Shown here: positions 1 to 61,595 of the stretch, one piece after another | How the letters are laid out: every line of letters begins with the position of its first letter | How positions within the stretch are numbered: position 1 is the stretch's first letter | Program-made: the position numbers and the translations under genes | Assembly (NCBI GenBank): GCA_034658635.1 | Contig: JAYEFL010000330.1 | Coordinates: forward strand, 1-61,595 | Length of the DNA stretch: 61,595 bases | Direction of reading: 5' to 3' | DNA from: Bacteroidota bacterium | GTDB taxonomy: Bacteria > Bacteroidota > Bacteroidia > Bacteroidales > UBA12481 | Notes under the pieces: generated by a model | Told to the model about the DNA's origin: nothing | What the model saw: only the letters and a program-made list of their open reading frames with translations | The model's database searches: none

Positions 1-88
1 TGAGCATTTATCTAACTACCAGATTTTTCTGGCTTCTCGTTCTCCCAGAAGAGAAGCCAGAAAAATCTGGTAGTTAGATAAATGCTCA
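1..88. repeat. Perfect 38-bp inverted repeat (arms 1-38 and 51-88, 12-nt spacer). It is a hairpin/cruciform-forming element 10 nt past the UbiA-family stop codon.
   Basis: Arm 1-38 (tgagcatttatctaactaccagatttttctggcttctc) is the exact reverse complement of 51-88. Read directly from the sequence. Confidence 0.9.
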
Positions 89-98
89 AGAAAACTAT

Positions 99-1067
99 TC
101 ATATCTGATTGCCGAGACTTTTAAACAAGAAATACGCCACCGGTGCATATAGCAAGCCGAAAAACATAATCAACTTTGCGATATAGCTAGTAGATTTCCA
201 ATCTGCCGCTACCTTAACTTTATGCACCTTAACAAGTAACACAATGAAGGGAAAAAACAAAAGTAAAACGAAGTAAGTTAGGCTTAATTTATCAGGTAAA
301 AACAGAAAAAATATTAGTGCCAGAACAACCAGAGTTACTGAAGCTACACTGAAAACGAGCCTTTTAAAATGCGAAATTCCCATAAGGATGGCCAGCGTTC
401 TGCTTCCTGCAAGACTATCACCCTCAACATCTTCACCATCCTTTATCAGTTCACGAATAAAATTGCTTAAGAATGCGAACAGAGAAAATAGTCCGACCCA
501 CATAACAACAGGCTTGAACAAGTTTGGATTGTCAACAATAATTGCCGCATGCTTTTGTATGAGTAATGGATATTCAAATAGTATTACTAACAAAGGAACC
601 GTTCCTGTCAAAATACTAACCACCAGATTACCAACCAGAGGTTTATGCTTGAGACTAAGGGAATATATCCAAAGGACAAAGGGAACAACTAGAAATATTA
701 AAGTCAGCCATGGAATCCAATGATATAATGCAATAAACACCCCTATTGAAGCACCAATAAAATTCAATGAAAAATGGCTCAGAATGGCCATTCTTCTGCT
801 CACAAATCGATCAATAACTACCCGGTATGGAGAATTAATACGATCAGCTTTCACATCATGAAAATCATTAATCACGTTACCAGCAGCAGTTATCAGTACT
901 GTTGAAATCACCAGCAGTGCAAAACTCCATTCTGGCATAACCGAGTCAAAACCCAATAAATCCAGCAATGGTACGACTATTGACCACCTCATCAGGTACA
1001 TTGTTAAGATCACCATTATCAAATTTGGCAACCTGACAAGGCGTGAAACTGCTTGTATCCGAATCAT
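99..1067 (-). CDS. UbiA-family aromatic prenyltransferase (polytopic membrane protein)
   Basis: NDFHDVKADRIN (NDxxDxxxD-type) motif and many hydrophobic helices. The ATG at 1067 is preferred. The alternative ATG at 1115 would overlap the upstream gene by 44 nt. Confidence 0.75.
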   Translation of the reverse strand: MIRIQAVSRLVRLPNLIMVILTMYLMRWSIVVPLLDLLGFDSVMPEWSFALLVISTVLITAAGNVINDFHDVKADRINSPYRVVIDRFVSRRMAILSHFSLNFIGASIGVFIALYHWIPWLTLIFLVVPFVLWIYSLSLKHKPLVGNLVVSILTGTVPLLVILFEYPLLIQKHAAIIVDNPNLFKPVVMWVGLFSLFAFLSNFIRELIKDGEDVEGDSLAGSRTLAILMGISHFKRLVFSVASVTLVVLALIFFLFLPDKLSLTYFVLLLFFPFIVLLVKVHKVKVAADWKSTSYIAKLIMFFGLLYAPVAYFLFKSLGNQI

Positions 1068-1071
1068 ATTA

Positions 1072-1572
1072 TCACCCCCACTTTTTTTGAGCACGCATAA
1101 CCTGTTCAATAACATCCCTCACACACCCTTCTCCTCCAGATAAGTCAGAAATATACGCGCTGCATGATTGAACCTCTTCAACTGCATCAGAAGGGCAGGT
1201 AGCCAACCCAACCACATTCATTGCTTCCACATCAGGTATATCATCACCCATGTATAATATCTCATGAAAAGACAGCATATACTTCTGTGCAAATTCAGTA
1301 AGATCTTTCAATTTGTTCTTTGAATCAAGATATACATCTATCACTCCTAAACCCTTAAACCGATCTCGGATAGACAGGGATCTGGCACCTGAAATAATGC
1401 AGATCTGATATCCAGACATAGCGGCTTTCTGGATTGCATATCCATCCTTTGTGTTCATGGTTCTCATCAAATCTCCGCCAGGATGCAAGACTACTTTGGC
1501 ATTTGCCAACACCCCATCGACATCAAAAACAAATGAGCGAATACCAACAAGTTGTTCTTTAAAAAAAGGCAT
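1072..1572 (-). CDS. kdsC: KdsC-like HAD phosphatase (3-deoxy-D-manno-octulosonate-8-phosphate phosphatase family)
   Basis: 166 aa. HAD motif I FVFDVDGVL and motif MGDDIPD. Size is typical of the KdsC subfamily. Confidence 0.7.
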   Translation of the reverse strand: MPFFKEQLVGIRSFVFDVDGVLANAKVVLHPGGDLMRTMNTKDGYAIQKAAMSGYQICIISGARSLSIRDRFKGLGVIDVYLDSKNKLKDLTEFAQKYMLSFHEILYMGDDIPDVEAMNVVGLATCPSDAVEEVQSCSAYISDLSGGEGCVRDVIEQVMRAQKKWG

Positions 1573-1588
1573 AAACTGTCCTTAATAA

Positions 1589-2362
1589 CTATTCATATTC
1601 ATCACTGATAGAATTTGATATAATCCTATATAAATTCTTGTCATTTGCGCAACAAGATAATAAATCTAAATGCTTTTTAATGGTATCATGATCTCCACGA
1701 CGAGCCGGACCAGTTTGTGCACCTTCTGCACCCAGCTCATAGGCCTTGCGAATAGTCTCAACTACTAATGGTCTGATCAGGTCATCTGAAAGTCCAATTT
1801 CACTGATTAGCTTCTGAGCTTTTCCCTGCATATAGTTAGTGAAATTTGATGCGAAAACTGCAGCAAGATGTAATTTCTTTCTTCTTTCAGAGTTCAGAAG
1901 AATACCACTGGCCCCAAGTTCGCCCACCAATTCAAGCAAGTCACTTTCTACCTCTTTTGAACTGGCCTCCAGGAAAAATGGAATTTCCTCCCATGTTGGA
2001 ACAAAATCCTTTGAAAAGGTTTGCAAAGGATAAAGAACCCCAAAATTGGTGCTATTCATTCCCAGATAAGACATAGGGAAGCTCCCGCTTGTATGGATAA
2101 CAACCGAATTTCGCTTGGGCAGCCTTGGTAAAACTTCATTAATAGCCTGATCAGGCAGAGTCAAAATAATGTGGGTAACGCTGTCAATTATATCTTCCGG
2201 ACATTTTGAGTATATGGCATCCACCTCATTTGCTAAGGCTTGTCCTTCCCTGGTACTTCTGCTAATAATCTGAACAACCTGCTGCCCTGACTTCTTAAAG
2301 GCAACAGTGAGATGAAATCCAAGCGCTCCTGCTCCAATAAATGCAAAACGTTTTTCTGTCAT
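1589..2362 (-). CDS. Rossmann-fold NAD(P)-binding protein with a DUF2520-like C-terminus
   Basis: FIGAGALG dinucleotide-binding motif. The C-terminal TGPARRGD motif resembles DUF2520. The ATG at 2362 is preferred over the TTG at 2386. Confidence 0.6.
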   Translation of the reverse strand: MTEKRFAFIGAGALGFHLTVAFKKSGQQVVQIISRSTREGQALANEVDAIYSKCPEDIIDSVTHIILTLPDQAINEVLPRLPKRNSVVIHTSGSFPMSYLGMNSTNFGVLYPLQTFSKDFVPTWEEIPFFLEASSKEVESDLLELVGELGASGILLNSERRKKLHLAAVFASNFTNYMQGKAQKLISEIGLSDDLIRPLVVETIRKAYELGAEGAQTGPARRGDHDTIKKHLDLLSCCANDKNLYRIISNSISDEYE

Positions 2363-2405
2363 GGAGAAATTTAAATCTTTATGCAAAAATACAACAAACA
2401 GAAAG

Positions 2406-2431
2406 CAAAAAAAAGGGCCTCACGGCCCTTT
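2406..2431 (-). terminator. Intrinsic terminator after the acyl-CoA dehydrogenase gene
   Basis: GGGCC-tcac-GGCCC hairpin (2415-2428), followed on the minus strand by a run of 8 T (A-run 2407-2414 on plus). Confidence 0.7.
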
Positions 2432-2448
2432 AAAAATTCTCTGTAATG

Positions 2449-4230
2449 CTAGAAGACATATCTATTTTCAGCGATCAAAATATCAGCAATTCTTCTGCGG
2501 GCATCCTTGACATTAATTTTTTCAGGATCGGTCAGAACTGAAACGGCCTTAAGGAATCTATCAAGCTCTTCGCCTTCAGAATAAGAATTAGCAATGTTGC
2601 GAGCAGATTTTGCAGCATTATTAGAAGCATCAAAGACGGCAACATCAAGCATATCTTTGAACACTCCAATGTTTTCAGCTCCTTTCATTCCTTCCATCTT
2701 TTTCACCCGAAGGGTAGTAGACTCTGTCACATAAATACTCATGATCATATCTGCCAAACCATTCAGAATCTCTTGTTCAAAAATAAGCTTACGGTCAAAC
2801 TTCTTTGTAATGGAATGTATAAAAGCCAATACTAAAGTTTTCAGATTATCGATCTGATACTTCTTCCTTGCATAATATTCTGTTGGAATGTCAGCTTTCT
2901 TAGGAAGACTCATCAATCCATCAAAGGCTTTGCCGGCTTCTTCATATAAAGGAATATCCTTTCTTTGACCACGTTTCAGCAGGGTATCCACAACAAGAAT
3001 CCTATTTATCTCATTGGTTCCTTCAAAAATCCGATTAATTCTTGAATCCCGGTATCCCCTGTCAACAGGCATCTCAGCAGAATAGCCCATGCCACCAAAA
3101 ATCTGCACAGCTTCATCAGATACATAATCAAGAGCCTCAGAACCATAAACCTTCAGAATCGCAGCTTCAACTGCCATTTGGGCAAAAGCCATAATGGATG
3201 GACTATCATTCACGCATATCTCCTTGTACTCCTCTGATAACTCATCAACATTTTTTGATGCACGGTAAACGGCTGATTCTGTAGTAAAAGTAACAATCGC
3301 CATTTGGGCTAACTTGTACTTAATGGAACCGAAGGTATTGATTAACTGCCCAAACTGCTTCCGTTCATTTGAGTAATTCACTGATTGGCTAATTGCGAGT
3401 TTAGCAGCACCCAGAACATTTCCGCCAAGCTTAATCCTTCCCATGTGAAGAATATTCAGGGCAATACGAAAGCCCCGACCACGTCCGCTGAGCAAATTTT
3501 CAACCGGAACTTTTACATCATTGAAGAAGATTTGGCGGGTTGAAGACCCCTTAATCCCCATTTTCTTTTCCTCTGGATTATAACTAATTCCTTCAAAGCT
3601 ACGCTCAACAATAAAGGCACTCAAAACCCTGTCATTATCAATCTTTGCAAATACAGTCATCACATCGGCAAAACCACCGTTAGTGATCCACATCTTTTGT
3701 CCATTGAGAATATAATGCTTACCATCTTCAGATAGTACTGCACGGGTTTTTCCATTGTTAGCGTCAGAACCAGCTCCTGGTTCAGTCAGACAATACGCCC
3801 CTTTCCATTCCCCTGAAGCAAGTTTTGGTACATATTTTTGCTTTTGGGCATCAGTTCCATAATATACAATTGGTAATGACCCAATTCCTGTATGACATGA
3901 GTGGGCTACTGCAAAAGAATATCCTGCTCCCATAACCTCACCAGCCAGCATCGAAGTGACGAACGACTGGCCGAAACCATCATATTCCTCTGGCACAGAG
4001 ATTCCTAACAAGCCAAGATCACCAGCTTTTGTCAGAAGCTCTGGCATTAAGCCTTCTTCCTGACTATCAACCCGATCAAGAACGGGGAACACTTCGGTGT
4101 CAAGAAAATCCTGGCAGGTCTGTGCAATCATTCTCTGCTCCTCATCAAATTCTTCTGGTATGAATACATCTGCAGGATCAGTATCCTTTATCATAAAGGC
4201 ACCTCCCATAATTGACAATTCTTTTTCCAT
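2449..4230 (-). CDS. Acyl-CoA dehydrogenase (long, ~590 aa form)
   Basis: ACAD signatures AYCLTEPGAGSDA and QIFGGMGY. Lies adjacent to the etfAB genes. Confidence 0.85.
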   Translation of the reverse strand: MEKELSIMGGAFMIKDTDPADVFIPEEFDEEQRMIAQTCQDFLDTEVFPVLDRVDSQEEGLMPELLTKAGDLGLLGISVPEEYDGFGQSFVTSMLAGEVMGAGYSFAVAHSCHTGIGSLPIVYYGTDAQKQKYVPKLASGEWKGAYCLTEPGAGSDANNGKTRAVLSEDGKHYILNGQKMWITNGGFADVMTVFAKIDNDRVLSAFIVERSFEGISYNPEEKKMGIKGSSTRQIFFNDVKVPVENLLSGRGRGFRIALNILHMGRIKLGGNVLGAAKLAISQSVNYSNERKQFGQLINTFGSIKYKLAQMAIVTFTTESAVYRASKNVDELSEEYKEICVNDSPSIMAFAQMAVEAAILKVYGSEALDYVSDEAVQIFGGMGYSAEMPVDRGYRDSRINRIFEGTNEINRILVVDTLLKRGQRKDIPLYEEAGKAFDGLMSLPKKADIPTEYYARKKYQIDNLKTLVLAFIHSITKKFDRKLIFEQEILNGLADMIMSIYVTESTTLRVKKMEGMKGAENIGVFKDMLDVAVFDASNNAAKSARNIANSYSEGEELDRFLKAVSVLTDPEKINVKDARRRIADILIAENRYVF

Positions 4231-4260
4231 AGTTACTTAGTTATGTATCATTGCTAGTTT

Positions 4261-6333
4261 TTATAATTCAAGTGCTTCAGCTACCAGCTCAGCAAGGTCA
4301 AAATTCTTAACTTCCTCTTCCTTGCTTGCATACTTCAGCCCATCAGTTAACATCACCATACAATAAGGACAAGCAGTCACAATAATTTCGGCTCCGGTTT
4401 CAAGAGCATCATTTGTTCGCTCCACAAAAACTTCCTTATCACCCTTTTCTGCCTCTTTAAACATCTGTCCACCTCCCGCACCACAGCACAAGGCAAAACT
4501 CTTACTGCGCTTCATTTCCACCAATTGGGCTCCTAAATTACTTAATACTTCTCTGGGGGCCTGGTATTCTCCATTTGCCCGGCCAAGGTAGCATGGATCA
4601 TGGTAAGTAATTCTTTTTCCTTTAAAGATTTCATGATTAACCTTCAATTTACCTGAATTAATGAGATCCTTCAGGAATTGGGAATGGTGAATTATGTCAA
4701 AATCACCTCCAAGATCCGGGTATTCATTTTTGAATGTATTAAAAGCATGCGGGTCGCATGTGATTATTTTCTGCACTCCGTACCCTTGAAGGATCTCAAT
4801 ATTCATCATTGCCTGCATCTGAAACAACATCTCATTACCTGCCCTTCGGGCTACATCACCGCTAGAGCTCTCCTCTGTTCCCAGAACTGCGTAATCAACA
4901 TTAAGATAATTAAGTAGCTTAATGAATGACCTTGTTACCTTCTTATACCTGTCATCAAATGCCCCGGCACTACCAATCCAAACCAGATACTCGGGCGATT
5001 CTCCCTTAGAATGAAGATCTGCGAATATCCTGGCTTCGTTATTTTCATCCCAGTTCATGCGATCTTCCTGTGAAAACTGCCATGGCGCACCGTTGTTTTC
5101 AATATTTGAGAACATGGTATTCAATTCAGCTGGTGCTCCAGCCTCCTCCATAACTATATACCTGCGAAGATCAACTATTAAAGATGGATGATTAATATTT
5201 ATCGGGCATTCCTGGGCACAAGCATTGCAAGTGGTACAGGCCCATATCTCCTCGGCTGTAAAGAAATCCTTAATCAGAGATTTTTTGTCTGCAAACTCTC
5301 TGCCCTCCTTAATCAATCCAGGTCCTTTTTCCTTCATTCTGGCCCTGAGGTCCATCATAAGTTTTCTGGGAGACAATTTTTTCCCGGTTAAATTAGCCGG
5401 ACAAACCTCAGTACAACGACCACACTGAGTACATGCCAAGGAATCAAAATAGTTTTTCCAATTTACATCTTCCACATCAAGCACTCCAAAACGCTGCACA
5501 TCTTCTTCATCTTCTGGCACCTCAGCACTCGGATCAAGCATTAGCTTCACCTCCTTTGTAACATTGTCCATATTAATAAGTTTCCCTAATGGCTCGAGGC
5601 GACTAAGAAAAACGTTTGGCACCGACATAAACACATGAAAGTGCTTAGAGTATGGGAGGTAGTTGGCAAAAAAGAATATAAATAAAATGTGGCTCCACCA
5701 ATTTATTTCATGTAAGGTATGAGCACCTGTCTTTGTCAAGCCACTGATCCAGCCAGCCACCACCTGACTAACAGGAAATACCCCAAGCATATCATCTCCG
5801 GATAATTGTTCATGAAGAATATAAAAGATATTCGTCCCCAACAGGCTTACCATCAAAAGAAGAATCAGCGAAAGAGCAAAATTAGCATCCACATGGGATT
5901 TATGTTTCATCTCAACCCCACCAAATCTTCTGATATTCAGAAAGATTCGACGAAAAAGGAAAATAATGATCAAAACCAGTATCAGGAAAGCAAAGACATC
6001 ACCTGAAGCAACTATAACATCATAAACAGGGCCAAGAAATCCCAAAACTCTTTCGGTTCCTGCCAGTCCATCAATAATCACCTCAACACTTCCTATCAGA
6101 ATCACACAAAAACCCCAAAAAACGAGAGCATGCATAAATCCAATTATGGGTTTACGCATAATCTTGGTTTGCCCTATGGCGACACGGAGAGTAATTATGA
6201 TCCGTTTCCCAATTTGCTTTATTGGAAATCCTTTTCTGGTTTGCTTAAATAAAGCAATCAATCTCCGTAGTGTATAAGAAAACACTCCAAGAGTAAGCAG
6301 TAGCGTACCGGCAAAAATGAATTGCTTGACCAT
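4261..6333 (-). CDS. Membrane-anchored Fe-S oxidoreductase (HdrD/GlpC-like with two CCG domains). Probable ETF-linked quinone reductase (EtfD-like).
   Basis: N-terminal ~230 aa with several TM helices. Two ferredoxin motifs CTQCGRCTEVCP and CTTCNACAQECP. CCG-type motifs HDPCYLGR and ALCCGAGGG. Sits directly downstream of etfB-etfA. Confidence 0.65.
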   Translation of the reverse strand: MVKQFIFAGTLLLTLGVFSYTLRRLIALFKQTRKGFPIKQIGKRIIITLRVAIGQTKIMRKPIIGFMHALVFWGFCVILIGSVEVIIDGLAGTERVLGFLGPVYDVIVASGDVFAFLILVLIIIFLFRRIFLNIRRFGGVEMKHKSHVDANFALSLILLLMVSLLGTNIFYILHEQLSGDDMLGVFPVSQVVAGWISGLTKTGAHTLHEINWWSHILFIFFFANYLPYSKHFHVFMSVPNVFLSRLEPLGKLINMDNVTKEVKLMLDPSAEVPEDEEDVQRFGVLDVEDVNWKNYFDSLACTQCGRCTEVCPANLTGKKLSPRKLMMDLRARMKEKGPGLIKEGREFADKKSLIKDFFTAEEIWACTTCNACAQECPININHPSLIVDLRRYIVMEEAGAPAELNTMFSNIENNGAPWQFSQEDRMNWDENNEARIFADLHSKGESPEYLVWIGSAGAFDDRYKKVTRSFIKLLNYLNVDYAVLGTEESSSGDVARRAGNEMLFQMQAMMNIEILQGYGVQKIITCDPHAFNTFKNEYPDLGGDFDIIHHSQFLKDLINSGKLKVNHEIFKGKRITYHDPCYLGRANGEYQAPREVLSNLGAQLVEMKRSKSFALCCGAGGGQMFKEAEKGDKEVFVERTNDALETGAEIIVTACPYCMVMLTDGLKYASKEEEVKNFDLAELVAEALEL

Positions 6334-6388
6334 TATAACCCAAGTTTAGTTTTGATTCCGACAGAAAACTACCGGACAGAAGAATTAG

Positions 6389-7354
6389 CTACGACTTAAG
6401 CTCCTTAATAGCAGCCACTAACTGTGGCAACACCTTCTGAACATCACCTACGATTCCATAATCGGCAGCCTCAAAAATTGGAGCATCAGGATCAGTATTA
6501 ACTGCCACAATACATTTTGAAGAACTCACGCCTGCCAGATGCTGAATAGCTCCAGAAATCCCAAAGGCAAAATACAGGTTTGGTGCAATAATCTTGCCTG
6601 TTTGGCCTGTATGCTCACTATGAGGCCTCCACCCTTCATCAGACACCGGTCGGGAACAGGCAGTAGCCGCACCTAGTACTTCTGCTAACTCTTCAATCGG
6701 GCCCCAATTATCAGATGACTTCATTCCACGACCACCAGAAACAACAATATCTGCATCTGAAAGAAGAATCTGGCCTGTTTGTTTACTAGTAGATTTGACA
6801 ATAGTTGCTGGAGACAAATCACCAGAAACATCCAAATCATTAATAACTATTCCTTTATGTCTCTCTACGAGTTTATATGAGTTTTGAGCTAATGTTAAAA
6901 CAGCCCTCTCAGTTTCAATAACCTGATTAGCAAATGCTTTTCCAGAAAAAACCTTCTTTTTAATAATAAAAGGCTTAACACTGTCAGGTAGGGTAATAAC
7001 TGCTGAAGCCAACCCGGCTTTCAAACGAATGGATAGCCTTGGTGCCAGAGCTTTCCCCGTATTATTATGCGCTAATAACACGATAGCAGCATTTTCCTGA
7101 TCTGCAACCTCAGCAATAATTTGAGTAAAAACCTGATTATCTAAATTCTCCAACTGTGGAGCTTCAGCTTTGATTACTTTATCTGCTCCATATAGCGCTA
7201 ATTTATTAAGTTCATCTGTTGCTACACGTCCAATTGACAACACATTTACCGGAACCTGAAGCATTTCAGCTAGTTTGGCAGCATAGGAAACAAGTTCAAA
7301 GCTTAGTTTTTTAAACTCTCCATCCCAATTCTCTGTATATACTAATATTGACAT
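6389..7354 (-). CDS. etfA: Electron transfer flavoprotein alpha subunit
   Basis: 321 aa. C-terminal FAD-binding region ...IAPNLYFAFGISGAIQHLAG... is typical of EtfA. Confidence 0.9.
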   Translation of the reverse strand: MSILVYTENWDGEFKKLSFELVSYAAKLAEMLQVPVNVLSIGRVATDELNKLALYGADKVIKAEAPQLENLDNQVFTQIIAEVADQENAAIVLLAHNNTGKALAPRLSIRLKAGLASAVITLPDSVKPFIIKKKVFSGKAFANQVIETERAVLTLAQNSYKLVERHKGIVINDLDVSGDLSPATIVKSTSKQTGQILLSDADIVVSGGRGMKSSDNWGPIEELAEVLGAATACSRPVSDEGWRPHSEHTGQTGKIIAPNLYFAFGISGAIQHLAGVSSSKCIVAVNTDPDAPIFEAADYGIVGDVQKVLPQLVAAIKELKS

Positions 7355-7377
7355 TATCTGATTCTTTAAATTTTCAT

Positions 7378-8127
7378 CTACAACATCTTGGCTTCAGTCT
7401 GTAACAAGCTTACCAGTTCAGCTACATTATCAGGATCTACAATTTTGCACGGAGGCTTTGGGGTAGGAAGTTCAAAAGAATTAATCCCCGTAAAAGCAGT
7501 GGTTCCAGTAGCAGGAACAACTTTAAGAGGCTTTTTTCGAGCCATCATAATTCCACGCATTGCAGGAATCCTTGGCTCTTTAGCAAAACCCTTTTGCACA
7601 ATTGCCACAAATGGAGCAGGAAGAGAAACCTCCTCGCTCCCTCCATCAATCTCGCGGGAGAGAATAATGTCATCACCATGAAACTTCATCCCTGAAACTG
7701 CTGACACAGAAGGTAAACCTAAAAATTCAGAAAGCATTCCACCAACAGCATTTCCATTGTAGTCACTCATCTCTATTCCGCATATAACTATATCAAACTG
7801 ATCAGATTTCACCACTTCAGCAAGTTCTGCAGCAACAGCAGCAGCATCTGTAGCTTCCATATCAACCCTGATGGCATCGTCTGCACCAATAGCCAAAGCT
7901 TTACGAATAGTTGGCTCAGAACCAAGCCCACCAACAGTCACAACGGTTACATGACTGATTTGATTTCCACCATCCTCTTTAAGTTCTAATGCTCTGGTGA
8001 GAGCCAACTCATCCCAGGGATTAATAACCCATTGAACTCCATTAGTGTCAAAATGAGTACCGTCATCAGAAAATCTAGCTTTTGTTGTTGTATCAGGAAC
8101 ATTCCCAAGACATACCAATAATTTCAT
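7378..8127 (-). CDS. etfB: Electron transfer flavoprotein beta subunit
   Basis: 249 aa with EtfB-like layout, immediately upstream of etfA. Confidence 0.88.
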   Translation of the reverse strand: MKLLVCLGNVPDTTTKARFSDDGTHFDTNGVQWVINPWDELALTRALELKEDGGNQISHVTVVTVGGLGSEPTIRKALAIGADDAIRVDMEATDAAAVAAELAEVVKSDQFDIVICGIEMSDYNGNAVGGMLSEFLGLPSVSAVSGMKFHGDDIILSREIDGGSEEVSLPAPFVAIVQKGFAKEPRIPAMRGIMMARKKPLKVVPATGTTAFTGINSFELPTPKPPCKIVDPDNVAELVSLLQTEAKML

Positions 8128-8168
8128 TCCACTTTGTTTTAAAAATTACACTCCATTTAGAAGAGGGA

Positions 8169-8176
8169 CAAATATA
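8169..8176 (-). promoter_or_regulatory. Candidate Bacteroidota -7 promoter box (TATATTTG) for the etfB operon
   Basis: The minus strand reads TATATTTG (TAnnTTTG consensus) 42 nt upstream of the etfB ATG. No clean -33 TTTG was seen. Confidence 0.3.
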
Positions 8177-8259
8177 TAAAAAAATACTTGGCACTGTACT
8201 TAAGCGACCAGTAAATAACCATCCTGCAAAAGCTCATAAACCCCAATACAACCAGTGAT

Positions 8260-9972
8260 TTAGTCTGTTTTTATTGCTCTGAATCTGATCCCACCCTCTA
8301 TGATTATCCAAATAACAATAATCAAAACTGTAAGGTTAACTATTCCCAGTAGAAGGTTTTGTTCATGCACATATTCAATCTGGTTAATCACAATCGCCCA
8401 AACAGTAACAGTACTCATAAATATCGCAGGAAGGCCGCTAACTAACCATTTTAATCCACCCTTTGTTTTGAGATATATTGTAATTATAATGAGAGCTAGA
8501 GCAGCCAAAGTTTGATTAACCGCTCCGAAAAGCGGCCATAGCTTCAATGCTCCTTGTCCATCAGCTCCAGTTGCAAAGGCAAGTAGTGCTGCCGAAGAAA
8601 CTGCCAGAAAAGTAGTAAAATACATATTCCTGAAAACAGGAATCCTGGTAGAACTGAAAATCTCTGTAATAACATAGCGCTGGATTCGTGTTGCAGTATC
8701 CAGAGTAGTCCCGGCGAAGGAGGCCACAAATACACCCATCACAACTATGGCTACTTCTACAGGAATACCAATTGTTCCAATCATATTCGCAGATCCCTCA
8801 ACAAATGCCCCAACCTTTTTGCCCAGTCCTCCAGCTGATGCCCATGAAGAATAGTGCTCGTTCCAAGCTGCCGCACCAAATAACCGGCTTCCATCAATCG
8901 CATCATGACCTAGTCCGATCCCGGCTCCGACAGCAATTATAACCAGAATAGCCAGAGCACCCTCAGTTAGCATACCTCCGTAACCCACTAAAAGGCTATC
9001 ATTCTCAGACTTAATCTGTTTAGCAGTTGTTCCTGATGAAACCAATGAATGAAAACCTGAAATTGCGCCGCAAGCAATTGTAATAAAAATGAACGGAATA
9101 ATGGGAGGAGCCCCAGCTGGGCTGGGTTGCACAGCAGGTGCAACTAGCTGCAGCTGACCAGAGAAGCCTGAAACCAAAACCCCGAGAATAATTAATCCCA
9201 TAGCAACAACAAGCTGATAGGCATTTATAAAGTCTCTGGGCTGCAATAATGTAGTAACTGGCAGTATAGAAGCAATGTAGGCATATCCAAGCAGGATAAT
9301 TGTCCAAACTCCTGTAGAAGGAATTCCAAACAAATCAGGTATTTCGATTGGAATAAACCTGCCTAATACAACACTCAGGTACATAAAAATAACGGCAACA
9401 ATCGTACTCATAGTCAGGTTGCCATTTCGCTTATAAATAATTCTTCCTAAGACAATGGCAATTGGAATCTGAAACCAAACGGGCAGAACTGAGCTCGGGA
9501 ACATCTTAAAAATGCTGGCAATAACAAGACCGAAGATCGATATTATGATCCACAACTCGAGAAATACAACTAGGAAAAACAAAAACCTTGTTCTATGATT
9601 GATGTACTTAGCAGTATAATCAGATATGGATTTACCCTGGTTTCTAAGAGAAATCACCAGTGATCCAAAATCATGAACCGCTCCCATTACTATACTTCCC
9701 AGAAAGACCCATAAAACGGCAGGAACCCATCCCCAGATTATCGCAATCGCCGGACCCACAATAGGTCCGGTACCAGCAATCGAAGTGAAGTGATGCCCGA
9801 ATATTACTTGTTTCTTAGTTGGCACATAATCTATACCATCTTCCAGCTCGAAAGCTGGAGTTGTCAATGCCGAACTTATTTGAAAGATCTTTCTGGCTAA
9901 AAACTTTCCATACACCCGGTACATTACTATATACCCGGCAAAAATTGAGACTAATAATCCGATGGCTAACAT
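8260..9972 (-). CDS. cstA: Carbon starvation protein CstA (peptide/pyruvate transporter family)
   Basis: 570 aa polytopic protein with the motif HHFTSIAGTGPIVGPAIA, characteristic of CstA. Confidence 0.85.
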   Translation of the reverse strand: MLAIGLLVSIFAGYIVMYRVYGKFLARKIFQISSALTTPAFELEDGIDYVPTKKQVIFGHHFTSIAGTGPIVGPAIAIIWGWVPAVLWVFLGSIVMGAVHDFGSLVISLRNQGKSISDYTAKYINHRTRFLFFLVVFLELWIIISIFGLVIASIFKMFPSSVLPVWFQIPIAIVLGRIIYKRNGNLTMSTIVAVIFMYLSVVLGRFIPIEIPDLFGIPSTGVWTIILLGYAYIASILPVTTLLQPRDFINAYQLVVAMGLIILGVLVSGFSGQLQLVAPAVQPSPAGAPPIIPFIFITIACGAISGFHSLVSSGTTAKQIKSENDSLLVGYGGMLTEGALAILVIIAVGAGIGLGHDAIDGSRLFGAAAWNEHYSSWASAGGLGKKVGAFVEGSANMIGTIGIPVEVAIVVMGVFVASFAGTTLDTATRIQRYVITEIFSSTRIPVFRNMYFTTFLAVSSAALLAFATGADGQGALKLWPLFGAVNQTLAALALIIITIYLKTKGGLKWLVSGLPAIFMSTVTVWAIVINQIEYVHEQNLLLGIVNLTVLIIVIWIIIEGGIRFRAIKTD

Positions 9973-10020
9973 ATAAAATGAATTTCAATTTGGCCACCTA
10001 ATTTAAAGAAAGATGAGATC

Positions 10021-10055
10021 AAAAAAAAAGGGTGCTATTATTAGCACCCGTTTTT
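10021..10055 (-). terminator. Strong intrinsic (potentially bidirectional) terminator ending the rpoBC-DUF3467 transcription unit
   Basis: 8-bp stem GGGTGCTA/TAGCACCC (10030-10049) with a 4-nt loop. Flanked by A9 on one side and GTTTTT on the other. Confidence 0.8.
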
Positions 10056-10061
10056 AGTCTT

Positions 10062-10385
10062 TTAAGCTTCAGCAGTAGGCCCACCGAAGTTCATTGGCAA
10101 AACTGGTCCTCCAGGCTTATCTGCATTTTTAATGGGTCCGTACATAGATTCAAATTTCTTAACATTATCCTGCAAGGCCATTAGCAAACGCTTAGCATGC
10201 TCTGGTGTTAGAACAATCCTGCTTTTAACTTTAGCTTTGGGCACTCCAGGCATTATCCTCACAAAGTCAAGAACAAATTCTGAGCTTGAATGAGTAATTA
10301 TTGCCAGATTAGAATAAACACCCTGAGCAATATCCTCAGGAAGTTCGATGTTCAATTGATTACCTTTTTTTGGATTCTCTGCCAT
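10062..10385 (-). CDS. DUF3467-like small protein, 8 nt downstream of rpoC
   Basis: 107 aa. The core YSNLAIITHSSSEFVLDFV...RIVLTPEHAKRLLMAL matches my recollection of DUF3467, which follows rpoC in many Bacteroidota. Confidence 0.6.
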   Translation of the reverse strand: MAENPKKGNQLNIELPEDIAQGVYSNLAIITHSSSEFVLDFVRIMPGVPKAKVKSRIVLTPEHAKRLLMALQDNVKKFESMYGPIKNADKPGGPVLPMNFGGPTAEA

Positions 10386-10393
10386 ATCTGTTT

Positions 10394-13300
10394 TTATTGA
10401 AGTTCCGATTCTTTAGACTTAATGAGAGCCTGATACTCTTCCATTGACCCTACAATAATACGATCAAATGCACGATTACCAGTACCTGCAGGAATCTGAT
10501 GACCAACAATTACGTTTTCTTTCAGTCCTTCTAGATTATCAACTTTTCCTCTGATAGCTGCTTCATTCAGAACCTTTGTAGTCTCCTGGAAGGAAGCTGC
10601 TGACAGCCAGCTTGTTGTCTGAAGTGAAGCTTTTGTGATACCCTGAAGGACCTGGTTTGCAGTAGCAGGTATTGCATCTCTGGCATCAACTGGTTTCAGG
10701 TCTTTCCGCTTCAACATTGAATTTTCATCACGCAACTTACGGGTGGTTATCATTTGACCAGCCTTGAGATTTTGTGAGTCACCGGATTCAAGAATTACCT
10801 TCTTACCATATATTCCGTCGTTCTCTGTCATCACTTCCTGCTTATCCACAATCTGTTTTTCAAGGAATTTTGTATCACCCGGATCCTCTATAATAACCTT
10901 GCGCATCATTTGACGAACAATAACCTCAAAGTGCTTATCATTAATTTTCACACCCTGTAATCGGTAAACCTCCTGAACCTCGTTAACAATATATTCCTGA
11001 ACAGCAGTAGGCCCTTTAATGGCAAGAATATCAGATGGAGTAATTGCGCCATCAGACAGAGGAGTACCAGCTCTTACGTAATCATTTGGCTGAACCAGAA
11101 TTTGTTTCGATAGAGAAACTAAATACTTTTTGACCTCATCTGTTTTTGAAGTAATCATGATCTCCCTGTTACCACGCTTGATTTTCCCGTATGAAATGGT
11201 TCCATCAATTTCTGCTACAACTGCGGGATTAGAAGGATTTCTGGCCTCAAAGAGTTCAGTAACTCGTGGAAGTCCACCAGTGATATCACCAGATTTGCTA
11301 ATTGACCGAGGGATTTTAACCAGAATCTCACCTGCACGAACAGAATCTCCTTCATTGACAGAAATATGAGATCCAACAGGAAGGTTATATATCTTCAATG
11401 GTTCATTTTTATTGTCAACAATCTTGATTTCCGGATTTTTTGTTTTATCTCTTGTTTCAGTAATAACTTTTTCGCGGAATCCTGTTTGTTCATCAGATTC
11501 CTCACGGAATGTTATTCCATCAATAACATTATCAAAAGCAATACTACCAGATGCCTCAGAAATAATCACAGCATTGAACGGATCCCAATCACAAATCAGG
11601 TCGCCTGTTACAACGGAATCACCATCCTTCTTGAACATTTTGGCACTGTAAGGAATACTATGGGTAGAAAGCGTAATACCAGTATTCTTATCAACAATAC
11701 GCATCTCAGCCAATCGTCCGATAACAACCTCTACTGACGTATCACCATCTTCAGAGTGGACGGTTCTCAGTTCATCAATTTCAATAATTCCGTTAAATCT
11801 GGAAGTAATATTTGATTCTGCAGCGATATTGGATGCCGTACCTCCAACATGGAAGGTACGCAGAGTAAGCTGTGTACCAGGCTCTCCGATTGATTGTGCA
11901 GCAATAACACCAACAGAATCGCCTGATTGAGCCTTGCGGCCTGTAGCCAGTGATCGTCCGTAGCATTTTGCGCAAGCTCCCCTTACAGATTCACAAGTCA
12001 GAACTGAACGAATCTCAACATGTTCTATTGGTGAGTTCTCTACTAATTGTGCCAGATCTTCAGTAATTTCTTCACCGGCTCCAATTAGCAATTCACCGGT
12101 TAATGGGTGAAATACATCATTCAAAGTAGAGCGTCCTAATATTCGATCGTGAAGTGACTCAACAACTTCCTCACTATTCTTCAAAGCTGTTGCCACCAAG
12201 CCCCTCAAAGTTCCACAATCATCTTCCGCTACCACCACATCCTGAGCAACATCAACCAAACGACGAGTAAGATAACCAGCATCAGCTGTTTTAAGAGCAG
12301 TATCTGCCAGACCCTTACGAGCACCGTGAGTTGAAATAAAATATTCAAGAACAGAAAGACCTTCTTTAAAATTAGATAAAATCGGGTTTTCAATAATCTC
12401 TGAACCGGTAGCACCTGATTTTTGAGGCTTTGCCATCAGTCCTCTCATTCCGCAGAGCTGACGAATCTGCTCTTTGGAACCCCGGGCTCCAGAATCCAGC
12501 ATCATGTATACAGGATTGAAACCTCCATTGTCATTTGCCAGCTGATTCATGACAGTCTGCGTCAATCTGGCATTTGTATGGGTCCAAATATCGATGATCT
12601 GATTGTATCTTTCATTATTAGTAATGAAACCCATGTTGTAGTTATTCATTACTTCATCAACCTGATCGTATCCATCCTTAACCATCGGATCTTTCTCCTC
12701 CGGAATAATTACATCTGCAAGATTAAAAGACAACCCACCTTTAAATGCAGTAGTAAACCCAAGTTCTTTAATATCATCCAAAAACTGGGCAGTATCAGAG
12801 GTACCACAACGTTTTAAAATATTTCCAATAATATCCCTCAAGGATTTTTTTGTCAGAAGTGTATTCAAATATCCAACTTCTTCAGGAACAACTTCGTTAA
12901 ACATTATACGACCTACCGTTGTCTCAATCAGATGGTTAACTGCTTGTCCATCCTTAATATCATCAACTTTAACTTTAACTATTGCATGTAATTCAACGGC
13001 AGCTTCATTATAGGCAATAATTGCTTCTTCTGGAGAATAGAACACCAAGCCTTCGCCTTTAACCTTTCTTTTCGCTGTACTTTTTCTGGACTTAGTGATA
13101 TAATAAAGTCCCAAAACCATATCCTGAGAAGGAACAGCAACAGGTGCCCCATTTGCAGGATTAAGAATATTTTGAGAAGCCAGCATCAGCATTTGAGCTT
13201 CAAGAATAGCAGCATTTCCTAATGGTAAATGAACAGCCATTTGGTCACCATCAAAGTCGGCGTTAAATGCTGTACATACCAGTGGATGTAAATGAATGGC

Positions 13301-14671
13301 CTTGCCTTCAATTAATTTTGGCTGAAAAGCCTGAATTCCAAGACGGTGCAAAGTAGGAGCCCGGTTAAGTAACACAGGATGACCTTTCAATACATTTTCC
13401 AGAATATCCCAAACTACAGGATCTCTGCGATCAACAATCTTTTTTGCAGATTTAACCGTTTTAACAATACCTCTTTCAATGAGCTTACGTATCACGAAAG
13501 GCTTATACAATTCCGCGGCCATATCCTTTGGCAGACCACATTCATGCAAATCCAGTTCAGGACCAACAACTATAACAGAACGTGCCGAGTAATCAACACG
13601 TTTACCAAGCAAATTCTGACGGAATCGTCCTTGCTTGCCCTTCAAACTATCACTTAAAGATTTGAGAGGTCTGTTTGCATCGGTCTTAACTGCATTAGAT
13701 TTACGACTATTATCAAAGAGGCTATCAACAGATTCCTGAAGCATTCGTTTCTCATTTCTAAGAATTACTTCAGGTGCCTTAATTTCGATTAAACGCTTAA
13801 GACGATTATTTCTGATTATTACCCTTCTATACAAATCATTCAGGTCAGATGTGGCAAATCGACCACCATCAAGAGGAACCAATGGACGTAATTCAGGAGG
13901 AATTACAGGAACAACCTTTACAATCATCCACTCAGGGCGATTAACACCCTGACTTGCTCTGAAAGCTTCAACTACCTGAAGACGCTTAAGTGCTTCATTC
14001 TTCCTCTGTTGTGAAGTCTCAGTATTAGCTTTATGCCTGAGAGAGAATGATAATCCATCTAAGTCCAGACGCCCCAGCAATTTAAATAATGCGTCAGCTC
14101 CCATACCTGCGATAAATTTCGCAGGATCAGTATCGTCTAATAAATGATTTTCTTTTGGCAGAGTATCCAGAATATCCAAATATTCCTCCTCTGTAAGGAA
14201 ATCAAGGTATTTTATTTCATCGGCTTCCTTAATCCCTGGATTTATTACCACATAGCGCTCGTAGTAAATAATAGTATCCAGCTTTTTGGTTGGCAAACCA
14301 AGAAGGTAGCCAATTTTATTGGGCAAAGATTTGAAATACCAGATGTGAGCAACCGGAACGGTAAGGGAGATATGCCCCATTCTTTCACGACGCACTTTCT
14401 TTTCAGTTACTTCAACTCCACAACGATCACAGATAATCCCTTTATATCTGATTCGTTTGTACTTACCACAATGACATTCATAATCTTTAACAGGGCCGAA
14501 AATTCTCTCACAGAATAGACCGTCCCTCTCAGGCTTATATGTCCGATAATTGATGGTTTCAGGCTTTAGGACTTCTCCGCTTGAACGCTCCAGAATTTCT
14601 TCTGGAGAGGCCAATCCGAGTGCAATCTTAGTGAAACTGCTTCTAACCTTGGTTTCTTTTCTGAACGCCAT
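10394..14671 (-). CDS. rpoC: DNA-directed RNA polymerase subunit beta-prime
   Basis: 1425 aa with the catalytic [12 protein letters not shown] motif and an N-terminal zinc-binding [20 protein letters not shown]. Confidence 0.98.
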
Positions 14672-14730
14672 ATCGATATTTTGATATTTTTATTACTAAA
14701 TCTGACTTTAACAAATTATCCGATTCCGGA

Positions 14731-17700
14731 TTATACAAGCTTAACACTCAAGCCTAAACCACGAAGTTCATGGAGTAATACATTGAGTGATTCAGGAATG
14801 CCAGGAGTTGGCAGAGGTTCTCCCTTCACAATTGCTTCGTAAGCTTTTGCTCTACCCATCACGTCATCAGACTTAACGGTAAGAATCTCCTGCAAAATAT
14901 TTGCAGCACCAAAAGCTTCCAGGGCCCACACTTCCATCTCACCAAAACGCTGACCTCCAAATTGAGCTTTTCCTCCAAGAGGCTGCTGAGTGATAAGAGA
15001 GTAAGGTCCGATTGATCTGGCGTGCATCTTATCTTCAACCATATGTCCCAACTTGAGCATGTAAATTACACCCACGGTTGCCGGTTGGTCAAAACGCACT
15101 CCCGTACTTCCATCATAAAGAAAAGTTTTCCCATATCTTGGGAGTCCGGCCCGGTCAGTAATCTCACAAATTTGATCTAACGATGCTCCATCAAAAATTG
15201 GAGTGGCATACTTCTCATTCAATTTCAGTCCGGCCCAACCTAAAACAGTTTCATATATCTGACCAAGATTCATCCTTGAAGGCACACCCAAAGGATTCAA
15301 TACGATATCCACCGGAGTTCCATCTTCAAGGAAAGGCATATCTTCCTTACGAACAATCTTTGCAACAATACCCTTATTTCCGTGACGACCCGCCATTTTA
15401 TCACCCACTCTCAGCTTCCGTTTCTTTGCAATGTAAACCTTAGCCAACTGGATAATTCCTGTAGGAAGCTCATCACCAATAGTAATATTGTATTTCTTGC
15501 GTCTGTAATCCCCTGCAATTTCCTTATACTTCACAAGGTAATTATTAAGGAGATCTTTGATCGATTCATTCTTCTTCTTGTCTGTGGTCCATTTATTAGG
15601 ATTAACAGACATATAATCCAGTCCTTGCAGAATTCGCAGAGTAAATTTGGTTCCTTTTGCAACAACGTCCTCATTGAGATTGTTACGAACACCCTGAGAA
15701 GTTTTTCCGTTTACCAGGACAAACAGCTTATCAATAAGAATTCGCTGAATTTCTGCAACATGGCTTTCGAATTCAATGTCAAATTTCTCAACCAGAGTCT
15801 TATCAGCTGCCCTGATCTTTCGGTCTTTTACACTACGTGAAAACAGGTTCTTATTGATAACGATACCTGCTAATGAAGGTCCGGCCTTCAAACTGGCATC
15901 TTTAACATCACCGGCTTTATCACCGAAAATGGCTCGTAGCAATCTCTCTTCAGGTGAAGGATCAGACTCTCCCTTAGGAGTAATTTTTCCAATAAGGATA
16001 TCTCCGGGACGAACTTCAGCGCCAACCCGGATCAAACCGTTCTCATCAAGATTTCTTGTAGCTTCCTCACTAACATTCGGAATATCAGAAGTAAGTTCTT
16101 CCATACCACGTTTGGTATCACGTACCTCCAATATGTACTCATCGATATGGATTGAAGTAAATACGTCTTCACGAACAACTCGTTCAGAAATTACAATCGC
16201 ATCCTCAAAGTTATATCCTTTCCATGGCATAAAAGCAACCATAAGGTTTCTACCCAATGCCAACTCACCATCCTGAGTAGCATATCCTTCTGTAAGGATT
16301 TGATTTTTGAAAACCTTTTCTCCTTTTTTTACAACCGGCTTTAGATTAATGGTTGTATTCTGGTTGGTTTTCTTAAACTTCTGCAAATCGTATGTCCGGA
16401 TATCATCATCAAAGCTTACAAATCTCTGCTCTTCTGAAAAATCATAGCGAACAACAATTTTATCAGCATCCACATACTCTATAACACCGTCTTCCTCAGC
16501 CACATATTGAATTCTGGAATCGGCAATAACACTTCGTTCAATACCTGTTCCAACAATTGGACTTTCAGGATTTACGAGGGGAACCGCCTGACGCATCATG
16601 TTAGATCCCATCAGGGCACGGTTTGCATCATCGTGCTCCAGAAATGGAATCAGAGAAGCTGCAATCGAGGCAATCTGGTTTGGAGAAACATCCATAAGGT
16701 GAACATCCTCCTTTGAAGACAAAGGATAATCAGCTTCAAAACGAGCTTTAACCTTAGGATTTACAAAGTTACCCTCATCATCAATAGGCGCATTAGCCTG
16801 AGCAATAATTTTTTCTTCTTCCTCTTCAGCAGAGAAATAAGTAATACCTTCATTGGTCAGATCAACCTTTCCTTCGATAACCTGTCGATAGGGAGTTTCA
16901 ATAAATCCAAGATGGTTAACCTTCGCAAAAACACAAAGTGAAGAGATTAGTCCAATATTCGGACCTTCAGGTGTTTCAATAGGGCATAATCTACCATAGT
17001 GCGTGTAATGAACGTCTCTAACTTCAAATCCAGCCCTTTCTCTTGACAATCCTCCTGGTCCCAAAGCAGACATTCTTCTCTTATGAGTCATTTCTGCCAG
17101 TGGGTTGGTTTGATCCATAAACTGGCTCAAAGCATTTGTACCAAAAAAGGAATTAATAACCGATGAAAGAGTCTTGGAATTAATCAGATCAATGGGAGTA
17201 AAAACCTCATTATCCCTAACATTCATTCTTTCACGAATTGTTCTTGCCATACGTGCCAAACCAACTCCAAACTGATTAAACAGTTGCTCCCCTACAGTTC
17301 TGACACGCCTGTTACTTAAGTGATCAATATCATCGACATCTGCTTTTGAATTAATCAATTCGATCAGGTACTTGATGATACTGATAATATCTTGTTTAGT
17401 CAGGACCTTAGTATCCATTGCGATATCATGGCCTAACTTCTTATTAATCCGGAAACGTCCTACGTCACCAAGATCGTATCTTTTGTCAGAGAAGAATAGC
17501 TTATCGATTACATCTCTGGCAGTTGCTTCATCCGGAGGCTCAGCATTTCTGAGCTGACGATAGATATGCAAAACAGCCTCTTTTTCAGAGTTGCATGGAT
17601 CCTTCTGTAAAGTGTTATAAATAATAGCATAATCAGACATATTCTGGTCTTCCTTATGCAGCAGGATCATTTTTGAACCAGAATTGACAATATCTTCAAT

Positions 17701-18540
17701 ATGCTCTGCTTCAATAATTGTTTCTCTGTCAATTATAACCTCATTCCTTTCAATAGAAACTACTTCTCCGGTATCCTCATCCACGAAATCCTCAATCCAG
17801 GATTTCAGCACTCTTGCCGCAAGCTTACGCCCTACAACCTTTTTGAGTCCAGTTTTGGTCACTTTAATTTCATCAGCAAGACCAAAAATTTCGAGGATAT
17901 CCTTATCGCCCTCAAAACCTATTGCACGTAACAATGTTGTTACAGGCAATTTCTTTTTCCGATCGATATATGCATACATCACGCTATTGATGTCAGTTGC
18001 AAATTCAATCCATGATCCCCTGAAAGGAATAACTCTGGCTGAATACAACTTTGTTCCGTTAGCATGTAAGCTCTGACCGAAGAATACACCAGGAGACCGA
18101 TGTAACTGACTAACAACTACTCTTTCTGCTCCATTGATCACAAAAGTTCCTCTGGGGGTCATATACGGAATTGTACCCAGGTACACATCCTGTACAACCA
18201 TATCGAAATCCTCATGATCCGGATCAGTACAATATAACTTAAGCTTCGCTTTTAACGGAACGCTATAAGTTAAACCTCTTTGGATACATTCTCCAATTGA
18301 ATACCTTGGAGAATCAACGAAATAATCAATGAATTCCAGTACAAAGTTATTTCGGGTATCCGTAATTGGAAAATTCTCCTGAAACACTTTGAACAATCCT
18401 TCATCTGTACGTTGTTCCGGTGTAGTTTCTAGTTGAAAGAAGTCTGAGAAAGACTTCACCTGAACACCCAGAAAATCCGGGTATTCTAATTGATTTTTTG
18501 TTGAACCAAAATTGATTCGCTGACTTTTCTGCTTTGTCAT
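14731..18540 (-). CDS. rpoB: DNA-directed RNA polymerase subunit beta
   Basis: [14 protein letters not shown] and other RpoB blocks. Start set at ATG 18540 ([12 protein letters not shown]...). The 15-aa upstream extension in the ORF track looks non-coding. Confidence 0.97.
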
Positions 18541-18574
18541 CCACCCAGCATTAGGAATTAACGATACCTTGAAA

Positions 18575-18617
18575 AACAACAACAAAAGGCTTAGAACCCG
18601 TCATTTCAGGGTTCTAA
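18575..18617 (-). terminator. rplL-rpoB intergenic hairpin plus T-rich tract (attenuator/partial terminator)
   Basis: 9-bp stem TTAGAACCC/GGGTTCTAA (18591-18617), followed on the minus strand by GCCTTTTGTTGTTGTTTTTC. Confidence 0.6.
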
Positions 18618-18646
18618 ACCTTAAAATTAGTTATGTAAGAACGGAT

Positions 18647-19021
18647 TTACTTAATTTCAACTTCTGCTCCTGCTTCTTCTAATTGATTTTTCAGTGCTTC
18701 AGCTTCTTCTTTGGTTACCTTTTCCTTAACCGCTTTAGGAGAAGCATCTACAACAGCTTTAGCTTCTTTCAGACCGAGGCCTGTAAGTTCTTTAACAAGC
18801 TTCACAATTTGAAGCTTCGCTCCACCTGGGGCTTTCAGAATTACATCAAATTCTGTTTGCTCTTCAGCGGCACCACCTTCGTCACCAGCAGGTCCGGCAA
18901 CTGCAACAGCTGCTGCAGCAGGCTCGATACCATACTCATCTTTGAGTATACCAGCCAGTTCATTTACATCTTTAACAGTAAGGTTAACAAGTTCTTCTGC
19001 AAGCTTTTTTAAGTCTGCCAT
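18647..19021 (-). CDS. rplL: 50S ribosomal protein L7/L12
   Basis: [16 protein letters not shown]... with an Ala/Gly hinge and C-terminal LKEAKAVVD. Start set at ATG 19021. The longer ORF overlaps rplJ. Confidence 0.95.
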
Positions 19022-19058
19022 TTTCGTAATATTTAAAAAAGTAAGTTCAACAATTTTA

Positions 19059-19583
19059 TTAGTTTTCTCTTTCTGACAGCGTTTTAACCACACCTGCCAG
19101 TGTGTGCGTACCTGAATCCAATGCAGACATTACATTCCGCATAGGAGATTGCAATAATGCAAGCAGATCGCCAATCAATTCATCCTTAGATTTGATAGCA
19201 ACAAGTGCATCCAATTGCTCAACACCAAGGTAAATGGATTCCTCAACATAGGCAGCTTTCAGTTCCGGCTTCGGGAATTTTCTTTTCTTAAATTCCTTAA
19301 TAAGCTTTGCCGGTGTATTTCCTACTTCTGAGAGCATCAAAGATGTAGGACCTGAAAGTACCGGGATGAGTTCCTCGAAATTACCATCTGCCTGTTCCAG
19401 AGCTTTTTGCAGAAGAGAATTCTTAACGACCAAAAGGCCAATTTCTTCTTTAAAGCACTCACGACGCAGTTCAGAGGTCTGCAAAGCATCTAAACCACCG
19501 ATATCGGCAATATAAAAATGCTTGGAGGAATTTATCCTTTCCTTAAGTTGGACAATTATCGCGTTTTTGTCTTCGCGTTTCAT
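19059..19583 (-). CDS. rplJ: 50S ribosomal protein L10
   Basis: 174 aa, positioned between rplA and rplL, with L10-like sequence. Confidence 0.93.
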
Positions 19584-19607
19584 AATTCAAACAACCGTAT
19601 TAAACGT

Positions 19608-20303
19608 TTAAGCTTCGATAGATTTAGGATCAATCTCAATACCAGGACTCATTGTACTCGACAAATGGATACTTTTCACATAAGTTCCTTTTGCTGAAGT
19701 AGGCTTGAGTTTCAAAATTGTGTTTATCAATTCACTAGCATTATCCATGATCTTATCCGATTCAAAAGACACCTTTCCAATAGCAGCGTGGACAATCCCG
19801 AATTTATCAACTTTAAAGTCAATTTTACCTTTTTTCACTTCGGTGATCGCTTTTCCAATTTCCATAGTAACTGTTCCGCTCTTTGGATTAGGCATCAATC
19901 CACGCGGACCCAGAACCCGGCCAAGAGGACCAACTTTCCCCATGCATGGAGGCATTGTGATAATCACATCTATATCAGTCCATCCGCTCTTGATCTTCTC
20001 AACAAATTCGTCAAGTCCTGCAAAATCTGCTCCAGCTTCTTTTGCTTCAGCTTCTTTATCAGGTGTAACCAGAGCCAATACACGAACATTTTTTCCGGTT
20101 CCGTGAGGGAGAGTAACAACGCCACGCACCATTTGGTTGGCTTTTCGCGGGTCTACACCCAATCGAATATCCAAGTCAACGGATGCGTTAAATTTAGCAG
20201 TTGTAATTTCCTTCACCAATCCGGAAGCTTCAGCCAGAGTATACAGCTTATCCTGCTCAACTTTGTCGAGCACATTCTTCCTATTCTTGGTTAACTTAGC
20301 CAT
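19608..20303 (-). CDS. rplA: 50S ribosomal protein L1
   Basis: 231 aa. MAKLTKNRK... and VTLPHGTGK are typical of L1. Confidence 0.95.
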
Positions 20304-20319
20304 GATTTTAAATCAATAA

Positions 20320-20757
20320 TTAATAGGGTGCATCACCATTAATGGTTATTCCCATACTTCGTGCAGTTCCTGCGATCATTTTCATTGCTGAATTAATTGT
20401 GAAGGCATTCAAATCAACCATCTTATCTTCTGCAATTAACTTAACCTGATCCCAATTTACAGATCCCACTTTCTCTCTATTAGATTCTGGTGAACCCTTT
20501 TTAAGATTTGCTGCATCCAATAGTTGAACAGCAGCTGGTGGAGTCTTTGTGACGAAATCGAAGGATTTATCACGATAAACAGTGATAACCACGGGAATAA
20601 CTTTTCCGGCTTTATCCTGTGTGCGGCCATTGAACTGCTTACAGAAGTCCATTATATTGACTCCCTTAGCACCCAAGGCTGGTCCGACAGGTGGTGAAGG
20701 GTTTGCAGCCCCACCCCGGATCTGTAGTTTGATGATTCCCGTTACTTCTTTAGCCAT
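20320..20757 (-). CDS. rplK: 50S ribosomal protein L11
   Basis: 145 aa. [21 protein letters not shown] is the L11 signature. Confidence 0.96.
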
Positions 20758-20883
20758 AATTTAGTGTACAATAATGGTTAGTAATTTATATAGTTCGCAG
20801 GTGCCTTAGCATCTCAGGTGGAATATCGGAACCAGGACTTCCTGTAAAATGAACCACCTGGAAGCAGTGATTCATGATCCGGA

Positions 20884-21432
20884 TTACTCCTTTTCAACCT
20901 GCATAAAACTCAACTCAAGTGGAGTTTTCCGACCGAAGATTTTAACAATCACTTTTAGTTTCTTCTTCTCATTGTTAACCTCTTCAATCACTCCGGTAAA
21001 ACTATTAAATGGTCCGTCAACCACTTTCACGGCTTCTCCAACAAAGAAAGGAATATTCAATTCCTCATCAGTTTCAGCCAACTCATCAACTTTGCCAAGG
21101 ATTCTATTAACCTCAGCCTGTCTGATTGGGACAGGAGAACCTCCCCGCTCAGTACCCAAAAACCCAATGACGTTAGGAATATCTCGTAAAATTACTGGTA
21201 TCTCACCACTCAAAACTGCTTCAATCAGCACATAACCAGGGAAAAAGTTTTTCTCCTTAGAAATCTTTTTTCCATTTCTAATCTGGTATACCTTTTCAGT
21301 AGGTATCAGAACCTGGAATACATAATCCTGCAAATTCCGATGAGCAACTTCACTCTCGATATATTCCTTAACTTTTTTCTCTTTGCCTCCTATCGCGCGG
21401 AGGACGTACCACTTCTTCTCTGTTTGACTCAT
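20884..21432 (-). CDS. nusG: Transcription termination/antitermination factor NusG
   Basis: 182 aa with an N-terminal [11 protein letters not shown] domain and a KOW motif [21 protein letters not shown]. Confidence 0.95.
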
Positions 21433-21481
21433 CGGGATACCAGGATTAAATAGTCATTAAATGAATTCATCCATCCACAAA

Positions 21482-21673
21482 TTAGCTAAACGTGCTATAT
21501 ATGAACTCCATAAGGTTCCTGAAAGAGGCATCCATTGCCAAAATAACAACTGAAATAATAGCAGAAGCTATCATTACTACAATGGCAGAATTTTGCAAAT
21601 CTCCCCAACTTGGCCAGGACACCTTGTGAACCAACTCGTCGTATGCTTCTTTTAAATAGTTTAATACTTTCAT
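21482..21673 (-). CDS. secE: Preprotein translocase subunit SecE
   Basis: 63 aa with a single C-terminal TM helix, in the conserved position between tRNA-Trp and nusG. Confidence 0.85.
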   Translation of the reverse strand: MKVLNYLKEAYDELVHKVSWPSWGDLQNSAIVVMIASAIISVVILAMDASFRNLMEFIYSTFS

Positions 21674-21692
21674 TTTGACAAAATCTCTAATG

Positions 21693-21765
21693 CACGGATG
21701 GAGAGACTCGAACTCCCAGCCTGCGGTTTTGGAGACCGCTGCTCTACCAATTGAGCTACATCCGT
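21693..21765 (-). tRNA. tRNA-Trp (anticodon CCA)
   Basis: Manually folded cloverleaf on the minus strand: acceptor ACGGATG/CATCCGT, anticodon loop CTCCAAA, T-loop TTCGAGT. Confidence 0.9.
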
Positions 21766-21774
21766 TTATAAGGA

Positions 21775-21810
21775 AAGATAATCCGGCACCTCAGGTATCC
21801 GGATTATCTT
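21775..21810 (-). terminator. 12-bp hairpin between tuf and tRNA-Trp (weak terminator or processing structure)
   Basis: AAGATAATCCGG/CCGGATTATCTT stem with a 12-nt loop. The downstream tract on the minus strand is only moderately T-rich (TCCTTATAA). Confidence 0.4.
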
Positions 21811-21830
21811 CTCTATAAAAGGTTTATTTT

Positions 21831-23021
21831 CTATTCGTCTACAATCGAAGTAACCTGACCAGCACCAACTGTACGGCCACCTTCACGGATAGCAAAACGC
21901 AATCCAAGATCCAGAGCTACCGGAGTAATGAGTTCAACAGTAATTGACACATTATCTCCTGGCATTACCATCTCAGTTCCTTCAGGAAGATGAATCTCAC
22001 CTGTTACATCAAGCGTACGAATGTAAAACTGAGGACGATACTTGTTATGGAAAGGAGTGTGGCGACCACCTTCTTCTTTCTTCAAAACATATATCTCGGC
22101 AATGAATTTAGTGTGGGGAGTGATGGTTCCCGTCTTGGCAATAACCTGACCACGACGAATTTCCTCTTTTCCAACACCTCTGAGAAGGAGCCCAACATTA
22201 TCTCCAGCTTCACCTCTATCCAAAATCTTACGGAACATCTCAACACCTGTAACAACAGTCTTACGACCTTCAGCTCCCAAGCCAATAATTTGAACTTCTT
22301 CACCAGTATTTATAACACCAGCCTCAATACGTCCTGTAGCAACAGTACCACGACCTGTAATTGAGAATACGTCTTCAACAGGCAGCAAGAAAGGCTTATC
22401 AACATCACGTGGAGGAAGTGGAATATACTCATCCACAGCATCCATTAGTTCCTGAACTTTCTTTTCCCACTCAGGCTCTCCGTTTAATCCACCAAGAGCA
22501 GATCCACTGATAACAGGAGTGTTATCGCCATCAAATTTGTAGAAATCTAAAAGTTCACGAACTTCCATTTCCACTAACTCAAGCAATTCCTCGTCGTCTA
22601 CCAGATCAACCTTGTTCAGGAAAACAACGATCTTAGGAACGTTTACCTGACGAGCCAACAAGATATGCTCACGCGTTTGAGGCATAGGACCATCAGTACC
22701 GGCAACAACCAAAATTGCACCGTCCATCTGCGCAGCACCTGTTACCATGTTTTTCACATAGTCAGCGTGACCAGGGCAGTCAACGTGTGCATAATGACGA
22801 GCCGCAGTTTCGTACTCAACATGTGCCGTGTTAATAGTAATACCCCTTTCCTTTTCCTCAGGAGCATTATCAATAGAATCGAAATCCATTACATCAGCAA
22901 GACCTTGCTTACTCAGCACCATGGTGATGGCTGAAGTTAACGTGGTTTTACCATGGTCTACGTGACCAATCGTACCAATGTTAACGTGAGGTTTCGTCCT
23001 TTCAAATTTTTGCTTAGCCAT
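21831..23021 (-). CDS. tuf: Elongation factor Tu
   Basis: 396 aa with GTPase motifs [18 protein letters not shown] and NKVD. Confidence 0.98.
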
Positions 23022-23083
23022 GGTTAACTTTGTTTAATCCGTTAATTATCAATTATTTAAACTTATTTCAAAAAATCGGTTCG

Positions 23084-23155
<72 letters not shown>

Positions 23156-23164
23156 TTTGCTCCG

Positions 23165-23236
23165 AGCGGGAAACGAGATTCGAACCCGCGACCCTCAGCT
23201 TGGAAGGCTGATGCTCTACCGCTGAGCTACTCCCGC
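23165..23236 (-). tRNA. tRNA-Gly (anticodon TCC)
   Basis: The minus strand reads GCGGGAGTAGCTCAGCGGTAGAGC...CTTCCAA...GGGTTCGAATC...TTCCCGCT. Confidence 0.88.
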
Positions 23237-23250
23237 TAGTTATCAAAAAG

Positions 23251-23333
23251 TGGGGAGAGGAGGATTCGAACCTCCGAAGGCATACGCCAGCAGAGTTACA
23301 GTCTGCCCCAGTTGGCCACTTTGGTATCTCCCC
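23251..23333 (-). tRNA. tRNA-Tyr (anticodon GTA, long variable arm)
   Basis: The minus strand reads GGGGAGATACCAAAGTGGCCAA...ACTGTAA...long variable arm...GGTTCGAATCC...TCTCCCCA. Confidence 0.88.
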
Positions 23334-23348
23334 ATTATCATATCACAG

Positions 23349-23422
23349 AGCCAATGGAGGGATTCGAACCCACGGCCTGCTGATTACAAATCAGCTGCTC
23401 TGACCAACTGAGCTACATTGGC
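23349..23422 (-). tRNA. tRNA-Thr (anticodon TGT)
   Basis: The minus strand reads GCCAATGTAGCTCAGTTGGTCAGAGC...TTTGTAA...GGGTTCGAATCC...CATTGGCT. Confidence 0.88.
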
Positions 23423-23482
23423 AACTTTCTGATTATTTCAAGACTTTAGAAAGAACAGAACTTTTCCCTAATTTTTGGTCTG

Positions 23483-23513
23483 CAAATGTATAATTATATT
23501 TATACAACTCAAA
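23483..23513 (-). promoter_or_regulatory. Candidate sigma-A promoter of the tRNA-tuf operon (TTTG-N19-TACATTTG)
   Basis: The minus strand has TTTG (23510-23513) and TACATTTG (23483-23490) 19 nt apart. This matches the Bacteroidota -33/-7 consensus TTTG...TAnnTTTG, about 60 nt upstream of the first tRNA. Confidence 0.45.
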
Positions 23514-23534
23514 ATATCAGAGCGAGTTTTTTCT

Positions 23535-23834
23535 CTATCGTCCTATTTTTTTCTGTTTTTGTTTAATCAGCTGACGACGGAGTGCCTCAACTGCCTGATC
23601 TACTGCCTCCTCAAAGCTCTTGCACTGCTTCTTGGCAAAAGCCTTACCACCAGCAATAATCATCTTTATTTCAGCAACCTTATTCCCAGAGTTGGGATCT
23701 TTATCTAATCGTAGATAAACTTCAGTACTCAAAATGCGATCTTCGTATTGTGAAAGCTTATTAATTCTTTCTTCAACGAAATCCAATAAGTCCTTGTCAG
23801 CATCAAAATGCAAAGAATGGATCTTAATATTCAT
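23535..23834 (-). CDS. hpf: Ribosome hibernation-promoting factor (HPF/RaiA, short form)
   Basis: 100 aa from ATG 23834 (MNIKIHSLHFDADKDLLDFVEERINKL...), S30EA family-like. Confidence 0.8.
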   Translation of the reverse strand: MNIKIHSLHFDADKDLLDFVEERINKLSQYEDRILSTEVYLRLDKDPNSGNKVAEIKMIIAGGKAFAKKQCKSFEEAVDQAVEALRRQLIKQKQKKIGR

Positions 23835-23853
23835 ACGTATTGCCCTCCAATTA

Positions 23854-24750
23854 TTATTCATCATTGGCTCTGGGATGAGCCCTATGATGGATTTGTTTTA
23901 ATTTCTCTAAACTGGTATGTGTGTATATCTGTGTAGCAGCCAAGTTCGAATGTCCTAAAAGTTCCTTTATCGCGTTCAGATCAGCACCCTTATTTAATAG
24001 ATGAGTTGCGTAACTATGCCTCAAAACATGAGGGCTCTTTTTGCTGACCGTTGTGACATAACCAAGATAACCATTTACGAGCCTATAAACAAATTTTGGA
24101 TACATCTTTTTTCCTTTGTTCGTCAAAAAGAATTGGCCATCACGATCTGAACCAAAAACTTCCTCTCTTGAAACAATATAATCATCAATCATCTTTCTGA
24201 TAGCGACAGGAAAAGGAACAATACGGTCTTTTGACCCTTTACCCCTCACTTTTACAGTAGCACTAATGTAATCTAAGTCAGAATCCCTGATTTCAATCAA
24301 TTCAGAAAGGCGTATTCCGGTTCCATACATCATCTCCAAGACCAAATGATCCCGTTGTCCGGAAAAATCCTTATCAAACAAACCACCATCCAACAAATTA
24401 TGAATAGCCTGCTCCTCCACAAAAACAGGAAGTTTCTTGTGAATTCTGGGCAAAACAAGATGATCAGCAGGATTAGAAGCAATAATACCATCTCTTATAC
24501 AAAAACGAAAAAAATGCCTGAGTGAGGATATTTTTCGATGGACTGATCGTGCAGAAACACCTTTATCCATTAAAAACACAAGCCAGGAACGCAACATTAC
24601 AGGAGTAGTCTCCCAAGGCAATACTGCTCCTCCATCAATTTTAAGAAACTCTACGAATTGCATCAGGTCTGTTCTGTAGGACGTAACAGTACGTACAGAT
24701 AATCGTTTTTCAAACTGCAAATGGTAAAAAAACTGATCAATGACCGGCAT
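23854..24750 (-). CDS. Tyrosine recombinase, XerC/XerD-like
   Basis: 298 aa with an N-terminal SAM-like core-binding domain. Catalytic region has LRHSYATHLL (HxxR) and LGHSNLAATQIYTH (terminal Tyr). Confidence 0.85.
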   Translation of the reverse strand: MPVIDQFFYHLQFEKRLSVRTVTSYRTDLMQFVEFLKIDGGAVLPWETTPVMLRSWLVFLMDKGVSARSVHRKISSLRHFFRFCIRDGIIASNPADHLVLPRIHKKLPVFVEEQAIHNLLDGGLFDKDFSGQRDHLVLEMMYGTGIRLSELIEIRDSDLDYISATVKVRGKGSKDRIVPFPVAIRKMIDDYIVSREEVFGSDRDGQFFLTNKGKKMYPKFVYRLVNGYLGYVTTVSKKSPHVLRHSYATHLLNKGADLNAIKELLGHSNLAATQIYTHTSLEKLKQIHHRAHPRANDE

Positions 24751-24829
24751 AAAAAGCTTAGGCTACGTTACACTTAAGTATAACGCATAAACCGAATATT
24801 TGTTTCGGAACGAAGTACAATCAGGCGAC

Positions 24830-25027
24830 CTACTCGTTCTCTGCCTTGTCTTGAAGCTGCTGAATATAAACTGCTTTCAAATACTGATGCCTTTTCTTTA
24901 CAGAAGGTTTAATAAATGCCTGGCGACCCCGAAGTTCTTTAACAGTGCCTGTCTTCTCAAACTTGCGCTTGAACTTCTTCAAGGATCTCTCAATATTTTC
25001 ACCTTCTTTTACCGGAATAATAATCAT
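24830..25027 (-). CDS. rpsU: 30S ribosomal protein S21
   Basis: 65 aa. The sequence ...VKEGENIERSLKKFKRKFEKTG...RGRQAFIKPSVKKR is typical of S21. Confidence 0.93.
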   Translation of the reverse strand: MIIIPVKEGENIERSLKKFKRKFEKTGTVKELRGRQAFIKPSVKKRHQYLKAVYIQQLQDKAENE

Positions 25028-25119
25028 TTGTGTAACTATTTAATTCGATCTAATTCAATTTCGGAGTGCAAAGAAAGGGATTTTTTTTGAAATCTCAAAA
25101 AGCAAAAGACCAAAACAAT

Positions 25120-25710
25120 TCACTGACCAAGGCTCAGATAGGGCAGCAAACAGGTCTTGAGTGAATCTGGCCACGATGCTTCCTTCCAAAGTATTGACAA
25201 ACTGACTGGCGGTCCATTTCTATCTCTGTAATTTACGTAGGATTTCACCATGTCATACTGCACGTATGGATGTCTGAGTAACTCTCTGAATTCCACTGTA
25301 GTCAGATTGATTTTCCTTATCAAATTCGTATCTACCCTGATTTTATTGTGAAAACCCAGATATCTGTTTGAGTCCATACCATATACTTCAAGTAATTGCT
25401 CAGGAGAATAGTATCCACCTAACAAACTCCGGTATTTTAGTATTCTGCGTGAAAAAACCTTTCCTATTCCATACAATGAAAGCAGATCAATACTATCTGC
25501 AGAATTCAACTCAAGTGCAATATGCTGGTCAGAAGAAATTCCAACAGAATCGACCAGGATACCAGAATCTTTCCGGACAATGGATTCCTGTGGCTTTGCA
25601 ACTGAACGCAAAAAAACAGTTCCCAGATTGAGTAATAGAATTATTCCTGCTAATAACCCAACTGCTCTCTTTTCAGATCGGGTATACCTTAAAACCGACA
25701 AAATAGCCAT
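25120..25710 (-). CDS. ComEA-like helix-hairpin-helix protein with an N-terminal membrane anchor
   Basis: TM segment AVGLLAGIILLLNLGTVFL and an HhH element LNSADSIDLLSLYGIGKVFSRRILKYR. Confidence 0.55.
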   Translation of the reverse strand: MAILSVLRYTRSEKRAVGLLAGIILLLNLGTVFLRSVAKPQESIVRKDSGILVDSVGISSDQHIALELNSADSIDLLSLYGIGKVFSRRILKYRSLLGGYYSPEQLLEVYGMDSNRYLGFHNKIRVDTNLIRKINLTTVEFRELLRHPYVQYDMVKSYVNYRDRNGPPVSLSILWKEASWPDSLKTCLLPYLSLGQ

Positions 25711-25791
25711 GCGAATACATTTATTATCTTATTATAATATATATGCATTCCAATTACAGAAATGGAAAAAAATCAACAGGAATTTTTAGAA

Positions 25792-27153
25792 TTATAATAA
25801 CCCTATGATATTCAGGAAGACCAAAGCGATTCCAACTGGTGCTACAAAACGGATCAAAAATAGTGCAACAGGGAGCAGTTTGGCCTTTATTGTTCCATTA
25901 TTTGTCAGCTCATCCATCACTCTCTTCTTACCCATGAAGAACCCAACAAAGATTACAATGAAAAAACCGCCAAGAGGCAACAGAATATCAGCACTGGCAA
26001 ACTCAAGAAGGCCCCAGATGCTATACCCGAAGATCATAAAATCTTTCAAAATTCCACCATTTGACATAGTACAGAGAATACCAAGCACAAGAATAATTGA
26101 AGAAGATATCAAAGCAGCCTTTTTTCTAGAAATTTTATACTCTTCAGAGAAATATGAAACTATAACTTCGAGCAGAGAAATGGTGGAAGTAAGAGCTGCG
26201 ACCGACAATAAAATAAAGAACAGAACTGAGAAAAAATAGCCCCCGGGCATCTGTTCAAATATTGTTGGAATGGTGACGAAAATAAGGCCTTCTCCCTGAG
26301 AAGGATTGATACCAAAAGCAAATACAGCAGGAAAGATGGCCACTCCGGCAAGAATAGCAATCAGGGTATCAGCTATTGAGACTTGAATTGCTGTGGTGCC
26401 CAGATTATTATTTCTATTTATGTAAGAACCATAGGTGATAATGGTTCCCATTCCAAGACTAAGAGAGAAAAAAGCCTGTCCTAAAGCACTCAAAATGACT
26501 GTTGCATTAATCTTACTGAAGTCTGGCTTGAATAAGAACTTCAATCCTTCACCAGCACCAGGAAGCGTAACGGATCTAACCACCAGGATGAGGATAATTA
26601 CTACCAATACAGGCATCAGAATCTTTGTATACTTCTCAATGCCATTTTTTACTCCGGCAATAACTACAGAGGTAGTGAGTACAACAAAAATCACCTGCCA
26701 GACAATAGGTCTGACCGGATCCTCCACAAAATTGGTAAACATTGAATTGAGTTCATCAGGATTCTTTCCTTCAAATCCGCCTTTCACCGACTGAAATAAG
26801 TATTCCAGCGTCCAGCCTGCAACAGAACCATAAAATGCGAAAATCATAAAAGCCGCACCAACGCCCATCACTCCAACCAGAAACCATGGTTTACCCGGCT
26901 TAATAAACTTGAAACTACCAATAGGATTCCTCTGGCCATTCCTGCCAATGGAAAATTCTGCAATCATGACTGGTATTCCAATCATGGCGACAAAAATCAG
27001 GTAAAAAACCAGAAAGGCTCCTCCCCCATTATTCCCAAGTTCGTATGGGAATTTCCATATATTGCCTAAACCAACTGCAGATCCGGCAGCGGCAGCAATT
27101 ACACCAAATTTACTTCCAAAATTATCACGTTTATTAGGAGATATTCCAGCCAT
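25792..27153 (-). CDS. Sodium-dependent transporter, SNF (neurotransmitter:sodium symporter) family
   Basis: GLGNIWKFPY motif and about 11-12 TM helices. The ATG at 27153 is preferred over the TTG at 27177. Confidence 0.85.
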   Translation of the reverse strand: MAGISPNKRDNFGSKFGVIAAAAGSAVGLGNIWKFPYELGNNGGGAFLVFYLIFVAMIGIPVMIAEFSIGRNGQRNPIGSFKFIKPGKPWFLVGVMGVGAAFMIFAFYGSVAGWTLEYLFQSVKGGFEGKNPDELNSMFTNFVEDPVRPIVWQVIFVVLTTSVVIAGVKNGIEKYTKILMPVLVVIILILVVRSVTLPGAGEGLKFLFKPDFSKINATVILSALGQAFFSLSLGMGTIITYGSYINRNNNLGTTAIQVSIADTLIAILAGVAIFPAVFAFGINPSQGEGLIFVTIPTIFEQMPGGYFFSVLFFILLSVAALTSTISLLEVIVSYFSEEYKISRKKAALISSSIILVLGILCTMSNGGILKDFMIFGYSIWGLLEFASADILLPLGGFFIVIFVGFFMGKKRVMDELTNNGTIKAKLLPVALFLIRFVAPVGIALVFLNIIGLL

Positions 27154-27234
27154 AGGTTTTTTCTTGAATGAAATCAAATTAAGCAGCCAATATTACAAAA
27201 AAATAGGTTGATCGCGATTATGACAGATATGTTA

Positions 27235-27273
27235 TATAAAACAAGAGAGGACAGAATATACTGTCCTCTCTTG
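27235..27273 (-). terminator. Intrinsic terminator after fba
   Basis: 13-bp perfect stem CAAGAGAGGACAG/CTGTCCTCTCTTG (27242-27273) with a 6-nt loop, then TTTTAT on the minus strand. Confidence 0.8.
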
Positions 27274-27291
27274 TAATTAAATAGTAGAATA

Positions 27292-28365
27292 TTAAAATCT
27301 ATCCATGCAATTCAGATCATCAAATGCCACCAATAATCTTTCAACCATGGTTTTTTCACCGGCACGCAACCAAACTCTAGGATCATATTTTTTCTTATTT
27401 GGCTTATCAGCACCATCGGGATTCCCAATTTGTGATTGAAGGTAGCCCTCGTTAGCTTTATAATAATCACGAATACCCAACCAGTATGCCCATTGAGTAT
27501 CAGTATCAATATTCATTTTGATTACTCCGTATGAAATCGCCTCGCGGATTTCTTCCTGAGTTGATCCAGAACCACCATGAAAAACAAAGTTTACAGGTTT
27601 TGCTCCTGTTGCAAATTTTGTCTGAATAAAGTCCTGAGAATTTTTCAGAATCTTTGGTTGAAGAACAACGTTACCTGGCTTATAAACACCATGTACATTC
27701 CCAAATGCAGCAGCAACAGTAAAGTTATTAGAAATTTTCTTCAGCTCCTCGTAAGCAAAAGCAACATGTTCTGGCTGCGTATACAAAAGAGAGTTGTCAA
27801 TCTCTGAATTATCAACACCATCTTCCTCACCACCAGTTACCCCCAGTTCAATTTCCAGAGTCATGCCCATTTTGGTCATGCGCTCCAGATATTTTTTGCA
27901 GATATCAATATTCTCTTCAATACTTTCCTCAGATAAGTCAAGCATATGAGAACTGTACAAGGGCTTACCAAATTGAGCAAAATGCTTTTCACCTTCATCC
28001 AGAAGACCATCAATCCACGGTAAAAGTTTTTTTGCCGCATGATCTGTATGTAAAACAACAGGCACTCCATAGTACTCTGCTAAAATATGAACATGTTTTG
28101 CACCGGCCACTCCACCCAGAACGGCAGCCTTATGTCCTTCGGCCGTCATTCCTTTTCCAGCCCAAAAGGATGCTCCCCCATTTGAGAATTGCACTATAAC
28201 AGGAGAATTGGCAGTCTTAGCAGCCTCCATAACTGCATTTATTGAATCTGTACCTACAACATTCACAGCAGGTATAGCAAAGAGATTTTCCTTTGCTATT
28301 GCAAAAAGAGTGGTAAGATCCTCGCCAGTTACAACACCGGCACTAATTTTTTCAGAAATTTTCAT
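27292..28365 (-). CDS. fba: Class II fructose-1,6-bisphosphate aldolase
   Basis: 357 aa with VIVQFSNGGA, HTDH and FVFHGGSGS motifs of class II FBA. Confidence 0.9.
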   Translation of the reverse strand: MKISEKISAGVVTGEDLTTLFAIAKENLFAIPAVNVVGTDSINAVMEAAKTANSPVIVQFSNGGASFWAGKGMTAEGHKAAVLGGVAGAKHVHILAEYYGVPVVLHTDHAAKKLLPWIDGLLDEGEKHFAQFGKPLYSSHMLDLSEESIEENIDICKKYLERMTKMGMTLEIELGVTGGEEDGVDNSEIDNSLLYTQPEHVAFAYEELKKISNNFTVAAAFGNVHGVYKPGNVVLQPKILKNSQDFIQTKFATGAKPVNFVFHGGSGSTQEEIREAISYGVIKMNIDTDTQWAYWLGIRDYYKANEGYLQSQIGNPDGADKPNKKKYDPRVWLRAGEKTMVERLLVAFDDLNCMDRF

Positions 28366-28411
28366 ACTTAAACATTTTTATACAATGACAAAGATAAAGA
28401 ATTACACCAAA

Positions 28412-30733
28412 TCAGAAGGGATATCCAATAGCAAAATTGAGCATAAAATCCTCCCATCCATAAGATCGGGTAAAAGGGATCCAACCAGGGCCTCCTGTCA
28501 TTCCCGGATCTCGAAGCTTCATACCTAAATCCAATCGAGCAACAAAAAATGAAAGATCCAACCTTAGCCCAAATCCCGTACCAACAGCAATCTCATTATA
28601 GAAACGATTGATAGAAAAATCTGCTCCAGATTGATCCAGATCATATTTGATGGCCCAAATATTCCCGGCATCCAAAAAAACTGCCCCCTTAAAATCCCAA
28701 AACAAATCAAATCGATATTCAATATTTGACTCCAGTTTGATATCCCCCATTTGATTTGGATATTGATCCTCGCGATCTGTGGGCAGAATATATGATCCAG
28801 GACCAAGAGATCGAACCTGCCAGGCTCTGATACCATTTGATCCACCAGAGAAATAACGCTTTTCAAAAGGCATAACTTCAGCATTCCCAAAAGGATACCC
28901 AGCCCCTGCAAATACCCTGAATACAAGGCGATTGGCATCATTCATAACCCTGTAATACCGCAAATCAACATCAGCCATAAAGTATTGGGAATAAGGAGTA
29001 TCAAAGAACAAATATCCTCCTTCAGGTCTGTCACTCCCTGACATACCATACACTATGGAAAACAGGTTCCCTGCCACTTCAGGTCTGAAACTGACGAAAA
29101 AGAAGTTTCGTTGCTTGTTAAGCTTCTGATTACTGTAGGTGAATGAATAATTGAAGGCCGAAATCACATGTGAGCGGTAGCTATCCTCAAGATAAGTGCC
29201 ACTAATATTCTCTCGAAAACGCTCTGACATTTCAGTTACATTAACATAATTCAGATCAATCATATTGATCTGATGATTGAAAAATCTTGAAGACTTCCAT
29301 TGATAACCAAATCCGGCAGCAGCAATTGTACGTGTGATCTCAGGGCGAGACTGGTAGTTGTAGTTGAAGGATAGCATAGTTCGCGGAGAGTATTTTTTCT
29401 GCAGTGCCTCTAGCCTAATTGGCAGCCAGAACTGTGGCACATTAAGCCTGCTTACTACCCCATACTCAATCATACGATTGAAATCATTATTAGAATTTGT
29501 CAGAAACTCAATGGCTCCTTTAAACCGAAGCTCAAAATTCTCAGCTCCATGAAAAAGATTGCGATGCTTATATATAAGATTCCCTGCCATCCCAAGATTA
29601 CCTGAGGAATGTGTTCCTTCTAGTGCAATATCATACGACTGTTTGGTCAAAGGAGTAAGCTCAATATCACAATCCAGCAACTGAATAGAATCAACTCCGA
29701 CAGAGTCAACTGGATCAAAAAGAAGATTAATAATTCTGAAATTTTGCAAGCCGTTCAGTGTATTATGTGTTTTATCAACCTTCGACTGCGAAAACAACTC
29801 ACCCTTCATTATATATATAGAAGAGTGCAATAGATTTTTCTTAACACTTAGCTTTTCATTATAGATAAAGTCCAGACCACCATATTGAACAGTATCAGAA
29901 TTAAGAAAATAAGTATCAGGACTTTGCATGTACTGCTTTGGATTAAAATCACTAATAATGCTGATATTGCGAATTCGGAATCTTTTATGTTCTTTCTGCT
30001 GAAATTGCACTTCATTTTTGGTTGCTTGCTTGATCCCCAGCTTCAGATTAACTGTTTTTGTTACAGCAAAGGTATCTGCTACAAAATGAATGTATTCTTT
30101 TGAGAAGTCATAATAGCCTATTTCCCTCAGCAAATTGCTTATTCGAATTCTCTCTTGTCGTAATACATCCGAATCAAATCGATCACCTGATTTTATTAAA
30201 TGGAGTAAAGAATCTCTCCTGATCAGATCAGCAATCCGGCTGTCTGATATCAAATCATCAGAAGCCCACTCTATTTCATCCAGCACATATGGTTCTCCAA
30301 GACTAATGTTATATTGCAGTTTAGCTTTTCTTCCGGAGACGATCAAACTGTCATGAATAACTGAGTGGTAAAAACCTTTGTTACTTAGAAAGGTATATAG
30401 TTGAGATATTGATTTTGAAGATAGATATGGTTCATAAACGATAGGTTCCTCACCAATACTTCTCAACCAATTGTGAAATCCTGACTCTTTTGCAGGATTA
30501 GATAAATTGTACAATCCCATATGAAAGCGCCAGAATCCAAAGATTTTCTTGTTAGGTCGTTGTCGGAAATATGATTGGAATTCCTTTCCTGAGAAAATCG
30601 GCTGATCCACCTTAAGCTCATTTTTTGTCAAAAGGTACTTCCCCTCAGGAATATACTTTGTTGAATTACATGCAACCAAGAAAATAAACAAGCCAGTAAT
30701 AATAACTCCATGCCTACTGTAATATTTTCTCAT
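28412..30733 (-). CDS. Omp85-family outer membrane protein (TamA/BamA-like, surface antigen D15 type)
   Basis: 773 aa with a signal/lipobox-like N-terminus (LVACNS). C-terminal beta-barrel has RYFSGGSNGIRAW and a terminal aromatic (...IGYPF). Confidence 0.65.
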   Translation of the reverse strand: MRKYYSRHGVIITGLFIFLVACNSTKYIPEGKYLLTKNELKVDQPIFSGKEFQSYFRQRPNKKIFGFWRFHMGLYNLSNPAKESGFHNWLRSIGEEPIVYEPYLSSKSISQLYTFLSNKGFYHSVIHDSLIVSGRKAKLQYNISLGEPYVLDEIEWASDDLISDSRIADLIRRDSLLHLIKSGDRFDSDVLRQERIRISNLLREIGYYDFSKEYIHFVADTFAVTKTVNLKLGIKQATKNEVQFQQKEHKRFRIRNISIISDFNPKQYMQSPDTYFLNSDTVQYGGLDFIYNEKLSVKKNLLHSSIYIMKGELFSQSKVDKTHNTLNGLQNFRIINLLFDPVDSVGVDSIQLLDCDIELTPLTKQSYDIALEGTHSSGNLGMAGNLIYKHRNLFHGAENFELRFKGAIEFLTNSNNDFNRMIEYGVVSRLNVPQFWLPIRLEALQKKYSPRTMLSFNYNYQSRPEITRTIAAAGFGYQWKSSRFFNHQINMIDLNYVNVTEMSERFRENISGTYLEDSYRSHVISAFNYSFTYSNQKLNKQRNFFFVSFRPEVAGNLFSIVYGMSGSDRPEGGYLFFDTPYSQYFMADVDLRYYRVMNDANRLVFRVFAGAGYPFGNAEVMPFEKRYFSGGSNGIRAWQVRSLGPGSYILPTDREDQYPNQMGDIKLESNIEYRFDLFWDFKGAVFLDAGNIWAIKYDLDQSGADFSINRFYNEIAVGTGFGLRLDLSFFVARLDLGMKLRDPGMTGGPGWIPFTRSYGWEDFMLNFAIGYPF

Positions 30734-30810
30734 TTGAAGTATCGATTGTTGACCCGAAATGTATCAGGCATTTATTGTTTGTATATTGCAAAGAAACTCA
30801 AAACTGCAAT

Positions 30811-31593
30811 ATGCTGAGTCATTCGCAACTAAAATTCTTAAGAAGTTTACAAATTAGCAAATTTCGTTCCAAGGAAAAACAAATTCTTGTGGAAGGAGAG
30901 AAGCTTGTAAAAGAATGTCTGATGAGATCCTATTTACCAGGACATGAATTACTTGGAATATATGCTATTGATGCATGGATCAATAAGAATTCAAAGTTGA
31001 TTTCACAATCAGGGTGCATAGTTACTGTAGTCACACCTAAACAACTTGGGCAGATCAGCACCCAGAAAAGCCCAAATCAGGTTGTAGGCTTACTTCGGTA
31101 TTCAATCTCACAGCCATTACTTTCCCTAACGAAAAAAGAGTTATATCTAGCCACAGACCATATTCAGGATCCTGGAAATATGGGGAATATTTTCAGAATG
31201 GCAGAGTGGTTCAGAATTAAATACATTTTTATCTCAAACAACTCCGTTGATCCATATAATCCTAAAGCTATTCAATCAGGTATGGGTTCCATTTTCAGAA
31301 TCCCCTTTCACCGGGGCAATCTGATGACATTACTAGAACCACTTTCGGGTTCTGTTCCTATCTATGGAACGATGTTGGAAGGAGAAAATATTTACAAATC
31401 AGCAATCTCTTCAGGGGGGATTATCATTCTTGGTAATGAATCAAAAGGGATAAGTAAGGAGATAAGTAAAATTGTCACAAAACCTTTATTTATTCCAAGA
31501 TTCTCTGAATCATCAAATTATCCCGAATCCCTGAATGTAGCAACAGCCACTGGCATTGTGCTTAGCGAGTTTCGTCGCCAAGAGTTCGGCTAA
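30811..31593 (+). CDS. TrmH/SpoU-family RNA 2'-O-methyltransferase
   Basis: SpoU motifs DPGNMGNIFR, ILGNESKGIS and SLNVATATGIVL. The ATG at 30811 is preferred. Confidence 0.75.
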   Translation: MLSHSQLKFLRSLQISKFRSKEKQILVEGEKLVKECLMRSYLPGHELLGIYAIDAWINKNSKLISQSGCIVTVVTPKQLGQISTQKSPNQVVGLLRYSISQPLLSLTKKELYLATDHIQDPGNMGNIFRMAEWFRIKYIFISNNSVDPYNPKAIQSGMGSIFRIPFHRGNLMTLLEPLSGSVPIYGTMLEGENIYKSAISSGGIIILGNESKGISKEISKIVTKPLFIPRFSESSNYPESLNVATATGIVLSEFRRQEFG

Positions 31594-33145
31594 GCCCAGC
31601 CGCACATAACATCCCATCCAGAGCAGATGAGACGATTCCTCCGGAATATCCAGCTCCTTCTCCGCAAGGGAACAAACCGGATATTTGCACATGCTGGAAA
31701 TTTGAACGATTTCTGGGTATCCTTACTGGTGAAGATGTTCGGGATTCAACACCTACCAGAATCCCAGCTCCTGAAGCAAATCCCCACATCCTGCGGTCAA
31801 AATTTCTAAATGCCTGAGTCAGACGTTGACTAATTCTTTCAGGCAGCCAAAAATGCATTGGGCTGGACACTAAACCAGGATTATATGAACTATCAGGTAG
31901 GGATGTTGAAACTTTCTTCCTGACAAAATCATTTATACGTTGTGCTGGAGCAACTAAACCCCTGCCTCCATTCCTAAAGGCCAGTTCTTCCAGTTCAGAC
32001 TGAAAAGCAAGTCCTGCCAAAACACCATGCTTTTTATGAGATTCCAGATCACTTTCCCTTATCTCAACAACGATTCCGCTATTTGCCCAGTATGAATTTC
32101 GTTTGGCATTTGACATCCCATTAACAACCAATTCATCATTACAAGTTGCTGATGGAACAATTGTTCCACCCGGACACATACAAAAACTATATACTCCCCG
32201 GTTGTTAATCTGGGCAGCGAGGGAATATTCAGCTGCAGGGAGATAATCACCACGTCCCCTTGGTGAGTGATACTGAATTTGATCAATCATTTCCTGAGGA
32301 TGCTCGACTCTCACTCCTAATGCAAAACCCTTTGTCTCGAGAAGCACACTATTTTCATGAAGCAGATGGTAGATATCATGAGCGGAATGACCGGTTGCCA
32401 AAATCATTGGCATATTCTCAAAACGATCTCCATTAGTTGTTTCCACAGCAACCAGCTTGTTTGCCTTAATAGTAATTTTATTAACTCTGGCATTGAAGCC
32501 AACATAACCGCCAGCCTCAATAATGGCCAGTCGCATATTGCTAATTATCTTTGGCAGTTTGTCTGATCCCACATGAGGGTGGGCATTGACAAGGATATCC
32601 GGGTCAGCACCAAATTGCACGAGCCATTCCAGCACTTCGCCAACCTCTCCGCGCTTTTTAGAGCGTGTATAAAGCTTCCCATCAGAAAAAGTTCCTGCCC
32701 CTCCTTCGCCAAAGCAATAATTTGAATCAGTATCAAGACCCATATTCCGGTTCAGAAGAGCAATATCTTTTTTTCTCTCAGAAACCTTTTTCCCTCGTTC
32801 AATAACAATAGGTTTAAATCCGAGTTCTATCAAACGGAGTGCTGCAAACAAACCAGCCGGACCAGATCCAACAACCAGCACTTCACGCGCAGACTGAATA
32901 TTTTGTGGTTTAAACCTTCTTAGAGTAGTTTCCTGGCAGGTATCCCTGGTATGCAATCGTATCCGAAGATTGATTTTAACAGGTTTCTTTCTCGCATCAA
33001 TTGATCGCCGAATGATCTGAATGGTTTTAACATCTCCGGGTTTCATTCCAGCTGCCTTAGCAGCAGCCTGCTTAATCAGAAACTGATCAGAAGCCTGCCT
33101 GGGGCTCAGGGTAAGCTGAATTTCTACGAATAATTGTGCTGTCAT
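31562..33145 (-). CDS. FAD-dependent oxidoreductase (uncharacterised COG2509-like dehydrogenase)
   Basis: 527 aa. Dinucleotide-binding motif VLVVGSGPAGLFAAL and C-terminal ...LFPCGEGAGYSGGIVSSALDG. Confidence 0.7.
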   Translation of the reverse strand: MTAQLFVEIQLTLSPRQASDQFLIKQAAAKAAGMKPGDVKTIQIIRRSIDARKKPVKINLRIRLHTRDTCQETTLRRFKPQNIQSAREVLVVGSGPAGLFAALRLIELGFKPIVIERGKKVSERKKDIALLNRNMGLDTDSNYCFGEGGAGTFSDGKLYTRSKKRGEVGEVLEWLVQFGADPDILVNAHPHVGSDKLPKIISNMRLAIIEAGGYVGFNARVNKITIKANKLVAVETTNGDRFENMPMILATGHSAHDIYHLLHENSVLLETKGFALGVRVEHPQEMIDQIQYHSPRGRGDYLPAAEYSLAAQINNRGVYSFCMCPGGTIVPSATCNDELVVNGMSNAKRNSYWANSGIVVEIRESDLESHKKHGVLAGLAFQSELEELAFRNGGRGLVAPAQRINDFVRKKVSTSLPDSSYNPGLVSSPMHFWLPERISQRLTQAFRNFDRRMWGFASGAGILVGVESRTSSPVRIPRNRSNFQHVQISGLFPCGEGAGYSGGIVSSALDGMLCAAGLSRTLGDETR

Positions 33146-33834
33146 TAACCAATATGTATTGAAAGAATTACCATGCGCGAGAGCATCTGGTCAATTGCAC
33201 GACCAAATAAGTCATATTCTGCTTCAGCAGGTGGTGGATTAAACACGTTACGCATCCCGATAGAAAATTTGAGCTCAGTGGACATTTTCACATTGGCCAG
33301 ATAGAAATCAATACCAACACCAATCTCAGGAAAAATATCAAAGGTTTTCACCAACCTCTGAGCAGGTTGCCAATCTTCAATCTCACCCCCAGTAAGATCA
33401 AATCTTGGATTAATACCAGCGATCAGATATGGTGCATAATTGTTAACCCTTTTGGAGCGGTATTTCAACAGAATGGGAAAATCGATGAATACGCTCTCAA
33501 TTTTTGCATCCCACTCCTCCAGAGAAGTACTGTCAATAATATAAAGATCTCTTTGACCAAACTGTATACCTGGAAGAATTCTCAAATCTAAATATTTATC
33601 AAGGCGAATATTAGTAACCAGGTTAATATTGATTCCAGGATGCTGTTTTACAATCAACATCATACCTTCATTTGGTATTGTGGTAAAACTCATCCAGTTA
33701 ATCCCAACAGAATAACCCAAATGTGCTTCCATGAAATCAAAGGTGGTAAGATTCATCGGCTTTGACTTTTGCCCAAAAACTCCAAGCCCATATATCAATA
33801 ACAAAACTGCAAAAAATATCTTTTTCATCAACAC
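33145..33834 (-). CDS. Small outer-membrane beta-barrel protein, PorT/SprT-like (T9SS-associated family)
   Basis: 229 aa with a signal peptide and alternating beta-strand pattern. The position immediately downstream of ubiE matches my recollection of porT context in Bacteroidota. Not verified. Confidence 0.45.
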   Translation of the reverse strand: MLMKKIFFAVLLLIYGLGVFGQKSKPMNLTTFDFMEAHLGYSVGINWMSFTTIPNEGMMLIVKQHPGININLVTNIRLDKYLDLRILPGIQFGQRDLYIIDSTSLEEWDAKIESVFIDFPILLKYRSKRVNNYAPYLIAGINPRFDLTGGEIEDWQPAQRLVKTFDIFPEIGVGIDFYLANVKMSTELKFSIGMRNVFNPPPAEAEYDLFGRAIDQMLSRMVILSIHIG

Positions 33835-33894
33835 TTCTTTTGTTTATTACAATAACTAGAATTAGCAGGTAAAAGTATTAAGAAATAGGGATTT

Positions 33895-34617
33895 CTAAAT
33901 AAGCTCTCCGATATACAAACCAGCAATTCCAAAACTCAAGGATTTAAAAGAAGTTTTTTTGAACCCGGCATCTTTTAACATCCGAATAAAAGATTCTCCC
34001 TGAGGGAATTTTTGAACTGAGTCTGGAAGGTATTGATAAGCAGAAAAATCCTTTGAAATTATTTTCCCAAGCAATGGTAGTATTCTGCGGAAATAAAACT
34101 GATATAACTGTTTAAACGGAAAATAACGAGGCATCATAAACTCAAGAACCACCAGTCGCCCACCAGGCTTCAGAACCCTGCACATCTCAGCCAGGCCTTT
34201 CATTGGATCTTCAAAATTACGAACTCCAAAAGCGACAGTAATTGCATCAAACTCACCACCCTCAAAAGGAAGATTCTCTGAATCAGCAGTTTGGAGTTTG
34301 ATCACATCCTGCAAGCCTCTGGCTATAATTTTTTCCTGACCAACCCCGATCATCCCCTCCGAGATATCCACTCCAATGACCAAATCAGGATGAAGCTTCA
34401 AGGCTGCAATGGCCAAATCGCCTGTTCCGGTTGCAATATCAAGAATCCTTTTAGGCTCGATCGATTTGAGACTCCGGATAGCTTTTCTTCTCCATACTTT
34501 ATCAATATTAAGAGATAATGCATGATTCAAAAAATCATACGTTGGTGCAATATTGTCAAACATCTGCTTGACTTCCTGCTTTTTGGATCCACCTGTACCA
34601 TACGGCTTTACAGTCAT
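33895..34617 (-). CDS. ubiE: Demethylmenaquinone/ubiquinone C-methyltransferase
   Basis: QMFDNIAPTYDFLNHALS and SAM motif ILDIATGTGDLA. 240 aa. Confidence 0.9.
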   Translation of the reverse strand: MTVKPYGTGGSKKQEVKQMFDNIAPTYDFLNHALSLNIDKVWRRKAIRSLKSIEPKRILDIATGTGDLAIAALKLHPDLVIGVDISEGMIGVGQEKIIARGLQDVIKLQTADSENLPFEGGEFDAITVAFGVRNFEDPMKGLAEMCRVLKPGGRLVVLEFMMPRYFPFKQLYQFYFRRILPLLGKIISKDFSAYQYLPDSVQKFPQGESFIRMLKDAGFKKTSFKSLSFGIAGLYIGELI

Positions 34618-34626
34618 CTTTCCTGT

Positions 34627-35388
34627 CTATTTTCTTCTGATTAGTGTGGCATTGGCCTGCGCACTTGGCATAATCAGAATATCATCAATGTTTACATGCG
34701 GAGGCCTTGACAGGGCAAAAAGAATCGTCTCAGCAATATCCTCTGGATGCAAAGGCTCGAATCCTTCGTATACTTTCCTGGCTCTTTGCTTGTCTCCTTT
34801 AAATCTCACCAAAGCAAACTCTGTTTCAACTGCTCCCGGATGCACTGCAGTCACCTTGATCCCATACTGAAGCAAATCTTGTCTCATTCCCTTACTTAAA
34901 GCATCCACAGCGTGTTTTGTAGCACAATATACTGATGCATTTGGATACACCTCTTTCCCGGCAATAGATCCAATATTAATTATATGACCCTCACCACGAT
35001 CAACCATGCCTGGAGAAACCAGCCTTGTCATATACAACAGTCCCTTGATATTGGTATCAATCATTTGATCCCAATCATCCAAATTAGCATCATTCACCTT
35101 GCTCAAGCCAGCCGCCAATCCGGCATTATTTATCAGAACATCTATCTTGTTCCATTCAGCTGGCAATGAATCAATGGCTTTCTTTACTTCATCACGTGAT
35201 CTTACATCGAAACTCAAAGCCAGACAATCAATCCCATATTCTTTCGATAATTCTTTTGCGAAATTGGTCAGGGACAATTCTCTACGACCGGTAAGTATTA
35301 GCCGATATCCTTCTTTTGCCAGGCATCTCGCTGCAGCCTGACCAATTCCAGCAGTTGCTCCAGTAATACAAATAGTTTTAGATAACAT
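34627..35388 (-). CDS. Short-chain dehydrogenase/reductase (SDR)
   Basis: ITGATAGIG cofactor motif, NNAG, and the catalytic YCATKHA (YxxxK). Confidence 0.85.
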   Translation of the reverse strand: MLSKTICITGATAGIGQAAARCLAKEGYRLILTGRRELSLTNFAKELSKEYGIDCLALSFDVRSRDEVKKAIDSLPAEWNKIDVLINNAGLAAGLSKVNDANLDDWDQMIDTNIKGLLYMTRLVSPGMVDRGEGHIINIGSIAGKEVYPNASVYCATKHAVDALSKGMRQDLLQYGIKVTAVHPGAVETEFALVRFKGDKQRARKVYEGFEPLHPEDIAETILFALSRPPHVNIDDILIMPSAQANATLIRRK

Positions 35389-35408
35389 AATGCAATTTTT
35401 GTGCAAAT

Positions 35409-37112
35409 TTAGAAAATGCTTTGAATACCGAGATGTATTAATCCGTTTTGCAAATCAAACCCTTGTCCGTAATATTGACCCAAAGCATAATCTAAACGAA
35501 GTATTCCAGCTTTTGTTTGTATACTAAGGCCTACTCCAGGAGAATATGGCATAAGTAAAGTGTCAGGGATATCTTTTAAGCCATTATTTTCAATTATTCC
35601 ATAATCAAAGAAAAGGTGAATATTTGACAGACCAGCAAGCAACAAACGAATTTCTGCAGTAGCAACAGCATAACTACTGGTCAGAAGGCTCTCTTCCTGA
35701 AAACCTCTCATCAGAGTGTATCCTCCTATCCTGAATTGTTCATTAGAGGCCAATCGACCAGACCGAAGACCTCCGTTCAGTGCCAGTAAGAAGGTCCAAT
35801 TCTGACGGAAAGGTAAGAACAGGGAAGCTTCAGTTTCCATTTCCCAATAATTTGTCTGTTCATACTCCCCACCAGTTGTAGTCCTGGACTTCCGGCCATA
35901 AGCCACCTCCTGCTTTAATAACCAGCCAGATCCTGGATTCAGAGGATTATCCCTATTATCCAGATGCAGTACCATTTTTGACAAGTTTAAGTCAAATTCA
36001 GGATATGAGTTGCTTAAGTCATTGGCTAAGCCACTCGAAGATCGATTCTCATACAAAACATCCAACCACCTGCCTGGTTGGATGCTAATTCTAAGTCCTC
36101 CAGAAACTCCAAGATTAAGGAAACTGGTATCCTTCTTGTAAAGATCCATCTTCCCAGATATCCCTATGGGCAAACCAAATATATAAGGAAAAGCAATCTG
36201 AGAATTCAACTTTTGCGTAGCTGCTCCTGGTGCCTTCCATTGGATTGTCAGTGATTCTGCCTGCCTAATAATATTGTTCAGGATAAGATTAAACTCGCCT
36301 GCAATGGAGGGGAATGCTGATCCTTGTGCTGGAAGTATCCCAATTAGTCCGTCAATCCGATTAGTTTTTCTCATCTCCGGACTGAGATAAACCCATGCTT
36401 TATCCTTGAAGAAACCCACCTCTAATGGTCTCTGCATATTGATAAAGCCACTATTCTGAAGACGTTTTTGTGCATCAACAATAAGCTGTTCTGAATACCA
36501 ATCACCAATTCTAAGCCCACTGATTCTCTGAAGAATCCTTTCAGAAACAGGAAGCTCTGAACGAATAATTAAACTATCTAGAACGACCCGGTTACGTGGA
36601 TCAACTAACATCTTTGCCTCAACCTTGTTTTCATTTATCTTAATAGAATCCAGTCTGACAGACACAAATGGATATCCCTGGTTTTCGTATTCGCGAATCA
36701 GGTACTCTCTAAGCGCGTGGTATTGTTTCAAGGAAAATTCGGAGAATTCATCTGGTATGAGTTTGTCTGGAATCTCATACTCAATTTCATGTTCAGTAAC
36801 TGGCAAATTTAGATTCAACCATCGAAACTGACGACCAAGAGTGAGGTATACATTGGTAAAAGCTCCCGCCTGAACAATTGAATCAGTAGTACTTTCAAGA
36901 TATCCCAGATCATACAAGTGACTAAAAAATAAAGCCAGCTGATGATCTGTTGAACCCTCAGCCTTTAATACATAATGCTTGTTCTTCCCATAATTAAAAT
37001 CTGCCGGCAAAGGTTGATTGCAAATAATCTGAACAGTGTTCAAAGATGATTGTGGGAAAACCTGATTCCCAATCAAGATCAGAATTACAATAAAAGATAT
37101 TCTCTGTTTCAA
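35409..37112 (-). CDS. Omp85/D15-type outer membrane beta-barrel protein (second copy in the window)
   Basis: 567 aa with a signal peptide (TTG start) and POTRA-like N-terminal half. The C-terminal barrel ends ...LIHLGIQSIF. Confidence 0.55.
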   Translation of the reverse strand: MKQRISFIVILILIGNQVFPQSSLNTVQIICNQPLPADFNYGKNKHYVLKAEGSTDHQLALFFSHLYDLGYLESTTDSIVQAGAFTNVYLTLGRQFRWLNLNLPVTEHEIEYEIPDKLIPDEFSEFSLKQYHALREYLIREYENQGYPFVSVRLDSIKINENKVEAKMLVDPRNRVVLDSLIIRSELPVSERILQRISGLRIGDWYSEQLIVDAQKRLQNSGFINMQRPLEVGFFKDKAWVYLSPEMRKTNRIDGLIGILPAQGSAFPSIAGEFNLILNNIIRQAESLTIQWKAPGAATQKLNSQIAFPYIFGLPIGISGKMDLYKKDTSFLNLGVSGGLRISIQPGRWLDVLYENRSSSGLANDLSNSYPEFDLNLSKMVLHLDNRDNPLNPGSGWLLKQEVAYGRKSRTTTGGEYEQTNYWEMETEASLFLPFRQNWTFLLALNGGLRSGRLASNEQFRIGGYTLMRGFQEESLLTSSYAVATAEIRLLLAGLSNIHLFFDYGIIENNGLKDIPDTLLMPYSPGVGLSIQTKAGILRLDYALGQYYGQGFDLQNGLIHLGIQSIF

Positions 37113-37122
37113 TCAGCTGAAA

Positions 37123-37872
37123 TTATTCTGTATTGTTCATGAATGCCTGCTTTCGTATAATCTCAAGGAATTTTCCTGAAAAAGTCTGGTTATCCTTTTT
37201 TGTATAGCGCTTATCCGTAAAGACCTGAGCCAATGTATCCTTGCTATTTTCTACTAAAAGCTGCCTGGTTTCTTCCAGTTCTTCCAATCCCTTATAAATC
37301 CGGTCAATATCTTCAGATGAATAATCCTGATAAGTCTCCTGATGTACTATCCCTTCAAGTGGCAATCTGGATGTTAGTCCTGGATTTTCATCCGGGTAGC
37401 CTATGGTCAGAGCAGCTACAGGAACAACCAGTTCAGGAAGCTTCAGAATATCAATAAACCGATCAGCCATCCAGGTTACTGTGCCCAGGTAACAAATACC
37501 CAGGCCCATATCCTCAGCAGCCAGGGCTGCATTCTGGGCAGCCAATAAAGCGTCTATAGCACCGGTAAAAAAAGACAGGAAATTATCATATCCAGGATCA
37601 GCATTTCGCTGCTTACACCACTTTGTAAAACGATTAAAATCAGCACAAAAAGTCAGATGAACAGGAGCCTCCAGCACCATTCCCTGCTTGAAATGGGATT
37701 CCCATAACCTCTCTTTAATCACCTCGTCACGTGTCACAATAATGCTATAGACCTGCATATTGCCGGTGGTTGAGGCTCTTGAAGCTGCCTTAAGAATTGC
37801 TGTCAGTTTTTCTTCCTCAATATCCCTTTGGGAATATTTACGTATAGATCTGTGATTCAATATAGTATCCAT
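37123..37872 (-). CDS. Nitroreductase-family NAD(P)H oxidoreductase (NfsA-like)
   Basis: N-terminal ILNHRSIRKY motif and about 250 aa. The ATG at 37872 is preferred over the GTG at 37899. Confidence 0.8.
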   Translation of the reverse strand: MDTILNHRSIRKYSQRDIEEEKLTAILKAASRASTTGNMQVYSIIVTRDEVIKERLWESHFKQGMVLEAPVHLTFCADFNRFTKWCKQRNADPGYDNFLSFFTGAIDALLAAQNAALAAEDMGLGICYLGTVTWMADRFIDILKLPELVVPVAALTIGYPDENPGLTSRLPLEGIVHQETYQDYSSEDIDRIYKGLEELEETRQLLVENSKDTLAQVFTDKRYTKKDNQTFSGKFLEIIRKQAFMNNTE

Positions 37873-37941
37873 AACTATTATAATATTTTCATACGGCACA
37901 AGTATACAAATATTGCCCGTGCTGAAAAATAAACTTTATCA

Positions 37942-37980
37942 TTTTTTCCATTCCGCCCTCCCAGATTCATCTATATAATA
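37942..37980 (+). promoter_or_regulatory. Conserved ~40-nt intergenic motif, copy A (TTTTTTCCATT..CCCTCCC..CATCTATAT.AATA)
   Basis: Shares three blocks in the same order and overall spacing with 41895-41935. Lies in the divergent nitroreductase / LTD-protein promoter region. Confidence 0.6.
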
Positions 37981-38012
37981 AACAAAACATGTCTAATTAA
38001 ACATTTTATCCA

Positions 38013-38861
38013 ATGAAAAAACATTTCCTCATCAGCATGCTGGTAGCAGTGGCTACCATTCTTCAAATTCCTGTCAGTGGTCAAAATACGCCAAAACCAG
38101 GAGACCTTATTATTACAGAATTCATGGTTAACCCCTCTGCAGTATCAGATACAAAAGGGGAATGGATAGAAATTCTCAATACCAGTGATTCTGATTTAGT
38201 TTTGAATGGTTTAATAATCTCTGATGCAGGTAGTAATAAACATACACTATCGTCAGATGAGGATATTGTTATTTCTGCTGGAGAATACTTCCTGATGGCC
38301 AGAAATATGGAACCTGATGAGAATGGAGGTCTTACCCCTGATTATGTGTACAGCAATTTTACACTGGGTAATACAGAGGATGAGATTATTCTTAGCCTTG
38401 AGGATGACACCATCTTGGATGAGATTGCCTACAATTCAGACTGGCCCTTGTATTCCGGAGCTTCACTGGAACTTAACCCCGGAATCCTGAATCATGAGTC
38501 TAATGACACCAGCGAACAATGGCATCCGGCGGTAGATGTTTATGGAGACGGGGATCTGGGGACACCCGGATTAAGCAATTCTGTAAGTAGTGGAATCTTT
38601 AAGCATGAAGAAATTGAGTTTTTTGAAACCTTCCCAAATCCCACAAATGGTGAATTGTTTATTCGGTTAAGTACCAGCTCTGATGATATTGTGCAAATAA
38701 ACATTCTGAATGTACTAGGACAAACGATTCCTGTTTTGCAGGAGTTTAGTATGCAGTCGGTGATGATCCCACTGGATCTTTCCGGGATGGGAAACGGGAT
38801 TTATTGGATTGAAGTAATAGCAGGCAAGAAAAAATATGTGCAAAAAATCATCAAACAATAA
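38013..38861 (+). CDS. Secreted lamin-tail-domain (LTD) protein with a T9SS C-terminal sorting domain
   Basis: Signal peptide and LTD-like ITEFMVNP...GEWIEILN. C-terminal ~80 aa has FPNPTNGELFI...GIYWIEV...KIIKQ, typical of the Por/T9SS CTD. Confidence 0.7.
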   Translation: MKKHFLISMLVAVATILQIPVSGQNTPKPGDLIITEFMVNPSAVSDTKGEWIEILNTSDSDLVLNGLIISDAGSNKHTLSSDEDIVISAGEYFLMARNMEPDENGGLTPDYVYSNFTLGNTEDEIILSLEDDTILDEIAYNSDWPLYSGASLELNPGILNHESNDTSEQWHPAVDVYGDGDLGTPGLSNSVSSGIFKHEEIEFFETFPNPTNGELFIRLSTSSDDIVQINILNVLGQTIPVLQEFSMQSVMIPLDLSGMGNGIYWIEVIAGKKKYVQKIIKQ

Positions 38862-38866
38862 TCCCA

Positions 38867-39376
38867 TCAGGAATGGTCATCCACCCCGTAGATCATTTTC
38901 ATAGAATGTAGAACAGTTGGTAAGATTTCTGTGCAGTATTCACGAACAGCTTTAACGCTACCAGGCAATGCATAAATAAGCATCTGCCCTCTCACTCCTG
39001 CGATACTTCTGGAAATTAAAGCATTAGGCTTCTGCATTCCATATTTTACCCGGATCATTTCCATGATTCCGGGTATTTCTTTATCCAGTAACTCGCGTAT
39101 AACATCCGGAGTAAAGTCCTTAGGTCCGATGCCTGTACCTCCAGTTGTAAATAAGACGTGAATACTTTTGTCACTACTATCCTGCACAAGCATACTCAAT
39201 TGAACAGGATCATCGGGAATCAGGAGGTTTCTTATCTCGATATCAAGCTGTTTTTCACTAAAATAATCAGTACAAAGTCGACTTATTTCCGGGCCACTCA
39301 AATCTTCATACTCACCCTTACTGGCTCTGTCAGAAAGTGTAATGACTCCAATTTTCAAAATATCCGGCAAGCTCAT
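38867..39376 (-). CDS. mog: Molybdopterin adenylyltransferase MogA/MoaB family
   Basis: 169 aa. IGVITLSDRAS... and TTGGTGIGPKDFTPD are MoCF_biosynth-domain motifs. Confidence 0.8.
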   Translation of the reverse strand: MSLPDILKIGVITLSDRASKGEYEDLSGPEISRLCTDYFSEKQLDIEIRNLLIPDDPVQLSMLVQDSSDKSIHVLFTTGGTGIGPKDFTPDVIRELLDKEIPGIMEMIRVKYGMQKPNALISRSIAGVRGQMLIYALPGSVKAVREYCTEILPTVLHSMKMIYGVDDHS

Positions 39377-39822
39377 TTTTTTTCTTTACTTAGAAGAATA
39401 ATCTCTGCAAGCTGCATCCCCTTATCCACAGCTTTGCACATATCATAAACTGTCAGCAGGGCTACACTTACCGCAGTAAGGGCTTCCATCTCCACTCCTG
39501 TTTGTCCGATGCATTTTACTTCACTAATGATTTGTACACCATTTTCCTCCAGACTTGCCTCCACCCTGACTTTAGTCAATCGCAAAGTATGGCACAAGGG
39601 TATAAGATCAGCAGTTCTTTTTGCAGCTTGTACTCCGGCAATTTCAGCTACAGTCAGAACATCTCCTTTCTTCATATTATTATCTCTCACCAGGCTGACT
39701 GTTTCAGCATTCAAGCTGATAAAACCACTGGCTTTAGCAACCCTGGTCTGCTCAGGTTTGTGCCCTACATCAACCATACGGGCTCTGCCCTGATCATCGG
39801 TATGACTAAGTTTTTCTGACAT
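39373..39822 (-). CDS. moaC: Cyclic pyranopterin monophosphate synthase MoaC
   Basis: 149 aa with MVDVGHK, LIPLCH and EMEALTAVSVALLTVYDM MoaC blocks. Has a 4-nt overlap with mog. Confidence 0.9.
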   Translation of the reverse strand: MSEKLSHTDDQGRARMVDVGHKPEQTRVAKASGFISLNAETVSLVRDNNMKKGDVLTVAEIAGVQAAKRTADLIPLCHTLRLTKVRVEASLEENGVQIISEVKCIGQTGVEMEALTAVSVALLTVYDMCKAVDKGMQLAEIILLSKEKK

Positions 39823-39869
39823 ATCAAGAGATTAGTAGTACAAAGGTATTAAAATGTTAATGGGATAAT

Positions 39870-40670
39870 CTATCCACCAATCCCATAGAAGCTACCCTCA
39901 GGATTCAGTCCGCCTTGTTTAGGCTTTTTCTGTAATGCCTCCAGAATCGCTTTTTTCGGACCAAGTTCTCTGACCGAATAGCCACGGGTGCTGAACAGGC
40001 ATGGTTTTATCAGTCCATTGCTGGTTAATCTGAGACGGTTACAGCTGGAACAGTTTCCGCCTTCACCTCCTTCTACTGGCTGAAAATATCCCTTCTCGAG
40101 ATCCATCATGTGAATAAATCTCACCTCATAAGCATTTTTACCGGCAAAATCTCTAACCATACGTGCATCCGGTTCATCTGATGAACTGGTAATAACACAG
40201 TTTAGTTTAATGGGATTCAGTCCTGCTTTTTCTGCAGCTTTCAATCCGGCAAAAACCTCATTTATATCTCCTCCACGTGTAATCTCAGCGTACTTATCAG
40301 GATCCAAGGTATCCAGACTGACATTAACGCGGTGAAGTCCGGCATCTTTCAGATCCCGGGCATATTTTGTCAGGTACGTTGCATTGCTTGTCATGGCAAG
40401 GTCTTTGATCCCATTAATCCCTGAAATCATTGACACTAAATTCACGATACCCTTACGAACCAATGGTTCCCCTCCAGTTATCCTGACTTTATCTACTCCG
40501 AGATCAACAGCCACCCGAACCACTTCTACAATTTCATCAAAACTGAGAATATCTGTATGTGAAAGCGGAACTACTCCTTCTGCAGGCATGCAGTAAACGC
40601 AGCGGAGATTACATCTGTCAGTAACAGATATTCTGAGGTAATTAATTCTTCTGTTATATCTGTCGAACAT
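39870..40670 (-). CDS. moaA: GTP 3',8-cyclase MoaA (radical SAM), compact 266-aa form
   Basis: YLRISVTDRCNLRCVYC radical-SAM cluster, C-terminal auxiliary cluster CSSCNRLRLTSNGLIKPC, and a terminal IGG. Confidence 0.88.
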   Translation of the reverse strand: MFDRYNRRINYLRISVTDRCNLRCVYCMPAEGVVPLSHTDILSFDEIVEVVRVAVDLGVDKVRITGGEPLVRKGIVNLVSMISGINGIKDLAMTSNATYLTKYARDLKDAGLHRVNVSLDTLDPDKYAEITRGGDINEVFAGLKAAEKAGLNPIKLNCVITSSSDEPDARMVRDFAGKNAYEVRFIHMMDLEKGYFQPVEGGEGGNCSSCNRLRLTSNGLIKPCLFSTRGYSVRELGPKKAILEALQKKPKQGGLNPEGSFYGIGG

Positions 40671-41829
40671 TCACTAATTCTCCTTCATCAATTTGGGACT
40701 GACCAACTCTAAAATAAATAAAACCCTGGGCCTGGTTTAAAGCAAAGATGTGAGCTGAGCCGTGATAATCAAGTGGAATCACCCTCCCCTCCTCAGATAG
40801 TTTAACCGGTATCCATGACATCCGTTCGGTCTTTTTACGAATGAACTTCTTCCCAGCAGGCAGTTTCCATACTTGAGGCTTCCAATCATGCCCCATGCAT
40901 TTGAAAAGAAAAGGCTTAACCAGAATCTCAAATTGCACAAAAGCAGAAACAGGATTACCCGGGAGAGCAAATATGTATCTTTCTTTCCCAACTGCAAATG
41001 TAGTTGGTTTGCCGGGTTGAACAGCAATCCTCTGATATTTCAATTCCATGCCCAATCTTGTCAAAACAGAGGGTACAAAGTCAAACTCACCCATCGACAC
41101 TCCTCCCGACAGTATTAATAAATCTGTCGACTTCAAGGCTTTTGACAATTGTTCATAGGTTTTCTCCTCATCGTCAGGAGCTATCCCAAAATATACAGGA
41201 TCAAGTCCCAGCTTAATGAGCTGAATCATCATTTGAGAGGCATTGGAATTCCGTATTTGTGAAACTCCCGGTTTTTGGTCAGGCTCAACTAATTCCGTAC
41301 CTGTAGCGATAACCCCAACCCTAATTTGTTTGTATACAGGAACACTCACTACGCCGATAGTTGCCAGCAGAGGGATATGCCTTTCACTCAAAAGAGCTCC
41401 CTTTTCAAGGATAAGGTCTCCCTTATTAACATCTTCTCCGAGATAACATATATTGTTATGTGTTTTTTCTCCTGTGAATATCACTTTATTAGATTCCTTT
41501 AACTCTGTCTGCTCCACCATGATTACAGTATCAGCTCCTTTTGGTACAATTGCACCCGTCATTATCTGGGAACACTGCCCTTTTCCAACTTCTTGTTCAG
41601 GCTTCACTCCAGCAGGTATAGTTTCAATAATCCTTAGCTCAAGATGCAAATCAGCCTTCCTGCAAGCATAGCCATCCATAGCACTTTTGTCAAATGGCGG
41701 CATTGAAATATCTGTAAATAAGTCTTCTGACAATACTCTATCAACTGACTGTAAATAAGGCACTTTTTCTACACTTTGCAGATTTGCAGCATTCAAGGTA
41801 ATAGAAAGAGCTTCCTCAAATAGTATCAT
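40654..41829 (-). CDS. moeA: Molybdopterin molybdenumtransferase MoeA
   Basis: PPFDKSAMDGYA and ILSGGVSMGEFD motifs. The ATG at 41829 is preferred over the TTG at 41850. Has a 17-nt overlap with moaA. Confidence 0.85.
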   Translation of the reverse strand: MILFEEALSITLNAANLQSVEKVPYLQSVDRVLSEDLFTDISMPPFDKSAMDGYACRKADLHLELRIIETIPAGVKPEQEVGKGQCSQIMTGAIVPKGADTVIMVEQTELKESNKVIFTGEKTHNNICYLGEDVNKGDLILEKGALLSERHIPLLATIGVVSVPVYKQIRVGVIATGTELVEPDQKPGVSQIRNSNASQMMIQLIKLGLDPVYFGIAPDDEEKTYEQLSKALKSTDLLILSGGVSMGEFDFVPSVLTRLGMELKYQRIAVQPGKPTTFAVGKERYIFALPGNPVSAFVQFEILVKPFLFKCMGHDWKPQVWKLPAGKKFIRKKTERMSWIPVKLSEEGRVIPLDYHGSAHIFALNQAQGFIYFRVGQSQIDEGELVNVRQI

Positions 41830-41894
41830 ATCTAAAAAATTTGAATGCAAAGGTAGAGTTTTATTTGTGAAGATTTTTTCAAAAAACCTTCATG

Positions 41895-41935
41895 TTTTTT
41901 TCCATTTCCCTCCCTCTTTTGCATCTATATTAATA
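41895..41935 (+). promoter_or_regulatory. Conserved ~40-nt intergenic motif, copy B (TTTTTTTCCATT..CCCTCCC..CATCTATAT.AATA)
   Basis: Same three blocks as 37942-37980. Lies in the divergent moeA / Cys-rich small protein promoter region and is followed by the 10-bp palindrome GACTGCAGTC. Confidence 0.6.
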
Positions 41936-41981
41936 GACTGCAGTCAAAAACAATTAATTAACAATTTAAAAATTAGAAAAC

Positions 41982-42290
41982 ATGAAAATTAAACGCAAGT
42001 ATTTACTCTATTGCCTGGCATTTATGGTATTTTCATCATCCGGGTTAACAAAAATTTCAGCTTTTTCAGGTGGATCTATTGATTCAGACGAGAAAGACGC
42101 GAAGATCATGGTAGGTTACGTACCTACTACCTACAAAAAGGCTTCAGGTACTCGTGTTGAACACATTTACTTTGCCGGAAACCATTTTACCCGAACCGTG
42201 TGTGACTACGAAACCTTCCGATGTTGCAAGTCAACCGGGAATGAGATGGATGGATGTTCAGCACCTGTAAAATGTCCTGATAGTTTGTAA
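41982..42290 (+). CDS. Secreted Cys-rich small protein (paralog 1), unknown function
   Basis: 102 aa. Signal peptide MKIKRKYLLYCLAFMVFSSSGLTKISA, then a SGGS stretch. The C-terminal motif CC-x9-C-x5-C is shared with the 44084-44410 product. Confidence 0.55.
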   Translation: MKIKRKYLLYCLAFMVFSSSGLTKISAFSGGSIDSDEKDAKIMVGYVPTTYKKASGTRVEHIYFAGNHFTRTVCDYETFRCCKSTGNEMDGCSAPVKCPDSL

Positions 42291-42300
42291 TCTCGCTAAT

Positions 42301-42903
42301 ATGAATAAACAGGTACACTTGGTATTAATCGTTCTTTTTCTAATTTTGGCTAATCTGGTATTAGTCTTTCAATATCGAAATACGATTAACAAGAACCGCA
42401 TGAAGGCAGATCAAAAGAACATCAATCTGACAAAGACTTTGGCAGATGCTGAACTGACTAATCTGGCCTGGGCAACCTCGGTAAGCATTCCTCCGAGAAC
42501 AGTACCAATAGAATGTCTTGAGATTCTGCCATCTGAAGGAGCGCTTATTGTAAGATTGTCTGACAATCAATGCAGTAGCTGCATTGATCAGCTTTTATTT
42601 GAAATACGGAAGCATTTGGCTGACATTGGGCCTGACAACCTGATTGTTATGTATTCTTCAAAAAGAGATCATCAAATCAATCAAAGATTCAGACTACGCC
42701 TTTTAGACCCTGTTAAATTCATCAATGTACCGGAAAATATGGAAGTAACACCACTTGATCAGTTTCGTATCCCTTACCTTTTTCTGATTAATGCAAGTGG
42801 TGAAGTTCAGGCATCCTTTCTTCCATATCCGGCCACAGAGAAATTTACCGGGATATTCCTTAAACACATCGCAAATCAATTTCACAAAAGTTATGAAAAT
42901 TAA
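42301..42903 (+). CDS. Membrane-anchored thioredoxin-fold-like protein with a single CxxC (TlpA/redoxin-like)
   Basis: N-terminal TM helix (VHLVLIVLFLILANLVLVF). LIVRLSDNQCSSCIDQ (CxxC after a beta-strand-like segment) and a later IPYLFLINASGEV (cis-Pro-like region). Confidence 0.45.
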   Translation: MNKQVHLVLIVLFLILANLVLVFQYRNTINKNRMKADQKNINLTKTLADAELTNLAWATSVSIPPRTVPIECLEILPSEGALIVRLSDNQCSSCIDQLLFEIRKHLADIGPDNLIVMYSSKRDHQINQRFRLRLLDPVKFINVPENMEVTPLDQFRIPYLFLINASGEVQASFLPYPATEKFTGIFLKHIANQFHKSYEN

Positions 42904-44077
42904 ATCAATCTTAATGTTTGGGCTTATTGCCGGCTTGTTCTTTTCATGTCAGACAAAGACAGATACACCAATAGGACAAAACACCTTCAGAGCTGAATTT
43001 GTTGACAATATTAAACTCAGCGAATACTTCACGTCTCTTGAATATATATTTCTGGAAGAAAGTCCTGATGGCCTTTTCATGAACGCAGATAAGATTATTT
43101 TTTTTCAGAAACGGTGGTATATCCTCGACAGTGAACTGATGGCGATTCTTTGCTTTGAAGAAAACGGCAAATTTTTGTTCAGGATTCATTCAGTGGGCAG
43201 AGGTCCAGGTGAATATCAATTACTTACCGACATAATGATTCATGAAACGAACAAAGAGCTTTGGGCTCAATGCAGGAAGAGTACTAAAATCTTTGTCTAC
43301 AATCTGGATGGGCAACTGATCAGGGAAGAGTCCGTTGGCAGAGTGGGCATAGATTTCATCCAAATGAACGAATCAGATATCCTTGCATACGACGAGGAAA
43401 GGCACCTTTTTCGTAAGGATGATGCAATAAATAATGGCGTTTACCTCTTTGGTCACAGCTTCAGGCGAAAACATCAACTATTTGAGCTGCCATCAGGAAC
43501 AACATACTATTCTTTGAATAACAATAATAATTTCTCTTTGCACAAGGATAGTTGTTTTTTCTTATCACCTTCAGACAGCCTGATGTGCTTTCCTCCTGAC
43601 CTTAATCCAATTGTGGTTGGTGTTTTCGATTTTGGAACTTATCATCTTTCTGAGAAGCTTAAACATTTGCCAAACAAGGTCCAATATTTTTCTGACGTCA
43701 TTGACTCCGGAAAAGTTTTATGGAAAGAAAACCTTGTTGTAACATCTCAAGCTGTTTTTCTTCAACTTGGGCTCCAAAACACTTCCTGGTTTGGAGTCAT
43801 AGATCGCAAAAACTCAAGATTCAGAGTCACCCAGGGCCTTATTAATGATTTAGACTCAAGAGTTTTCACCTTTCCGTCATTCCGCAAATCACGCACTGAA
43901 GTTGTCGGATTTATTTCGGCTGACCTCCTTTTGGCCTATCAGGAGAGTATCTCAAAGATTTCGGATGAGGATAAAAAAACGGAAAACACAAAAGCACTGA
44001 TTGCTTTCATTGAAAAAGGCCTTGAAGGCTCTGGGAACGTACTAGTTATTTCAAAAATTAAAGAACAATTTAAATAA
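42893..44077 (+). CDS. Lipoprotein, probable 6-bladed beta-propeller (BF3164-like family)
   Basis: Lipobox LFFSCQ from ATG 42893. GRGPGEY motif and repeated hydrophobic-strand pattern, as I recall for Bacteroides 6-bladed propeller lipoproteins. Has an 11-nt overlap with the upstream gene. Confidence 0.5.
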   Translation: MKIKSILMFGLIAGLFFSCQTKTDTPIGQNTFRAEFVDNIKLSEYFTSLEYIFLEESPDGLFMNADKIIFFQKRWYILDSELMAILCFEENGKFLFRIHSVGRGPGEYQLLTDIMIHETNKELWAQCRKSTKIFVYNLDGQLIREESVGRVGIDFIQMNESDILAYDEERHLFRKDDAINNGVYLFGHSFRRKHQLFELPSGTTYYSLNNNNNFSLHKDSCFFLSPSDSLMCFPPDLNPIVVGVFDFGTYHLSEKLKHLPNKVQYFSDVIDSGKVLWKENLVVTSQAVFLQLGLQNTSWFGVIDRKNSRFRVTQGLINDLDSRVFTFPSFRKSRTEVVGFISADLLLAYQESISKISDEDKKTENTKALIAFIEKGLEGSGNVLVISKIKEQFK

Positions 44078-44083
44078 ATTAAC

Positions 44084-44410
44084 ATGAAAATTAAAAACCT
44101 TATCACCATTTTATCGCTGTCTGTTATATTCATCTTCAATGCTGCCTTTAGTCTGGCATCAGCAGAAGGAGGAGGAGACAATTCACACACAGAAAGCACA
44201 ACTGATTCACACTGGCTAAAAAATCATCGTAGAACCCAAAAAAAGGTGAAAGACAGTATCACCGTGGGACTTGAAGGTGATGTTAATACTTTGGGTATAG
44301 GATTCTTTAGAGTGAATACAAACATCAAATGGGTCTTTGTTCAATGCTGTAAGTATACAGTAGAGTCTGACTATTGGTGTAACGCAGCACTGCAGGATAA
44401 GCGGTGTTAA
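44084..44410 (+). CDS. Secreted Cys-rich small protein (paralog 2), unknown function
   Basis: 108 aa. Signal peptide ending FSLASA, then EGGGD. The C-terminal motif is CCKYTVESDYWCNAALQDKRC (CC-x9-C-x8-C). Confidence 0.55.
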   Translation: MKIKNLITILSLSVIFIFNAAFSLASAEGGGDNSHTESTTDSHWLKNHRRTQKKVKDSITVGLEGDVNTLGIGFFRVNTNIKWVFVQCCKYTVESDYWCNAALQDKRC

Positions 44411-45336
44411 AAAACAGGTAAACAATATGGGGGGAGCGAAGAGCTCTCCCCATCCGGGTTACCTTGAATCTTAATCCCAAGACCAATTTCACCATCGTGA
44501 GTACCATCCAGACTTTTGACCAGAAAAGCCCCAAAAAGTCCTGATTCCGTTTTAAAAACATACACGTTATCAATGATCAGTTCCTTAGCTTTTCGCTTTG
44601 CATCCTCATCAGAGTATAAAGGAATAATCAGACCATCATGAAAAATATTCTCAAATTGTTCAGGTGTTATCTCTGTTTTAATGAATCTCGTGGTGTTTCT
44701 TGTTGACCAGTTTTCAGGAGAAGCATCTCCTGAAAAGATCCCGGATTGGATATTTGCACCAGGTGAAGTAACACATGCCTGGTCATCGTCACTATGGTAA
44801 TAAATCAGATCTACAGTTTCCTGGTTTTGGAAAGCTCCCTCAAGATCATACCTTAAAGCACCGGATAAACTTAAAAAGCCAGGAATAAACACATTGTTCT
44901 GAGCTCCCAGCCTAATGTCATCAAAATACTTGACGGGACCATAAATAGAATTTGGGTCCTTACTCAGCACGATACTTGCCGATGCCTCATTACCCTTTTC
45001 ATCAATCAAAGTAAACTTCCATAATTCTTCCTCCGAGAAGCTTTTCATTAGATTAAAGCTGTACTCACCCCTGTCAATAATATCAAGATGATACGACTGT
45101 AGTAGTTGCTCACTGGCATAAACATCCAGTGTCCTCAACTTATCAGTCTCATTCCATTCTAAAACAACTCCAATTTTAATCGTATCACCTACCATCAGCA
45201 TAGTATCCTGAGATAGGAAACCTTCTCCTTCCACAAAACTAATATTTGGAGGGCCCATATCCTTCTGGCATGAAATAAAGACTGAAAAAGCAATAAGGAT
45301 ATATACAAACGAGTTTAAAATATTGATACTCTTCAT
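44407..45336 (-). CDS. Lipoprotein of unknown function
   Basis: 309 aa with lipobox VFISCQ. ATGA overlap with the upstream membrane-protein gene. Its stop codon overlaps the convergent 44084-44410 stop. Confidence 0.55.
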   Translation of the reverse strand: MKSINILNSFVYILIAFSVFISCQKDMGPPNISFVEGEGFLSQDTMLMVGDTIKIGVVLEWNETDKLRTLDVYASEQLLQSYHLDIIDRGEYSFNLMKSFSEEELWKFTLIDEKGNEASASIVLSKDPNSIYGPVKYFDDIRLGAQNNVFIPGFLSLSGALRYDLEGAFQNQETVDLIYYHSDDDQACVTSPGANIQSGIFSGDASPENWSTRNTTRFIKTEITPEQFENIFHDGLIIPLYSDEDAKRKAKELIIDNVYVFKTESGLFGAFLVKSLDGTHDGEIGLGIKIQGNPDGESSSLPPYCLPVF

Positions 45337-45902
45337 TTTCGATATTTCTTAATAATACTAAATAGGCCGGCAGTGAATCCCGATCCAATCATTCCAAATA
45401 GAAAAAAGCCAGCAACAGGAGCTAAGGGAGTACCATATTTCACCGCTGCCGGATAAACAATTCCTGTTATAGCCATCAGTAAAATTCTAAATAATGGAAC
45501 AGCCATATAAGAAAGCCCACCAACAAGCGCCAGAATCCAGGCCTTCCTCTTATTTTCTGGCAGCTTGGAATAAACCAGATCTAATATGAATACAGGCAGC
45601 AAATAACCCATTGCTGAAATAGGATTCTTGAAACCGATAAAAGGTAGAAAGATCATTAATCCGATTCCCAATGCCAGGAAGACAGAAGAAAACTTGACCT
45701 TTGACACCATCCGTCCTGCAAGTAAGAGAGCCATAAAATCCAATCCATGATGCCCCGGAATACTAATCCCTATCCTGAATTTAGCATGTAAGAATATGGC
45801 AAAGGCCCCTGTAAGAAACAGCAAAACTGCTTCAATAACGGTGGCTGATAAATCAGGAGCTAAGCTCCTTGAGGTAGAGTTTATCTGCTGTTTTCCAATC
45901 AT
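45333..45902 (-). CDS. Polytopic membrane protein (about 5-6 TM), unknown function
   Basis: Hydrophobic helices throughout (for example VIEAVLLFLTGAFAIFL and VAGFFLFGMIGSGFTAGLF). The ATG at 45902 is the first ATG. The ORF overlaps the upstream gene by about 50 nt. Confidence 0.5.
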   Translation of the reverse strand: MIGKQQINSTSRSLAPDLSATVIEAVLLFLTGAFAIFLHAKFRIGISIPGHHGLDFMALLLAGRMVSKVKFSSVFLALGIGLMIFLPFIGFKNPISAMGYLLPVFILDLVYSKLPENKRKAWILALVGGLSYMAVPLFRILLMAITGIVYPAAVKYGTPLAPVAGFFLFGMIGSGFTAGLFSIIKKYRK

Positions 45903-46593
45903 TTCCTGATCTTTTAAGGTTTTTCTCAGCAATAATATATGTCTTGCTATTTATTAGAACCGCTCTGATCCAATCTGTTAAATCAATCATCAAAGCAGCA
46001 TCAAGAATCTTCCCATCTCTGGTCATAACTGCGTCAACCTGAGTTCCTTTTAGAAGTTGCTCAACAGTCATTGAACCAACCAGATCCCGAAGTTGCTTAC
46101 CAGGCTGCCATATAAAACGTCCGTCATTTCCAAAATTCCTTAGTCCGATAGCAGCGAGGGCCCCAATAATTCCATCAAAGGTTCCTGTTAATCCTTCAAG
46201 CTGAATACCATTTCTATCAGCTATATCACGGGCTTCTTTCTGGGTCAGGACTTCGCACTTGGCTCTGCGCCCCCATTCTTCAACTTCCAAAGGCACCTTT
46301 CCTGCTTCAACTATGCACAAACCAACATCGCTACCCGGAATAGCCTCCCTCAACATGAAACTCCGACAAAACTCCCAAAGTTTTTCTTTATTATGAGCTT
46401 CGATCTCAAGACAATTGGAACTGTTTTGTGAAGTATAGGGTATTAGTTCATGAACGTAAAGTTGATGCCGGGTAATACCCATAACCTTTCCATAGCCGGC
46501 AAGCATTAGTTCAGAACCCATTTGTCTGGCTCTGAAACCAGTACCACGACTTTCTTTAGAGTCAGTATCGTCAACAGAAACAAATACACGCAT
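45853..46593 (-). CDS. Stand-alone protein resembling the N-terminal kinase (TCKD) domain of archaeal tRNA-agmatidine synthetase TiaS
   Basis: MRVFVSVDDTDS... (the TiaS-like xGIDDTDS start), an IPYTS... segment and GIIGALAAIG. These parallel TiaS blocks as I remember them. No OB-fold or Zn-ribbon follows. Confidence 0.45.
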   Translation of the reverse strand: MRVFVSVDDTDSKESRGTGFRARQMGSELMLAGYGKVMGITRHQLYVHELIPYTSQNSSNCLEIEAHNKEKLWEFCRSFMLREAIPGSDVGLCIVEAGKVPLEVEEWGRRAKCEVLTQKEARDIADRNGIQLEGLTGTFDGIIGALAAIGLRNFGNDGRFIWQPGKQLRDLVGSMTVEQLLKGTQVDAVMTRDGKILDAALMIDLTDWIRAVLINSKTYIIAEKNLKRSGNDWKTADKLYLKELSS

Positions 46594-46635
46594 AGCTCGC
46601 AAAAATAAAATCTTCAATAAATGAAGTACATGATT

Positions 46636-47034
46636 TTACTCAGTTCCCGGATTATCTTTATTATTCAATTTGTTAAAAAACTGACGGGTTATCCGATGAA
46701 TGGCCTGATCAAACTGAGAGTGCAATTCCTCAAAAGCGGCCAGAAGCTCTTTCCCGTCTTCCGTCAACTGTGATAATCCGCCATCTTTTCCACCCCTGGT
46801 AGAGTCAATCAAGCTAAGTCCAAGAAATTCTTCAGCTTCTTTAATGTCCCCCCAGGCTTTTCTATAACTAAGCCCTTTCTTTAATGCAGCCTTTTTCAAG
46901 GATCCATGCAAACCAATTTCCTTAAGGAGTTCGATCAGCTGATCATCCACTTTGCCATCACTTATCTGACTTTTCAGCCACACTTGATAATCAAGGAAAA
47001 TGTCAAAATATTTCGATCCTTTTGGTCCTGCCAT
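46636..47034 (-). CDS. ModE N-terminal-domain-like winged-HTH regulator (no Mop/TOBE domains)
   Basis: GSLKKAALKKGLSYRKAWGDIKEAEEFLGLSLIDSTRGGKDGGLSQLTEDGKELL closely follows the ModE/LysR-like HTH pattern (GS..AA..LG.SYR.AW......LG..L......GG..GG...LT..G..LL). Confidence 0.7.
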   Translation of the reverse strand: MAGPKGSKYFDIFLDYQVWLKSQISDGKVDDQLIELLKEIGLHGSLKKAALKKGLSYRKAWGDIKEAEEFLGLSLIDSTRGGKDGGLSQLTEDGKELLAAFEELHSQFDQAIHRITRQFFNKLNNKDNPGTE

Positions 47035-47110
47035 TCGTCATGCAATATATAACATAACGATTGAAAATTGAAATACTTCTTGCACAATCAATATTCTGTT
47101 GTTTTGCATC

Positions 47111-49519
47111 CTAATTCTCAATATTATAGCTTATCCTGAATCTGCCCGGATCATTAAAAACAATTTGCTGCTTATCAGATGTGCTCACTGATCCATCTGG
47201 TCCTGTTATTGTCTCAAGCTGAGTTGGTTTAAGAAGCTGTGGCACCCAAATAATCTCTGTATCTTTCGGAATCAAAAGATCAAATACAATTTTTGAAGAG
47301 CTTCTCGACCAGGATAAAGAAATCTCCTTTCCAGCAATATTCCGGCTAACGGAGAACTTATCCAGTCCAACAACCGGTGCAGGGTGAAGCATCAAACGTG
47401 CAAATCCACCATCAACCGGATCAATCCCACCAATCCATTTATGAAACCAGGTGGAAACTCCACCAAACATCGGATGGTTCTGCGAATATGTATTATCGCT
47501 TTCTTTCCAGGTTTCCCAGAGAGTAGTGGCATCGTTTTCTATCATATGCCTCCAACCTGGGAAATCTTTGCGTGAGACCATATCAAATGCTTGCTGAACA
47601 TATCCGTATCGTGATAAAACCTCAAGGAGCCAGGGAGTCCCAAAGATTCCGGTTGTTAACTGATTATTCCGATTAATAAGATCATCTGTCAACATTTTTA
47701 GTGCTCGTGGCTGGTCTTCATCTGCCAAAATGTTGTTATACAACATAGTTGCCAACCAAGTTTGTTTGTTCTCAAAATTAACCACAGGCTGGTTCCACAA
47801 TGAGTCTCTCATGATGATCTGGATGTTATCAGCATAATTCCTGTACTTTTTTTCAGAAGGAGAGTCTGATAAAATTGCTGCGAATTTCTGCATAGTACGT
47901 AGTGAGGTATAATAATACGCGGTACCTATCAATTCAACAGGAACAGGGATTAGGCTCTCATGGTCACTCAACCCTTCCCTAACCAGATCCATGCCATGAA
48001 TACCGATAGCTTTCTCTATCCATTGTTGATTATATGAATACCATTCTCTCAGTAGGTCCACATCTCCATAAAATTTAAAAAGCCATTCCTGAAGCATCAG
48101 AAAGTTTGATTCCCAGGCAATCCCACAATAGTTTATACCAACATTGGGAGCAGTATCAACAAATTTCCCATCTCTCATTGCATCCTTCCAGTCTCTCAAA
48201 AACTTGATAAAGATGTTCTTCATATCATAGTTATACAGCCAGGCTTCGGCATTGGCACTCATATCACCTCCATAGCCAAATTTCTCTCTGGCGGGACAAT
48301 CAGAGGCAACGCTAAAAATATTCGAAGTAAAAGTCCATTCAACCATCTCCTGAATTTGGTTCAGCCATTCAAGATCAGATTCAACAACACCAATTTTATT
48401 AAGGTCTGTACCCACTCTGAAAGCGATAAAGTCCTCTTTGCTTACACCAATATTATCCGATTCAGGATTTCTGGTCATTTCAACATATCTGAATCCGTGG
48501 AAAGTATATCTGGGTTCGAAATATTCTTGATTTTCAGAAGGAACAAAAACATCAAGCTGCTCAGCAATAGCCGGAGCACCAGGTCCACCAACGCCAGCGC
48601 GTTTTATCTGTCCGCACACTGCTGTCAGAGTATTAACTGTACTATCTGGCCAGATTCGCTCACCAAATCTGAACCGTATGGTATCTCCAGAATCTGTCTG
48701 ACCTTCATAACGTATCCATCCTGCCATATTTTGCCCAAAATCAATAGTCCATTTCCCCGGTTCATTTTGCCAGATCGCCTTGGGCTTCAAGCTCGTTGTC
48801 TTTCTGATAGGAGGAAAATCTTCTTCAAGCAAATCTCCGCCCGGAGATGATGTCACTTCAACAAAGTCCCACGAAGAATCATCAAATTTGGAAAGTTTCC
48901 ATCCGATTGGTTCAGCACTGTAATCGTGGAATTCACCCAGAAAAATACTATTTCGCCTAATTGCACCCTGACTTGATTTCCAACTGCCATCTGAAATAAT
49001 CTGAATCTCTCCTTTTTGTTCTGCATCGATTATCATGCTGGCAAGAACTCTTGGTTTCCCAACTGGTAAACGTTCTCGTAAATTTAAGTGGCCCCACATT
49101 CTCAGGGGCAAAGGATTATACCAACCATTTCCAAGTTCAATTCCTACCACATTCGCCCCCTTGTGAAGATAATCTGACACATCAAATTTCTGATAATAAA
49201 TCCTTTTAGAGTAGTCTGTCCAGGCGGGAGCCAATTCCTGATCGCTAATCCTTTCACCATTGATCCAAACAGTGTAATAGCCGGCAGCGGTAATCCATAA
49301 ACCAGCAGTTGATGGCATTCGTTTTAAGACAAACTCCTTCCTTAGCAAAGGAGCAGGATTATCCAGGTAAAACAAGGAATCTGATTCTGGTAAAGGATCA
49401 TTATCTGAGATCCATAATGCATCAGCAAATGGATCATGATTCAGGTTTAAGCTTTCATCTGTGGTAGAACAAGCTGAAAAAACAACTGTGAAGAAAAGCA
49501 AAATCAAAAAACGGATCAT
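47111..49519 (-). CDS. Alpha-L-rhamnosidase (GH78), lipoprotein
   Basis: Lipobox VVFSACS from ATG 49519. GH78 N-terminal block WITAAGYYTVWINGERISDQELAPAWTDYSKRIYYQKFDVSDYL..GANVVGIELGNGWY. About 800 aa. Confidence 0.78.
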   Translation of the reverse strand: MIRFLILLFFTVVFSACSTTDESLNLNHDPFADALWISDNDPLPESDSLFYLDNPAPLLRKEFVLKRMPSTAGLWITAAGYYTVWINGERISDQELAPAWTDYSKRIYYQKFDVSDYLHKGANVVGIELGNGWYNPLPLRMWGHLNLRERLPVGKPRVLASMIIDAEQKGEIQIISDGSWKSSQGAIRRNSIFLGEFHDYSAEPIGWKLSKFDDSSWDFVEVTSSPGGDLLEEDFPPIRKTTSLKPKAIWQNEPGKWTIDFGQNMAGWIRYEGQTDSGDTIRFRFGERIWPDSTVNTLTAVCGQIKRAGVGGPGAPAIAEQLDVFVPSENQEYFEPRYTFHGFRYVEMTRNPESDNIGVSKEDFIAFRVGTDLNKIGVVESDLEWLNQIQEMVEWTFTSNIFSVASDCPAREKFGYGGDMSANAEAWLYNYDMKNIFIKFLRDWKDAMRDGKFVDTAPNVGINYCGIAWESNFLMLQEWLFKFYGDVDLLREWYSYNQQWIEKAIGIHGMDLVREGLSDHESLIPVPVELIGTAYYYTSLRTMQKFAAILSDSPSEKKYRNYADNIQIIMRDSLWNQPVVNFENKQTWLATMLYNNILADEDQPRALKMLTDDLINRNNQLTTGIFGTPWLLEVLSRYGYVQQAFDMVSRKDFPGWRHMIENDATTLWETWKESDNTYSQNHPMFGGVSTWFHKWIGGIDPVDGGFARLMLHPAPVVGLDKFSVSRNIAGKEISLSWSRSSSKIVFDLLIPKDTEIIWVPQLLKPTQLETITGPDGSVSTSDKQQIVFNDPGRFRISYNIEN

Positions 49520-49624
49520 AGCAATAGAATAAAGATTAATAATCAGCTTATAAATATACTGAATTCCCCTTGTGATACTCAACTGATTCTATTGTCTGAT
49601 TCCTTTCCAAGGTTTATTAACTGC

Positions 49625-49656
49625 CAGAAAAGAAAGAGCCGGGAATAACCCCGGCC
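49625..49656 (-). terminator. Intrinsic terminator after the AOR gene
   Basis: GCCGGG/CCCGGC stem (49638-49655) with a 6-nt loop, followed on the minus strand by TCTTTCTTTTCT. Confidence 0.7.
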
Positions 49657-49680
49657 CATAATATTAAAATATCTCAGAGC

Positions 49681-51831
49681 TTATTGATATGGTTTAACAA
49701 CCTCTAAGATTTCCGGTAAATCCATTCCTATTTTCTTAAGAAACTCGATTTTAGGAACTCCGTTTGAATTCCATCCACGACGTTCATAAACAGCATCCAG
49801 AAGTTTTTCATACTGCTCCTCACGAAACTTACGCAAGGCCTGATGTTTTTCGACTACGGTCATTTTTTCTGTATCCAGACCCAGATTCTCCCTTAATTGC
49901 TTATCATAACGCTCTATACGGCTCTCAAATTCTTCAAGAGTCACAGGTCCTGCAGCACGGAAAGGCTGAGCATCATGCTTTCTTGTTCCATATCCTCTTC
50001 TCAGGTTAAAGACTCTCTGGAAGTTGTATATACGCTCTGAATCCTCAATCATTCTGACATTGTCAAATTCCTTGCCAGTGACTGATTTATAGAGTGTGAC
50101 ATAATTATCCACGTGTTCAGGCACTTTTGCAGGTTCGTCGGTTTCAGCATTGTTTGATGGTTCAACATCATTCCAGGGCAATTTGCACAATCCAACCAGT
50201 CCGAACCAGGTACGGAACATAGGAAAATAATGTAAGGCCTCGGCTTTATCGGCAAAAGAAGGAATCTGATTATTCACCATGTCCATGAAAATCAACCAGG
50301 CTTCATCATGCTGAGGTCCTTTGTTTGTCATTGCAAAACCACCTTGTTGTGCCAAAGACTCTTTGGAAACATATTCTGAATACTCAAGGCCTTTATTTTC
50401 CATTCCGATATCCTGGAGGAAGTTTGGATCTCCTCCATATTCATTAGCAAAGATCTCTTTCATTTTCCTGATTCCATAACCGGCAATCTTCCCAAAGCCC
50501 TCACCCCGGGCACATTGATGAAGTAACTCAATAGCAGCTTCAGCATTTCCAAAATTCAGCTCCAGTCCACCCGTAATCTCCTTATTGATGATTCCTGCTT
50601 CGTAGCACTCCATAACAAATGCTAATAAGGTTCCCCAGGAGATTGTATCCATTCCATAGGTGTCGCAGTAAAAGTTTGCTTCAATAATGTAATACGGATC
50701 AAAGATTCCACAATTGGATCCCAATCCGGCAGCATTCTCATATTCCGGTCCATCAACAATTACGTCTTCTCCTTTGTATGGGCCTGTTTGAACAATATAA
50801 TTATCAACCCCTTTTGCACATGACATATTACAGCCAATCCAGCAACCATCGGGTGTGCCTTGTGCAAACAGCGATTTCCAAACCTCAGAGTCAATCAATG
50901 GAGCTTTCTCGTCTTTCCCAAATTTATAATTCTTAACAGGTAGCAAATCATAATCGTCCATGATCTCCATAAGGTGAGCAGTACCCTTGGTCTTCATTTC
51001 ACATTGCTCTTCATCAAGCTCACGCATTTCTTTATTAAAGCGCTTACCTCTTTCCATTATAGCCGGAAGATCTACCACATTATTAAGATTTCCCTTAACT
51101 CCGGGAATCTTGCAGACCAATGCTTTTATATGCTTACTTCTGAACACAGTTCCTGTACCACCACGACCAGCCTGCTTCAGACGTACACGTCCTTTTTTCT
51201 TATCATAGAAACTAAAGTTCAGCATTCCAACCCAGGAATGTTCAGCAGCCATTCCGGATGAGACTACAGACACATTCACCTTTTTCCCATCATCAGCGTA
51301 CATTTCGGTTAAGACTTCTGAGAGCTGATGGCTATCCATAGGCTCCAGAGGGGCTTCTTCAATACTCACCTTTCCAGTGGTTCCGTCAATCACGACAATT
51401 ACATCCTTGTCGGCTTTCCCTTGCAATTCAATGGCATCAAAACCAGAGAATTTCACAAAGGGGCCAAAATAACCACCGGCATTGGAATCAGTTACTGATC
51501 CGCTGGCTGGCGACAAAGTAACAACCAATGATTTTCCTGTACCTGAATACTGAGTGATACCACCTATCGGACCTGAGGATATAACTATCTCATTTTCTGC
51601 ATCATCCCACTTGGTTTCAGGAGTAGTAGCATCCCATAACAATCTCATGCCATACCCTTTTCCACCAATGAACTTCTCCTTCATTACGGGATCAACATCT
51701 TTTATCTGTAAAGAATTATCAGAAACATTTACATACAGAATTTTATCTGTATACCCCTTTTCTAATGGTGATACTTCATAGTTAAGCTCACCAAGGACTT
51801 TATGAGCCCCTTTTATTTCCTTGATATCCAT
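49681..51831 (-). CDS. Aldehyde:ferredoxin oxidoreductase family (tungsto/molybdopterin enzyme), long 716-aa form
   Basis: AOR N-terminal domain (...KILYVNVSD...GGKGYGMRLLW...) and Cys cluster GCWIGCNMSC. C-terminal YERRGWNSNGVPK is typical of AOR-family proteins. Confidence 0.88.
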   Translation of the reverse strand: MDIKEIKGAHKVLGELNYEVSPLEKGYTDKILYVNVSDNSLQIKDVDPVMKEKFIGGKGYGMRLLWDATTPETKWDDAENEIVISSGPIGGITQYSGTGKSLVVTLSPASGSVTDSNAGGYFGPFVKFSGFDAIELQGKADKDVIVVIDGTTGKVSIEEAPLEPMDSHQLSEVLTEMYADDGKKVNVSVVSSGMAAEHSWVGMLNFSFYDKKKGRVRLKQAGRGGTGTVFRSKHIKALVCKIPGVKGNLNNVVDLPAIMERGKRFNKEMRELDEEQCEMKTKGTAHLMEIMDDYDLLPVKNYKFGKDEKAPLIDSEVWKSLFAQGTPDGCWIGCNMSCAKGVDNYIVQTGPYKGEDVIVDGPEYENAAGLGSNCGIFDPYYIIEANFYCDTYGMDTISWGTLLAFVMECYEAGIINKEITGGLELNFGNAEAAIELLHQCARGEGFGKIAGYGIRKMKEIFANEYGGDPNFLQDIGMENKGLEYSEYVSKESLAQQGGFAMTNKGPQHDEAWLIFMDMVNNQIPSFADKAEALHYFPMFRTWFGLVGLCKLPWNDVEPSNNAETDEPAKVPEHVDNYVTLYKSVTGKEFDNVRMIEDSERIYNFQRVFNLRRGYGTRKHDAQPFRAAGPVTLEEFESRIERYDKQLRENLGLDTEKMTVVEKHQALRKFREEQYEKLLDAVYERRGWNSNGVPKIEFLKKIGMDLPEILEVVKPYQ

Positions 51832-51909
51832 ATATTTTACCTTAATTATTTTCTATAAACCAAGTAAAACAAAAATATGAAATTATCTCTGGAAACTGGA
51901 GCTAATTAT

Positions 51910-51923
51910 ATGATTTTAATCAT
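51910..51923. promoter_or_regulatory. 14-bp palindrome ATGATTttAATCAT in the AOR / DUF364 divergent intergenic region (candidate operator)
   Basis: Perfect 6-2-6 inverted repeat read from the sequence. It lies 44 nt upstream of the DUF364-like ATG and 79 nt from the AOR ATG. Confidence 0.3.
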
Positions 51924-51966
51924 TATGCATAGGATTACATATCGGTAGAATTCTTACTTTTACCTC

Positions 51967-52665
51967 ATGAAAATATCTGATCCTGTCACCCACTGTTTAC
52001 AAGAATATGGTTACAGCTCTGACCTGATTGAAGAAGTTGTAGTTGGAGACAAGTATCTGGCCTGCCTCCTTAAAAATGGACAGTTGGGTGTATGTGCTAC
52101 CCTGGGGCATGATTTTCCAGAGAACTATTCTTATTTGAGTTTACCTGATTCAAAGAAACTCTGTGACAGAATCCTGCTAAATGCTTATTTTAATGCCTTA
52201 TTGAATTATGACCGGAAGTACACCAGTCATAAAGATATTTATGATTTTATCCACTTTGAAAAGTATAAGCGGATAGTTATGGTTGGATATTTCGCATCAT
52301 TGATTACAAAATTTTATAAAGCTGGGATTCATCTGGATATTTTTGATCTTAATAAACAGCATCCTGATGTCATCCCTATGAACAGTCAGATCGATTTTAT
52401 CTCCAGGGCAGATGCAATGATTTTAACTTCCACTTCATTGTTCAATGGTAGTTTTGCAAGCTTAGTGAAAGTAAGCCGTAAGAATTCAGATATTTTCATG
52501 CTTGGTCCTTCTACGATTCTGAATCCATTCATGTATCAATATCCTAATATCTCAAAGATATTCGGAACAATTTTTCCGCAGAACCAGAAACTCGTAATGA
52601 AAATGATTAAAGAAGGACATGGAACACCTTCTTTTGGAAAACTCGGACACAAAGTATATTTGTAG
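51967..52665 (+). CDS. DUF364/DUF4213-like Rossmann-domain protein (putative metal-chelation family)
   Basis: 232 aa. N-terminal ...VVGDKYLACLLKNGQLGVCATL... and central RIVMVGYF...DIFDL resemble the DUF4213+DUF364 architecture. Identified from memory, not verified. Confidence 0.5.
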   Translation: MKISDPVTHCLQEYGYSSDLIEEVVVGDKYLACLLKNGQLGVCATLGHDFPENYSYLSLPDSKKLCDRILLNAYFNALLNYDRKYTSHKDIYDFIHFEKYKRIVMVGYFASLITKFYKAGIHLDIFDLNKQHPDVIPMNSQIDFISRADAMILTSTSLFNGSFASLVKVSRKNSDIFMLGPSTILNPFMYQYPNISKIFGTIFPQNQKLVMKMIKEGHGTPSFGKLGHKVYL

Positions 52666-52666
52666 T

Positions 52667-53251
52667 ATGAACTTTAAGGAAATTCAAAATAAACTCTCTA
52701 AATTTTCTGTAGGTATTGCAGGGGCTGGTGGTCTTGGCAGTAACTGTGCAGTTGCCCTGGTGAGATGCGGAATAGGACATTTGATAATTGCTGATTTTGA
52801 TACTGTTGAACCCGGCAATCTTAACAGACAGTATTATTTCAGGAATCAAATAGGACAATATAAAGTTGATGCTCTGAAGGAAAATCTTTTGAGAATTAAC
52901 CCGGATCTTAAGATTGATATTCACAAAAATAAGCTTGACAGTAAATCCCTTATCAGCACTTTCAATAATGTTCATGTGCTGGTGGAAGCGTTTGATCACG
53001 CAAAACAAAAAGAAATGGTAGTAGAAACTGCACTTGAAGCATGGCCTGACCGACCCTTGGTTATGGGAATTGGCATGGCAGGTTTTGGTAAAACTGAAAT
53101 TCTAAAGATCTATGTTTCCGGGAATCTGTATATTTGTGGTGATGGGACTGAAGAAATTGGTCCTAATAATCCACCGATTGCACCCAGAGTTGGAATTGTA
53201 GCTAATATGCAGGCAGATAAGACTGTGGAGTTGCTTCTGGGGATTGGTTGA
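52667..53251 (+). CDS. thiF: ThiF/MoeB-type E1-like adenylyltransferase, short family-2 ThiF form
   Basis: VGIAGAGGLGSNCAVALVRCGIGHLIIADFDTVEPGNLNRQ nucleotide-binding block. 194 aa from ATG 52667, 1 nt after the upstream stop. Confidence 0.8.
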   Translation: MNFKEIQNKLSKFSVGIAGAGGLGSNCAVALVRCGIGHLIIADFDTVEPGNLNRQYYFRNQIGQYKVDALKENLLRINPDLKIDIHKNKLDSKSLISTFNNVHVLVEAFDHAKQKEMVVETALEAWPDRPLVMGIGMAGFGKTEILKIYVSGNLYICGDGTEEIGPNNPPIAPRVGIVANMQADKTVELLLGIG

Positions 53252-53311
53252 TTGGGGGATTGATTGATTGGTTACTTTGGGGATTGGTTTAATAAGAAAT
53301 AAGTTATTTTT

Positions 53312-54448
53312 ATGAAAGTTCGATTGCTTCCTTTTGTTTTACTATTATCACTTTTAATTAGCTCTTGTTCTACTGGCAAGAAGTCTCTTCAGAAAGGGAA
53401 TTATGCTGATGCAGTTTTTAAATCTGTTGAAAGGCTTCGGTCAAATCCGGATAGTAAAAATGCCACATCTACCTTGAAGAATGCATATCCTTTAGCAGTT
53501 CAAACACTGGAAATTGAAATCGAAGAACTTCTGGGGACAAATGATGCTAATAAATATGTTTTTGTTGCTGAAAAGTATCAGATTCTTGACAATATGGCTA
53601 AAGATATCCGAAGGAGTCCTGCAGCTATGAAAATCATCTCTAATCCAAAAACCTATACCAGTCAGTTAACAGCTGCAAAAGACAAAGCAGCAGAAGAAGC
53701 TTATCAAAATGGTCGGGATTTGATGGACAAGAATACGCGCGAGGAATCACGAGAGGCCTTTTATGCCTTCCAAACCTGCCTTAATTATAATCCGAATTAC
53801 AAAGATGCAAGACGATTATTGGATATTGCCAGGGAAAGAGCTACCCTAAAAGTACTTGTAGAACAAATTCCGGTACCAGGCAGATATAAATTAAGTTCAG
53901 GTTTTTTCTATGATCAGATTCTAAGCTACCTGAATTCATCCCGCCCGAATGAATTTATTAGCTTCATGACTCCCAAAGAGGCAAAGAAGTACTCAGATAT
54001 TGATCATTTCATGCAAATGGAATTTTTTGATTTCCAGGTTGGGGCCAGCAAGGAAAACCACAAAGAAAAGGAATACACATCAAGAGATTCTGTCAAAGTC
54101 GGCTCAGCTACTATAGATGGGAAAAAAGTGGATGTTTTCAACAAGGTTAAAGCCAGCCTTACCACTCATAAGAGAGAAGTGAGTTCATCCGGCGTATTAC
54201 AAATCAGGATTATTGATGCTTACTCAAATAAAATTCTCGAACAGAGAAAACTTCCTGGATCTTTTGTTTGGAAAACAGAGTGGGCAACTTATAATGGTGA
54301 TAAAAGAGCCCTAAGTAAAGTACAATTGGAATTGTGCAAAAGGAAACCGGCATCCGCTCCGGCGCCACAAGACTTATTTCTTGAATTCACAAAGCCTATT
54401 TTCGATCAGACAAAAAACTATTTAAGAAACTTCTACCGCAGATATTAA
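53312..54448 (+). CDS. Lipoprotein of unknown function
   Basis: 378 aa with lipobox LLISSCS. The N-terminal half is helical. No recognisable catalytic motif. Confidence 0.55.
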   Translation: MKVRLLPFVLLLSLLISSCSTGKKSLQKGNYADAVFKSVERLRSNPDSKNATSTLKNAYPLAVQTLEIEIEELLGTNDANKYVFVAEKYQILDNMAKDIRRSPAAMKIISNPKTYTSQLTAAKDKAAEEAYQNGRDLMDKNTREESREAFYAFQTCLNYNPNYKDARRLLDIARERATLKVLVEQIPVPGRYKLSSGFFYDQILSYLNSSRPNEFISFMTPKEAKKYSDIDHFMQMEFFDFQVGASKENHKEKEYTSRDSVKVGSATIDGKKVDVFNKVKASLTTHKREVSSSGVLQIRIIDAYSNKILEQRKLPGSFVWKTEWATYNGDKRALSKVQLELCKRKPASAPAPQDLFLEFTKPIFDQTKNYLRNFYRRY

Positions 54449-54449
54449 A

Positions 54450-54653
54450 ATGAAATTAGTTTTAAATAACCGGGATGAGGTCTTTGATGGCAATCAACAT
54501 ACTGTTAGTGAGATTTTTAAAATCATGAACTTCACTTTTCCAAGAGTTGTCGTTAAATTGAACGGAAAACTAATTAAAAAGCCTCAATATCACGAAACCA
54601 TTGTTAACGATGGAGATAATCTTGAAGTCATTCACCTGATAAGTGGAGGCTAG
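54450..54653 (+). CDS. thiS: ThiS/MoaD-family sulfur-carrier protein (ubiquitin-like, C-terminal GG)
   Basis: 67 aa ending ...VIHLISGG. The start is 1 nt after the upstream stop. Confidence 0.75.
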   Translation: MKLVLNNRDEVFDGNQHTVSEIFKIMNFTFPRVVVKLNGKLIKKPQYHETIVNDGDNLEVIHLISGG

Positions 54654-54687
54654 GATTTAACGCTTTCATACTGATCCGGTCTTCACG

Positions 54688-54736
54688 GTGCTGCATTTCA
54701 CGATTACTACACGTTGGAATGCAGCACTTTTATTTT
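54688..54736 (+). terminator. Intrinsic terminator after thiS
   Basis: 10-bp stem GTGCTGCATT/AATGCAGCAC (54688-54727) followed by TTTTATTTT. The ATG at 54719 of the ORF-track sigma ORF lies inside the stem. Confidence 0.6.
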
Positions 54737-54751
54737 ATCTACGTCTTGCTT

Positions 54752-55309
54752 ATGAACATGAATAATACACAAACAAAAATAATTGTTCATCAGGATCTTC
54801 TGAACCGATGCCGTTGGGGTGACCAACAAGCTCAAACAGAGATTTATAATCTATACTACAAAGCAATGTACAACACCAGTCTGTATATCACCAAAAACGA
54901 AGCAGAAGCTGAAGACATCATGCAGGAAGCTTTCCTGAAAGCCTTCAAGCTTTTACAAAGCGTTAAAGTGGAATCAGGATTTGGTGGCTGGCTGAAGAAA
55001 ATAGTAATAAACAAATCATTAGATGCAGTCAGAAAACAGAAATATCATTTTGATCATGTTGATGAGATAAAAGATAATACTGTTGATTCTGGAACATTTG
55101 AAGAAACAGGAGAAAGTATCAGTGATAAAATTGCAAAAATTAAAAGAGCAATGAGCCAGTTACCTGAGAAATACCGTGTTGTACTATCAATGAACCTTCT
55201 TGAAGGTTTTGATCACGATGAGATCAGTTCAATACTGGGAATTACTGCATCAACAAGTAGAGCACAATTATCAAGAGGAAAACAGAAATTATTACAACTA
55301 TTAAACTAA
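54752..55309 (+). CDS. ECF-type RNA polymerase sigma-70 family factor
   Basis: Region 2 (...AEDIMQEAFLKAF...WLKKIVINKSLD) and region 4 HTH (DEISSILGITASTSRAQLSRGKQKL). The start is moved to ATG 54752. Confidence 0.85.
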   Translation: MNMNNTQTKIIVHQDLLNRCRWGDQQAQTEIYNLYYKAMYNTSLYITKNEAEAEDIMQEAFLKAFKLLQSVKVESGFGGWLKKIVINKSLDAVRKQKYHFDHVDEIKDNTVDSGTFEETGESISDKIAKIKRAMSQLPEKYRVVLSMNLLEGFDHDEISSILGITASTSRAQLSRGKQKLLQLLN

Positions 55310-55312
55310 GCA

Positions 55313-55885
55313 ATGGAAGCATTAGAAAAAATCATGAGAGAAAACAGTGCTGAATTCCTCAACCAGGAACCATCTGCGGGGCATTTTGAGCGATTTGATC
55401 AAAAACTGGCCAGGCAAAACAGAAATGGCAGAATAATTCATATGTCAAAGAAAATCAGTCGGATTGCTGCGATCGGTCTATTAGTACTGATGTCATCTAT
55501 GTGGGCATTCAATGAGTTTTCACAATCCAGACAACAATCAGTGAAGCTTGGAGATATCAGCCAGGAGTACCAGGATGTTGAATTTTTCTTTACCAGCCAG
55601 ATAGACTCCAGATATCAGGATATACAGAATTGCCAGATTCTTGAAGATGAAGAGTATAAATCCTCCCTTTTAGAAGAAATTAACCAAATGGATTCAATCT
55701 ATGATAATCTGCAAAAAGAATTGGGAGCCAACCCGAATAATGAAAGGGTTATACAGGCAATGATACGCCATTATCAAACAAAACTGAAAATCATGTCTGA
55801 CATCCTTGACAGACTACAAGGAATTCAAAAACTCAATAATTCTCAAATAAAAAATCAAAATCAGTATGAAAGCGTTGAATTGTAA
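55313..55885 (+). CDS. Putative anti-sigma factor (single-pass membrane protein)
   Basis: 190 aa, 3 nt after the sigma gene, with one TM helix (IAAIGLLVLMSSMWAF). Confidence 0.5.
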   Translation: MEALEKIMRENSAEFLNQEPSAGHFERFDQKLARQNRNGRIIHMSKKISRIAAIGLLVLMSSMWAFNEFSQSRQQSVKLGDISQEYQDVEFFFTSQIDSRYQDIQNCQILEDEEYKSSLLEEINQMDSIYDNLQKELGANPNNERVIQAMIRHYQTKLKIMSDILDRLQGIQKLNNSQIKNQNQYESVEL

Positions 55886-56810
55886 ATCTGGCCTCATCTT
55901 TCTGGCTCTATTAATAGCAGGCTCAAGTCTGTTTGCTCAGAAAGTTGAGAAGGACCTCCACAAGGAGTTCAAAACTAACAAATCATCAGTCCTGTCAATG
56001 GACCTAAAATTCTGCGATTTTAATGCAGAAACCTGGAACAAGAACCAGGCTGTGTTTGATGTTCTCATTACCGTTGAACATAATGAAAAAGCAAAGGCTA
56101 AAAAGATTCTTGACATGATCAAGGTAGTAATTGATCAGGATGGAAATGATATTAGCGTTGATGTGAAAATGGACAAGAAATTCAGTAATACAAATTGGGG
56201 AAAATCAAAAAAAATCAAGATTCAAATTGATGCAAAAATTCCGGCACACATCAATTTTGAACTTGAGAACAACTTTGGCTCTGTAACTGTCACTGAACTC
56301 ACCGGTGTTGTTTCCATTGAAAATAATTTTGGTTCTCTGGCAATTGACCGTTTGCTTGGGACAGAGATTGATCTCGAATTAAACTATGGGAGTGCTCGAT
56401 TTACAGAATTGGCCGATGCCAGTGTGGAATTAAATTATGGTTCTATCGATATTAAGACTGCAGCCAATCTTGATCTTGAGCTTAACAATGGAAAATGCAA
56501 TATTGGAAGTCTTAACAACATTGATGCCGAGATAAATATGGGAAGTTTAGAGCTTGGCAAAGTAGCAGCAACTTTTAAGCTTATATCAATTGAGAACAAT
56601 ATGGGTAGTGTTGAAGTAGGAATTGATCGTGATGCCGGTTTTCTGTTCACCGGGGAGATGCAGATGGGAAGCCTGGAATATCCTAAATTGGATAATTTAG
56701 TTAAATCGAAAAGCAAGATGAATCTTTCAGTTAAAGGAACTTATGGGGATGGACGTTCTCTTGTTAATGTTGAAGGCAATATGGGAAGTATTGAAATTCG
56801 ACTAAAATAA
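55866..56810 (+). CDS. Secreted beta-strand repeat protein (DUF4097 / putative adhesin-like)
   Basis: Signal peptide and reiterated N(N/Y/M)GS(L/A/V) strand repeats (NNFGSVTV, NNFGSLAI, LNYGSARF, LNYGSIDI, INMGSLEL, NNMGSVEV, GNMGSIEI). Confidence 0.6.
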   Translation: MKALNCKSGLIFLALLIAGSSLFAQKVEKDLHKEFKTNKSSVLSMDLKFCDFNAETWNKNQAVFDVLITVEHNEKAKAKKILDMIKVVIDQDGNDISVDVKMDKKFSNTNWGKSKKIKIQIDAKIPAHINFELENNFGSVTVTELTGVVSIENNFGSLAIDRLLGTEIDLELNYGSARFTELADASVELNYGSIDIKTAANLDLELNNGKCNIGSLNNIDAEINMGSLELGKVAATFKLISIENNMGSVEVGIDRDAGFLFTGEMQMGSLEYPKLDNLVKSKSKMNLSVKGTYGDGRSLVNVEGNMGSIEIRLK

Positions 56811-56843
56811 TATCAGAGGAACTTATTTGACAACTCCCGGCAC

Positions 56844-56878
56844 AATGGCAGCGGTTACAATAACCGTTGCCATTTTCA
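56844..56878 (+). terminator. Hairpin terminator after the sigma/anti-sigma/DUF4097 unit
   Basis: 13-bp stem AATGGCAGCGGTT/AACCGTTGCCATT (one G-T pair) with a 5-nt loop, running into TTTTCAT. Confidence 0.5.
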
Positions 56879-56955
56879 TGTCGTTGTGATTTAACAAATC
56901 TATGTTTGACTTGTTCCTATTAAAGAGATTGTATTCAGAAATAATAAATAGAACA

Positions 56956-58590
56956 ATGATAAGTATATCACAACCCCCAAAAGCAAAAAACGAACCTGTG
57001 CTTTCGTATGCACCAGGCACTATGGAACGAAAACGTCTCCAGGAGGCGATTACCGAACTAAAGCGACATAAAGTTGAAATCCCTATGATTATTGGTGGGA
57101 AAGCTATCAAATCTGGTGATTTAAAAGAAATCCGAGCCCCTCATGATCATGAGTTACTTCTCGGACACTACCATGAAGGAACCCGGAATGATGTTCGGGA
57201 AGCCATTGAAAATTCTCTAAAGGCACGCGAAAAGTGGGCTAATACAAGCTGGGAGCACCGTGCATCCATTTTTCTGAAAGTCGCCAGTCTTATTGCAGGC
57301 CCTTTCCGTTACAAACTCAATGCAGCAACGATGCTGGCCCAATCAAAAAATGTGATTCAGGCAGAAATTGATGCGGCCTGCGAATCCATTGATTTTTTAA
57401 ATTTCAATGTTGAATTCATGGCTGATATCTATTCTGCTCAGCCTACCTCACTGGAAAACACCTGGAACAGACTGGAACAAAGGCCACTAGAAGGATTTAT
57501 CTTTGCTGTTAGTCCCTTCAATTTCACTTCAATTGCCTTGAACCTTGCAGCCGCACCAGCCCTGATGGGTAATGTGGTGATATGGAAGCCCTCTCCTTCT
57601 CAAATATATTCTGCAAAAGTGATAATGGATATTTATCGTGCTGCAGGACTACCAGACGGAGTGATTAATATGGTTTTTGCCGATGGTGCAGAAGCAGCGG
57701 ATGAAGCAATGTCTCATCCAGAGTTTGCCGGGGTTCACTTTACTGGCAGTACCGAAGTGTTCAAATCCATGTGGACAAAAGTTGGCGAAAACATGAGCAG
57801 ATACCGTTCTTTCCCCAGACTGATTGGAGAAACCGGAGGTAAAGATTATATACTGGCTCATTCTTCTTCACGTGCCATTGAAGTAGCTACTGCCATCTCA
57901 AGAGGAGCTTTCGAATATCAGGGCCAGAAATGCTCGGCTGCCTCACGTGCCTATATACCGTCAAACCTATGGCCTGAAATTGAATGCCACTTGCTTGATG
58001 ATTTAAAGCAATTCAAAATGGGTAGTCCTGAAGATTTCAGCAATTTTATCAATGCAGTAATTCACGAAGGAGCTTTCAATAAATTGACAGGATATATTGA
58101 CCGTGCCAAAAATGATCCGGAGGCTGAAATTATTGCGGGAGGACATTATAACAAAGAACAAGGATTCTTTATCGAGCCTACCGTAATACTGACAAAAGAT
58201 GCAAATTATGTGACCATGCATACCGAATTGTTCGGACCGATAATGACAATATACGTCTACGATCCTGACAAGTTTGAAGCAACCATTGAATTAATAGATA
58301 AAACATCACCATATGGATTAACCGGGGCAATTTTCTCCAGAGATAGGTACTCTATTGAGATGGCAAGCAAAAAACTGGTTAACACTGCTGGTAATTTTTA
58401 CATCAACGATAAACCAACAGGGGCTGTTGTTGGAAATCAGCCCTTCGGCGGATCAAGAGCCTCAGGCACAAACGATAAAGCCGGATCAATGCTGAATCTG
58501 CTCCGCTGGGTTTCACCCCGAACAATCAAAGAGTGCTTTCTTCCACCTTCAGATCACAGTTATCCATTTCTACAGGAGGATTATACCTGA
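56956..58590 (+). CDS. pruA: L-glutamate gamma-semialdehyde (1-pyrroline-5-carboxylate) dehydrogenase
   Basis: 544 aa from ATG 56956. Aldehyde dehydrogenase motifs FTGSTEVF, IGETGGKD and the catalytic-Cys block EYQGQKCSAASR. Confidence 0.85.
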   Translation: MISISQPPKAKNEPVLSYAPGTMERKRLQEAITELKRHKVEIPMIIGGKAIKSGDLKEIRAPHDHELLLGHYHEGTRNDVREAIENSLKAREKWANTSWEHRASIFLKVASLIAGPFRYKLNAATMLAQSKNVIQAEIDAACESIDFLNFNVEFMADIYSAQPTSLENTWNRLEQRPLEGFIFAVSPFNFTSIALNLAAAPALMGNVVIWKPSPSQIYSAKVIMDIYRAAGLPDGVINMVFADGAEAADEAMSHPEFAGVHFTGSTEVFKSMWTKVGENMSRYRSFPRLIGETGGKDYILAHSSSRAIEVATAISRGAFEYQGQKCSAASRAYIPSNLWPEIECHLLDDLKQFKMGSPEDFSNFINAVIHEGAFNKLTGYIDRAKNDPEAEIIAGGHYNKEQGFFIEPTVILTKDANYVTMHTELFGPIMTIYVYDPDKFEATIELIDKTSPYGLTGAIFSRDRYSIEMASKKLVNTAGNFYINDKPTGAVVGNQPFGGSRASGTNDKAGSMLNLLRWVSPRTIKECFLPPSDHSYPFLQEDYT

Positions 58591-58628
58591 AGACAATAAA
58601 ATAGAAATATTGCCCGTACCTTTATGGT

Positions 58629-59933
58629 ATGGGTATTTTTCGTTCACGTAAGAATATTGAACTTAATAGCTGGTATCGACTTGATAATGCGGCTAAAATC
58701 TTTCCGGCCGTCACAAATAAAGTAAGAACCTCAGTATTCAGGTTAAGTGCAGACTTGCATGAACCTGTTAAACTTGAAGCACTACAGAAAGCTCTTGATA
58801 AAACTTTACTTGAACTCCCCTATTTCCGTTCACAATTAAAAAAGGGATTCTTCTGGTATTGGCTGGAGCCCTCAGAAGCTCAGCCACTGATCCAATATGA
58901 CCACGGCACACCTTGTCGGGAATTTAACACGCAACGAAGAAATCATTTGTTAATTCGCGTTCTTGCCAGGGAAAACAAAATTAGCGCTGAATTCATGCAT
59001 ACCCTGACGGATGGAGGAGGAGCATCAAAGTTTTTTCTATCCCTGCTGGGTAATTATGGACAATTTTGCACGTGGGCTCTGGATCCTGAAAGCCAGATTA
59101 TTACCAACGACACATCAAACCAAAAAGACTTAACTGAGGATTCTTACAAAAAGTATTTTCGCAAGCATATCCCAAAACACTTAAAATTACGAAATGCCTA
59201 CCATCTGCCATTGGCAATCAACAGAAAACCTGAATTCAGAACAATAGTTGCTGAGCTATCCACATCGAAAATAATTGCTCTGGCTCATGATAAAAAAATA
59301 TCGCTCACAGAATATCTGGCATCTGTTTACCTGTTTACCTTACAAAAGTTTTATCTGCTCGAATACAATAAAAGACCATTTCCAAGAAAATCTATTCTCA
59401 GAGTGGAAATTCCTGTGAATCTCCGAAAACTATTCCCTTCAAAAACCCTTCGGAACTTCGCCCTGTTTGTTATGCCAGAGATTGATCCACGACTAGGCGC
59501 ATACAGTTTCGATGAAATAACCAGCATTGTTCATCATTATATGCAACTGGAAACCGATCACCGCCAGATTCAAAGAATTATAAGAAGAAATGTAGGAGGA
59601 GAGAAAAACCCGATTATCAGGGTCATCCCACTTGTCTTGAAGATTATGGTTCTTACCCTGATGTTTAAGAATTCCGGACCAAAATTGTACTCTGGAGTTT
59701 TGACTAATCTGGGTCCGGTTAAAATTTCAGCAGATTATTCAAAATTCATAAAAAGATTTCGCTTCATTCCTCCTCCCCCGGATCCCAGTATAAAAGTAAA
59801 CTCCGCACTAATAAGTTACAATGACAGTCTGGTGCTGTGTTTTGGCAATCAATCTTCTTCAACAAAATTCGAGAAAGAGTTTTTGCGTTTCCTTAAGAAT
59901 GAAGGTCTCAAAATAACAATCCTAAATCAATAA
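58629..59933 (+). CDS. Condensation-domain-like acyltransferase (HxxxDG superfamily), unknown substrate
   Basis: 434 aa. N-terminal WYRLDNAAKIFPA and an active-site-like MHTLTDGGG (HxxxDG). Confidence 0.5.
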   Translation: MGIFRSRKNIELNSWYRLDNAAKIFPAVTNKVRTSVFRLSADLHEPVKLEALQKALDKTLLELPYFRSQLKKGFFWYWLEPSEAQPLIQYDHGTPCREFNTQRRNHLLIRVLARENKISAEFMHTLTDGGGASKFFLSLLGNYGQFCTWALDPESQIITNDTSNQKDLTEDSYKKYFRKHIPKHLKLRNAYHLPLAINRKPEFRTIVAELSTSKIIALAHDKKISLTEYLASVYLFTLQKFYLLEYNKRPFPRKSILRVEIPVNLRKLFPSKTLRNFALFVMPEIDPRLGAYSFDEITSIVHHYMQLETDHRQIQRIIRRNVGGEKNPIIRVIPLVLKIMVLTLMFKNSGPKLYSGVLTNLGPVKISADYSKFIKRFRFIPPPPDPSIKVNSALISYNDSLVLCFGNQSSSTKFEKEFLRFLKNEGLKITILNQ

Positions 59934-59935
59934 AC

Positions 59936-60637
59936 ATGCCTATTTGCAAACATTGTGGTGTTGAAATAGAAGCTGAATTTTCACAATGCCCCTTATGTCA
60001 GCGACCTGCAGAAACAGAATTGTCCCAATCCTCTAATATGACATCTGGCTACAACCCAGGTTATTCGCCCCTTTCATCACGGGAAAAAAGCAGACTTTTC
60101 TGGGAATTAACAACAATCCTGCATTTCTCTGCCCTGGTAGTTACTATACTGATTGACATCATCGACAACAAACGCCCAACCTGGTCATTATATGCCATCA
60201 CAAGCATCGCTGCATCTCATATCTTCATCACTTTATTAACATTTACAACAAGAAAATTATGGATTTTTCTGCCCGGATTACTAATCAATACCCTCGGCTT
60301 TCTGGTCCTTATTGATTTGTATGATAATGGGATCAATTGGTTTGTCAATCCGGGACTTCCGCTTGCCGGATTCTTCATTCTACTCCTGGGCAGTGTTATG
60401 GCATATACATTCCGAACCAGCCAAAGAGGATTCAACATCATTGCATCTGCCTCCTTAGCCATTGGTCTCTATTGTATTCTTGCTGAGATATTCATAAAAA
60501 TGGCCAACAACATTGAAGTAACTCTCACCTGGTCAGCTATAGTAGCTGCATCCATTCTGCCATTTGCCCTTCTTCTGTTCTTTTTACATTACCGTTTGAA
60601 AAGAGGGACAAGCCTGCGAAAGTTTTTTCATTTGTAA
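59936..60637 (+). CDS. Zinc-ribbon plus polytopic membrane protein (DUF6320-like)
   Basis: N-terminal CKHCGVEIEAEFSQCPLC (CxxC-x12-CxxC) followed by about 5-6 TM helices. Starts 2 nt after the upstream stop. Confidence 0.5.
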   Translation: MPICKHCGVEIEAEFSQCPLCQRPAETELSQSSNMTSGYNPGYSPLSSREKSRLFWELTTILHFSALVVTILIDIIDNKRPTWSLYAITSIAASHIFITLLTFTTRKLWIFLPGLLINTLGFLVLIDLYDNGINWFVNPGLPLAGFFILLLGSVMAYTFRTSQRGFNIIASASLAIGLYCILAEIFIKMANNIEVTLTWSAIVAASILPFALLLFFLHYRLKRGTSLRKFFHL

Positions 60638-60664
60638 GCGCCAAATAATTACCTTTGGTTATTC

Positions 60665-60967
60665 ATGAACAAAACACTATTAAACAAGATATGGGCTTTT
60701 CTCAGAAACAAATTCTTTCTGACACTTGCAATTTTTATCGTTTGGCTGATAGTATTTGATCAACACAATCTCATCGATCGGTATAAAGCTCACAGGCACC
60801 TGAACAAGCTGAAAAAAGACACTACCTACTATATCAATAAGATTGAACAAGACCGCATGAGCATAAGGCTACTCGAAACCGATAAAGAAAACCTCGAAAA
60901 ATTTGCCCGCGAGCGCTACCTCATGAAAGCTCCTGATGAGGATGTTTATATTATTGTGAAGGATTAG
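60665..60967 (+). CDS. FtsB/DivIC-like septum formation initiator
   Basis: 100 aa with an N-terminal TM helix, a coiled coil, and C-terminal LEKFARERYLMKAPDEDVYII, typical of this family. Confidence 0.6.
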   Translation: MNKTLLNKIWAFLRNKFFLTLAIFIVWLIVFDQHNLIDRYKAHRHLNKLKKDTTYYINKIEQDRMSIRLLETDKENLEKFARERYLMKAPDEDVYIIVKD

Positions 60968-61056
60968 CATTTCACTAATACTAAGAATCACAAATAATCT
61001 ATCGATTTTATGTGCCAGATTACATTTATTCGAACGACTTTGTGCTAGTATTTGCC

Positions 61057-61282
61057 GATGATTGCTGGAAACGTTTGTAATCAATTTCTCTTCTTTTTTA
61101 TAGCTTAACAGACTTTGTGCCGGGTCTGAAACGTAAATCATAGTCTTTTCATTCCCACGATTTCTTTTCCGTGAAAAGATTTTCTTTGCAGTTTGTATTT
61201 TATAAACCACGATAAAATGCTGCTGTTTCCAGTGAACAATGCAAGGCAGTGGCACTTCGTCTCTAAGCTCTTCCCAAGTCAA
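61057..61282 (-). pseudogene. Remnant of a peptidase C39 (bacteriocin-processing ABC transporter) domain
   Basis: The translation ...LPCIVHWKQQHFIVVYKI...IYVSDPAQSLLSYKKEE matches the C-terminal half of C39 domains (His-containing block and the DPA block). There is no catalytic-Cys region and no ABC/TMD follows. The rest of the ORF runs antisense into the ftsB-like gene. Confidence 0.45.
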
Positions 61283-61296
61283 CCTATACTATAGCC

Positions 61297-61595
61297 TCAG
61301 ACCTCCTGATCTGTCGCAGTTTTCATTGTCGCGTTTTTAAAGAACAGCTTGAGTTTTGTTCCAGGAAAGACCGCTTCATCATCGTTCAGTGTCTGACAAA
61401 TCTCTCTTATAGCCATATTATCTCTGGGTGTTGCCAGGCTGTTTAATCTGACCGTAAGGGTATTTGTTTGATAATCCGGATATATATCCGCCTTTGCAAA
61501 TATAATACTCTTCACCAACCCTCTTATTTCATTGGTGCTTTTTCGATAATATCCAGCCAGCAAATTGGCAATAGCCGTTTCAGCTCTGTAGCAGA
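61297..61595 (-). mobile_element. C-terminal part of a possible transposase-like protein, truncated by the window edge
   Basis: The frame stays open to position 61595 (no stop upstream of the TTG used by the ORF track). The ...TLTVRLNSLATPRDNMAIREICQTLNDDEAVFPGTKLKLFF tail resembles C-termini of some IS transposases, from memory only. Confidence 0.3.

Follow-up and report, generated by a model that had tools for sequence, protein, structure and literature searches.

The window analysed here, a 61,595-nt stretch of DNA from an uncultured bacterium of the order Bacteroidales, contains four closely spaced genes in which two small Cys-rich exported proteins flank a thioredoxin-like protein and a β-propeller lipoprotein. 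The question raised by this locus is what such a combination does, and whether the small proteins are handled by the two larger ones. The features are as follows.

Gene A: 41982-42290, + strand; 102-aa exported small protein (predicted)
Gene B: 42301-42903, + strand; 200-aa membrane-anchored TlpA/ResA-like thioredoxin-fold protein (modelled)
Gene C: 42893-44077, + strand; 394-aa lipoprotein, predicted NHL-type six-bladed β-propeller, Pfam DUF5128
Gene D: 44084-44410, + strand; 108-aa exported small protein (predicted)
Shared intergenic region between the A-D operon and the divergent moeA: 41851..41981, + strand; presumed promoter/operator of A-D

A genuine four-gene module

Genes A-D are genuine genes that lie close together and evolve under purifying selection. 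The four open reading frames lie where a sequence-only reading of the window had placed them, with a 10-nt gap between A and B, an 11-nt overlap between B and C, and a 6-nt gap between C and D. The proposal of that reading, that they form a module, was substantiated by the reading frames, by the selection acting on them, and by orthologous modules in other genomes, in which the identity of B falls to as low as 40%. Values of dN/dS were 0.10-0.16 for B and C, 0.15-0.49 for A, and 0.16-0.45 for D; the small proteins evolve faster than B and C. Our literature search found no paper on a trio of Cys-rich peptide, propeller, and thioredoxin, or on a four-gene operon of this kind.

Two nucleotide-level features were considered and rejected. 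Genes A, C, and D do begin with the identical 12 nt, ATGAAAATTAAA, as had been noticed, and the 12-mer is unusual in the 4.5-Mb genome (only 8 occurrences, three of which are the starts of A, C, and D), yet it is not kept in the orthologues, and a role as a functional element was discarded. A 10-bp palindrome that resembles a terminator hairpin, located over the CSSC codons of B (42566-42588), is attributed to chance, since synonymous sites of the orthologues do not preserve it.

The small exported proteins

Gene A encodes a Sec-type signal peptide with predicted cleavage at ISA27/F28, and the signal peptide of D is predicted to be cleaved at ASA27/E28, in agreement with the signal-like regions ending in ISA and ASA that had been noticed in the sequence. 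Both N-termini are built like typical Sec signals, with a basic n-region preceding a hydrophobic core and an AxA site. The mature part of A (~75 aa) is modelled as a long β-hairpin followed by the C-terminal motif CC-x9-C-x5-C (RCCKSTGNEMDGCSAPVKC), formed by C81, C82, C92, and C98; C74 is a fifth, unpaired, and unconserved Cys of the A protein in the window. The mature part of D (~81 aa) contains a conserved Trp (W44) and ends in CC-x9-C-x8-C (QCCKYTVESDYWCNAALQDKRC), formed by C88, C89, C99, and C108, the last residue of the protein. The Cys pattern is conserved well beyond chance, in 67/67 A-type and 40/44 D-type relatives. What had been described as a linker of 45-50 aa proved, in A, to be a conserved and confidently modelled β-hairpin (AF2 pLDDT 85-93 in the mature part). 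The model is that of an isolated long hairpin, and a Foldseek search with it gave no structural match at E<0.6.

The claim that A and D are clearly related could not be upheld, as only the CC-x9-C spacing is common to both. The BLASTP alignment of A with D was restricted to the signal peptides (E 0.03). Shallow profiles of the two gave 74-83% over the CC-x9-C stretch, which suggested paralogy, but hhalign with deep alignments of the mature parts gave a probability of 3.6%, and an exhaustive search of 1.84 billion representatives with the A profile returned no D-type protein; on the latter two results, paralogy was discarded as not demonstrable. The A profile also hit P0133 weakly, but this protein of 1358 aa is a Calx-beta repeat protein and the hit is spurious. 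Neither A nor D matched a Pfam family at E≤1, nor a metal-binding family in searches of Pfam and NCBIfam. Both are devoid of the NVEALA motif and of a match to PF14055, and their description as novel on that account was correct. A whole-genome search for NVEALA proteins (PF14055) gave no match, but its control gave no match either. By their profiles, A and D constitute two new, unnamed, and separate families, with 67 and 44 clusters, respectively, found in metagenome-assembled genomes of Bacteroidales only.

Gly runs (SGGS in A and EGGGD in D) follow the hydrophobic segment in the window sequences, as had been pointed out, but are absent from the orthologues. These runs had raised the idea of double-glycine-leader precursors, of the class II bacteriocin or RiPP type, with A and D cut at the Gly run, and another cassette of the same genome, C417, carries a TIGR04149-like LKGG leader. 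The idea is nevertheless scarcely credible, given the absence of the runs from the orthologues. The N-termini are, moreover, of the Sec type described above, A and D match no NCBIfam precursor family, no C39/ABC gene is present in the neighbourhood, and no transporter gene was found within 5 kb of the module.

The thioredoxin-like protein B

As originally read, protein B has a single CSSC, and one hydrophobic helix at the N-terminus. The predicted layout consists of a transmembrane helix (residues ~5-24), a stalk helix extending to ~55, and a thioredoxin domain (~75-200), with the CSSC at residues 91-94 (nt 42571-42582). In the AF2 model (pLDDT 81), strand 81-87 is followed by C91-S-S-C94, which opens helix 92-109; the modelled domain thus has a CxxC at the N-terminus of helix 1, together with a cis-Pro loop in which the putative cis-Pro, P158, is invariant in the orthologues. 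All of the top 50 Foldseek matches were thioredoxin-superfamily chains, mostly ResA, TlpA, DsbE, and DipZ, and the thioredoxin domain of NHLRC2 (6gc1) was found at rank 8. The sequence-only reading had made the modelling of B as a thioredoxin fold one of its own tests, and both AF2 and Foldseek returned that fold.

A profile of the B family reached ResA in the PDB at E 0.01. B had no Pfam match at E≤1, and so none to Redoxin, AhpC-TSA, or Thioredoxin_8; Redoxin was matched, at E 0.03, in only 2 of 14 B relatives. In an alignment of 14 B paralogues and orthologues, no column other than C91 and C94 is invariant. Three of the paralogues carry lipoboxes, which indicates that the B family acts outside the cytoplasm. 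B is, on this modelling, a TlpA/ResA-like thioredoxin-fold protein. Proteins of the TlpA/ResA type usually act as reductases. The genome encodes DsbD and gave only one VKOR hit, inside the C417 cassette (see below); searches found no DsbB, and no VKOR outside that cassette.

The propeller lipoprotein C

The earlier suggestion that C is a six-bladed propeller of the PF17170 type was confirmed by a match to this family (DUF5128) at 1.3e-28 (100.6 bits vs a cut-off of 22.9), spanning model positions 19-316 of 321; a match to DUF4934 was at its threshold. The lipobox FFSC (C19) and the GRGPGEY motif, both reported previously, are present, the latter being the invariant G-x-G-P-G-E-Y at residues 102-108 (nt 43196-43216). 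C also matches the NHL repeats of Thin and TRIM2/3/71 with E values of 2e-7 to 5e-5, plus 4raa; among solved NHL domains, the values were 2.4e-7 for Thin and 3e-5 to 5e-5 for TRIM2 and TRIM3. Among 46 aligned propellers, the lipobox Cys column is filled in 42, and this is the sole Cys conserved throughout the DUF5128 propellers. Within the module clade, C87 is nearly invariant (11/12), and there is no conserved Cys pair. C is thus predicted to be a DUF5128 lipoprotein with an NHL-type six-bladed propeller. The genome holds about 30 DUF5128 propellers, and Bacteroides thetaiotaomicron also has DUF5128; these propellers rank with the most expanded lipoprotein families of Bacteroidota that are still uncharacterised.

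Conservation, synteny, and the wider cassette family

A co-occurrence survey revealed that other genomes retain both the linkage of the genes and the Cys pattern, as the sequence-only reading had anticipated for a true module. A is single-copy in 25 of the 29 genomes of the GTDB family, and in 20 of those 25 the same contig also carries D, at a distance of ~2 kb; D occurs in 23 of the 29 genomes, and its three genera are those of A. At each of the 11 loci inspected, which span three genera and MoeA identities as low as 50%, the module is divergent from moeA-moaA; the opposite flank varies among the 11 loci. A ModE-N-like regulator is located 2 kb downstream of the module in this genus. Alignment of nine orthologous intergenic regions from two genera revealed the conserved blocks TTTTCCAT and GCATCTATA within 41851-41981, and an imperfect palindrome, TGCA-TCTAT-ATTA-ATAGA-C-TGCA, forms a conserved element at 41920-41943. 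No Rfam family was matched in 41500-44800, which argues against a Moco riboswitch. A sigma-70 promoter scan gave fewer matches than were obtained in shuffled sequences, and the model is uninformative for Bacteroidota.

Each of the eight B-family genes of this genome adjoins a DUF5128 propeller. Among the loci of relatives (n=20), 19 have an adjacent propeller and 17 also a Cys-rich signal-peptide ORF, and some cassette loci show no peptide; a related-locus search with a narrow B-family alignment returned 2 loci. Approximately three quarters of the DUF5128 propellers of the genome have neither a thioredoxin nor a peptide neighbour, indicating that the propeller has no strict need of either. Beyond this family, the pair or trio was encountered in three further families of the order. 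In phylogenetic trees, the B and C proteins of the module each form one clade (support 100/99 for B and 100 for C), and the other cassette types fall largely into the same groups in the thioredoxin and propeller trees, each with its own peptide type. Judged by these groupings, thioredoxin and propeller co-diversify with their own peptide types, cassette by cassette. In this Bacteroidales family the wider cassette family is multi-copy, with highly diverse peptides, and the module is its single-copy, vertically inherited core version.

One cassette of the same genome, C417, has a different partner. A DsbA-like CDPC protein here replaces the TlpA-like protein, next to a Cys-rich peptide and a propeller. 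The only VKOR hit of the genome lies just upstream, in the same long open frame, so that the VKOR and the CDPC protein look fused. This VKOR-DsbA-type partner hints at disulfide-forming chemistry.

Proposed mechanism and its alternatives

The reading that we favour is one of periplasmic thiol-disulfide handling. The operon A-D would be co-transcribed, and all four products would act outside the cytoplasm. A and D would be exported by the Sec pathway and cleaved after ISA and ASA, as their N-termini suggest, each presenting a C-terminal four-Cys knot with enough Cys for two disulfides. B, through its CSSC, would carry out thiol-disulfide exchange on these knots, its presumed substrates, to form or isomerise disulfides. 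C would serve as a peptide-binding partner of A and D (scaffold, holdase, or receptor), and B and C together might act as a split thioredoxin-NHL protein comparable to NHLRC2 and SOQ1, as their linkage and co-diversification suggest. We put the chances of this account at about even. Weighing against it are the usual reductase role of TlpA/ResA-like proteins in a genome with DsbD but no DsbB, the many propellers that have neither partner as a neighbour, the isolated and structurally unmatched hairpin modelled for A, and the additional C74 of the A protein. Oxidative folding, which the sequence-only reading had proposed, is accordingly one candidate for the chemistry. A and D behave as core genes, which favours a role in the envelope or in physiology over that of a strain-specific weapon. 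A fuller version appears unlikely to hold in its entirety: here B and C form a split NHLRC2/SOQ1 redox machine whose clients are Cys-rich mini-proteins, A and D cooperate, and the palindrome mediates co-regulation with the molybdenum operon. If it were true, the clients would represent a large, hypervariable, and unrecognised class of Sec-exported Cys-rich mini-proteins, A and D might be a disulfide-linked pair joined through their vicinal CC motifs, and the system would be linked, in anaerobic Bacteroidales, to the physiology of Mo/W or sulfide.

The direction of the chemistry could also be the opposite, with B keeping the Cys residues of A and D reduced, as TlpA does for ScoI and CoxB, for the binding of metal or thiometallate in the periplasm, in a metallochaperone system tied to Mo/W handling. 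Among the best full-length Foldseek matches of B is TlpA joined to CoxB and to ScoI by a mixed disulfide, and the genome has the DsbD reductive pathway and no DsbB. The invariant divergence from moeA-moaA across three genera, opposite a varying flank, the ModE-N-like regulator, and the conserved palindromic element in the shared intergenic region all point toward molybdenum. However, synteny inside one family may be retained even where the genes are functionally unconnected, and many paralogous cassettes do not adjoin Mo genes. With no Moco riboswitch, no metal-binding family matched by A or D, and an oxidising VKOR-DsbA-type partner employed by the C417 cassette, we consider the metallochaperone improbable. 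The sequence-only reading had also considered a bacteriocin or toxin; in such a scheme A and D would be two secreted, disulfide-stabilised antimicrobial peptides, B a dedicated oxidase, and C an immunity protein or receptor decoy. Dedicated thiol oxidoreductases do accompany disulfide-containing bacteriocins, the cassette family is multi-copy with highly diverse peptides, and B and C evolve more slowly than the small proteins. Such a weapon fits poorly with a module that is single-copy, occupies the same chromosomal place in three genera, and is inherited vertically under purifying selection; Sec signal peptides reach only the periplasm, and no outer-membrane exporter, C39 peptidase, or mobility gene is found nearby. 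We consider this proposal equally improbable.

Two further alternatives assign different tasks to the propeller. Peptidyl-alpha-hydroxyglycine lyase is a six-bladed NHL-type enzyme, and C could similarly modify A and D chemically, with B only preparing or protecting the Cys residues. The matches of C are confined to DUF5128, DUF4934, and the non-enzymatic NHL repeats of TRIM proteins, with no catalytic family among them, and no conserved set of metal ligands was identified in C, making such an enzyme quite unlikely. Alternatively, B might be a dedicated oxidoreductase for C itself, in the manner of DsbL/DsbI, with A and D as unrelated accessories. Thioredoxin and propeller are indeed the most tightly linked pair, and the peptide is missing at some loci. 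The propeller, however, has no conserved Cys pair, which led us to reject this as the main reading: besides the lipid-anchor Cys, only C87 is conserved, within the module clade (11/12), and the four invariant Cys residues sit in the peptides instead. A propeller as the substrate of B is, in our view, very unlikely.

Significance

The proposed handling of A and D by B and C is of interest because, within the DUF5128 propellers, a defined subset has diversified together with a thioredoxin-like protein and a Cys-rich exported peptide of its own, and this co-diversification provides the first testable functional context for the DUF5128 family. The module is the cleanest entry point: it is single-copy and vertically inherited, and offers two well-conserved peptide families with 75-81 mature residues and a simple predicted two-disulfide motif. 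The system bears on periplasmic disulfide handling in anaerobic Bacteroidales that have no DsbB, and on what the thioredoxin-NHL proteins NHLRC2 and SOQ1 do, the substrates of which are, to our knowledge, poorly known.

Comparison with known systems

The module resembles Bacteroidales NVEALA (PF14055) neighbourhoods, in which, according to database annotation only, a DUF5128 propeller stands beside small exported and thioredoxin-like proteins; our literature search found no paper on these NVEALA/DUF5128/TlpA-like neighbourhoods. It differs in that A and D have no NVEALA motif or PF14055 match and belong to two separate families. B shares with TlpA, ResA, and CcmG (DsbE) the fold, the N-terminal membrane anchor, the CxxC, and the cis-Pro. 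Unlike them, B has no Pfam Redoxin or AhpC-TSA match and no Trp before the first Cys, its CxxC dipeptide is highly variable among paralogues, and its gene is linked to propeller and peptide genes rather than to genes for cytochrome c or CuA maturation.

Bacteroidetocins, and sublancin with BdbB, represent disulfide bacteriocin loci with a dedicated oxidoreductase. As in those loci, a small Cys-containing exported peptide lies beside its own thiol-disulfide enzyme. The bacteriocin loci use a double-glycine leader and a C39-ABC exporter, whereas the module has Sec signals, a propeller lipoprotein, and no exporter, and behaves as a single-copy core. In the assT-dsbL-dsbI locus of uropathogenic E. 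coli, an arylsulfotransferase, itself a β-propeller enzyme, is accompanied by its own Dsb pair. The likeness consists of a dedicated thioredoxin-fold protein beside a periplasmic six-bladed propeller; in the module, however, no disulfide pair is conserved in the propeller, a DsbI/DsbB partner is missing, and small four-Cys proteins are added.

The closest parallel in fold composition is with NHLRC2 (animals and some bacteria) and SOQ1 (plant thylakoid lumen), in which a TlpA/DipZ-like thioredoxin domain is fused to a six-bladed NHL propeller; the thioredoxin domain of NHLRC2 belongs to the TlpA-like/Trx8 group (PMC6107167). The same two folds occur here in an extracytoplasmic setting, as in the lumen, with B resembling 6gc1 and C matching NHL repeats. 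Unlike the fused proteins, B and C are encoded by separate genes with the 11-nt overlap, as a membrane-anchored thioredoxin and a lipoprotein propeller, they have no C-terminal β-stranded domain, and the active site is CSSC within a variable CxxC rather than CC(I/V)NC. The module genes are linked to small Cys-rich exported proteins, whereas no conserved neighbours were found for the bacterial NHLRC2 homologues (PMC6107167). B and C together are an analogue, and not a member, of the NHLRC2/SOQ1 group.

Organization and conservation of the module

The four genes are packed on one strand of the window:

41982-42290, plus strand: gene A, small four-cysteine protein, predicted to be exported, 102 aa
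42301-42903, plus strand: gene B, membrane-anchored thioredoxin-like protein, 200 aa
42893-44077, plus strand: gene C, DUF5128 propeller lipoprotein, 394 aa counted from the MKIK start
44084-44410, plus strand: gene D, second small four-cysteine protein, predicted to be exported, 108 aa

A and B are separated by 10 nt, B and C overlap by 11 nt, and C and D are separated by 6 nt, while the stop codon of D is overlapped by the next, convergent gene downstream. A, C, and D begin with the same 12 nt, ATGAAAATTAAA, which occurs just eight times genome-wide; their orthologues start with other codons, and the shared start was put down to local coincidence, signal-peptide starts being rich in A.

All four genes are genuine and conserved, and the module forms a core unit that is inherited vertically. 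The gene order A, B, DUF5128, D was the same on every sufficiently long contig carrying a B orthologue. A is present in exactly one copy in 25 of the 29 genomes of the GTDB family, representing three of its four genera, and D was found in 23 of the 29, in the same three genera; the two lie approximately 2 kb apart on a single contig in 20 genomes. The module was divergent from moeA-moaA in all 11 loci checked, with MoeA identity as low as 50%, and its other flank varied between genera. The module B proteins form one clade (support 100/99), as do the module propellers (SH-aLRT 100). Pairwise dN/dS values, which are rough because dS is near saturation, were 0.15-0.49 for A, 0.16-0.45 for D, and 0.10-0.16 for B and C.

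Peptides A and D

At the sequence level, A and D are two new peptide families. Both N-termini consist of a basic start, a hydrophobic core, and an AxA-type site (after ISA27, before F, in A; after ASA27, before E, in D). The cysteine pattern, like the gene linkage, proved to be conserved in other genomes: CC-x9-C-x5-C was kept in 67/67 A-type clusters (90% identity), and CC-x9-C-x8-C in 40 of 44 D-type clusters. None of these clusters carried a Pfam domain or a name, and those with a named source were Bacteroidales MAGs in every case. An exhaustive comparison of the A-type profile with 1.84 billion representatives returned only 17 A-type clusters at 50% identity and no other credible match. 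The AF2 model of A shows a long beta-hairpin (residues 46-64 and 67-84, pLDDT 85-93) followed by a Cys-rich tail; no structural neighbour of this model was found.

The sequence-only reading was right about the ORFs and their spacing, and its observations are largely correct, but not in calling A and D paralogues. Only the signal peptides were aligned by BLASTP; shallow profiles gave 74-83% probability around CC-x9-C, and deep profiles of the mature parts gave 3.6%. From these comparisons paralogy is not demonstrable, and the two have in common the architecture and the CC-x9-C spacing alone. The Gly runs of A and D, earlier considered as possible double-glycine leader sites, are not conserved, which rules out that reading. 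In one genus, an additional D-type paralogue (…IRCCNPTHLSHSWCNHDLDDERC) lies between A and B (locus L036, G005:C13, 5618-5941), indicating that D-type genes can duplicate inside the module.

The thioredoxin-like protein and the propeller lipoprotein

B contains just one hydrophobic helix and one CSSC, and searches against Pfam and NCBIfam gave no match. A profile built from 14 relatives reached ResA at E 0.01, and a within-genome HMM reached canonical WCxPC TlpA-like proteins. The AF2 model (pLDDT 81) consists of a long TM-plus-stalk helix and a thioredoxin fold. This fold had been set beforehand as a test, and all of the best 50 PDB matches were thioredoxin-superfamily chains, mostly ResA, TlpA, DsbE, and DipZ, with the NHLRC2 Trx domain among them. 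B orthologues extend down to 40% identity, and aligned B paralogues share no invariant column other than those of the two CxxC cysteines. Three of the paralogues are lipoproteins, which places the activity of the family outside the cytoplasm. The NQCSSCIDQ codons are overlaid exactly by a perfect palindrome of 10 bp (ATCAATGCAG/CTGCATTGAT, 42566-42588) that was flagged as terminator-like; since orthologues do not retain it at synonymous sites, it is probably due to chance.

C carries a lipobox (FFSC19) and matched PF17170 (DUF5128) at 1.3e-28, DUF4934 at threshold, and solved NHL repeat domains at E 2e-7. A conserved Cys pair is absent from the propeller.

Genomic neighbourhood

The module is flanked by the following features:

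38867-41850, minus strand: mog/moaB-moaC-moaA-moeA operon, on one side of the module
41920-41943: imperfect palindrome TGCA-TCTAT-ATTA-ATAGA-C-TGCA, in the moeA/A intergenic region
45853-46617, minus strand: 254-aa protein weakly similar to the TiaS TCKD domain and methanogenesis marker protein 11 (TIGR03280, 1e-13)
46636-47034, minus strand: ModE-N-terminal-like regulator, 131 aa (TIGR00637, 9e-22), on the other side

The adjacency of moeA is conserved in three genera, and a functional link of the module to molybdenum is possible. The 41920-41943 palindrome is nearly identical across all orthologues within this genus, and a second genus retains parts of it (CATCTATA, TTTTCCAT), making it a candidate operator or promoter element common to the Moco and A-D operons. 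The same intergenic region contains a 12-nt inverted repeat with a 1-nt loop (TGAAGATTTTTT/AAAAAACCTTCA, 41868-41892) just upstream of the moeA start. The 254-aa protein is unusual for a Bacteroidales genome and stays next to the module within the genus.

A wider family of cassettes

All eight B-family genes of the source genome adjoin a DUF5128 gene, of which the genome has about 30, and most of these pairs also neighbour a 79-124-aa signal-peptide ORF with 5-9 Cys. Among 20 B-family loci from relatives, 19 had an adjacent propeller and 17 a Cys-rich peptide as well. Largely matching cassette groups emerge from the Trx and propeller trees, each group with its own peptide type. All 25 genomes sampled from the GTDB family contain B-family genes, and 16 other families of the order lack them almost entirely. 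DUF5128 is patchy across the order (7/61 genomes); propeller-Trx pairs were found in three other families, where one locus is a full trio.

A ninth cassette differs in its redox partner:

G000:C417:3560-6572, minus strand: GG-leader Cys-rich peptide (107 aa, 5 Cys, TIGR04149-like leader …LLNLKGG), DUF5128 propeller (462 aa), and DsbA-like CDPC protein

Just upstream of the CDPC protein, and in one long open frame with it, lies the sole VKOR match of the source genome, which suggests a fusion of the two.

Across 32 ORFs of the source genome (e.g., on contigs C206, C135, C338, C334, and C234), approximately three-quarters of the DUF5128 propeller genes lack a neighbour of the Trx-like or Cys-rich peptide kind. 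Some are in tandem arrays, and DUF5128-like repeats also occur in a 2728-aa open frame on contig C269. In peptides from other cassette types (C105:5718-5990 and C2:3612-3887 in the source genome; L024-L041 in relatives), AEGGGG often directly follows the signal peptide, and the C-termini are often short tails that are Pro-rich or acidic (PPPEE, NPE, PIE, PPSPN); together these may represent a shared processing or recognition feature.

Proposed mechanism and relation to known systems

Judging from the signal peptides, lipobox, and membrane anchor, all four products would be extracytoplasmic. B would exchange disulfides with peptides A and D, and C would bind the peptides. This proposal draws on the thioredoxin fold and invariant CxxC of B, the four essentially invariant cysteines of each peptide, and the tight linkage and co-diversification of the module genes. 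The interpretation first drawn from the sequence is partly supported, by the fold of B and the conserved linkage, but not in its double-glycine option. The evidence on the redox direction of B points both ways: its fold is of the reductase type and the source genome has DsbD, with no DsbB found and no VKOR found outside C417, whereas the VKOR-type swap in C417 points towards disulfide formation.

A literature search, by family names and more broadly, found no published account of a peptide/propeller/Trx system. The module is a variant of the "small Cys-containing peptide with dedicated oxidoreductase" theme, in which an NHL propeller lipoprotein is the constant third partner. The nearest mechanistic analogues, by analogy rather than membership, are NHLRC2 and SOQ1, which have a fused Trx-NHL architecture (PMC6107167).

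Follow-up and report, generated by a model that had tools for sequence, protein, structure and literature searches.

A trimmed ModE-associated gene set of Bacteroidota as a candidate tungstate/molybdate acquisition module with a TiaS-like ATP-using protein

Introduction

Enzymes that depend on tungsten or molybdenum, among them those of the AOR/WOR type and the formate dehydrogenases, have a central place in anaerobic, gut and C1 metabolism. To our knowledge, the accepted routes of entry for the oxyanions that they require are limited to three ABC systems, Mod, Wtp and Tup. Other cargoes are captured in Bacteroidota by loci that combine a TonB-dependent receptor with a surface lipoprotein, as in HmuY/HmuR and BtuG/BtuB, and the substrates of the solitary vitamin facilitator PnuC are trapped through phosphorylation by the kinase NadR. 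In an unrelated setting, TiaS, the archaeal tRNA(Ile2) 2-agmatinylcytidine synthetase, converts ATP to AMP + PPi, phosphorylates C34 and transfers agmatine; its TCKD domain is a kinase that acts on an organic carbonyl, and TiaS is able to autophosphorylate.

A 61,595-nt stretch of Bacteroidota DNA (hereafter the window) contains a set of four linked genes for which no description was found in the literature. The best explanation at present, in which we place middling confidence, is that these genes are a trimmed copy of an undescribed, ModE-controlled tungstate/molybdate acquisition module, built around a permease resembling the S-components of ECF transporters and a TiaS-like partner that uses ATP.

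Layout and Conservation of the Gene Set

ORF analysis of the window confirmed four minus-strand genes, which encode a ModE-N-like regulator, a TCKD-like protein, a membrane protein (TM) and a lipoprotein (Table 1). Most of the junctions described in the original prediction were also recovered, including an overlap of about 50 nt, which corresponds to exactly 50 nt between the TCKD and TM genes (45853-45902), a 4-nt ATGA overlap between TM and lipoprotein (45333-45336), and the overlap of the lipoprotein stop codon with that of a convergent Cys-rich ORF. The 18-nt gap proposed between the ModE-N and TCKD genes is true only for the TTG start of the latter; all homologues begin with MRV, which corresponds to the ATG start, and from there 42 nt remain to the ModE-N stop.

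Table 1. Coordinates of the genes and predicted operator boxes in the window.
Feature	Position	Strand	Remarks
MogA/MoaB-like	38867-39376	-	67-74% identity range against the L081 Moco genes; MoCF_biosynth in L081
MoaC	39373-39822	-	67-74% identity range against the L081 Moco genes; MoaC in L081
MoaA	39870-40670	-	67-74% identity range against the L081 Moco genes; Radical_SAM/Mob_synth_C in L081
MoeA	40654-41850	-	67-74% identity range against the L081 Moco genes; MoeA_N/MoCF_biosynth in L081
Convergent Cys-rich ORF	44084-44410		108 aa
Lipoprotein	44407-45336	-	309 aa; signal peptide and lipobox Cys
Membrane protein (TM)	45333-45902	-	189 aa; longest ORF 45333-45932, conserved start M11 = 45902
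TCKD-like protein	45853-46593	-	246 aa from ATG 46593; longest ORF 45853-46617, 254 aa from TTG 46617
ModE-N-like regulator	46636-47034	-	132 aa
ModE-type box	47036-47059		CGTCATGCAATATATAACATAACG (plus-strand sequence); ends 1 nt before the ModE-N ATG
Second ModE-type box	51921-51944		intergenic, between the divergent AOR and DUF364 genes; distance to AOR, downstream of it, 90 nt
AOR, aldehyde:ferredoxin oxidoreductase (tungstoenzyme family)	49681-51831	-	89.5% identical to the L081 gene with AFOR_N and AFOR_C; presumed regulon partner
DUF364 (WorX-like)	51967-52665	+	Pfam DUF364, E 1e-23; divergent from AOR
ThiF-like	52619-53251	+	ThiF cluster c11; divergent from AOR

All locus counts refer to a comparison set of 80 related loci, in which the four genes were located by tblastn. 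The TCKD gene is present in the 80 loci; 73 of them also have TM, 51 the lipoprotein and 28 ModE-N, and the order and strand of the four genes are identical wherever they were found. This conservation goes far beyond chance: the set is kept across phyla, beside tungstate transporters and the genes for AOR, formate dehydrogenase and Moco biosynthesis, so the proposal of a functional gene set, which would have been refuted by a lack of conservation in other genomes, survives. As for the four-gene operon initially suggested, its genes and, apart from the 18-nt gap, its junctions stand, but it does not represent a general unit. It is rather a local fusion, because in most relatives the lipoprotein heads its own ModE-box-controlled unit together with a TonB-dependent receptor. 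Most relatives carry the TonB receptor and a T9SS protein downstream, and the closest one (L081) has WtpABC upstream; the window is a reduced version of this widespread gene set. A functional relation to the convergent Cys-rich peptide finds no support, since that cassette is kept only in the nearest relatives, where it replaces the TonB receptor and T9SS genes.

Tungsten and Molybdenum Genes Associated with the Module

WOR genes have been described as flanked by worX and thiF (PMC13328260), and the AOR gene of the window lies next to WorX-like and ThiF-like genes (Table 1). Across the comparison set, AOR is found within 6 kb of TCKD in 12 of 80 loci and MoeA within the same distance in 9, with MoaA adjacent in 7. 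As had been noted from the sequence, no gene for a binding protein, permease or ATPase of the Mod, Wtp or Tup ABC importers was found in the window. This absence is a lineage-specific loss, WtpA-permease-WtpC-like genes being located directly upstream of the module in L081, and importer genes of these types also accompany it in L002-L004 and in Chloroflexota loci. In one further arrangement, an orphan WtpA that scores above the NCBIfam cutoffs precedes TCKD, TM, lipoprotein and receptor immediately on the 5′ side, without permease or ATPase. The Chloroflexota loci contain TupA-like or WtpA ABC genes, HTH-PBP_like regulators and, ahead of TCKD, a lipoprotein that bears an Oxidored_molyb-like domain, while loci of the Methylotuvimicrobium type combine W/Mo formate dehydrogenase operons with an HTH_17-PBP_like regulator. 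The module is connected to the Mod/Wtp/Tup systems by the WtpA and TupA genes embedded in related loci, but differs from them in that most loci have no ABC permease or ATPase and possess instead TM and the TCKD-like protein together with the receptor and the lipoprotein. Of the two functions first put forward, oxyanion uptake or activation is favoured over a nucleotide-modifying role by this W/Mo synteny across phyla, and there is good support for assigning the module to W/Mo acquisition.

The ModE-N Regulator and Its Putative Operator

The first gene was expected to encode the DNA-binding half of ModE alone. Its product, a probable winged HTH protein, matches NCBIfam TIGR00637 ModE_repress (E 9e-22, 77 bits against a cutoff of 98.5) and Pfam HTH_1 (28.7 bits, cutoff 26.6), and no Mop/TOBE match was obtained from Pfam or NCBIfam within its 132 aa. 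The likeness to ModE concerns the winged HTH, at a score below the family cutoff; the sensor domain is lacking.

A scan for the 24-bp motif CGWTATG-N10-CATAWCG, allowing at most one mismatch, returned exactly two matches in the whole 61.6-kb window versus 0.05 expected from shuffles, one beside the ModE-N start and the other in front of AOR (Table 1). The box agrees with the E. coli ModE box (atCGnTATATA-N6-TATATAnCGat; PMC545781) in its length and in the outer CGnTAT half-sites, and is similar to the one of M. acetivorans (RTTATGT-N8-RCATAAY; PMC12327845). In the related loci it occurs 87 times, compared with 10-16 in shuffles, and nearly all matches are intergenic. They precede ModE-N or, in loci without it, TCKD; others precede the lipoprotein (37 loci) and AOR. 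The palindrome upstream of ModE-N is shared by 13 related loci, and in 10 related loci a box is situated 46-157 nt (mostly 88-93) upstream of AOR, an arrangement also present in L081. In the relatives, a TAnnTTTG-type promoter element upstream of ModE-N is closely followed by the box, which is where the site of a repressor would be expected at uptake genes. Judged from sequence and in the absence of binding data, the palindromic operator that ModE-type control would call for is predicted at the putatively regulated genes.

It could be envisaged that TM senses periplasmic tungstate and that the TCKD-like protein, acting as a protein kinase, modifies ModE-N and so replaces the missing metal sensor. 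The lack of Mop/TOBE and the position of ModE-N directly 5′ of TCKD in 28 loci would fit such a signalling role, and single-domain ModE proteins whose sensing mechanism is unknown have been reported (PMC545781). Nevertheless, we consider it quite improbable, given that ModE-N accompanies TCKD in just 28 of the 80 loci and that the TCKD-TM pairs of Chloroflexota and Gammaproteobacteria come with regulators that have a PBP_like oxyanion-binding domain of their own.

The TCKD-Like Protein

The suspected likeness to the TCKD of TiaS is significant both by structure and by profile. The AF2 model (pLDDT 90.9) matches TiaS 5xob in Foldseek with E 8e-11 over 153 columns (rmsd 2.3 Å, 24-25% identity), and a profile search against PDB retrieves TiaS residues 1-151 with E 2.6e-10. 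The TCKD fold, which is common to TiaS (PDB 3amt, 3amu, 4rvz, 5xob) over its N-terminal 151 residues, extends from aa 1 to about 151-155, and the remainder is a beta-rich C-terminal domain of about 90 aa for which no Pfam family match was found. Pfam TiaS_TCKD itself reaches only 21.4 bits, below its gathering threshold of 27, and covers aa 12-50; a precomputed PF22641 match exists for some homologues. The best-scoring curated family is TIGR03280, methanogenesis marker protein 11 (E 1e-13, 51 bits against a cutoff of 255.8), with which a TCKD-like region is shared (model positions 130-284, aa 6-161); the N-terminal half of that family is missing here, and its own function is unknown.

The family comprises 3814 homologous clusters (1157 representatives at 50% identity) and spans at least four phyla, with members in Bacteroidota, Gammaproteobacteria and Chloroflexota. 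The blocks DDTDS, IPYTS and GIIGALAAIG pointed out earlier are indeed present and fall among its invariant or near-invariant columns, corresponding to the motifs DDTD, IPY-T/S and G-x-IGALAA-x-G held in common with TiaS. Unlike TiaS, the family has the additional invariant motifs SRGTG, TRHQ, SQNSS, GSD and GNDGR, and the equivalent of TiaS Thr18 is ambiguous, as T18 aligns without gaps while the SRG motif is displaced by two residues. It also differs from TiaS in being bacterial, in its coupling to a membrane protein and in its W/Mo context.

It has to be asked whether the protein is a tRNA- or nucleotide-modifying enzyme found here by chance and without any link to metals. The only characterised TCKD domain modifies tRNA C34, and some sources label homologues as tRNA(Ile2) C34 agmatinyltransferase TiaS. 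Yet the criterion for full-length TiaS is not met (NF040849, 25.7 bits against a cutoff of 600), and the absence of the OB fold and zinc ribbon, already inferred for the 246-aa protein, was corroborated: only its first 155 aa or so align, the ferredoxin-like (FLD) domain is lacking as well, and the different C-terminal beta domain takes their place. The synteny with W/Mo genes and ModE boxes, kept across phyla, further argues against chance, and this possibility is hardly tenable.

The Membrane Protein and Its Coupling to TCKD

TM consists of six long helices and a short one, with the motif PGHHG-L/I-E-x-MA...GR and an invariant D108, and has no sequence match in Pfam, NCBIfam or PDB. For its AF2 model (pLDDT 89.8), the best Foldseek matches in PDB are the ECF S-components 5edl, 6zg3_C and RibU, all of them weak (E 0.13-1.8, TM-score 0.44-0.51, probability 0.47-0.98). 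S-components are thus the closest structural neighbours of this small protein of about 190 aa, but the likeness is not statistically significant, the presumed substrate is an inorganic oxyanion, and no EcfT or EcfA gene was detected around the 80 loci, as far as their flanks and the contexts annotated with Pfam extend. The pairing with a putative cytoplasmic ATP-using enzyme recalls facilitator-kinase systems of the PnuC/NadR type. In all 59 receptor-bearing loci the flanks lack an ABC permease, so that TM is the sole polytopic inner-membrane protein there. Its role as a permease is moderately supported, transport itself being inferred.

The TM gene comes directly after TCKD in 73 of the 80 loci and in four phyla. 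Of 63 loci, 53 show an overlap of exactly 50 nt between the two genes, again across phyla, which suggests that TCKD is translationally coupled to TM. This dependence is not strict, since the close relatives L002, L004 and L083 keep TCKD and lipoprotein without a TM gene in the contig. The two former loci carry WtpABC, and they lend some weight to a function on the cofactor side, in which TCKD would act after uptake in the assembly of the tungsten cofactor, preparing tungstate or a pterin for MoeA-dependent metal insertion or enforcing selectivity for W over Mo, and TM would merely tether it near the importer. The MoeA and MoaA neighbours counted above, which are also found in the window, point in the same direction, as do a P-loop, MobB-like gene of 188 aa after the lipoprotein in L081 and a weak Foldseek likeness of TCKD to the pterin pyrophosphokinase HPPK (E about 0.01). 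Against this, the partners that stand out in both strength and frequency are transport proteins (TM in 73 and the receptor in 59 of 80 loci) rather than Moco enzymes, the ModE box occupies a repressor-like position as at uptake genes, the conserved overlap is with a membrane-protein gene, and the HPPK match reflects no more than a generic alpha/beta fold. We regard a cofactor-side function as unlikely, without dismissing it.

The Lipoprotein and the TonB-Dependent Receptor

The lipoprotein has a signal peptide, a lipobox (..FISC) and the conserved motifs LGAQNN, SPGANI, NW.RNTTRF and KRKAK, and showed no match to a known family or, even in profile searches, to PDB. A relation to HmuY was considered and rejected, as only 1 of 21 members gave a match, at E 0.064. 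The lipoprotein follows TM in 51 of 80 loci, all of Bacteroidota, and the next gene there encodes the TonB-dependent receptor. Altogether, this receptor (Plug and barrel) occurs in 59 of 80 loci and a T9SS-tailed protein in 28. The relatives share with HmuY/HmuR and BtuG/BtuB loci the lipoprotein-receptor order together with the T9SS-tailed protein, but no homology of the lipoprotein to HmuY or BtuG could be detected, and the window lacks a TonB receptor, none being encoded by any gene adjoining the lipoprotein.

This resemblance to hemophore or B12-capture loci raises the question of whether the cargo is organic, either a metal chelate ("tungstophore") or a pterin- or Moco-related compound, that enters through the receptor and an S-component-like facilitator and is trapped by TCKD-dependent phosphorylation. 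Chelates and vitamins are the usual cargo of such receptors and facilitators, the top fold matches of TM are vitamin S-components, the TCKD of TiaS phosphorylates an organic carbonyl, and an Oxidored_molyb-like lipoprotein precedes TCKD in Chloroflexota. However, the binding proteins encoded in the loci are of the WtpA/TupA types, specific for free oxyanion, chelator biosynthesis genes are absent from the loci, and the HmuY similarity is not real, so that salvage of an organic ligand appears improbable.

Proposed Mechanism and Its Limits

In the acquisition model that we prefer, low tungstate would cause the Mop-less ModE-N repressor to release its boxes. The oxyanion, free or carrier-bound, would then cross the outer membrane via the TonB-dependent receptor, encoded elsewhere or lost in the genome of the window, with the assistance of the lipoprotein. 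Passage through the inner membrane would be mediated by TM, which loosely resembles ECF S-components, and on the cytoplasmic side the TCKD-like protein would render uptake effective at the expense of ATP, for instance by covalent activation or trapping (as phospho- or adenylyl-tungstate) or by handover to MoeA. The TCKD/TM pair probably marks an unknown ATP-dependent step in bacterial tungsten acquisition, and what the TCKD-like protein does chemically is a guess. A more far-reaching view would make it the first known case of an enzyme that covalently activates a metal oxyanion in the course of uptake; phospho- or adenylyl-tungstate would be formed at the cytoplasmic face of a new S-component-like permease, and the two proteins would constitute an importer of a new type, based on group translocation or metabolic trapping. 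This prospect is doubtful; we know of no precedent for the enzymatic phosphorylation or adenylylation of tungstate in uptake.

All functional claims are inferred from fold and neighbourhood, without experiment. Against a permease role of TM stand the non-significant S-component likeness (E 0.13, TM-score about 0.46) and the lack of a nearby ECF module. In addition, TM is not required for inner-membrane passage in the Chloroflexota loci and L081, where a full ABC importer lies beside TCKD-TM. Both a receptor and an ABC importer are missing from the window, and metal sensing by a Mop-less ModE is unexplained.

Significance

The locus hints at a widespread alternative or additional route for tungstate and molybdate, in which a TonB receptor and a lipoprotein would be combined with a small permease and a TiaS-like protein that uses ATP. 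It offers the TiaS kinase fold a first candidate role outside archaeal tRNA modification and defines a putative ModE-type regulon in Bacteroidales. Covalent activation of the oxyanion, if true, would explain both the preference for W over Mo and the tungsten supply of the many Bacteroidota and methanotrophs without a Tup, Wtp or Mod ABC permease. The module provides candidate genes for the unexplained "W-Mo switch" of methanotrophs (PMC8262016) and for the supply of tungsten to gut WOR enzymes (PMC13328260).

Gene Layout of the Four-Gene Unit

The four consecutive minus-strand genes of the original prediction are present in the ORF list of the window and encode a regulator that consists only of the ModE N-terminal domain (ModE-N), the stand-alone TiaS-like protein (TCKD protein, after the kinase domain of archaeal TiaS), a small polytopic membrane protein (TM) and a lipoprotein. 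The start of the TCKD protein is placed at the MRV.. methionine because this residue opens all homologues; with that ATG the spacer after the ModE-N stop is 42 nt, and the 18-nt gap originally given fits an upstream TTG only. The proposed overlap of about 50 nt between the TCKD and TM genes is obtained with the conserved TM start, and both the 4-nt ATGA overlap of the TM and lipoprotein genes and the overlap between the lipoprotein stop and that of a convergent Cys-rich ORF have been confirmed.

Features of the window discussed in the text
Feature	Position	Strand	Description
ModE-N regulator	46636-47034	-	132 aa; ORF list
TiaS-like TCKD protein	45853-46617 (longest ORF); true start ATG 46593	-	246 aa
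Polytopic membrane protein TM	45333-45932; conserved start M11 (45902)	-	ORF list
Lipoprotein	44407-45336	-	309 aa; ORF list
Convergent Cys-rich ORF	44084-44410	+	108 aa
Cys-peptide cassette, four genes	41982-44410	+	two Cys-rich small secreted proteins, 200-aa protein, DUF5128
GH78-type alpha-L-rhamnosidase	47111-49582	-	823 aa; between AOR and ModE-N genes
DUF364 and ThiF-like genes	51967-53251	+	47-nt overlap; divergent from AOR
tRNA cluster, five genes	21693-23422	-	
ModE-type box 1	47036-47059		ends one base before ModE-N ATG
ModE-type box 2	51921-51944		between AOR and DUF364

A TiaS Kinase Domain without the Remainder of TiaS

In single-sequence searches the TCKD protein stays below the cutoffs of Pfam TiaS_TCKD (21.4 bits versus 27) and of the TiaS model NF040849 (25.7 bits versus 600); the NCBIfam model for methanogenesis marker 11 gives an E-value of 1e-13, yet only 51 bits against a cutoff of 255.8, and phmmer against PDB returns E-values of 0.02-0.04. 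The proposed similarity to the TiaS kinase domain is significant both by profile, as the family alignment of 29 sequences (A1) matches TiaS residues 1-151 at an E-value of 2.6e-10, and by structure, as the AlphaFold2 model (pLDDT 90.9, pTM 0.89) retrieves TiaS entries 5xob, 4rvz, 3amu and 3amt in Foldseek at E-values of 8e-11 to 1.6e-9, with superpositions over 153-157 columns at an rmsd of 2.3-2.4 Å and 24-25% identity. The TiaS hallmarks DDTD, IPY-T/S and G-x-IGALAA-x-G, already pointed out in this protein, are invariant or nearly so across A1, which also contains invariant polar residues specific to the family (S-R-G-T-G, T-R-H-Q, S-Q-N-S-S, G-S-D, W-G-x-R-A-K, G-N-D-G-R and W208/R210); the alignment register at TiaS Thr18 is ambiguous. 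Only the N-terminal ~155 residues can be aligned to TiaS, and the remaining ~90 form a beta-rich domain in the model, for which no Pfam, NCBIfam or PDB-sequence match was found even at E-values up to 10. The 246-aa protein therefore possesses a genuine TCKD domain but none of the other features by which TiaS is defined.

The family comprises 3814 clusters at 90% identity in an indexed search and, at 50% identity, 1157 representatives with E<=1e-3, falling to 350 with E<=1e-30, labelled at source as 'hypothetical protein' and occasionally as automatic TiaS or 'ABC substrate-binding'. A second, Firmicutes-type subfamily (proteins P0216, P0217 and P0265; locus L087) carries a C-terminal CxxC...C tail, and its member P0265 (826 aa) represents a fusion with an FAD-dependent oxidoreductase. 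The sole context seen for this subfamily, with a Lactamase_B gene and toxin-antitoxin genes alongside, has no W/Mo link, and it was set aside as a functional guide because that context is unrelated.

The Membrane Partner

In 53 of the 63 loci with aligned starts the TCKD and TM genes overlap by exactly 50 nt, and in the rest by 44 or 47 nt; the TM start codon is ATG in 42 of the 63. Kept across phyla, this overlap argues, at the level of sequence, for translational coupling and a joint function of the pair. No relatives of TM were found in Pfam, NCBIfam or PDB sequences at E-values up to 10. Six long helices and a short one make up its model (pLDDT 89.8). Conservation extends to a P-G-H-H-G loop that follows helix 1, an L-P-G...D motif, the glycine-rich nature of the last helix, and R64 and D108, which are invariant or near-invariant. 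The top Foldseek matches are the ECF S-components 5edl, PanT (6zg3_C) and RibU, all of them weak (E-values 0.13-1.8, TM-scores 0.44-0.51), so that the likeness of the modelled fold is a lead and not evidence of membership. A rival reading, the salvage of a chelate or pterin, would agree with this S-component-like fold, with the TonB-dependent receptor found in related loci and with a faint HPPK resemblance among the Foldseek matches of the TCKD model.

Conservation of the Locus

Scanning a single genome for each species yielded 453 confirmed loci, of which 80 were retained, mostly from Bacteroidota and also from Gammaproteobacteria (including Methylococcaceae), Anaerolineae/Chloroflexota, Acidobacteriota and Alphaproteobacteria. 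By tblastn with the proteins of the window, conservation of the predicted quartet holds for TCKD (80 of 80), TM (73) and lipoprotein (51), but ModE-N is found in 28 only; aldehyde:ferredoxin oxidoreductase (AOR) is detected in 12 loci, MoeA in 9 and MoaA in 7, and the order and strand of the detected genes are invariable. All-against-all clustering of locus ORFs added partners that the window lacks: a TonB-dependent receptor (~700 aa, Plug and barrel) in 59 of the 80 loci, a T9SS-tailed protein of ~280 aa in 28 and PpnP in 12. It also revealed SBP_bac_11 and PBP_like_2 binding proteins accompanied by genes for a permease and an ATPase, ArsR-HTH + PBP_like regulators in Chloroflexota, and a 961-aa molybdopterin oxidoreductase in Gammaproteobacteria. 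According to NCBIfam, L086 encodes a WtpA that passes the two curated cutoffs, and L081 and L070 each encode one that passes that of TIGR03730; a TupA-like binding protein occurs in L051 and a WtpC-like ATPase in L081. ABC permease genes are absent from the flanks of all 59 loci that bear a receptor.

On Pfam-annotated contigs, L085 reads DUF364-ThiF-ThiS, AOR, two Aldedh, PpnP, HTH_1, TCKD, TM, lipoprotein, receptor and T9SS protein, and L086 reads PpnP, HTH_1, an orphan WtpA, TCKD, TM, lipoprotein and receptor. In the complete 5.06-Mb genome of L088, whose TM cluster-mates come from Methylotuvimicrobium, an fdsGBA-fdhD-fdsD formate dehydrogenase operon diverges from HTH_17-PBP_like, TCKD, TM and receptor; in L089 a molybdopterin formate-dehydrogenase-type operon precedes TCKD and TM, with the receptor convergent. 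Because the close relatives L002, L004 and L083 keep TCKD and lipoprotein without TM, two of the three beside WtpABC, the TCKD-like protein is the hub of the module, and an ABC route may be able to take the place of TM. The same TM-less loci, together with MoeA and MobB-like neighbours, would also suit a rival role in cofactor assembly.

The 309-aa lipoprotein has no Pfam, NCBIfam or PDB-sequence match, even at E-values up to 10, and its relation to HmuY, raised by a 'faint' precomputed match, was dismissed as noise. Hhalign revealed no kinship between it, the T9SS-tailed protein and the small lipoprotein of Chloroflexota, c17 and c69 being the sole related pair among these protein clusters. 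A lipoprotein of ~165 aa lies ahead of TCKD in the Chloroflexota loci L037, L043, L051, L055, L048, L070 and L078; it contains a domain similar to the C-terminal repeat of a 500-aa Oxidored_molyb-like protein (hhalign probability 82%), and the L048 version is fused with a Peripla_BP_2-like binding protein.

The closest relative, L081/L082, has a TCKD protein 82% identical to that of the window and the order DUF364, AOR, MatE, rhamnosidase, WtpA, permease, WtpC-like, PpnP, ModE-N, TCKD, TM, lipoprotein, 188-aa P-loop protein, a convergent Cys-peptide/DUF5128 cassette, MoeA, MoaA, MoaC and MogA/MoaB-like. All genes are matched in the window save MatE, WtpA-permease-ATPase, PpnP and the 188-aa gene. 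The predicted absence of a classical Mo/W ABC importer is borne out in the window, whose whole 61.6 kb contains neither receptor nor Mo/W ABC genes, but the WtpA-permease-WtpC-like set is present upstream in L081/L082. Judged by gene content, the window is a reduced version of the locus. The P-loop protein (L081 12138-12704, GATSRNCGKTT) is possibly MobB-like and has no NCBIfam match. The rhamnosidase of the closest relative lies between MatE and WtpABC, both lost from the window, and box 1 sits at the deletion junction beside the rhamnosidase gene. The DUF364/ThiF-like arrangement matches worX-thiF of class I tungsten oxidoreductases (PMC13328260).

Between lipoprotein and MoeA, more distant Bacteroidales (L007, L010, L045, L047, L065) carry the receptor and T9SS protein, and the lineage of the window the Cys-peptide cassette, which encodes two Cys-rich proteins (102 and 108 aa) that have CC...C...C motifs at the C-terminus and a six-bladed beta-propeller of 428 aa (DUF5128), and is 32-44% identical to its L081 counterpart. 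The suggested relation between this cassette and the four-gene unit found no support and was rejected, because the cassette does not extend beyond the nearest relatives and stands there in place of the receptor and T9SS genes.

A Shared ModE-Type Box

The regions upstream of ModE-N genes share the palindrome CGATATG-N10-CATATCG, in many loci directly after a TAnnTTTG-type promoter element. It has the 24-bp length and outer CGnTAT half-sites of the E. coli ModE consensus atCGnTATATA-N6-TATATAnCGat (PMC545781), and resembles the EMSA-validated RTTATGT-N8-RCATAAY of M. acetivorans (PMC12327845). At up to two mismatches, 87 sites occur in the 80 loci and the window, versus 10-16 in shuffles, nearly all of them intergenic: ahead of ModE-N (13), ahead of TCKD in loci without ModE-N (9), in the TM-lipoprotein interval (37 loci, judged by position), within PpnP/aldehyde-dehydrogenase divergent regions, and upstream of AOR in the window and 10 related loci (46-157 nt, mostly about 90 nt). 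CGWTATG-N10-CATAWCG at up to one mismatch has exactly two sites in the window versus 0.05 expected; of these, only the one on the AOR side occurs in the closest relative. With a site at both, the four genes and AOR are thus predicted, in the absence of binding data, to belong to one ModE-type regulon. No box was found in gammaproteobacterial loci, which fits their different regulators, and no Moco riboswitch or other Rfam element apart from five tRNAs was detected in the window and 11 related loci.

Near-perfect or perfect boxes also stand ahead of aldehyde dehydrogenase/PpnP (DUF1255 cupin) genes in L006, L009, L018, L058, L063 and L085. Their position before these genes in relatives suggests a switch between tungsten AOR and aldehyde dehydrogenases of the NAD type that depends on the metal; no box was seen near the aldehyde dehydrogenase of the window (56902-58590). 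ModE-N lacks Mop/TOBE domains, and single-domain ModE proteins of unknown sensing mode are on record (PMC545781); a sensor-kinase role of the TCKD-like protein, as input to this Mop-less regulator, is a further rival.

Possible Function and Novelty

The analysis establishes that the TCKD fold is present without the parts that bind tRNA, that its coupled membrane partner is conserved, that a ModE-type box is shared, and that genes for tungstate-binding proteins, TonB receptors, W/Mo enzymes and Moco synthesis systematically surround the module. An RNA-modifying role unrelated to metals is contradicted by the missing domains and by this context. The module is inferred to serve the acquisition of tungstate (or molybdate), in which TM would allow passage through the inner membrane in loci that encode no ABC permease, and the TCKD-like protein would spend ATP to drive uptake, to trap the oxyanion or to pass it on. 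TiaS cleaves ATP to AMP and PPi and transfers phosphate to the C2 oxygen of C34, ArsA/ArsB couples an ATPase to an oxyanion carrier, PnuC/NadR traps a transported substrate by means of a kinase, and the kinase-fold protein MoSto handles molybdate in an ATP-dependent manner. By analogy with these precedents, ATP-dependent oxyanion handling by the TCKD-like protein is plausible but unproven.

A full-text literature search (TiaS, TCKD, DUF1743, marker 11, and TonB receptors combined with tungsten/molybdenum) found no description of the family. Recent papers on WOR and W-FDH are confined to TupABC/ModABC and MoeA/MobB/FdhD in their discussion, and a review names as an open question what W and Mo do in the formate dehydrogenase of methanotrophs. 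The locus is rated as a Mo/W acquisition locus of undescribed parts, and the TCKD-TM pair has a real chance of being a new transport or activation mechanism.

Follow-up and report, generated by a model that had tools for sequence, protein, structure and literature searches.

A ThiS-like sulfur carrier and a short family-2 ThiF beside a long-form AOR gene in a Bacteroidales bacterium: a probable AOR/WOR maturation operon

Introduction

Enzymes of the AOR/WOR family occur widely among anaerobes and gut microbes, and the making and delivery of their tungsten-pterin cofactor is poorly understood. AOR-linked MoaD/MoeB clusters have been proposed to serve dedicated W-cofactor synthesis (Iyer, Burroughs & Aravind 2006, PMC1779556). 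The AOR operon of A. aromaticum contains the MoaD-like genes aorD and aorE (PMC6365974), and in T. kodakarensis the deletion of an AOR-adjacent Ubl left AOR activity at ~54% and abolished FOR activity (PMC11323500). The carriers of these clusters, including UblC (TK1065), are additional to the housekeeping MoaD and are proposed to act on the W cofactor, with partial genetic support in Thermococcus. A ThiS-like gene, ‘WorX’, is also found together with thiF beside Class I WORs, such as CsWOR87 of Cetobacterium somerae, and a role in pterin biosynthesis has been predicted for it (2026, PMC13328260). The role of this recurrent protein rests at the level of prediction.

The locus described here lies in a window of 61,595 nucleotides (the whole stretch of DNA that was analysed; contig JAYEFL010000330.1 of assembly GCA_034658635.1). 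Similar to the WorX/thiF loci, it combines a single-subunit AOR/WOR with a small ThiS-like gene and thiF, and by description and gene context its carrier is equivalent to the published ‘WorX’. It differs in the addition of a DUF364 gene and an embedded lipoprotein gene, and in its host, an uncultured Bacteroidales bacterium without a thiamine pathway. The AOR-ThiS/ThiF arrangement matches the published predictions of 2006 and 2026 and is thus one that was already predicted.

The AOR-linked MoaD-type systems share with the locus an extra Ubl beside AOR, often with its own E1, outside the main Moco operon. Their carriers are classed as MoaD-type, whereas the carrier here forms its own clade on the ThiS side and matches the thiS model only; their E1 is MoeB, and here it is a short family-2 ThiF (ThiF2). 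The canonical ThiS-ThiF pairs of E. coli and B. subtilis (PDB 1zud, 1tyg) have in common with the present pair the beta-grasp GG carrier and the E1 ATP-binding and Arg-finger motifs. In most clusters the two genes are adjacent, whereas here they are separated by the lipoprotein gene, and the ThiG/ThiH/ThiO acceptor, ThiC/ThiE and the TPP riboswitch are absent.

Organization of the locus

The DUF364, ThiF, lipoprotein and ThiS genes form a single unit, with the AOR gene divergent from it (Table 1). An ORF check of the window recovered all four reading frames at the positions given, and direct reading of the sequence shows 1-nt gaps between DUF364 and ThiF and between the lipoprotein and ThiS. 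For ThiF, the start at 52667 is favoured over that at 52619 by alignment with 19 homologues. The unit is closed by a strong terminator hairpin (-22 kcal/mol, z = -5.2) with UUUUAUUUU 3′ of it; no plus-strand terminator-like site was found within 51967-54653. The first-pass annotation had described this unit beside a divergent AOR gene, which the coordinates, profile matches and gaps confirm. It had also seen no room for a riboswitch; neither a TPP nor a Moco riboswitch was found at the locus, either at the gathering threshold or at E<=1. A G-rich triplicated motif 3′ of thiF (53239-53292) showed no structure (z = 0.09).

Table 1. Features of the AOR-linked locus, in positions of the window
Feature	Position	Strand	Basis
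Long-form AOR/WOR-family pterin enzyme, WorL-like, 716 aa	49681..51831	-	AFOR_N + AFOR_C
Divergent control region	51832..51966	.	-7 boxes, conserved palindrome
DUF364-family protein, short divergent subfamily, 232 aa	51967..52665	+	PF04016 84 bits
Family-2 ThiF-type E1 adenylyltransferase, short, 194 aa	52667..53251	+	NF006395, TIGR02354
Lipoprotein, 378 aa	53312..54448	+	lipobox LISSC
ThiS-like sulfur carrier, 67 aa, C-terminal GG	54450..54653	+	TIGR01683
Intrinsic terminator	54687..54737	+	hairpin, then UUUUAUUUU

The AOR protein contains both domains of the AOR/WOR large subunit (AFOR_N 158 bits, AFOR_C 326 bits), and its best PDB sequence match is the AOR of P. furiosus (1aor, 2.8e-49). 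No Fe-S or FAD subunit gene adjoins the AOR gene.

A palindrome, ATGATTttAATCAT, is located at 51910-51923 in the divergent control region and occupies the same position in 21/21 spacers of the family. The spacer alignment, with a mean identity of 53%, shows three conserved islands, and the palindrome is one of them. Bacteroidetes-type -7 boxes are present in both directions, with TATTTTTG at 51870-51877 on the minus strand. A sigma-70 promoter scan returned 11 sites against 11.6 expected in shuffled sequence, this promoter type being the wrong one for Bacteroidota, and TAnnTTTG was not enriched across the window; as promoter evidence, the conservation alignment of the spacers alone is informative. 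The sequence ATGATTnnnATCAT is a candidate regulator-binding sequence of the AOR/DUF364 divergent region. The position of the conserved palindrome between divergent promoters suggests a putative operator, which is counted in favour of co-regulation with AOR.

The ThiS-like carrier and its E1 enzyme

The carrier ends in SGG and matches the ThiS model TIGR01683 at 47.2 bits (cut-off 37.45). It gave no match to the bacterial MoaD model TIGR01682 and reached only 17 bits with moaD_arch. Its homologues in the related clusters behave in the same way, with the thiS model matched by 21/21 and bacterial moaD by none. In the PDB, the carrier is closest in sequence to B. subtilis ThiS (1tyg_B). In a ThiS/MoaD tree built on an alignment of only 68 columns, these carriers fall outside the MoaD clade, on the ThiS side of the split (support 100/98), yet they form a long-stemmed clade of their own (100/99), separate from seven thi-operon ThiS of the same order. 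The phylogenetic comparison that had been suggested for the carrier thus places it with ThiS but apart from the ThiS of thiamine operons. That the carrier is of the ThiS type, not the MoaD type, is counted against the pterin-cofactor reading.

ThiF2 matches the family-2 models NF006395 (243 bits, cut-off 159) and TIGR02354 (172 bits, cut-off 152). The E1 catalytic motifs are intact. Over 20 sequences GxGGLGS, NLNRQ and EAFD do not vary, and Cys157 hardly does. With ~55 residues fewer than E. coli ThiF, the protein lacks the C-terminal part.

Conservation of the AOR linkage

The carrier gene shares the divergent operon with ThiF2, at 2.6 kb from the start of AOR and away from the main Moco operon, which is the placement of an AOR-linked Ubl carrier. 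The order AOR <-> [DUF364]-[ThiF2]-lipoprotein-ThiS, with the bracketed genes variable, is seen throughout the family, and AOR <-> ThiF2-ThiS without the lipoprotein occurs in other families of the order (L098, L104, L103+L018). Altogether 40+ loci share this conserved arrangement. The AOR itself is 80-95% identical in 20+ relatives, each time adjoining accessory genes. ThiS is kept in every family cluster examined, whereas ThiF2 is lost in five.

An above-cut-off ThiF2 match was found in 27 genomes, 25 of which contain AOR. The ThiF2 gene adjoins that of AOR in the fetched locus of 19/27; in the rest, the gene is on a short contig or has unrelated neighbours. Four ThiF2 genes of other families have unrelated contexts within the +/-8 kb fetched, which is counted against a dedication to AOR. 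A sample of 300 genomes drawn evenly from the phylum yielded only three others with a family-2 ThiF, all beside a long AOR (0.4-2.2 kb away, 65-72% identical). ThiS is directly 3′ of ThiF2 in two of these loci and ~5 kb downstream in the third; one of the clusters carries a rhodanese directly 3′ of ThiS. For named isolates (e.g. Marinifilum, Xanthocytophaga), contexts were taken from the related-loci search. The linkage is robust: it extends over families and an order and reaches two further lineages of the phylum. The tie of ThiF/ThiS to AOR, for which the first-pass annotation had suggested a co-occurrence test, is thus supported. It tracks the long AOR, not the type of Moco pathway, and is present in MoaE-positive and MoaE-negative genomes.

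Thiamine and Moco genes

No match to ThiG, ThiH, ThiC or ThiE was found in the genome itself, which is 96% complete. A thiamine role is therefore unlikely, in line with the earlier reading of the pair as a non-thiamine module, and the separate complete thi operon for which a search had been suggested was not found. ThiG was found in 0/28 genomes of the family, several of them 99-100% complete, and in none of the 27 genomes with ThiF2. The ten ThiG-positive genomes of the order, by contrast, have no family-2 ThiF; their ThiF is a different, MoeB-like protein encoded beside thiG. Among 61 genomes, family-2 ThiF and ThiG were never found together.

The Moco operon of the window encodes MogA, MoaC, MoaA and MoeA, 10 kb from the carrier. 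Its lack of moaD and moeB, pointed out earlier, holds for the operon but not for the genome, where contig C45 carries MoaD-MoaE and contig C286 a MoeB-like E1. The ThiS/ThiF pair is thus a supplementary set associated with AOR rather than a replacement, and a second carrier for molybdopterin is not obviously needed. The original idea of a dedicated AOR module stands as to the tie with AOR, by synteny, and the non-thiamine role; making up for missing MoaD/MoeB does not.

A different picture is seen in other genomes of the order, most of the compared genomes being fragmented MAGs in which absences are provisional. G031, G033, G041, G050 and G051 have MoaC, MoeA and AOR, with MoaD/MoaE not detected, and the AOR-linked ThiS is the sole ThiS/MoaD-family carrier found in them. 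They make up five of the eight MoaC-positive genomes of the order without MoaE, several of which are 97-100% complete. In all eight, the Moco operon contains a MOSC-MogA fusion; MOSC was found in none of the MoaE-positive genomes. It is tentatively possible, though doubtful, that ThiS/ThiF2 donates sulfur to the pyranopterin dithiolene by a route independent of MoaD/MoaE, or supplies a second sulfuration step that is specific to AOR.

The DUF364 protein and the lipoprotein

The DUF364 protein exceeds the PF04016 cut-off of 23 bits, while its DUF4213 match (22.3 bits) is just under the 23.5-bit cut-off. Similar to Dhaf4260 (PDB 3l5o) and Orf5, a methyl-azetidine-carboxylate synthase, it matches PF04016 over a Rossmann-like domain. 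It belongs to a shorter, divergent subfamily (~85 bits, against ~140 for a second DUF364 type of the same order), and it has no adjoining transporter, whereas the published genome context of the family suggests W/Mo handling. Links between DUF364 genes and tungstate/molybdate transport have been reported in other organisms (PMC2954201; bioRxiv 2024.03.05.583561), and only one DUF364 enzyme has been characterised, its substrate being a SAM derivative (PMC12930334).

DUF364 is a facultative member of the cluster. Beside AOR, the gene occurs in the genus labelled g1, most of g4 and G041; in G051 it sits on another, short contig. The clusters of g2 and g3 and some of g4 are without it. About a third of the clusters of the family have no DUF364. 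The suggestion of a metal-handling partner is not supported by this distribution. DUF364 was also considered as a substitute for the missing MoaE and ruled out, as no DUF364 of any kind was found in G031 and G033. The losses of ThiF2 in five clusters and of DUF364 in many indicate that neither is indispensable.

The lipoprotein has no match in Pfam or NCBIfam and is single copy in the genome. In its predicted fold (AF2 pLDDT 89.9), a helical N-domain resembling TPR is followed by a CsgG/HpaA-like C-domain; the Foldseek matches are to HpaA, CsgG and TPR proteins. Relatives occur in 464 loci of GTDB representatives across Bacteroidota. Among the 80 of these that were used for the context analysis, only the 22 closest (49-93% identical) adjoin AOR/ThiS; the other 58 (42-48% identical) have msrA, MFS, GH31 or esterase neighbours and no AOR/ThiS near. 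As an envelope protein, the lipoprotein is widespread in Bacteroidota. It lies inside the operon only in the family of the source genome, and its gene there is probably a family-specific passenger. The first-pass annotation had singled it out as an unexpected member, a status that its wide distribution does not sustain, with no W/Mo context outside this one family. As a tungsten-related part it is ruled out by the 464 loci, the 58 contexts and the fold.

Proposed mechanism and alternatives

The preferred reading, to which a probability of roughly 0.6 is given, is that the locus is an AOR/WOR maturation operon, in which a ‘WorX’ ThiS-type carrier and a short E1 would be co-regulated with the long-form AOR and dedicated to it. 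Judged from gene content and context, the ThiS/ThiF pair most likely helps to build the pterin cofactor of AOR. With ATP, ThiF2 would adenylate the carrier at its C-terminal Gly-Gly; the motifs for this activity are seen and the activity is deduced from them. A persulfide donor, for example a cysteine desulfurase or rhodanese, would then turn the adenylate into a thiocarboxylate. As to the exact sulfur acceptor of the carrier, we infer that the sulfur would enter the W/Mo pyranopterin cofactor bound for AOR, either as the dithiolene sulfurs of molybdopterin or in a later AOR-specific sulfuration or cofactor delivery. DUF364 would be an optional helper, plausibly handling a metal or a SAM-derived ligand in view of the published W/Mo transporter context, and the lipoprotein would be an unrelated envelope gene embedded in the operon in one family.

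The pair could be read as a plain thiamine (thiazole) ThiS-ThiF pair, the other thi genes lying in the unassembled 4% or the pair being the remnant of a lost thi operon. Both proteins do exceed the curated ThiS and ThiF cut-offs and bear NCBIfam ‘equivalog’ names, and the nearest solved relatives of the carrier are the Bacillus and Geobacter ThiS. This explanation is already largely refuted and has scarcely any probability left, given the undetected ThiG, ThiC, ThiH and ThiE, the family without ThiG, the different ThiF of the ThiG-positive genomes, the separate clade of the carriers and the missing TPP riboswitch; moreover, a remnant would not remain intact, conserved and AOR-linked across the phylum. 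Covalent conjugation of the carrier to AOR or other proteins, like that of archaeal SAMPs and Thermococcus Ubls, is suggested by the GG terminus, the accompanying E1 and a weak similarity to SAMP1/SAMP2, and the Ubls of T. kodakarensis both carry sulfur and conjugate to proteins (PMC11323500). It is very improbable, as the SAMP score of 17.6 bits is far under the 60-bit cut-off and the clusters examined showed neither a JAB/MPN peptidase nor an E2-like gene.

A further alternative would have ThiF2-ThiS and DUF364 make a sulfur-containing tungstate/molybdate chelator, on the model of the PDTC/thioquinolobactin thiocarboxylate siderophore systems. Thiocarboxylate siderophore synthesis employs Ubl/E1 pairs (PMC1779556), and the reported transport links of DUF364 and its SAM-derivative chemistry (PMC2954201; bioRxiv 2024.03.05.583561; PMC12930334) would fit. 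It is nevertheless improbable, with DUF364 missing from many clusters and wholly from G031 and G033, and with a minimal conserved set of AOR, ThiF2 and ThiS that includes no PDTC-like ligase, CoA-transferase or JAB peptidase. Another possibility is that the carrier sulfurates or chaperones AOR directly and not molybdopterin, through a W sulfido ligand or as an FdhD-like cofactor escort. The genome has MoaD/MoaE/MoeB for molybdopterin, the linkage follows the long AOR whether or not MoaE is present, and ThiS stays beside AOR even after the loss of ThiF2. A fusion of MoaD to AOR is reported from Azoarcus (PMC1779556), and there is precedent in the FdhD-type sulfuration and delivery for formate dehydrogenases (PMC13197769). 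On the other side, pterin biosynthesis is favoured by the published authors (PMC13328260), and genomes without MoaD/MoaE still need some carrier for the dithiolene sulfur; direct action on AOR is unlikely, though well within consideration.

Significance

Automatic pipelines will label these genes as thiamine ThiS/ThiF in apparent thiamine auxotrophs, and the reconstruction of Bacteroidales MAGs would be misled as a result. The family provides natural variants that are usable to dissect the role of the carrier: its clusters differ in the presence of ThiF2 and of DUF364, and its genomes in the presence of MoaD/MoaE. The genomes that have MOSC-MogA and no MoaE make a non-canonical molybdopterin synthase conceivable. 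If the AOR-linked pair does act as the sulfur donor of a MoaD/MoaE-independent route, such a synthase would exist and would be fed by the AOR-linked carrier.

Organisation of the four-gene unit

The first-pass annotation had placed the four plus-strand ORFs exactly, on contig C330 of a 4.5 Mb genome (422 contigs, 96% complete). The start of the family-2 ThiF (ThiF2), one base past the DUF364 stop, was fixed by alignment with 19 homologues, and thiS begins one base past the lipoprotein ORF. As a hairpin with a U-tract follows thiS and no plus-strand terminator-like site was found inside the unit, the four genes look like a single transcript from their sequence. The 378-aa lipoprotein gave no family match in profile searches. 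No stable RNA structure was predicted in the triplicated G-rich repeat (z = 0.09).

Features of the AOR-linked locus and related Moco genes
Feature	Position	Strand	Details
AOR-family gene, 716 aa	49681-51831; 135 nt upstream of unit	-, divergent	AFOR_N + AFOR_C
AOR/operon spacer	51832-51966
Palindrome ATGATTnnnATCAT	51910-51923		inside spacer
DUF364 protein, first ORF	51967-52665	+	PF04016, 84 bits
Family-2 ThiF, 194 aa, second ORF	52667-53251	+	NF006395 243 bits, TIGR02354 172 bits; both exceed curated cut-offs
G-rich GGGGATTGGTT, three copies	53239-53292		at/after thiF stop codon
Lipoprotein, 378 aa, third ORF	53312-54448	+	lipobox present
ThiS, 67 aa, fourth ORF	54450-54653	+	SGG end; TIGR01683 47 bits vs 37-bit cut-off
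Hairpin + U-tract	3' of thiS	+	-22 kcal/mol, z = -5.2
MogA, 169 aa	38867-39376		plain form, in contrast to the fusion
MoaA, 266 aa	39870-40670		partial Mob_synth_C match only
MOSC-MogA, ~310 aa	e.g. L188:6381-7307, L189:4625-5560		loci of relatives

The palindrome in the spacer is found at an equal position in 21/21 family spacers. Conserved TAnnTTTG-type -7 boxes facing each direction flank the palindrome ATGATTttAATCAT, and a conserved TATGCAT...CATATCG comes after it. It is likely to be the operator of a dimeric regulator, and its conservation between opposed -7 boxes indicates that the AOR and the accessory operon would be under common control.

Linkage to the AOR gene

Window proteins were mapped onto 35 relatives' loci. 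An AOR gene divergent from (DUF364)-(ThiF2)-lipoprotein-ThiS-ECF sigma-anti-sigma-LiaG-like-aldehyde dehydrogenase, with the bracketed genes variable, was found in four genera of the family, with 80-95% AOR identity, and in 22 public MAG contigs. The ThiS carrier is kept in every family cluster examined. Genera g2 and g3, and some of the clusters in g4, lack DUF364. Five clusters (L040, L043, L044, L047 and L048, of genomes G028, G018, G009, G026 and G006) lack ThiF2 but retain DUF364-lipoprotein-ThiS beside the AOR; the carrier there must depend on another E1, presumably the MoeB-like one. Other families of the order contain a simpler AOR/ThiF2-ThiS unit (L098, L104) or a DUF364-ThiF2-ThiS form (L018 with L103).

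Family-2 ThiF is rare across the phylum, with three matches beyond the own genome in an evenly drawn sample of 300 genomes. All three genes lie within 0.4-2.2 kb of a long AOR (65-72% identical). ThiS is directly 3' of ThiF2 in two of these clusters, and a rhodanese gene directly follows ThiS in one of the three. The third (L185) has a ThiS-like gene ~5 kb downstream, past a HicAB pair and other genes. At L185:7277-9277 (genome G190), a HepT-like gene separates AOR from ThiF2 and the HicA/HicB toxin-antitoxin pair separates ThiF2 from ThiS; the cluster stays together despite such insertions. AOR is present in 25/27 ThiF2-positive genomes of a 61-genome set, these genomes being related and not independent samples. 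The link of ThiF2/ThiS to AOR is strong.

Synteny in the family extends over 47111-49582 and 54719-60637. A GH78 rhamnosidase lies downstream of AOR, and the latter side carries the ECF sigma, a 190-aa probable anti-sigma, a LiaG/DUF4097-like protein, a 562-aa aldehyde dehydrogenase and genes of 434 aa and 233 aa. Together, the rhamnosidase and the two aldehyde-oxidising enzymes may point to rhamnose-derived lactaldehyde. The 99%-complete MAG G037 (L096, contigs C10 and C687) carries two AOR genes, and its ThiF2-ThiS pair adjoins a transposase; no MoaC, MoeA or MoaE was detected. Scavenging of the cofactor, a gap in binning or decay may account for this pattern.

DUF364 and the lipoprotein

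The DUF364 family has been tied to tungstate/molybdate transporters and to a pterin- or flavin-like ligand site (PMC2954201), and a Methanococcus member lies within a modABC operon (bioRxiv 2024.03.05.583561). The sole characterised member cyclises methyl-SAM (PMC12930334). The protein here belongs to a short, divergent subfamily (~85 bits, a second type in the order reaching ~140 bits) and is dispensable in many clusters. A role as a metal- or ligand-handling helper is plausible.

The AlphaFold model of the lipoprotein (pLDDT 90) combines a TPR-like helical half with a CsgG/HpaA-like alpha/beta half. The family is without a Pfam domain; the protein collection contains at least 193 homologues, and GTDB representative genomes spanning Marinifilaceae to Cytophagales contain 464 loci. 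Among 80 loci kept for context counts, 58 (L127-L184; 42-48% identical) are without the AOR cluster, and no AOR, family-2 ThiF or ThiS was found in their fetched flanks (<=8 kb per side). A few have a distant ThiF-family match (27-32%) nearby; the commonest neighbours are msrA, an MFS transporter, GH31 and an esterase. In Cytophagales, msrA is often directly 3' of the lipoprotein (18/58 loci). The lipoprotein belongs to an unnamed Bacteroidota envelope family and is probably a passenger in the operon. Given one copy in the own genome and no AOR/ThiS context in those 58 loci, the sole copy of a general envelope gene probably moved between thiF and thiS in the family ancestor. The tight coupling to thiS described in the first-pass annotation is real and conserved, yet says little on function, and the lipoprotein is not specific to this operon.

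Type of the carrier and E1

A maximum-likelihood tree was built from 31 AOR-linked carriers, 7 thi-operon ThiS, 10 MoaE-adjacent MoaD and 4 others; it rests on 68 columns and leaves the deeper branching order without resolution. MoaD is split from all other carriers (support 100/98), and the AOR-linked carriers form their own long-stemmed clade (100/99) on the ThiS side. The thiS model is matched by 21/21 AOR-linked carriers tested and the bacterial moaD model by 0/21. The nearest solved sequences are ThiS of B. subtilis and Geobacter. ThiF2 retains the GxGGLGS loop, the NLNRQ arginine finger and the aspartate of EAFD, together with a cysteine that is nearly invariant; compared with E. coli ThiF and MoeB, it lacks ~55 residues at the C-terminus.

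The evidence is in favour of a role outside thiamine synthesis. ThiC, ThiH and ThiE have no match in the own genome, a single 22-bit ThiG match was judged spurious and no TPP riboswitch was found. ThiG was found in 0/28 genomes of the family, some 99-100% complete. In the 10 ThiG-positive genomes of the order, thiG is adjoined by a MoeB-like ThiF and no family-2 ThiF exceeds the cut-off. Finding thiG/thiH elsewhere, with no other thiS/thiF, had been named as the sign of a plain thiamine role; the outcome speaks for a non-thiamine one.

Proposed role in cofactor synthesis

The Moco operon in the window encodes MogA, MoaC, MoaA and MoeA. The premise that moaD/moeB functions are lacking fails, since the own genome has MoaD overlapping MoaE (contig C45) and a 254-aa MoeB-like E1 (contig C286). 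The ThiS/ThiF2 pair is thus an extra set and no stand-in for missing genes. MoaA in the Moco operons of relatives is likewise 266 aa long, which marks it as a conserved short form and no truncation.

MoaD genes have been reported in strict adjacency to AOR and apart from the main Moco operon, in many cases accompanied by MoeB, and a dedicated W cofactor role was proposed for them (Iyer, Burroughs and Aravind 2006, PMC1779556). Two MoaD-like genes, aorD and aorE, are part of the AOR operon in Aromatoleum (PMC6365974). A 2026 classification of tungsten oxidoreductases named a 'ThiS-like' Class I neighbour WorX, for which a role in pterin biosynthesis was predicted; worX and thiF lie beside C. 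somerae WOR87 (PMC13328260). Deletion of an AOR-adjacent Ubl in T. kodakarensis in sulfur-poor medium left AOR activity at ~54% and abolished FOR activity (PMC11323500). The idea of a dedicated AOR sulfur module is thus partly supported and right in outline, though already published as a prediction. The locus is a new Bacteroidales member of AOR-linked carrier systems, in which DUF364 is an addition not described before.

The evidence is comparative throughout, comes mostly from MAGs and includes related genomes that are not independent of one another. The favoured reading, given a probability of about 0.6, is a WorX-type module of sulfur carrier and E1 devoted to the pterin cofactor of the neighbouring AOR. 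The main live rival, in which the pair would sulfurate the AOR directly or deliver cofactor to it, is considered rather unlikely.

In the MoaC-positive genomes of the order (61 genomes searched), MoaE and MOSC never occur together. One kind of Moco pathway, in the family, G043 and G053, combines MoaD/MoaE with a plain 169-aa MogA and lacks MOSC. MoaD/MoaE was not detected in eight genomes (G029, G031, G033, G041, G050, G051, G059 and G060), nor was MoaE on a recheck at E <= 5 in G031, G050, G051, G059 and G060; MOSC is present in 8/8. A MOSC-MogA fusion (308-311 aa) occurs in both Pfam-scanned operons (G031, G050), and in G059 and G060 a MogA-homologous ORF of the same size spans the MOSC match. 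In 5/8 MoaE-less genomes no ThiS/MoaD-family carrier other than the AOR-linked ThiS was found, and in G051 no E1 other than ThiF2 at E <= 1e-20. The MoaE/MOSC split hints at a non-canonical molybdopterin synthase. Should closed genomes confirm the absences, there is a molybdopterin route independent of MoaE, and the AOR-linked carrier is its likeliest sulfur donor. Such a route leaves unexplained the retention of the pair in the own genome, which has MoaD/MoaE; that retention favours an AOR-specific step for ThiS/ThiF2 there.
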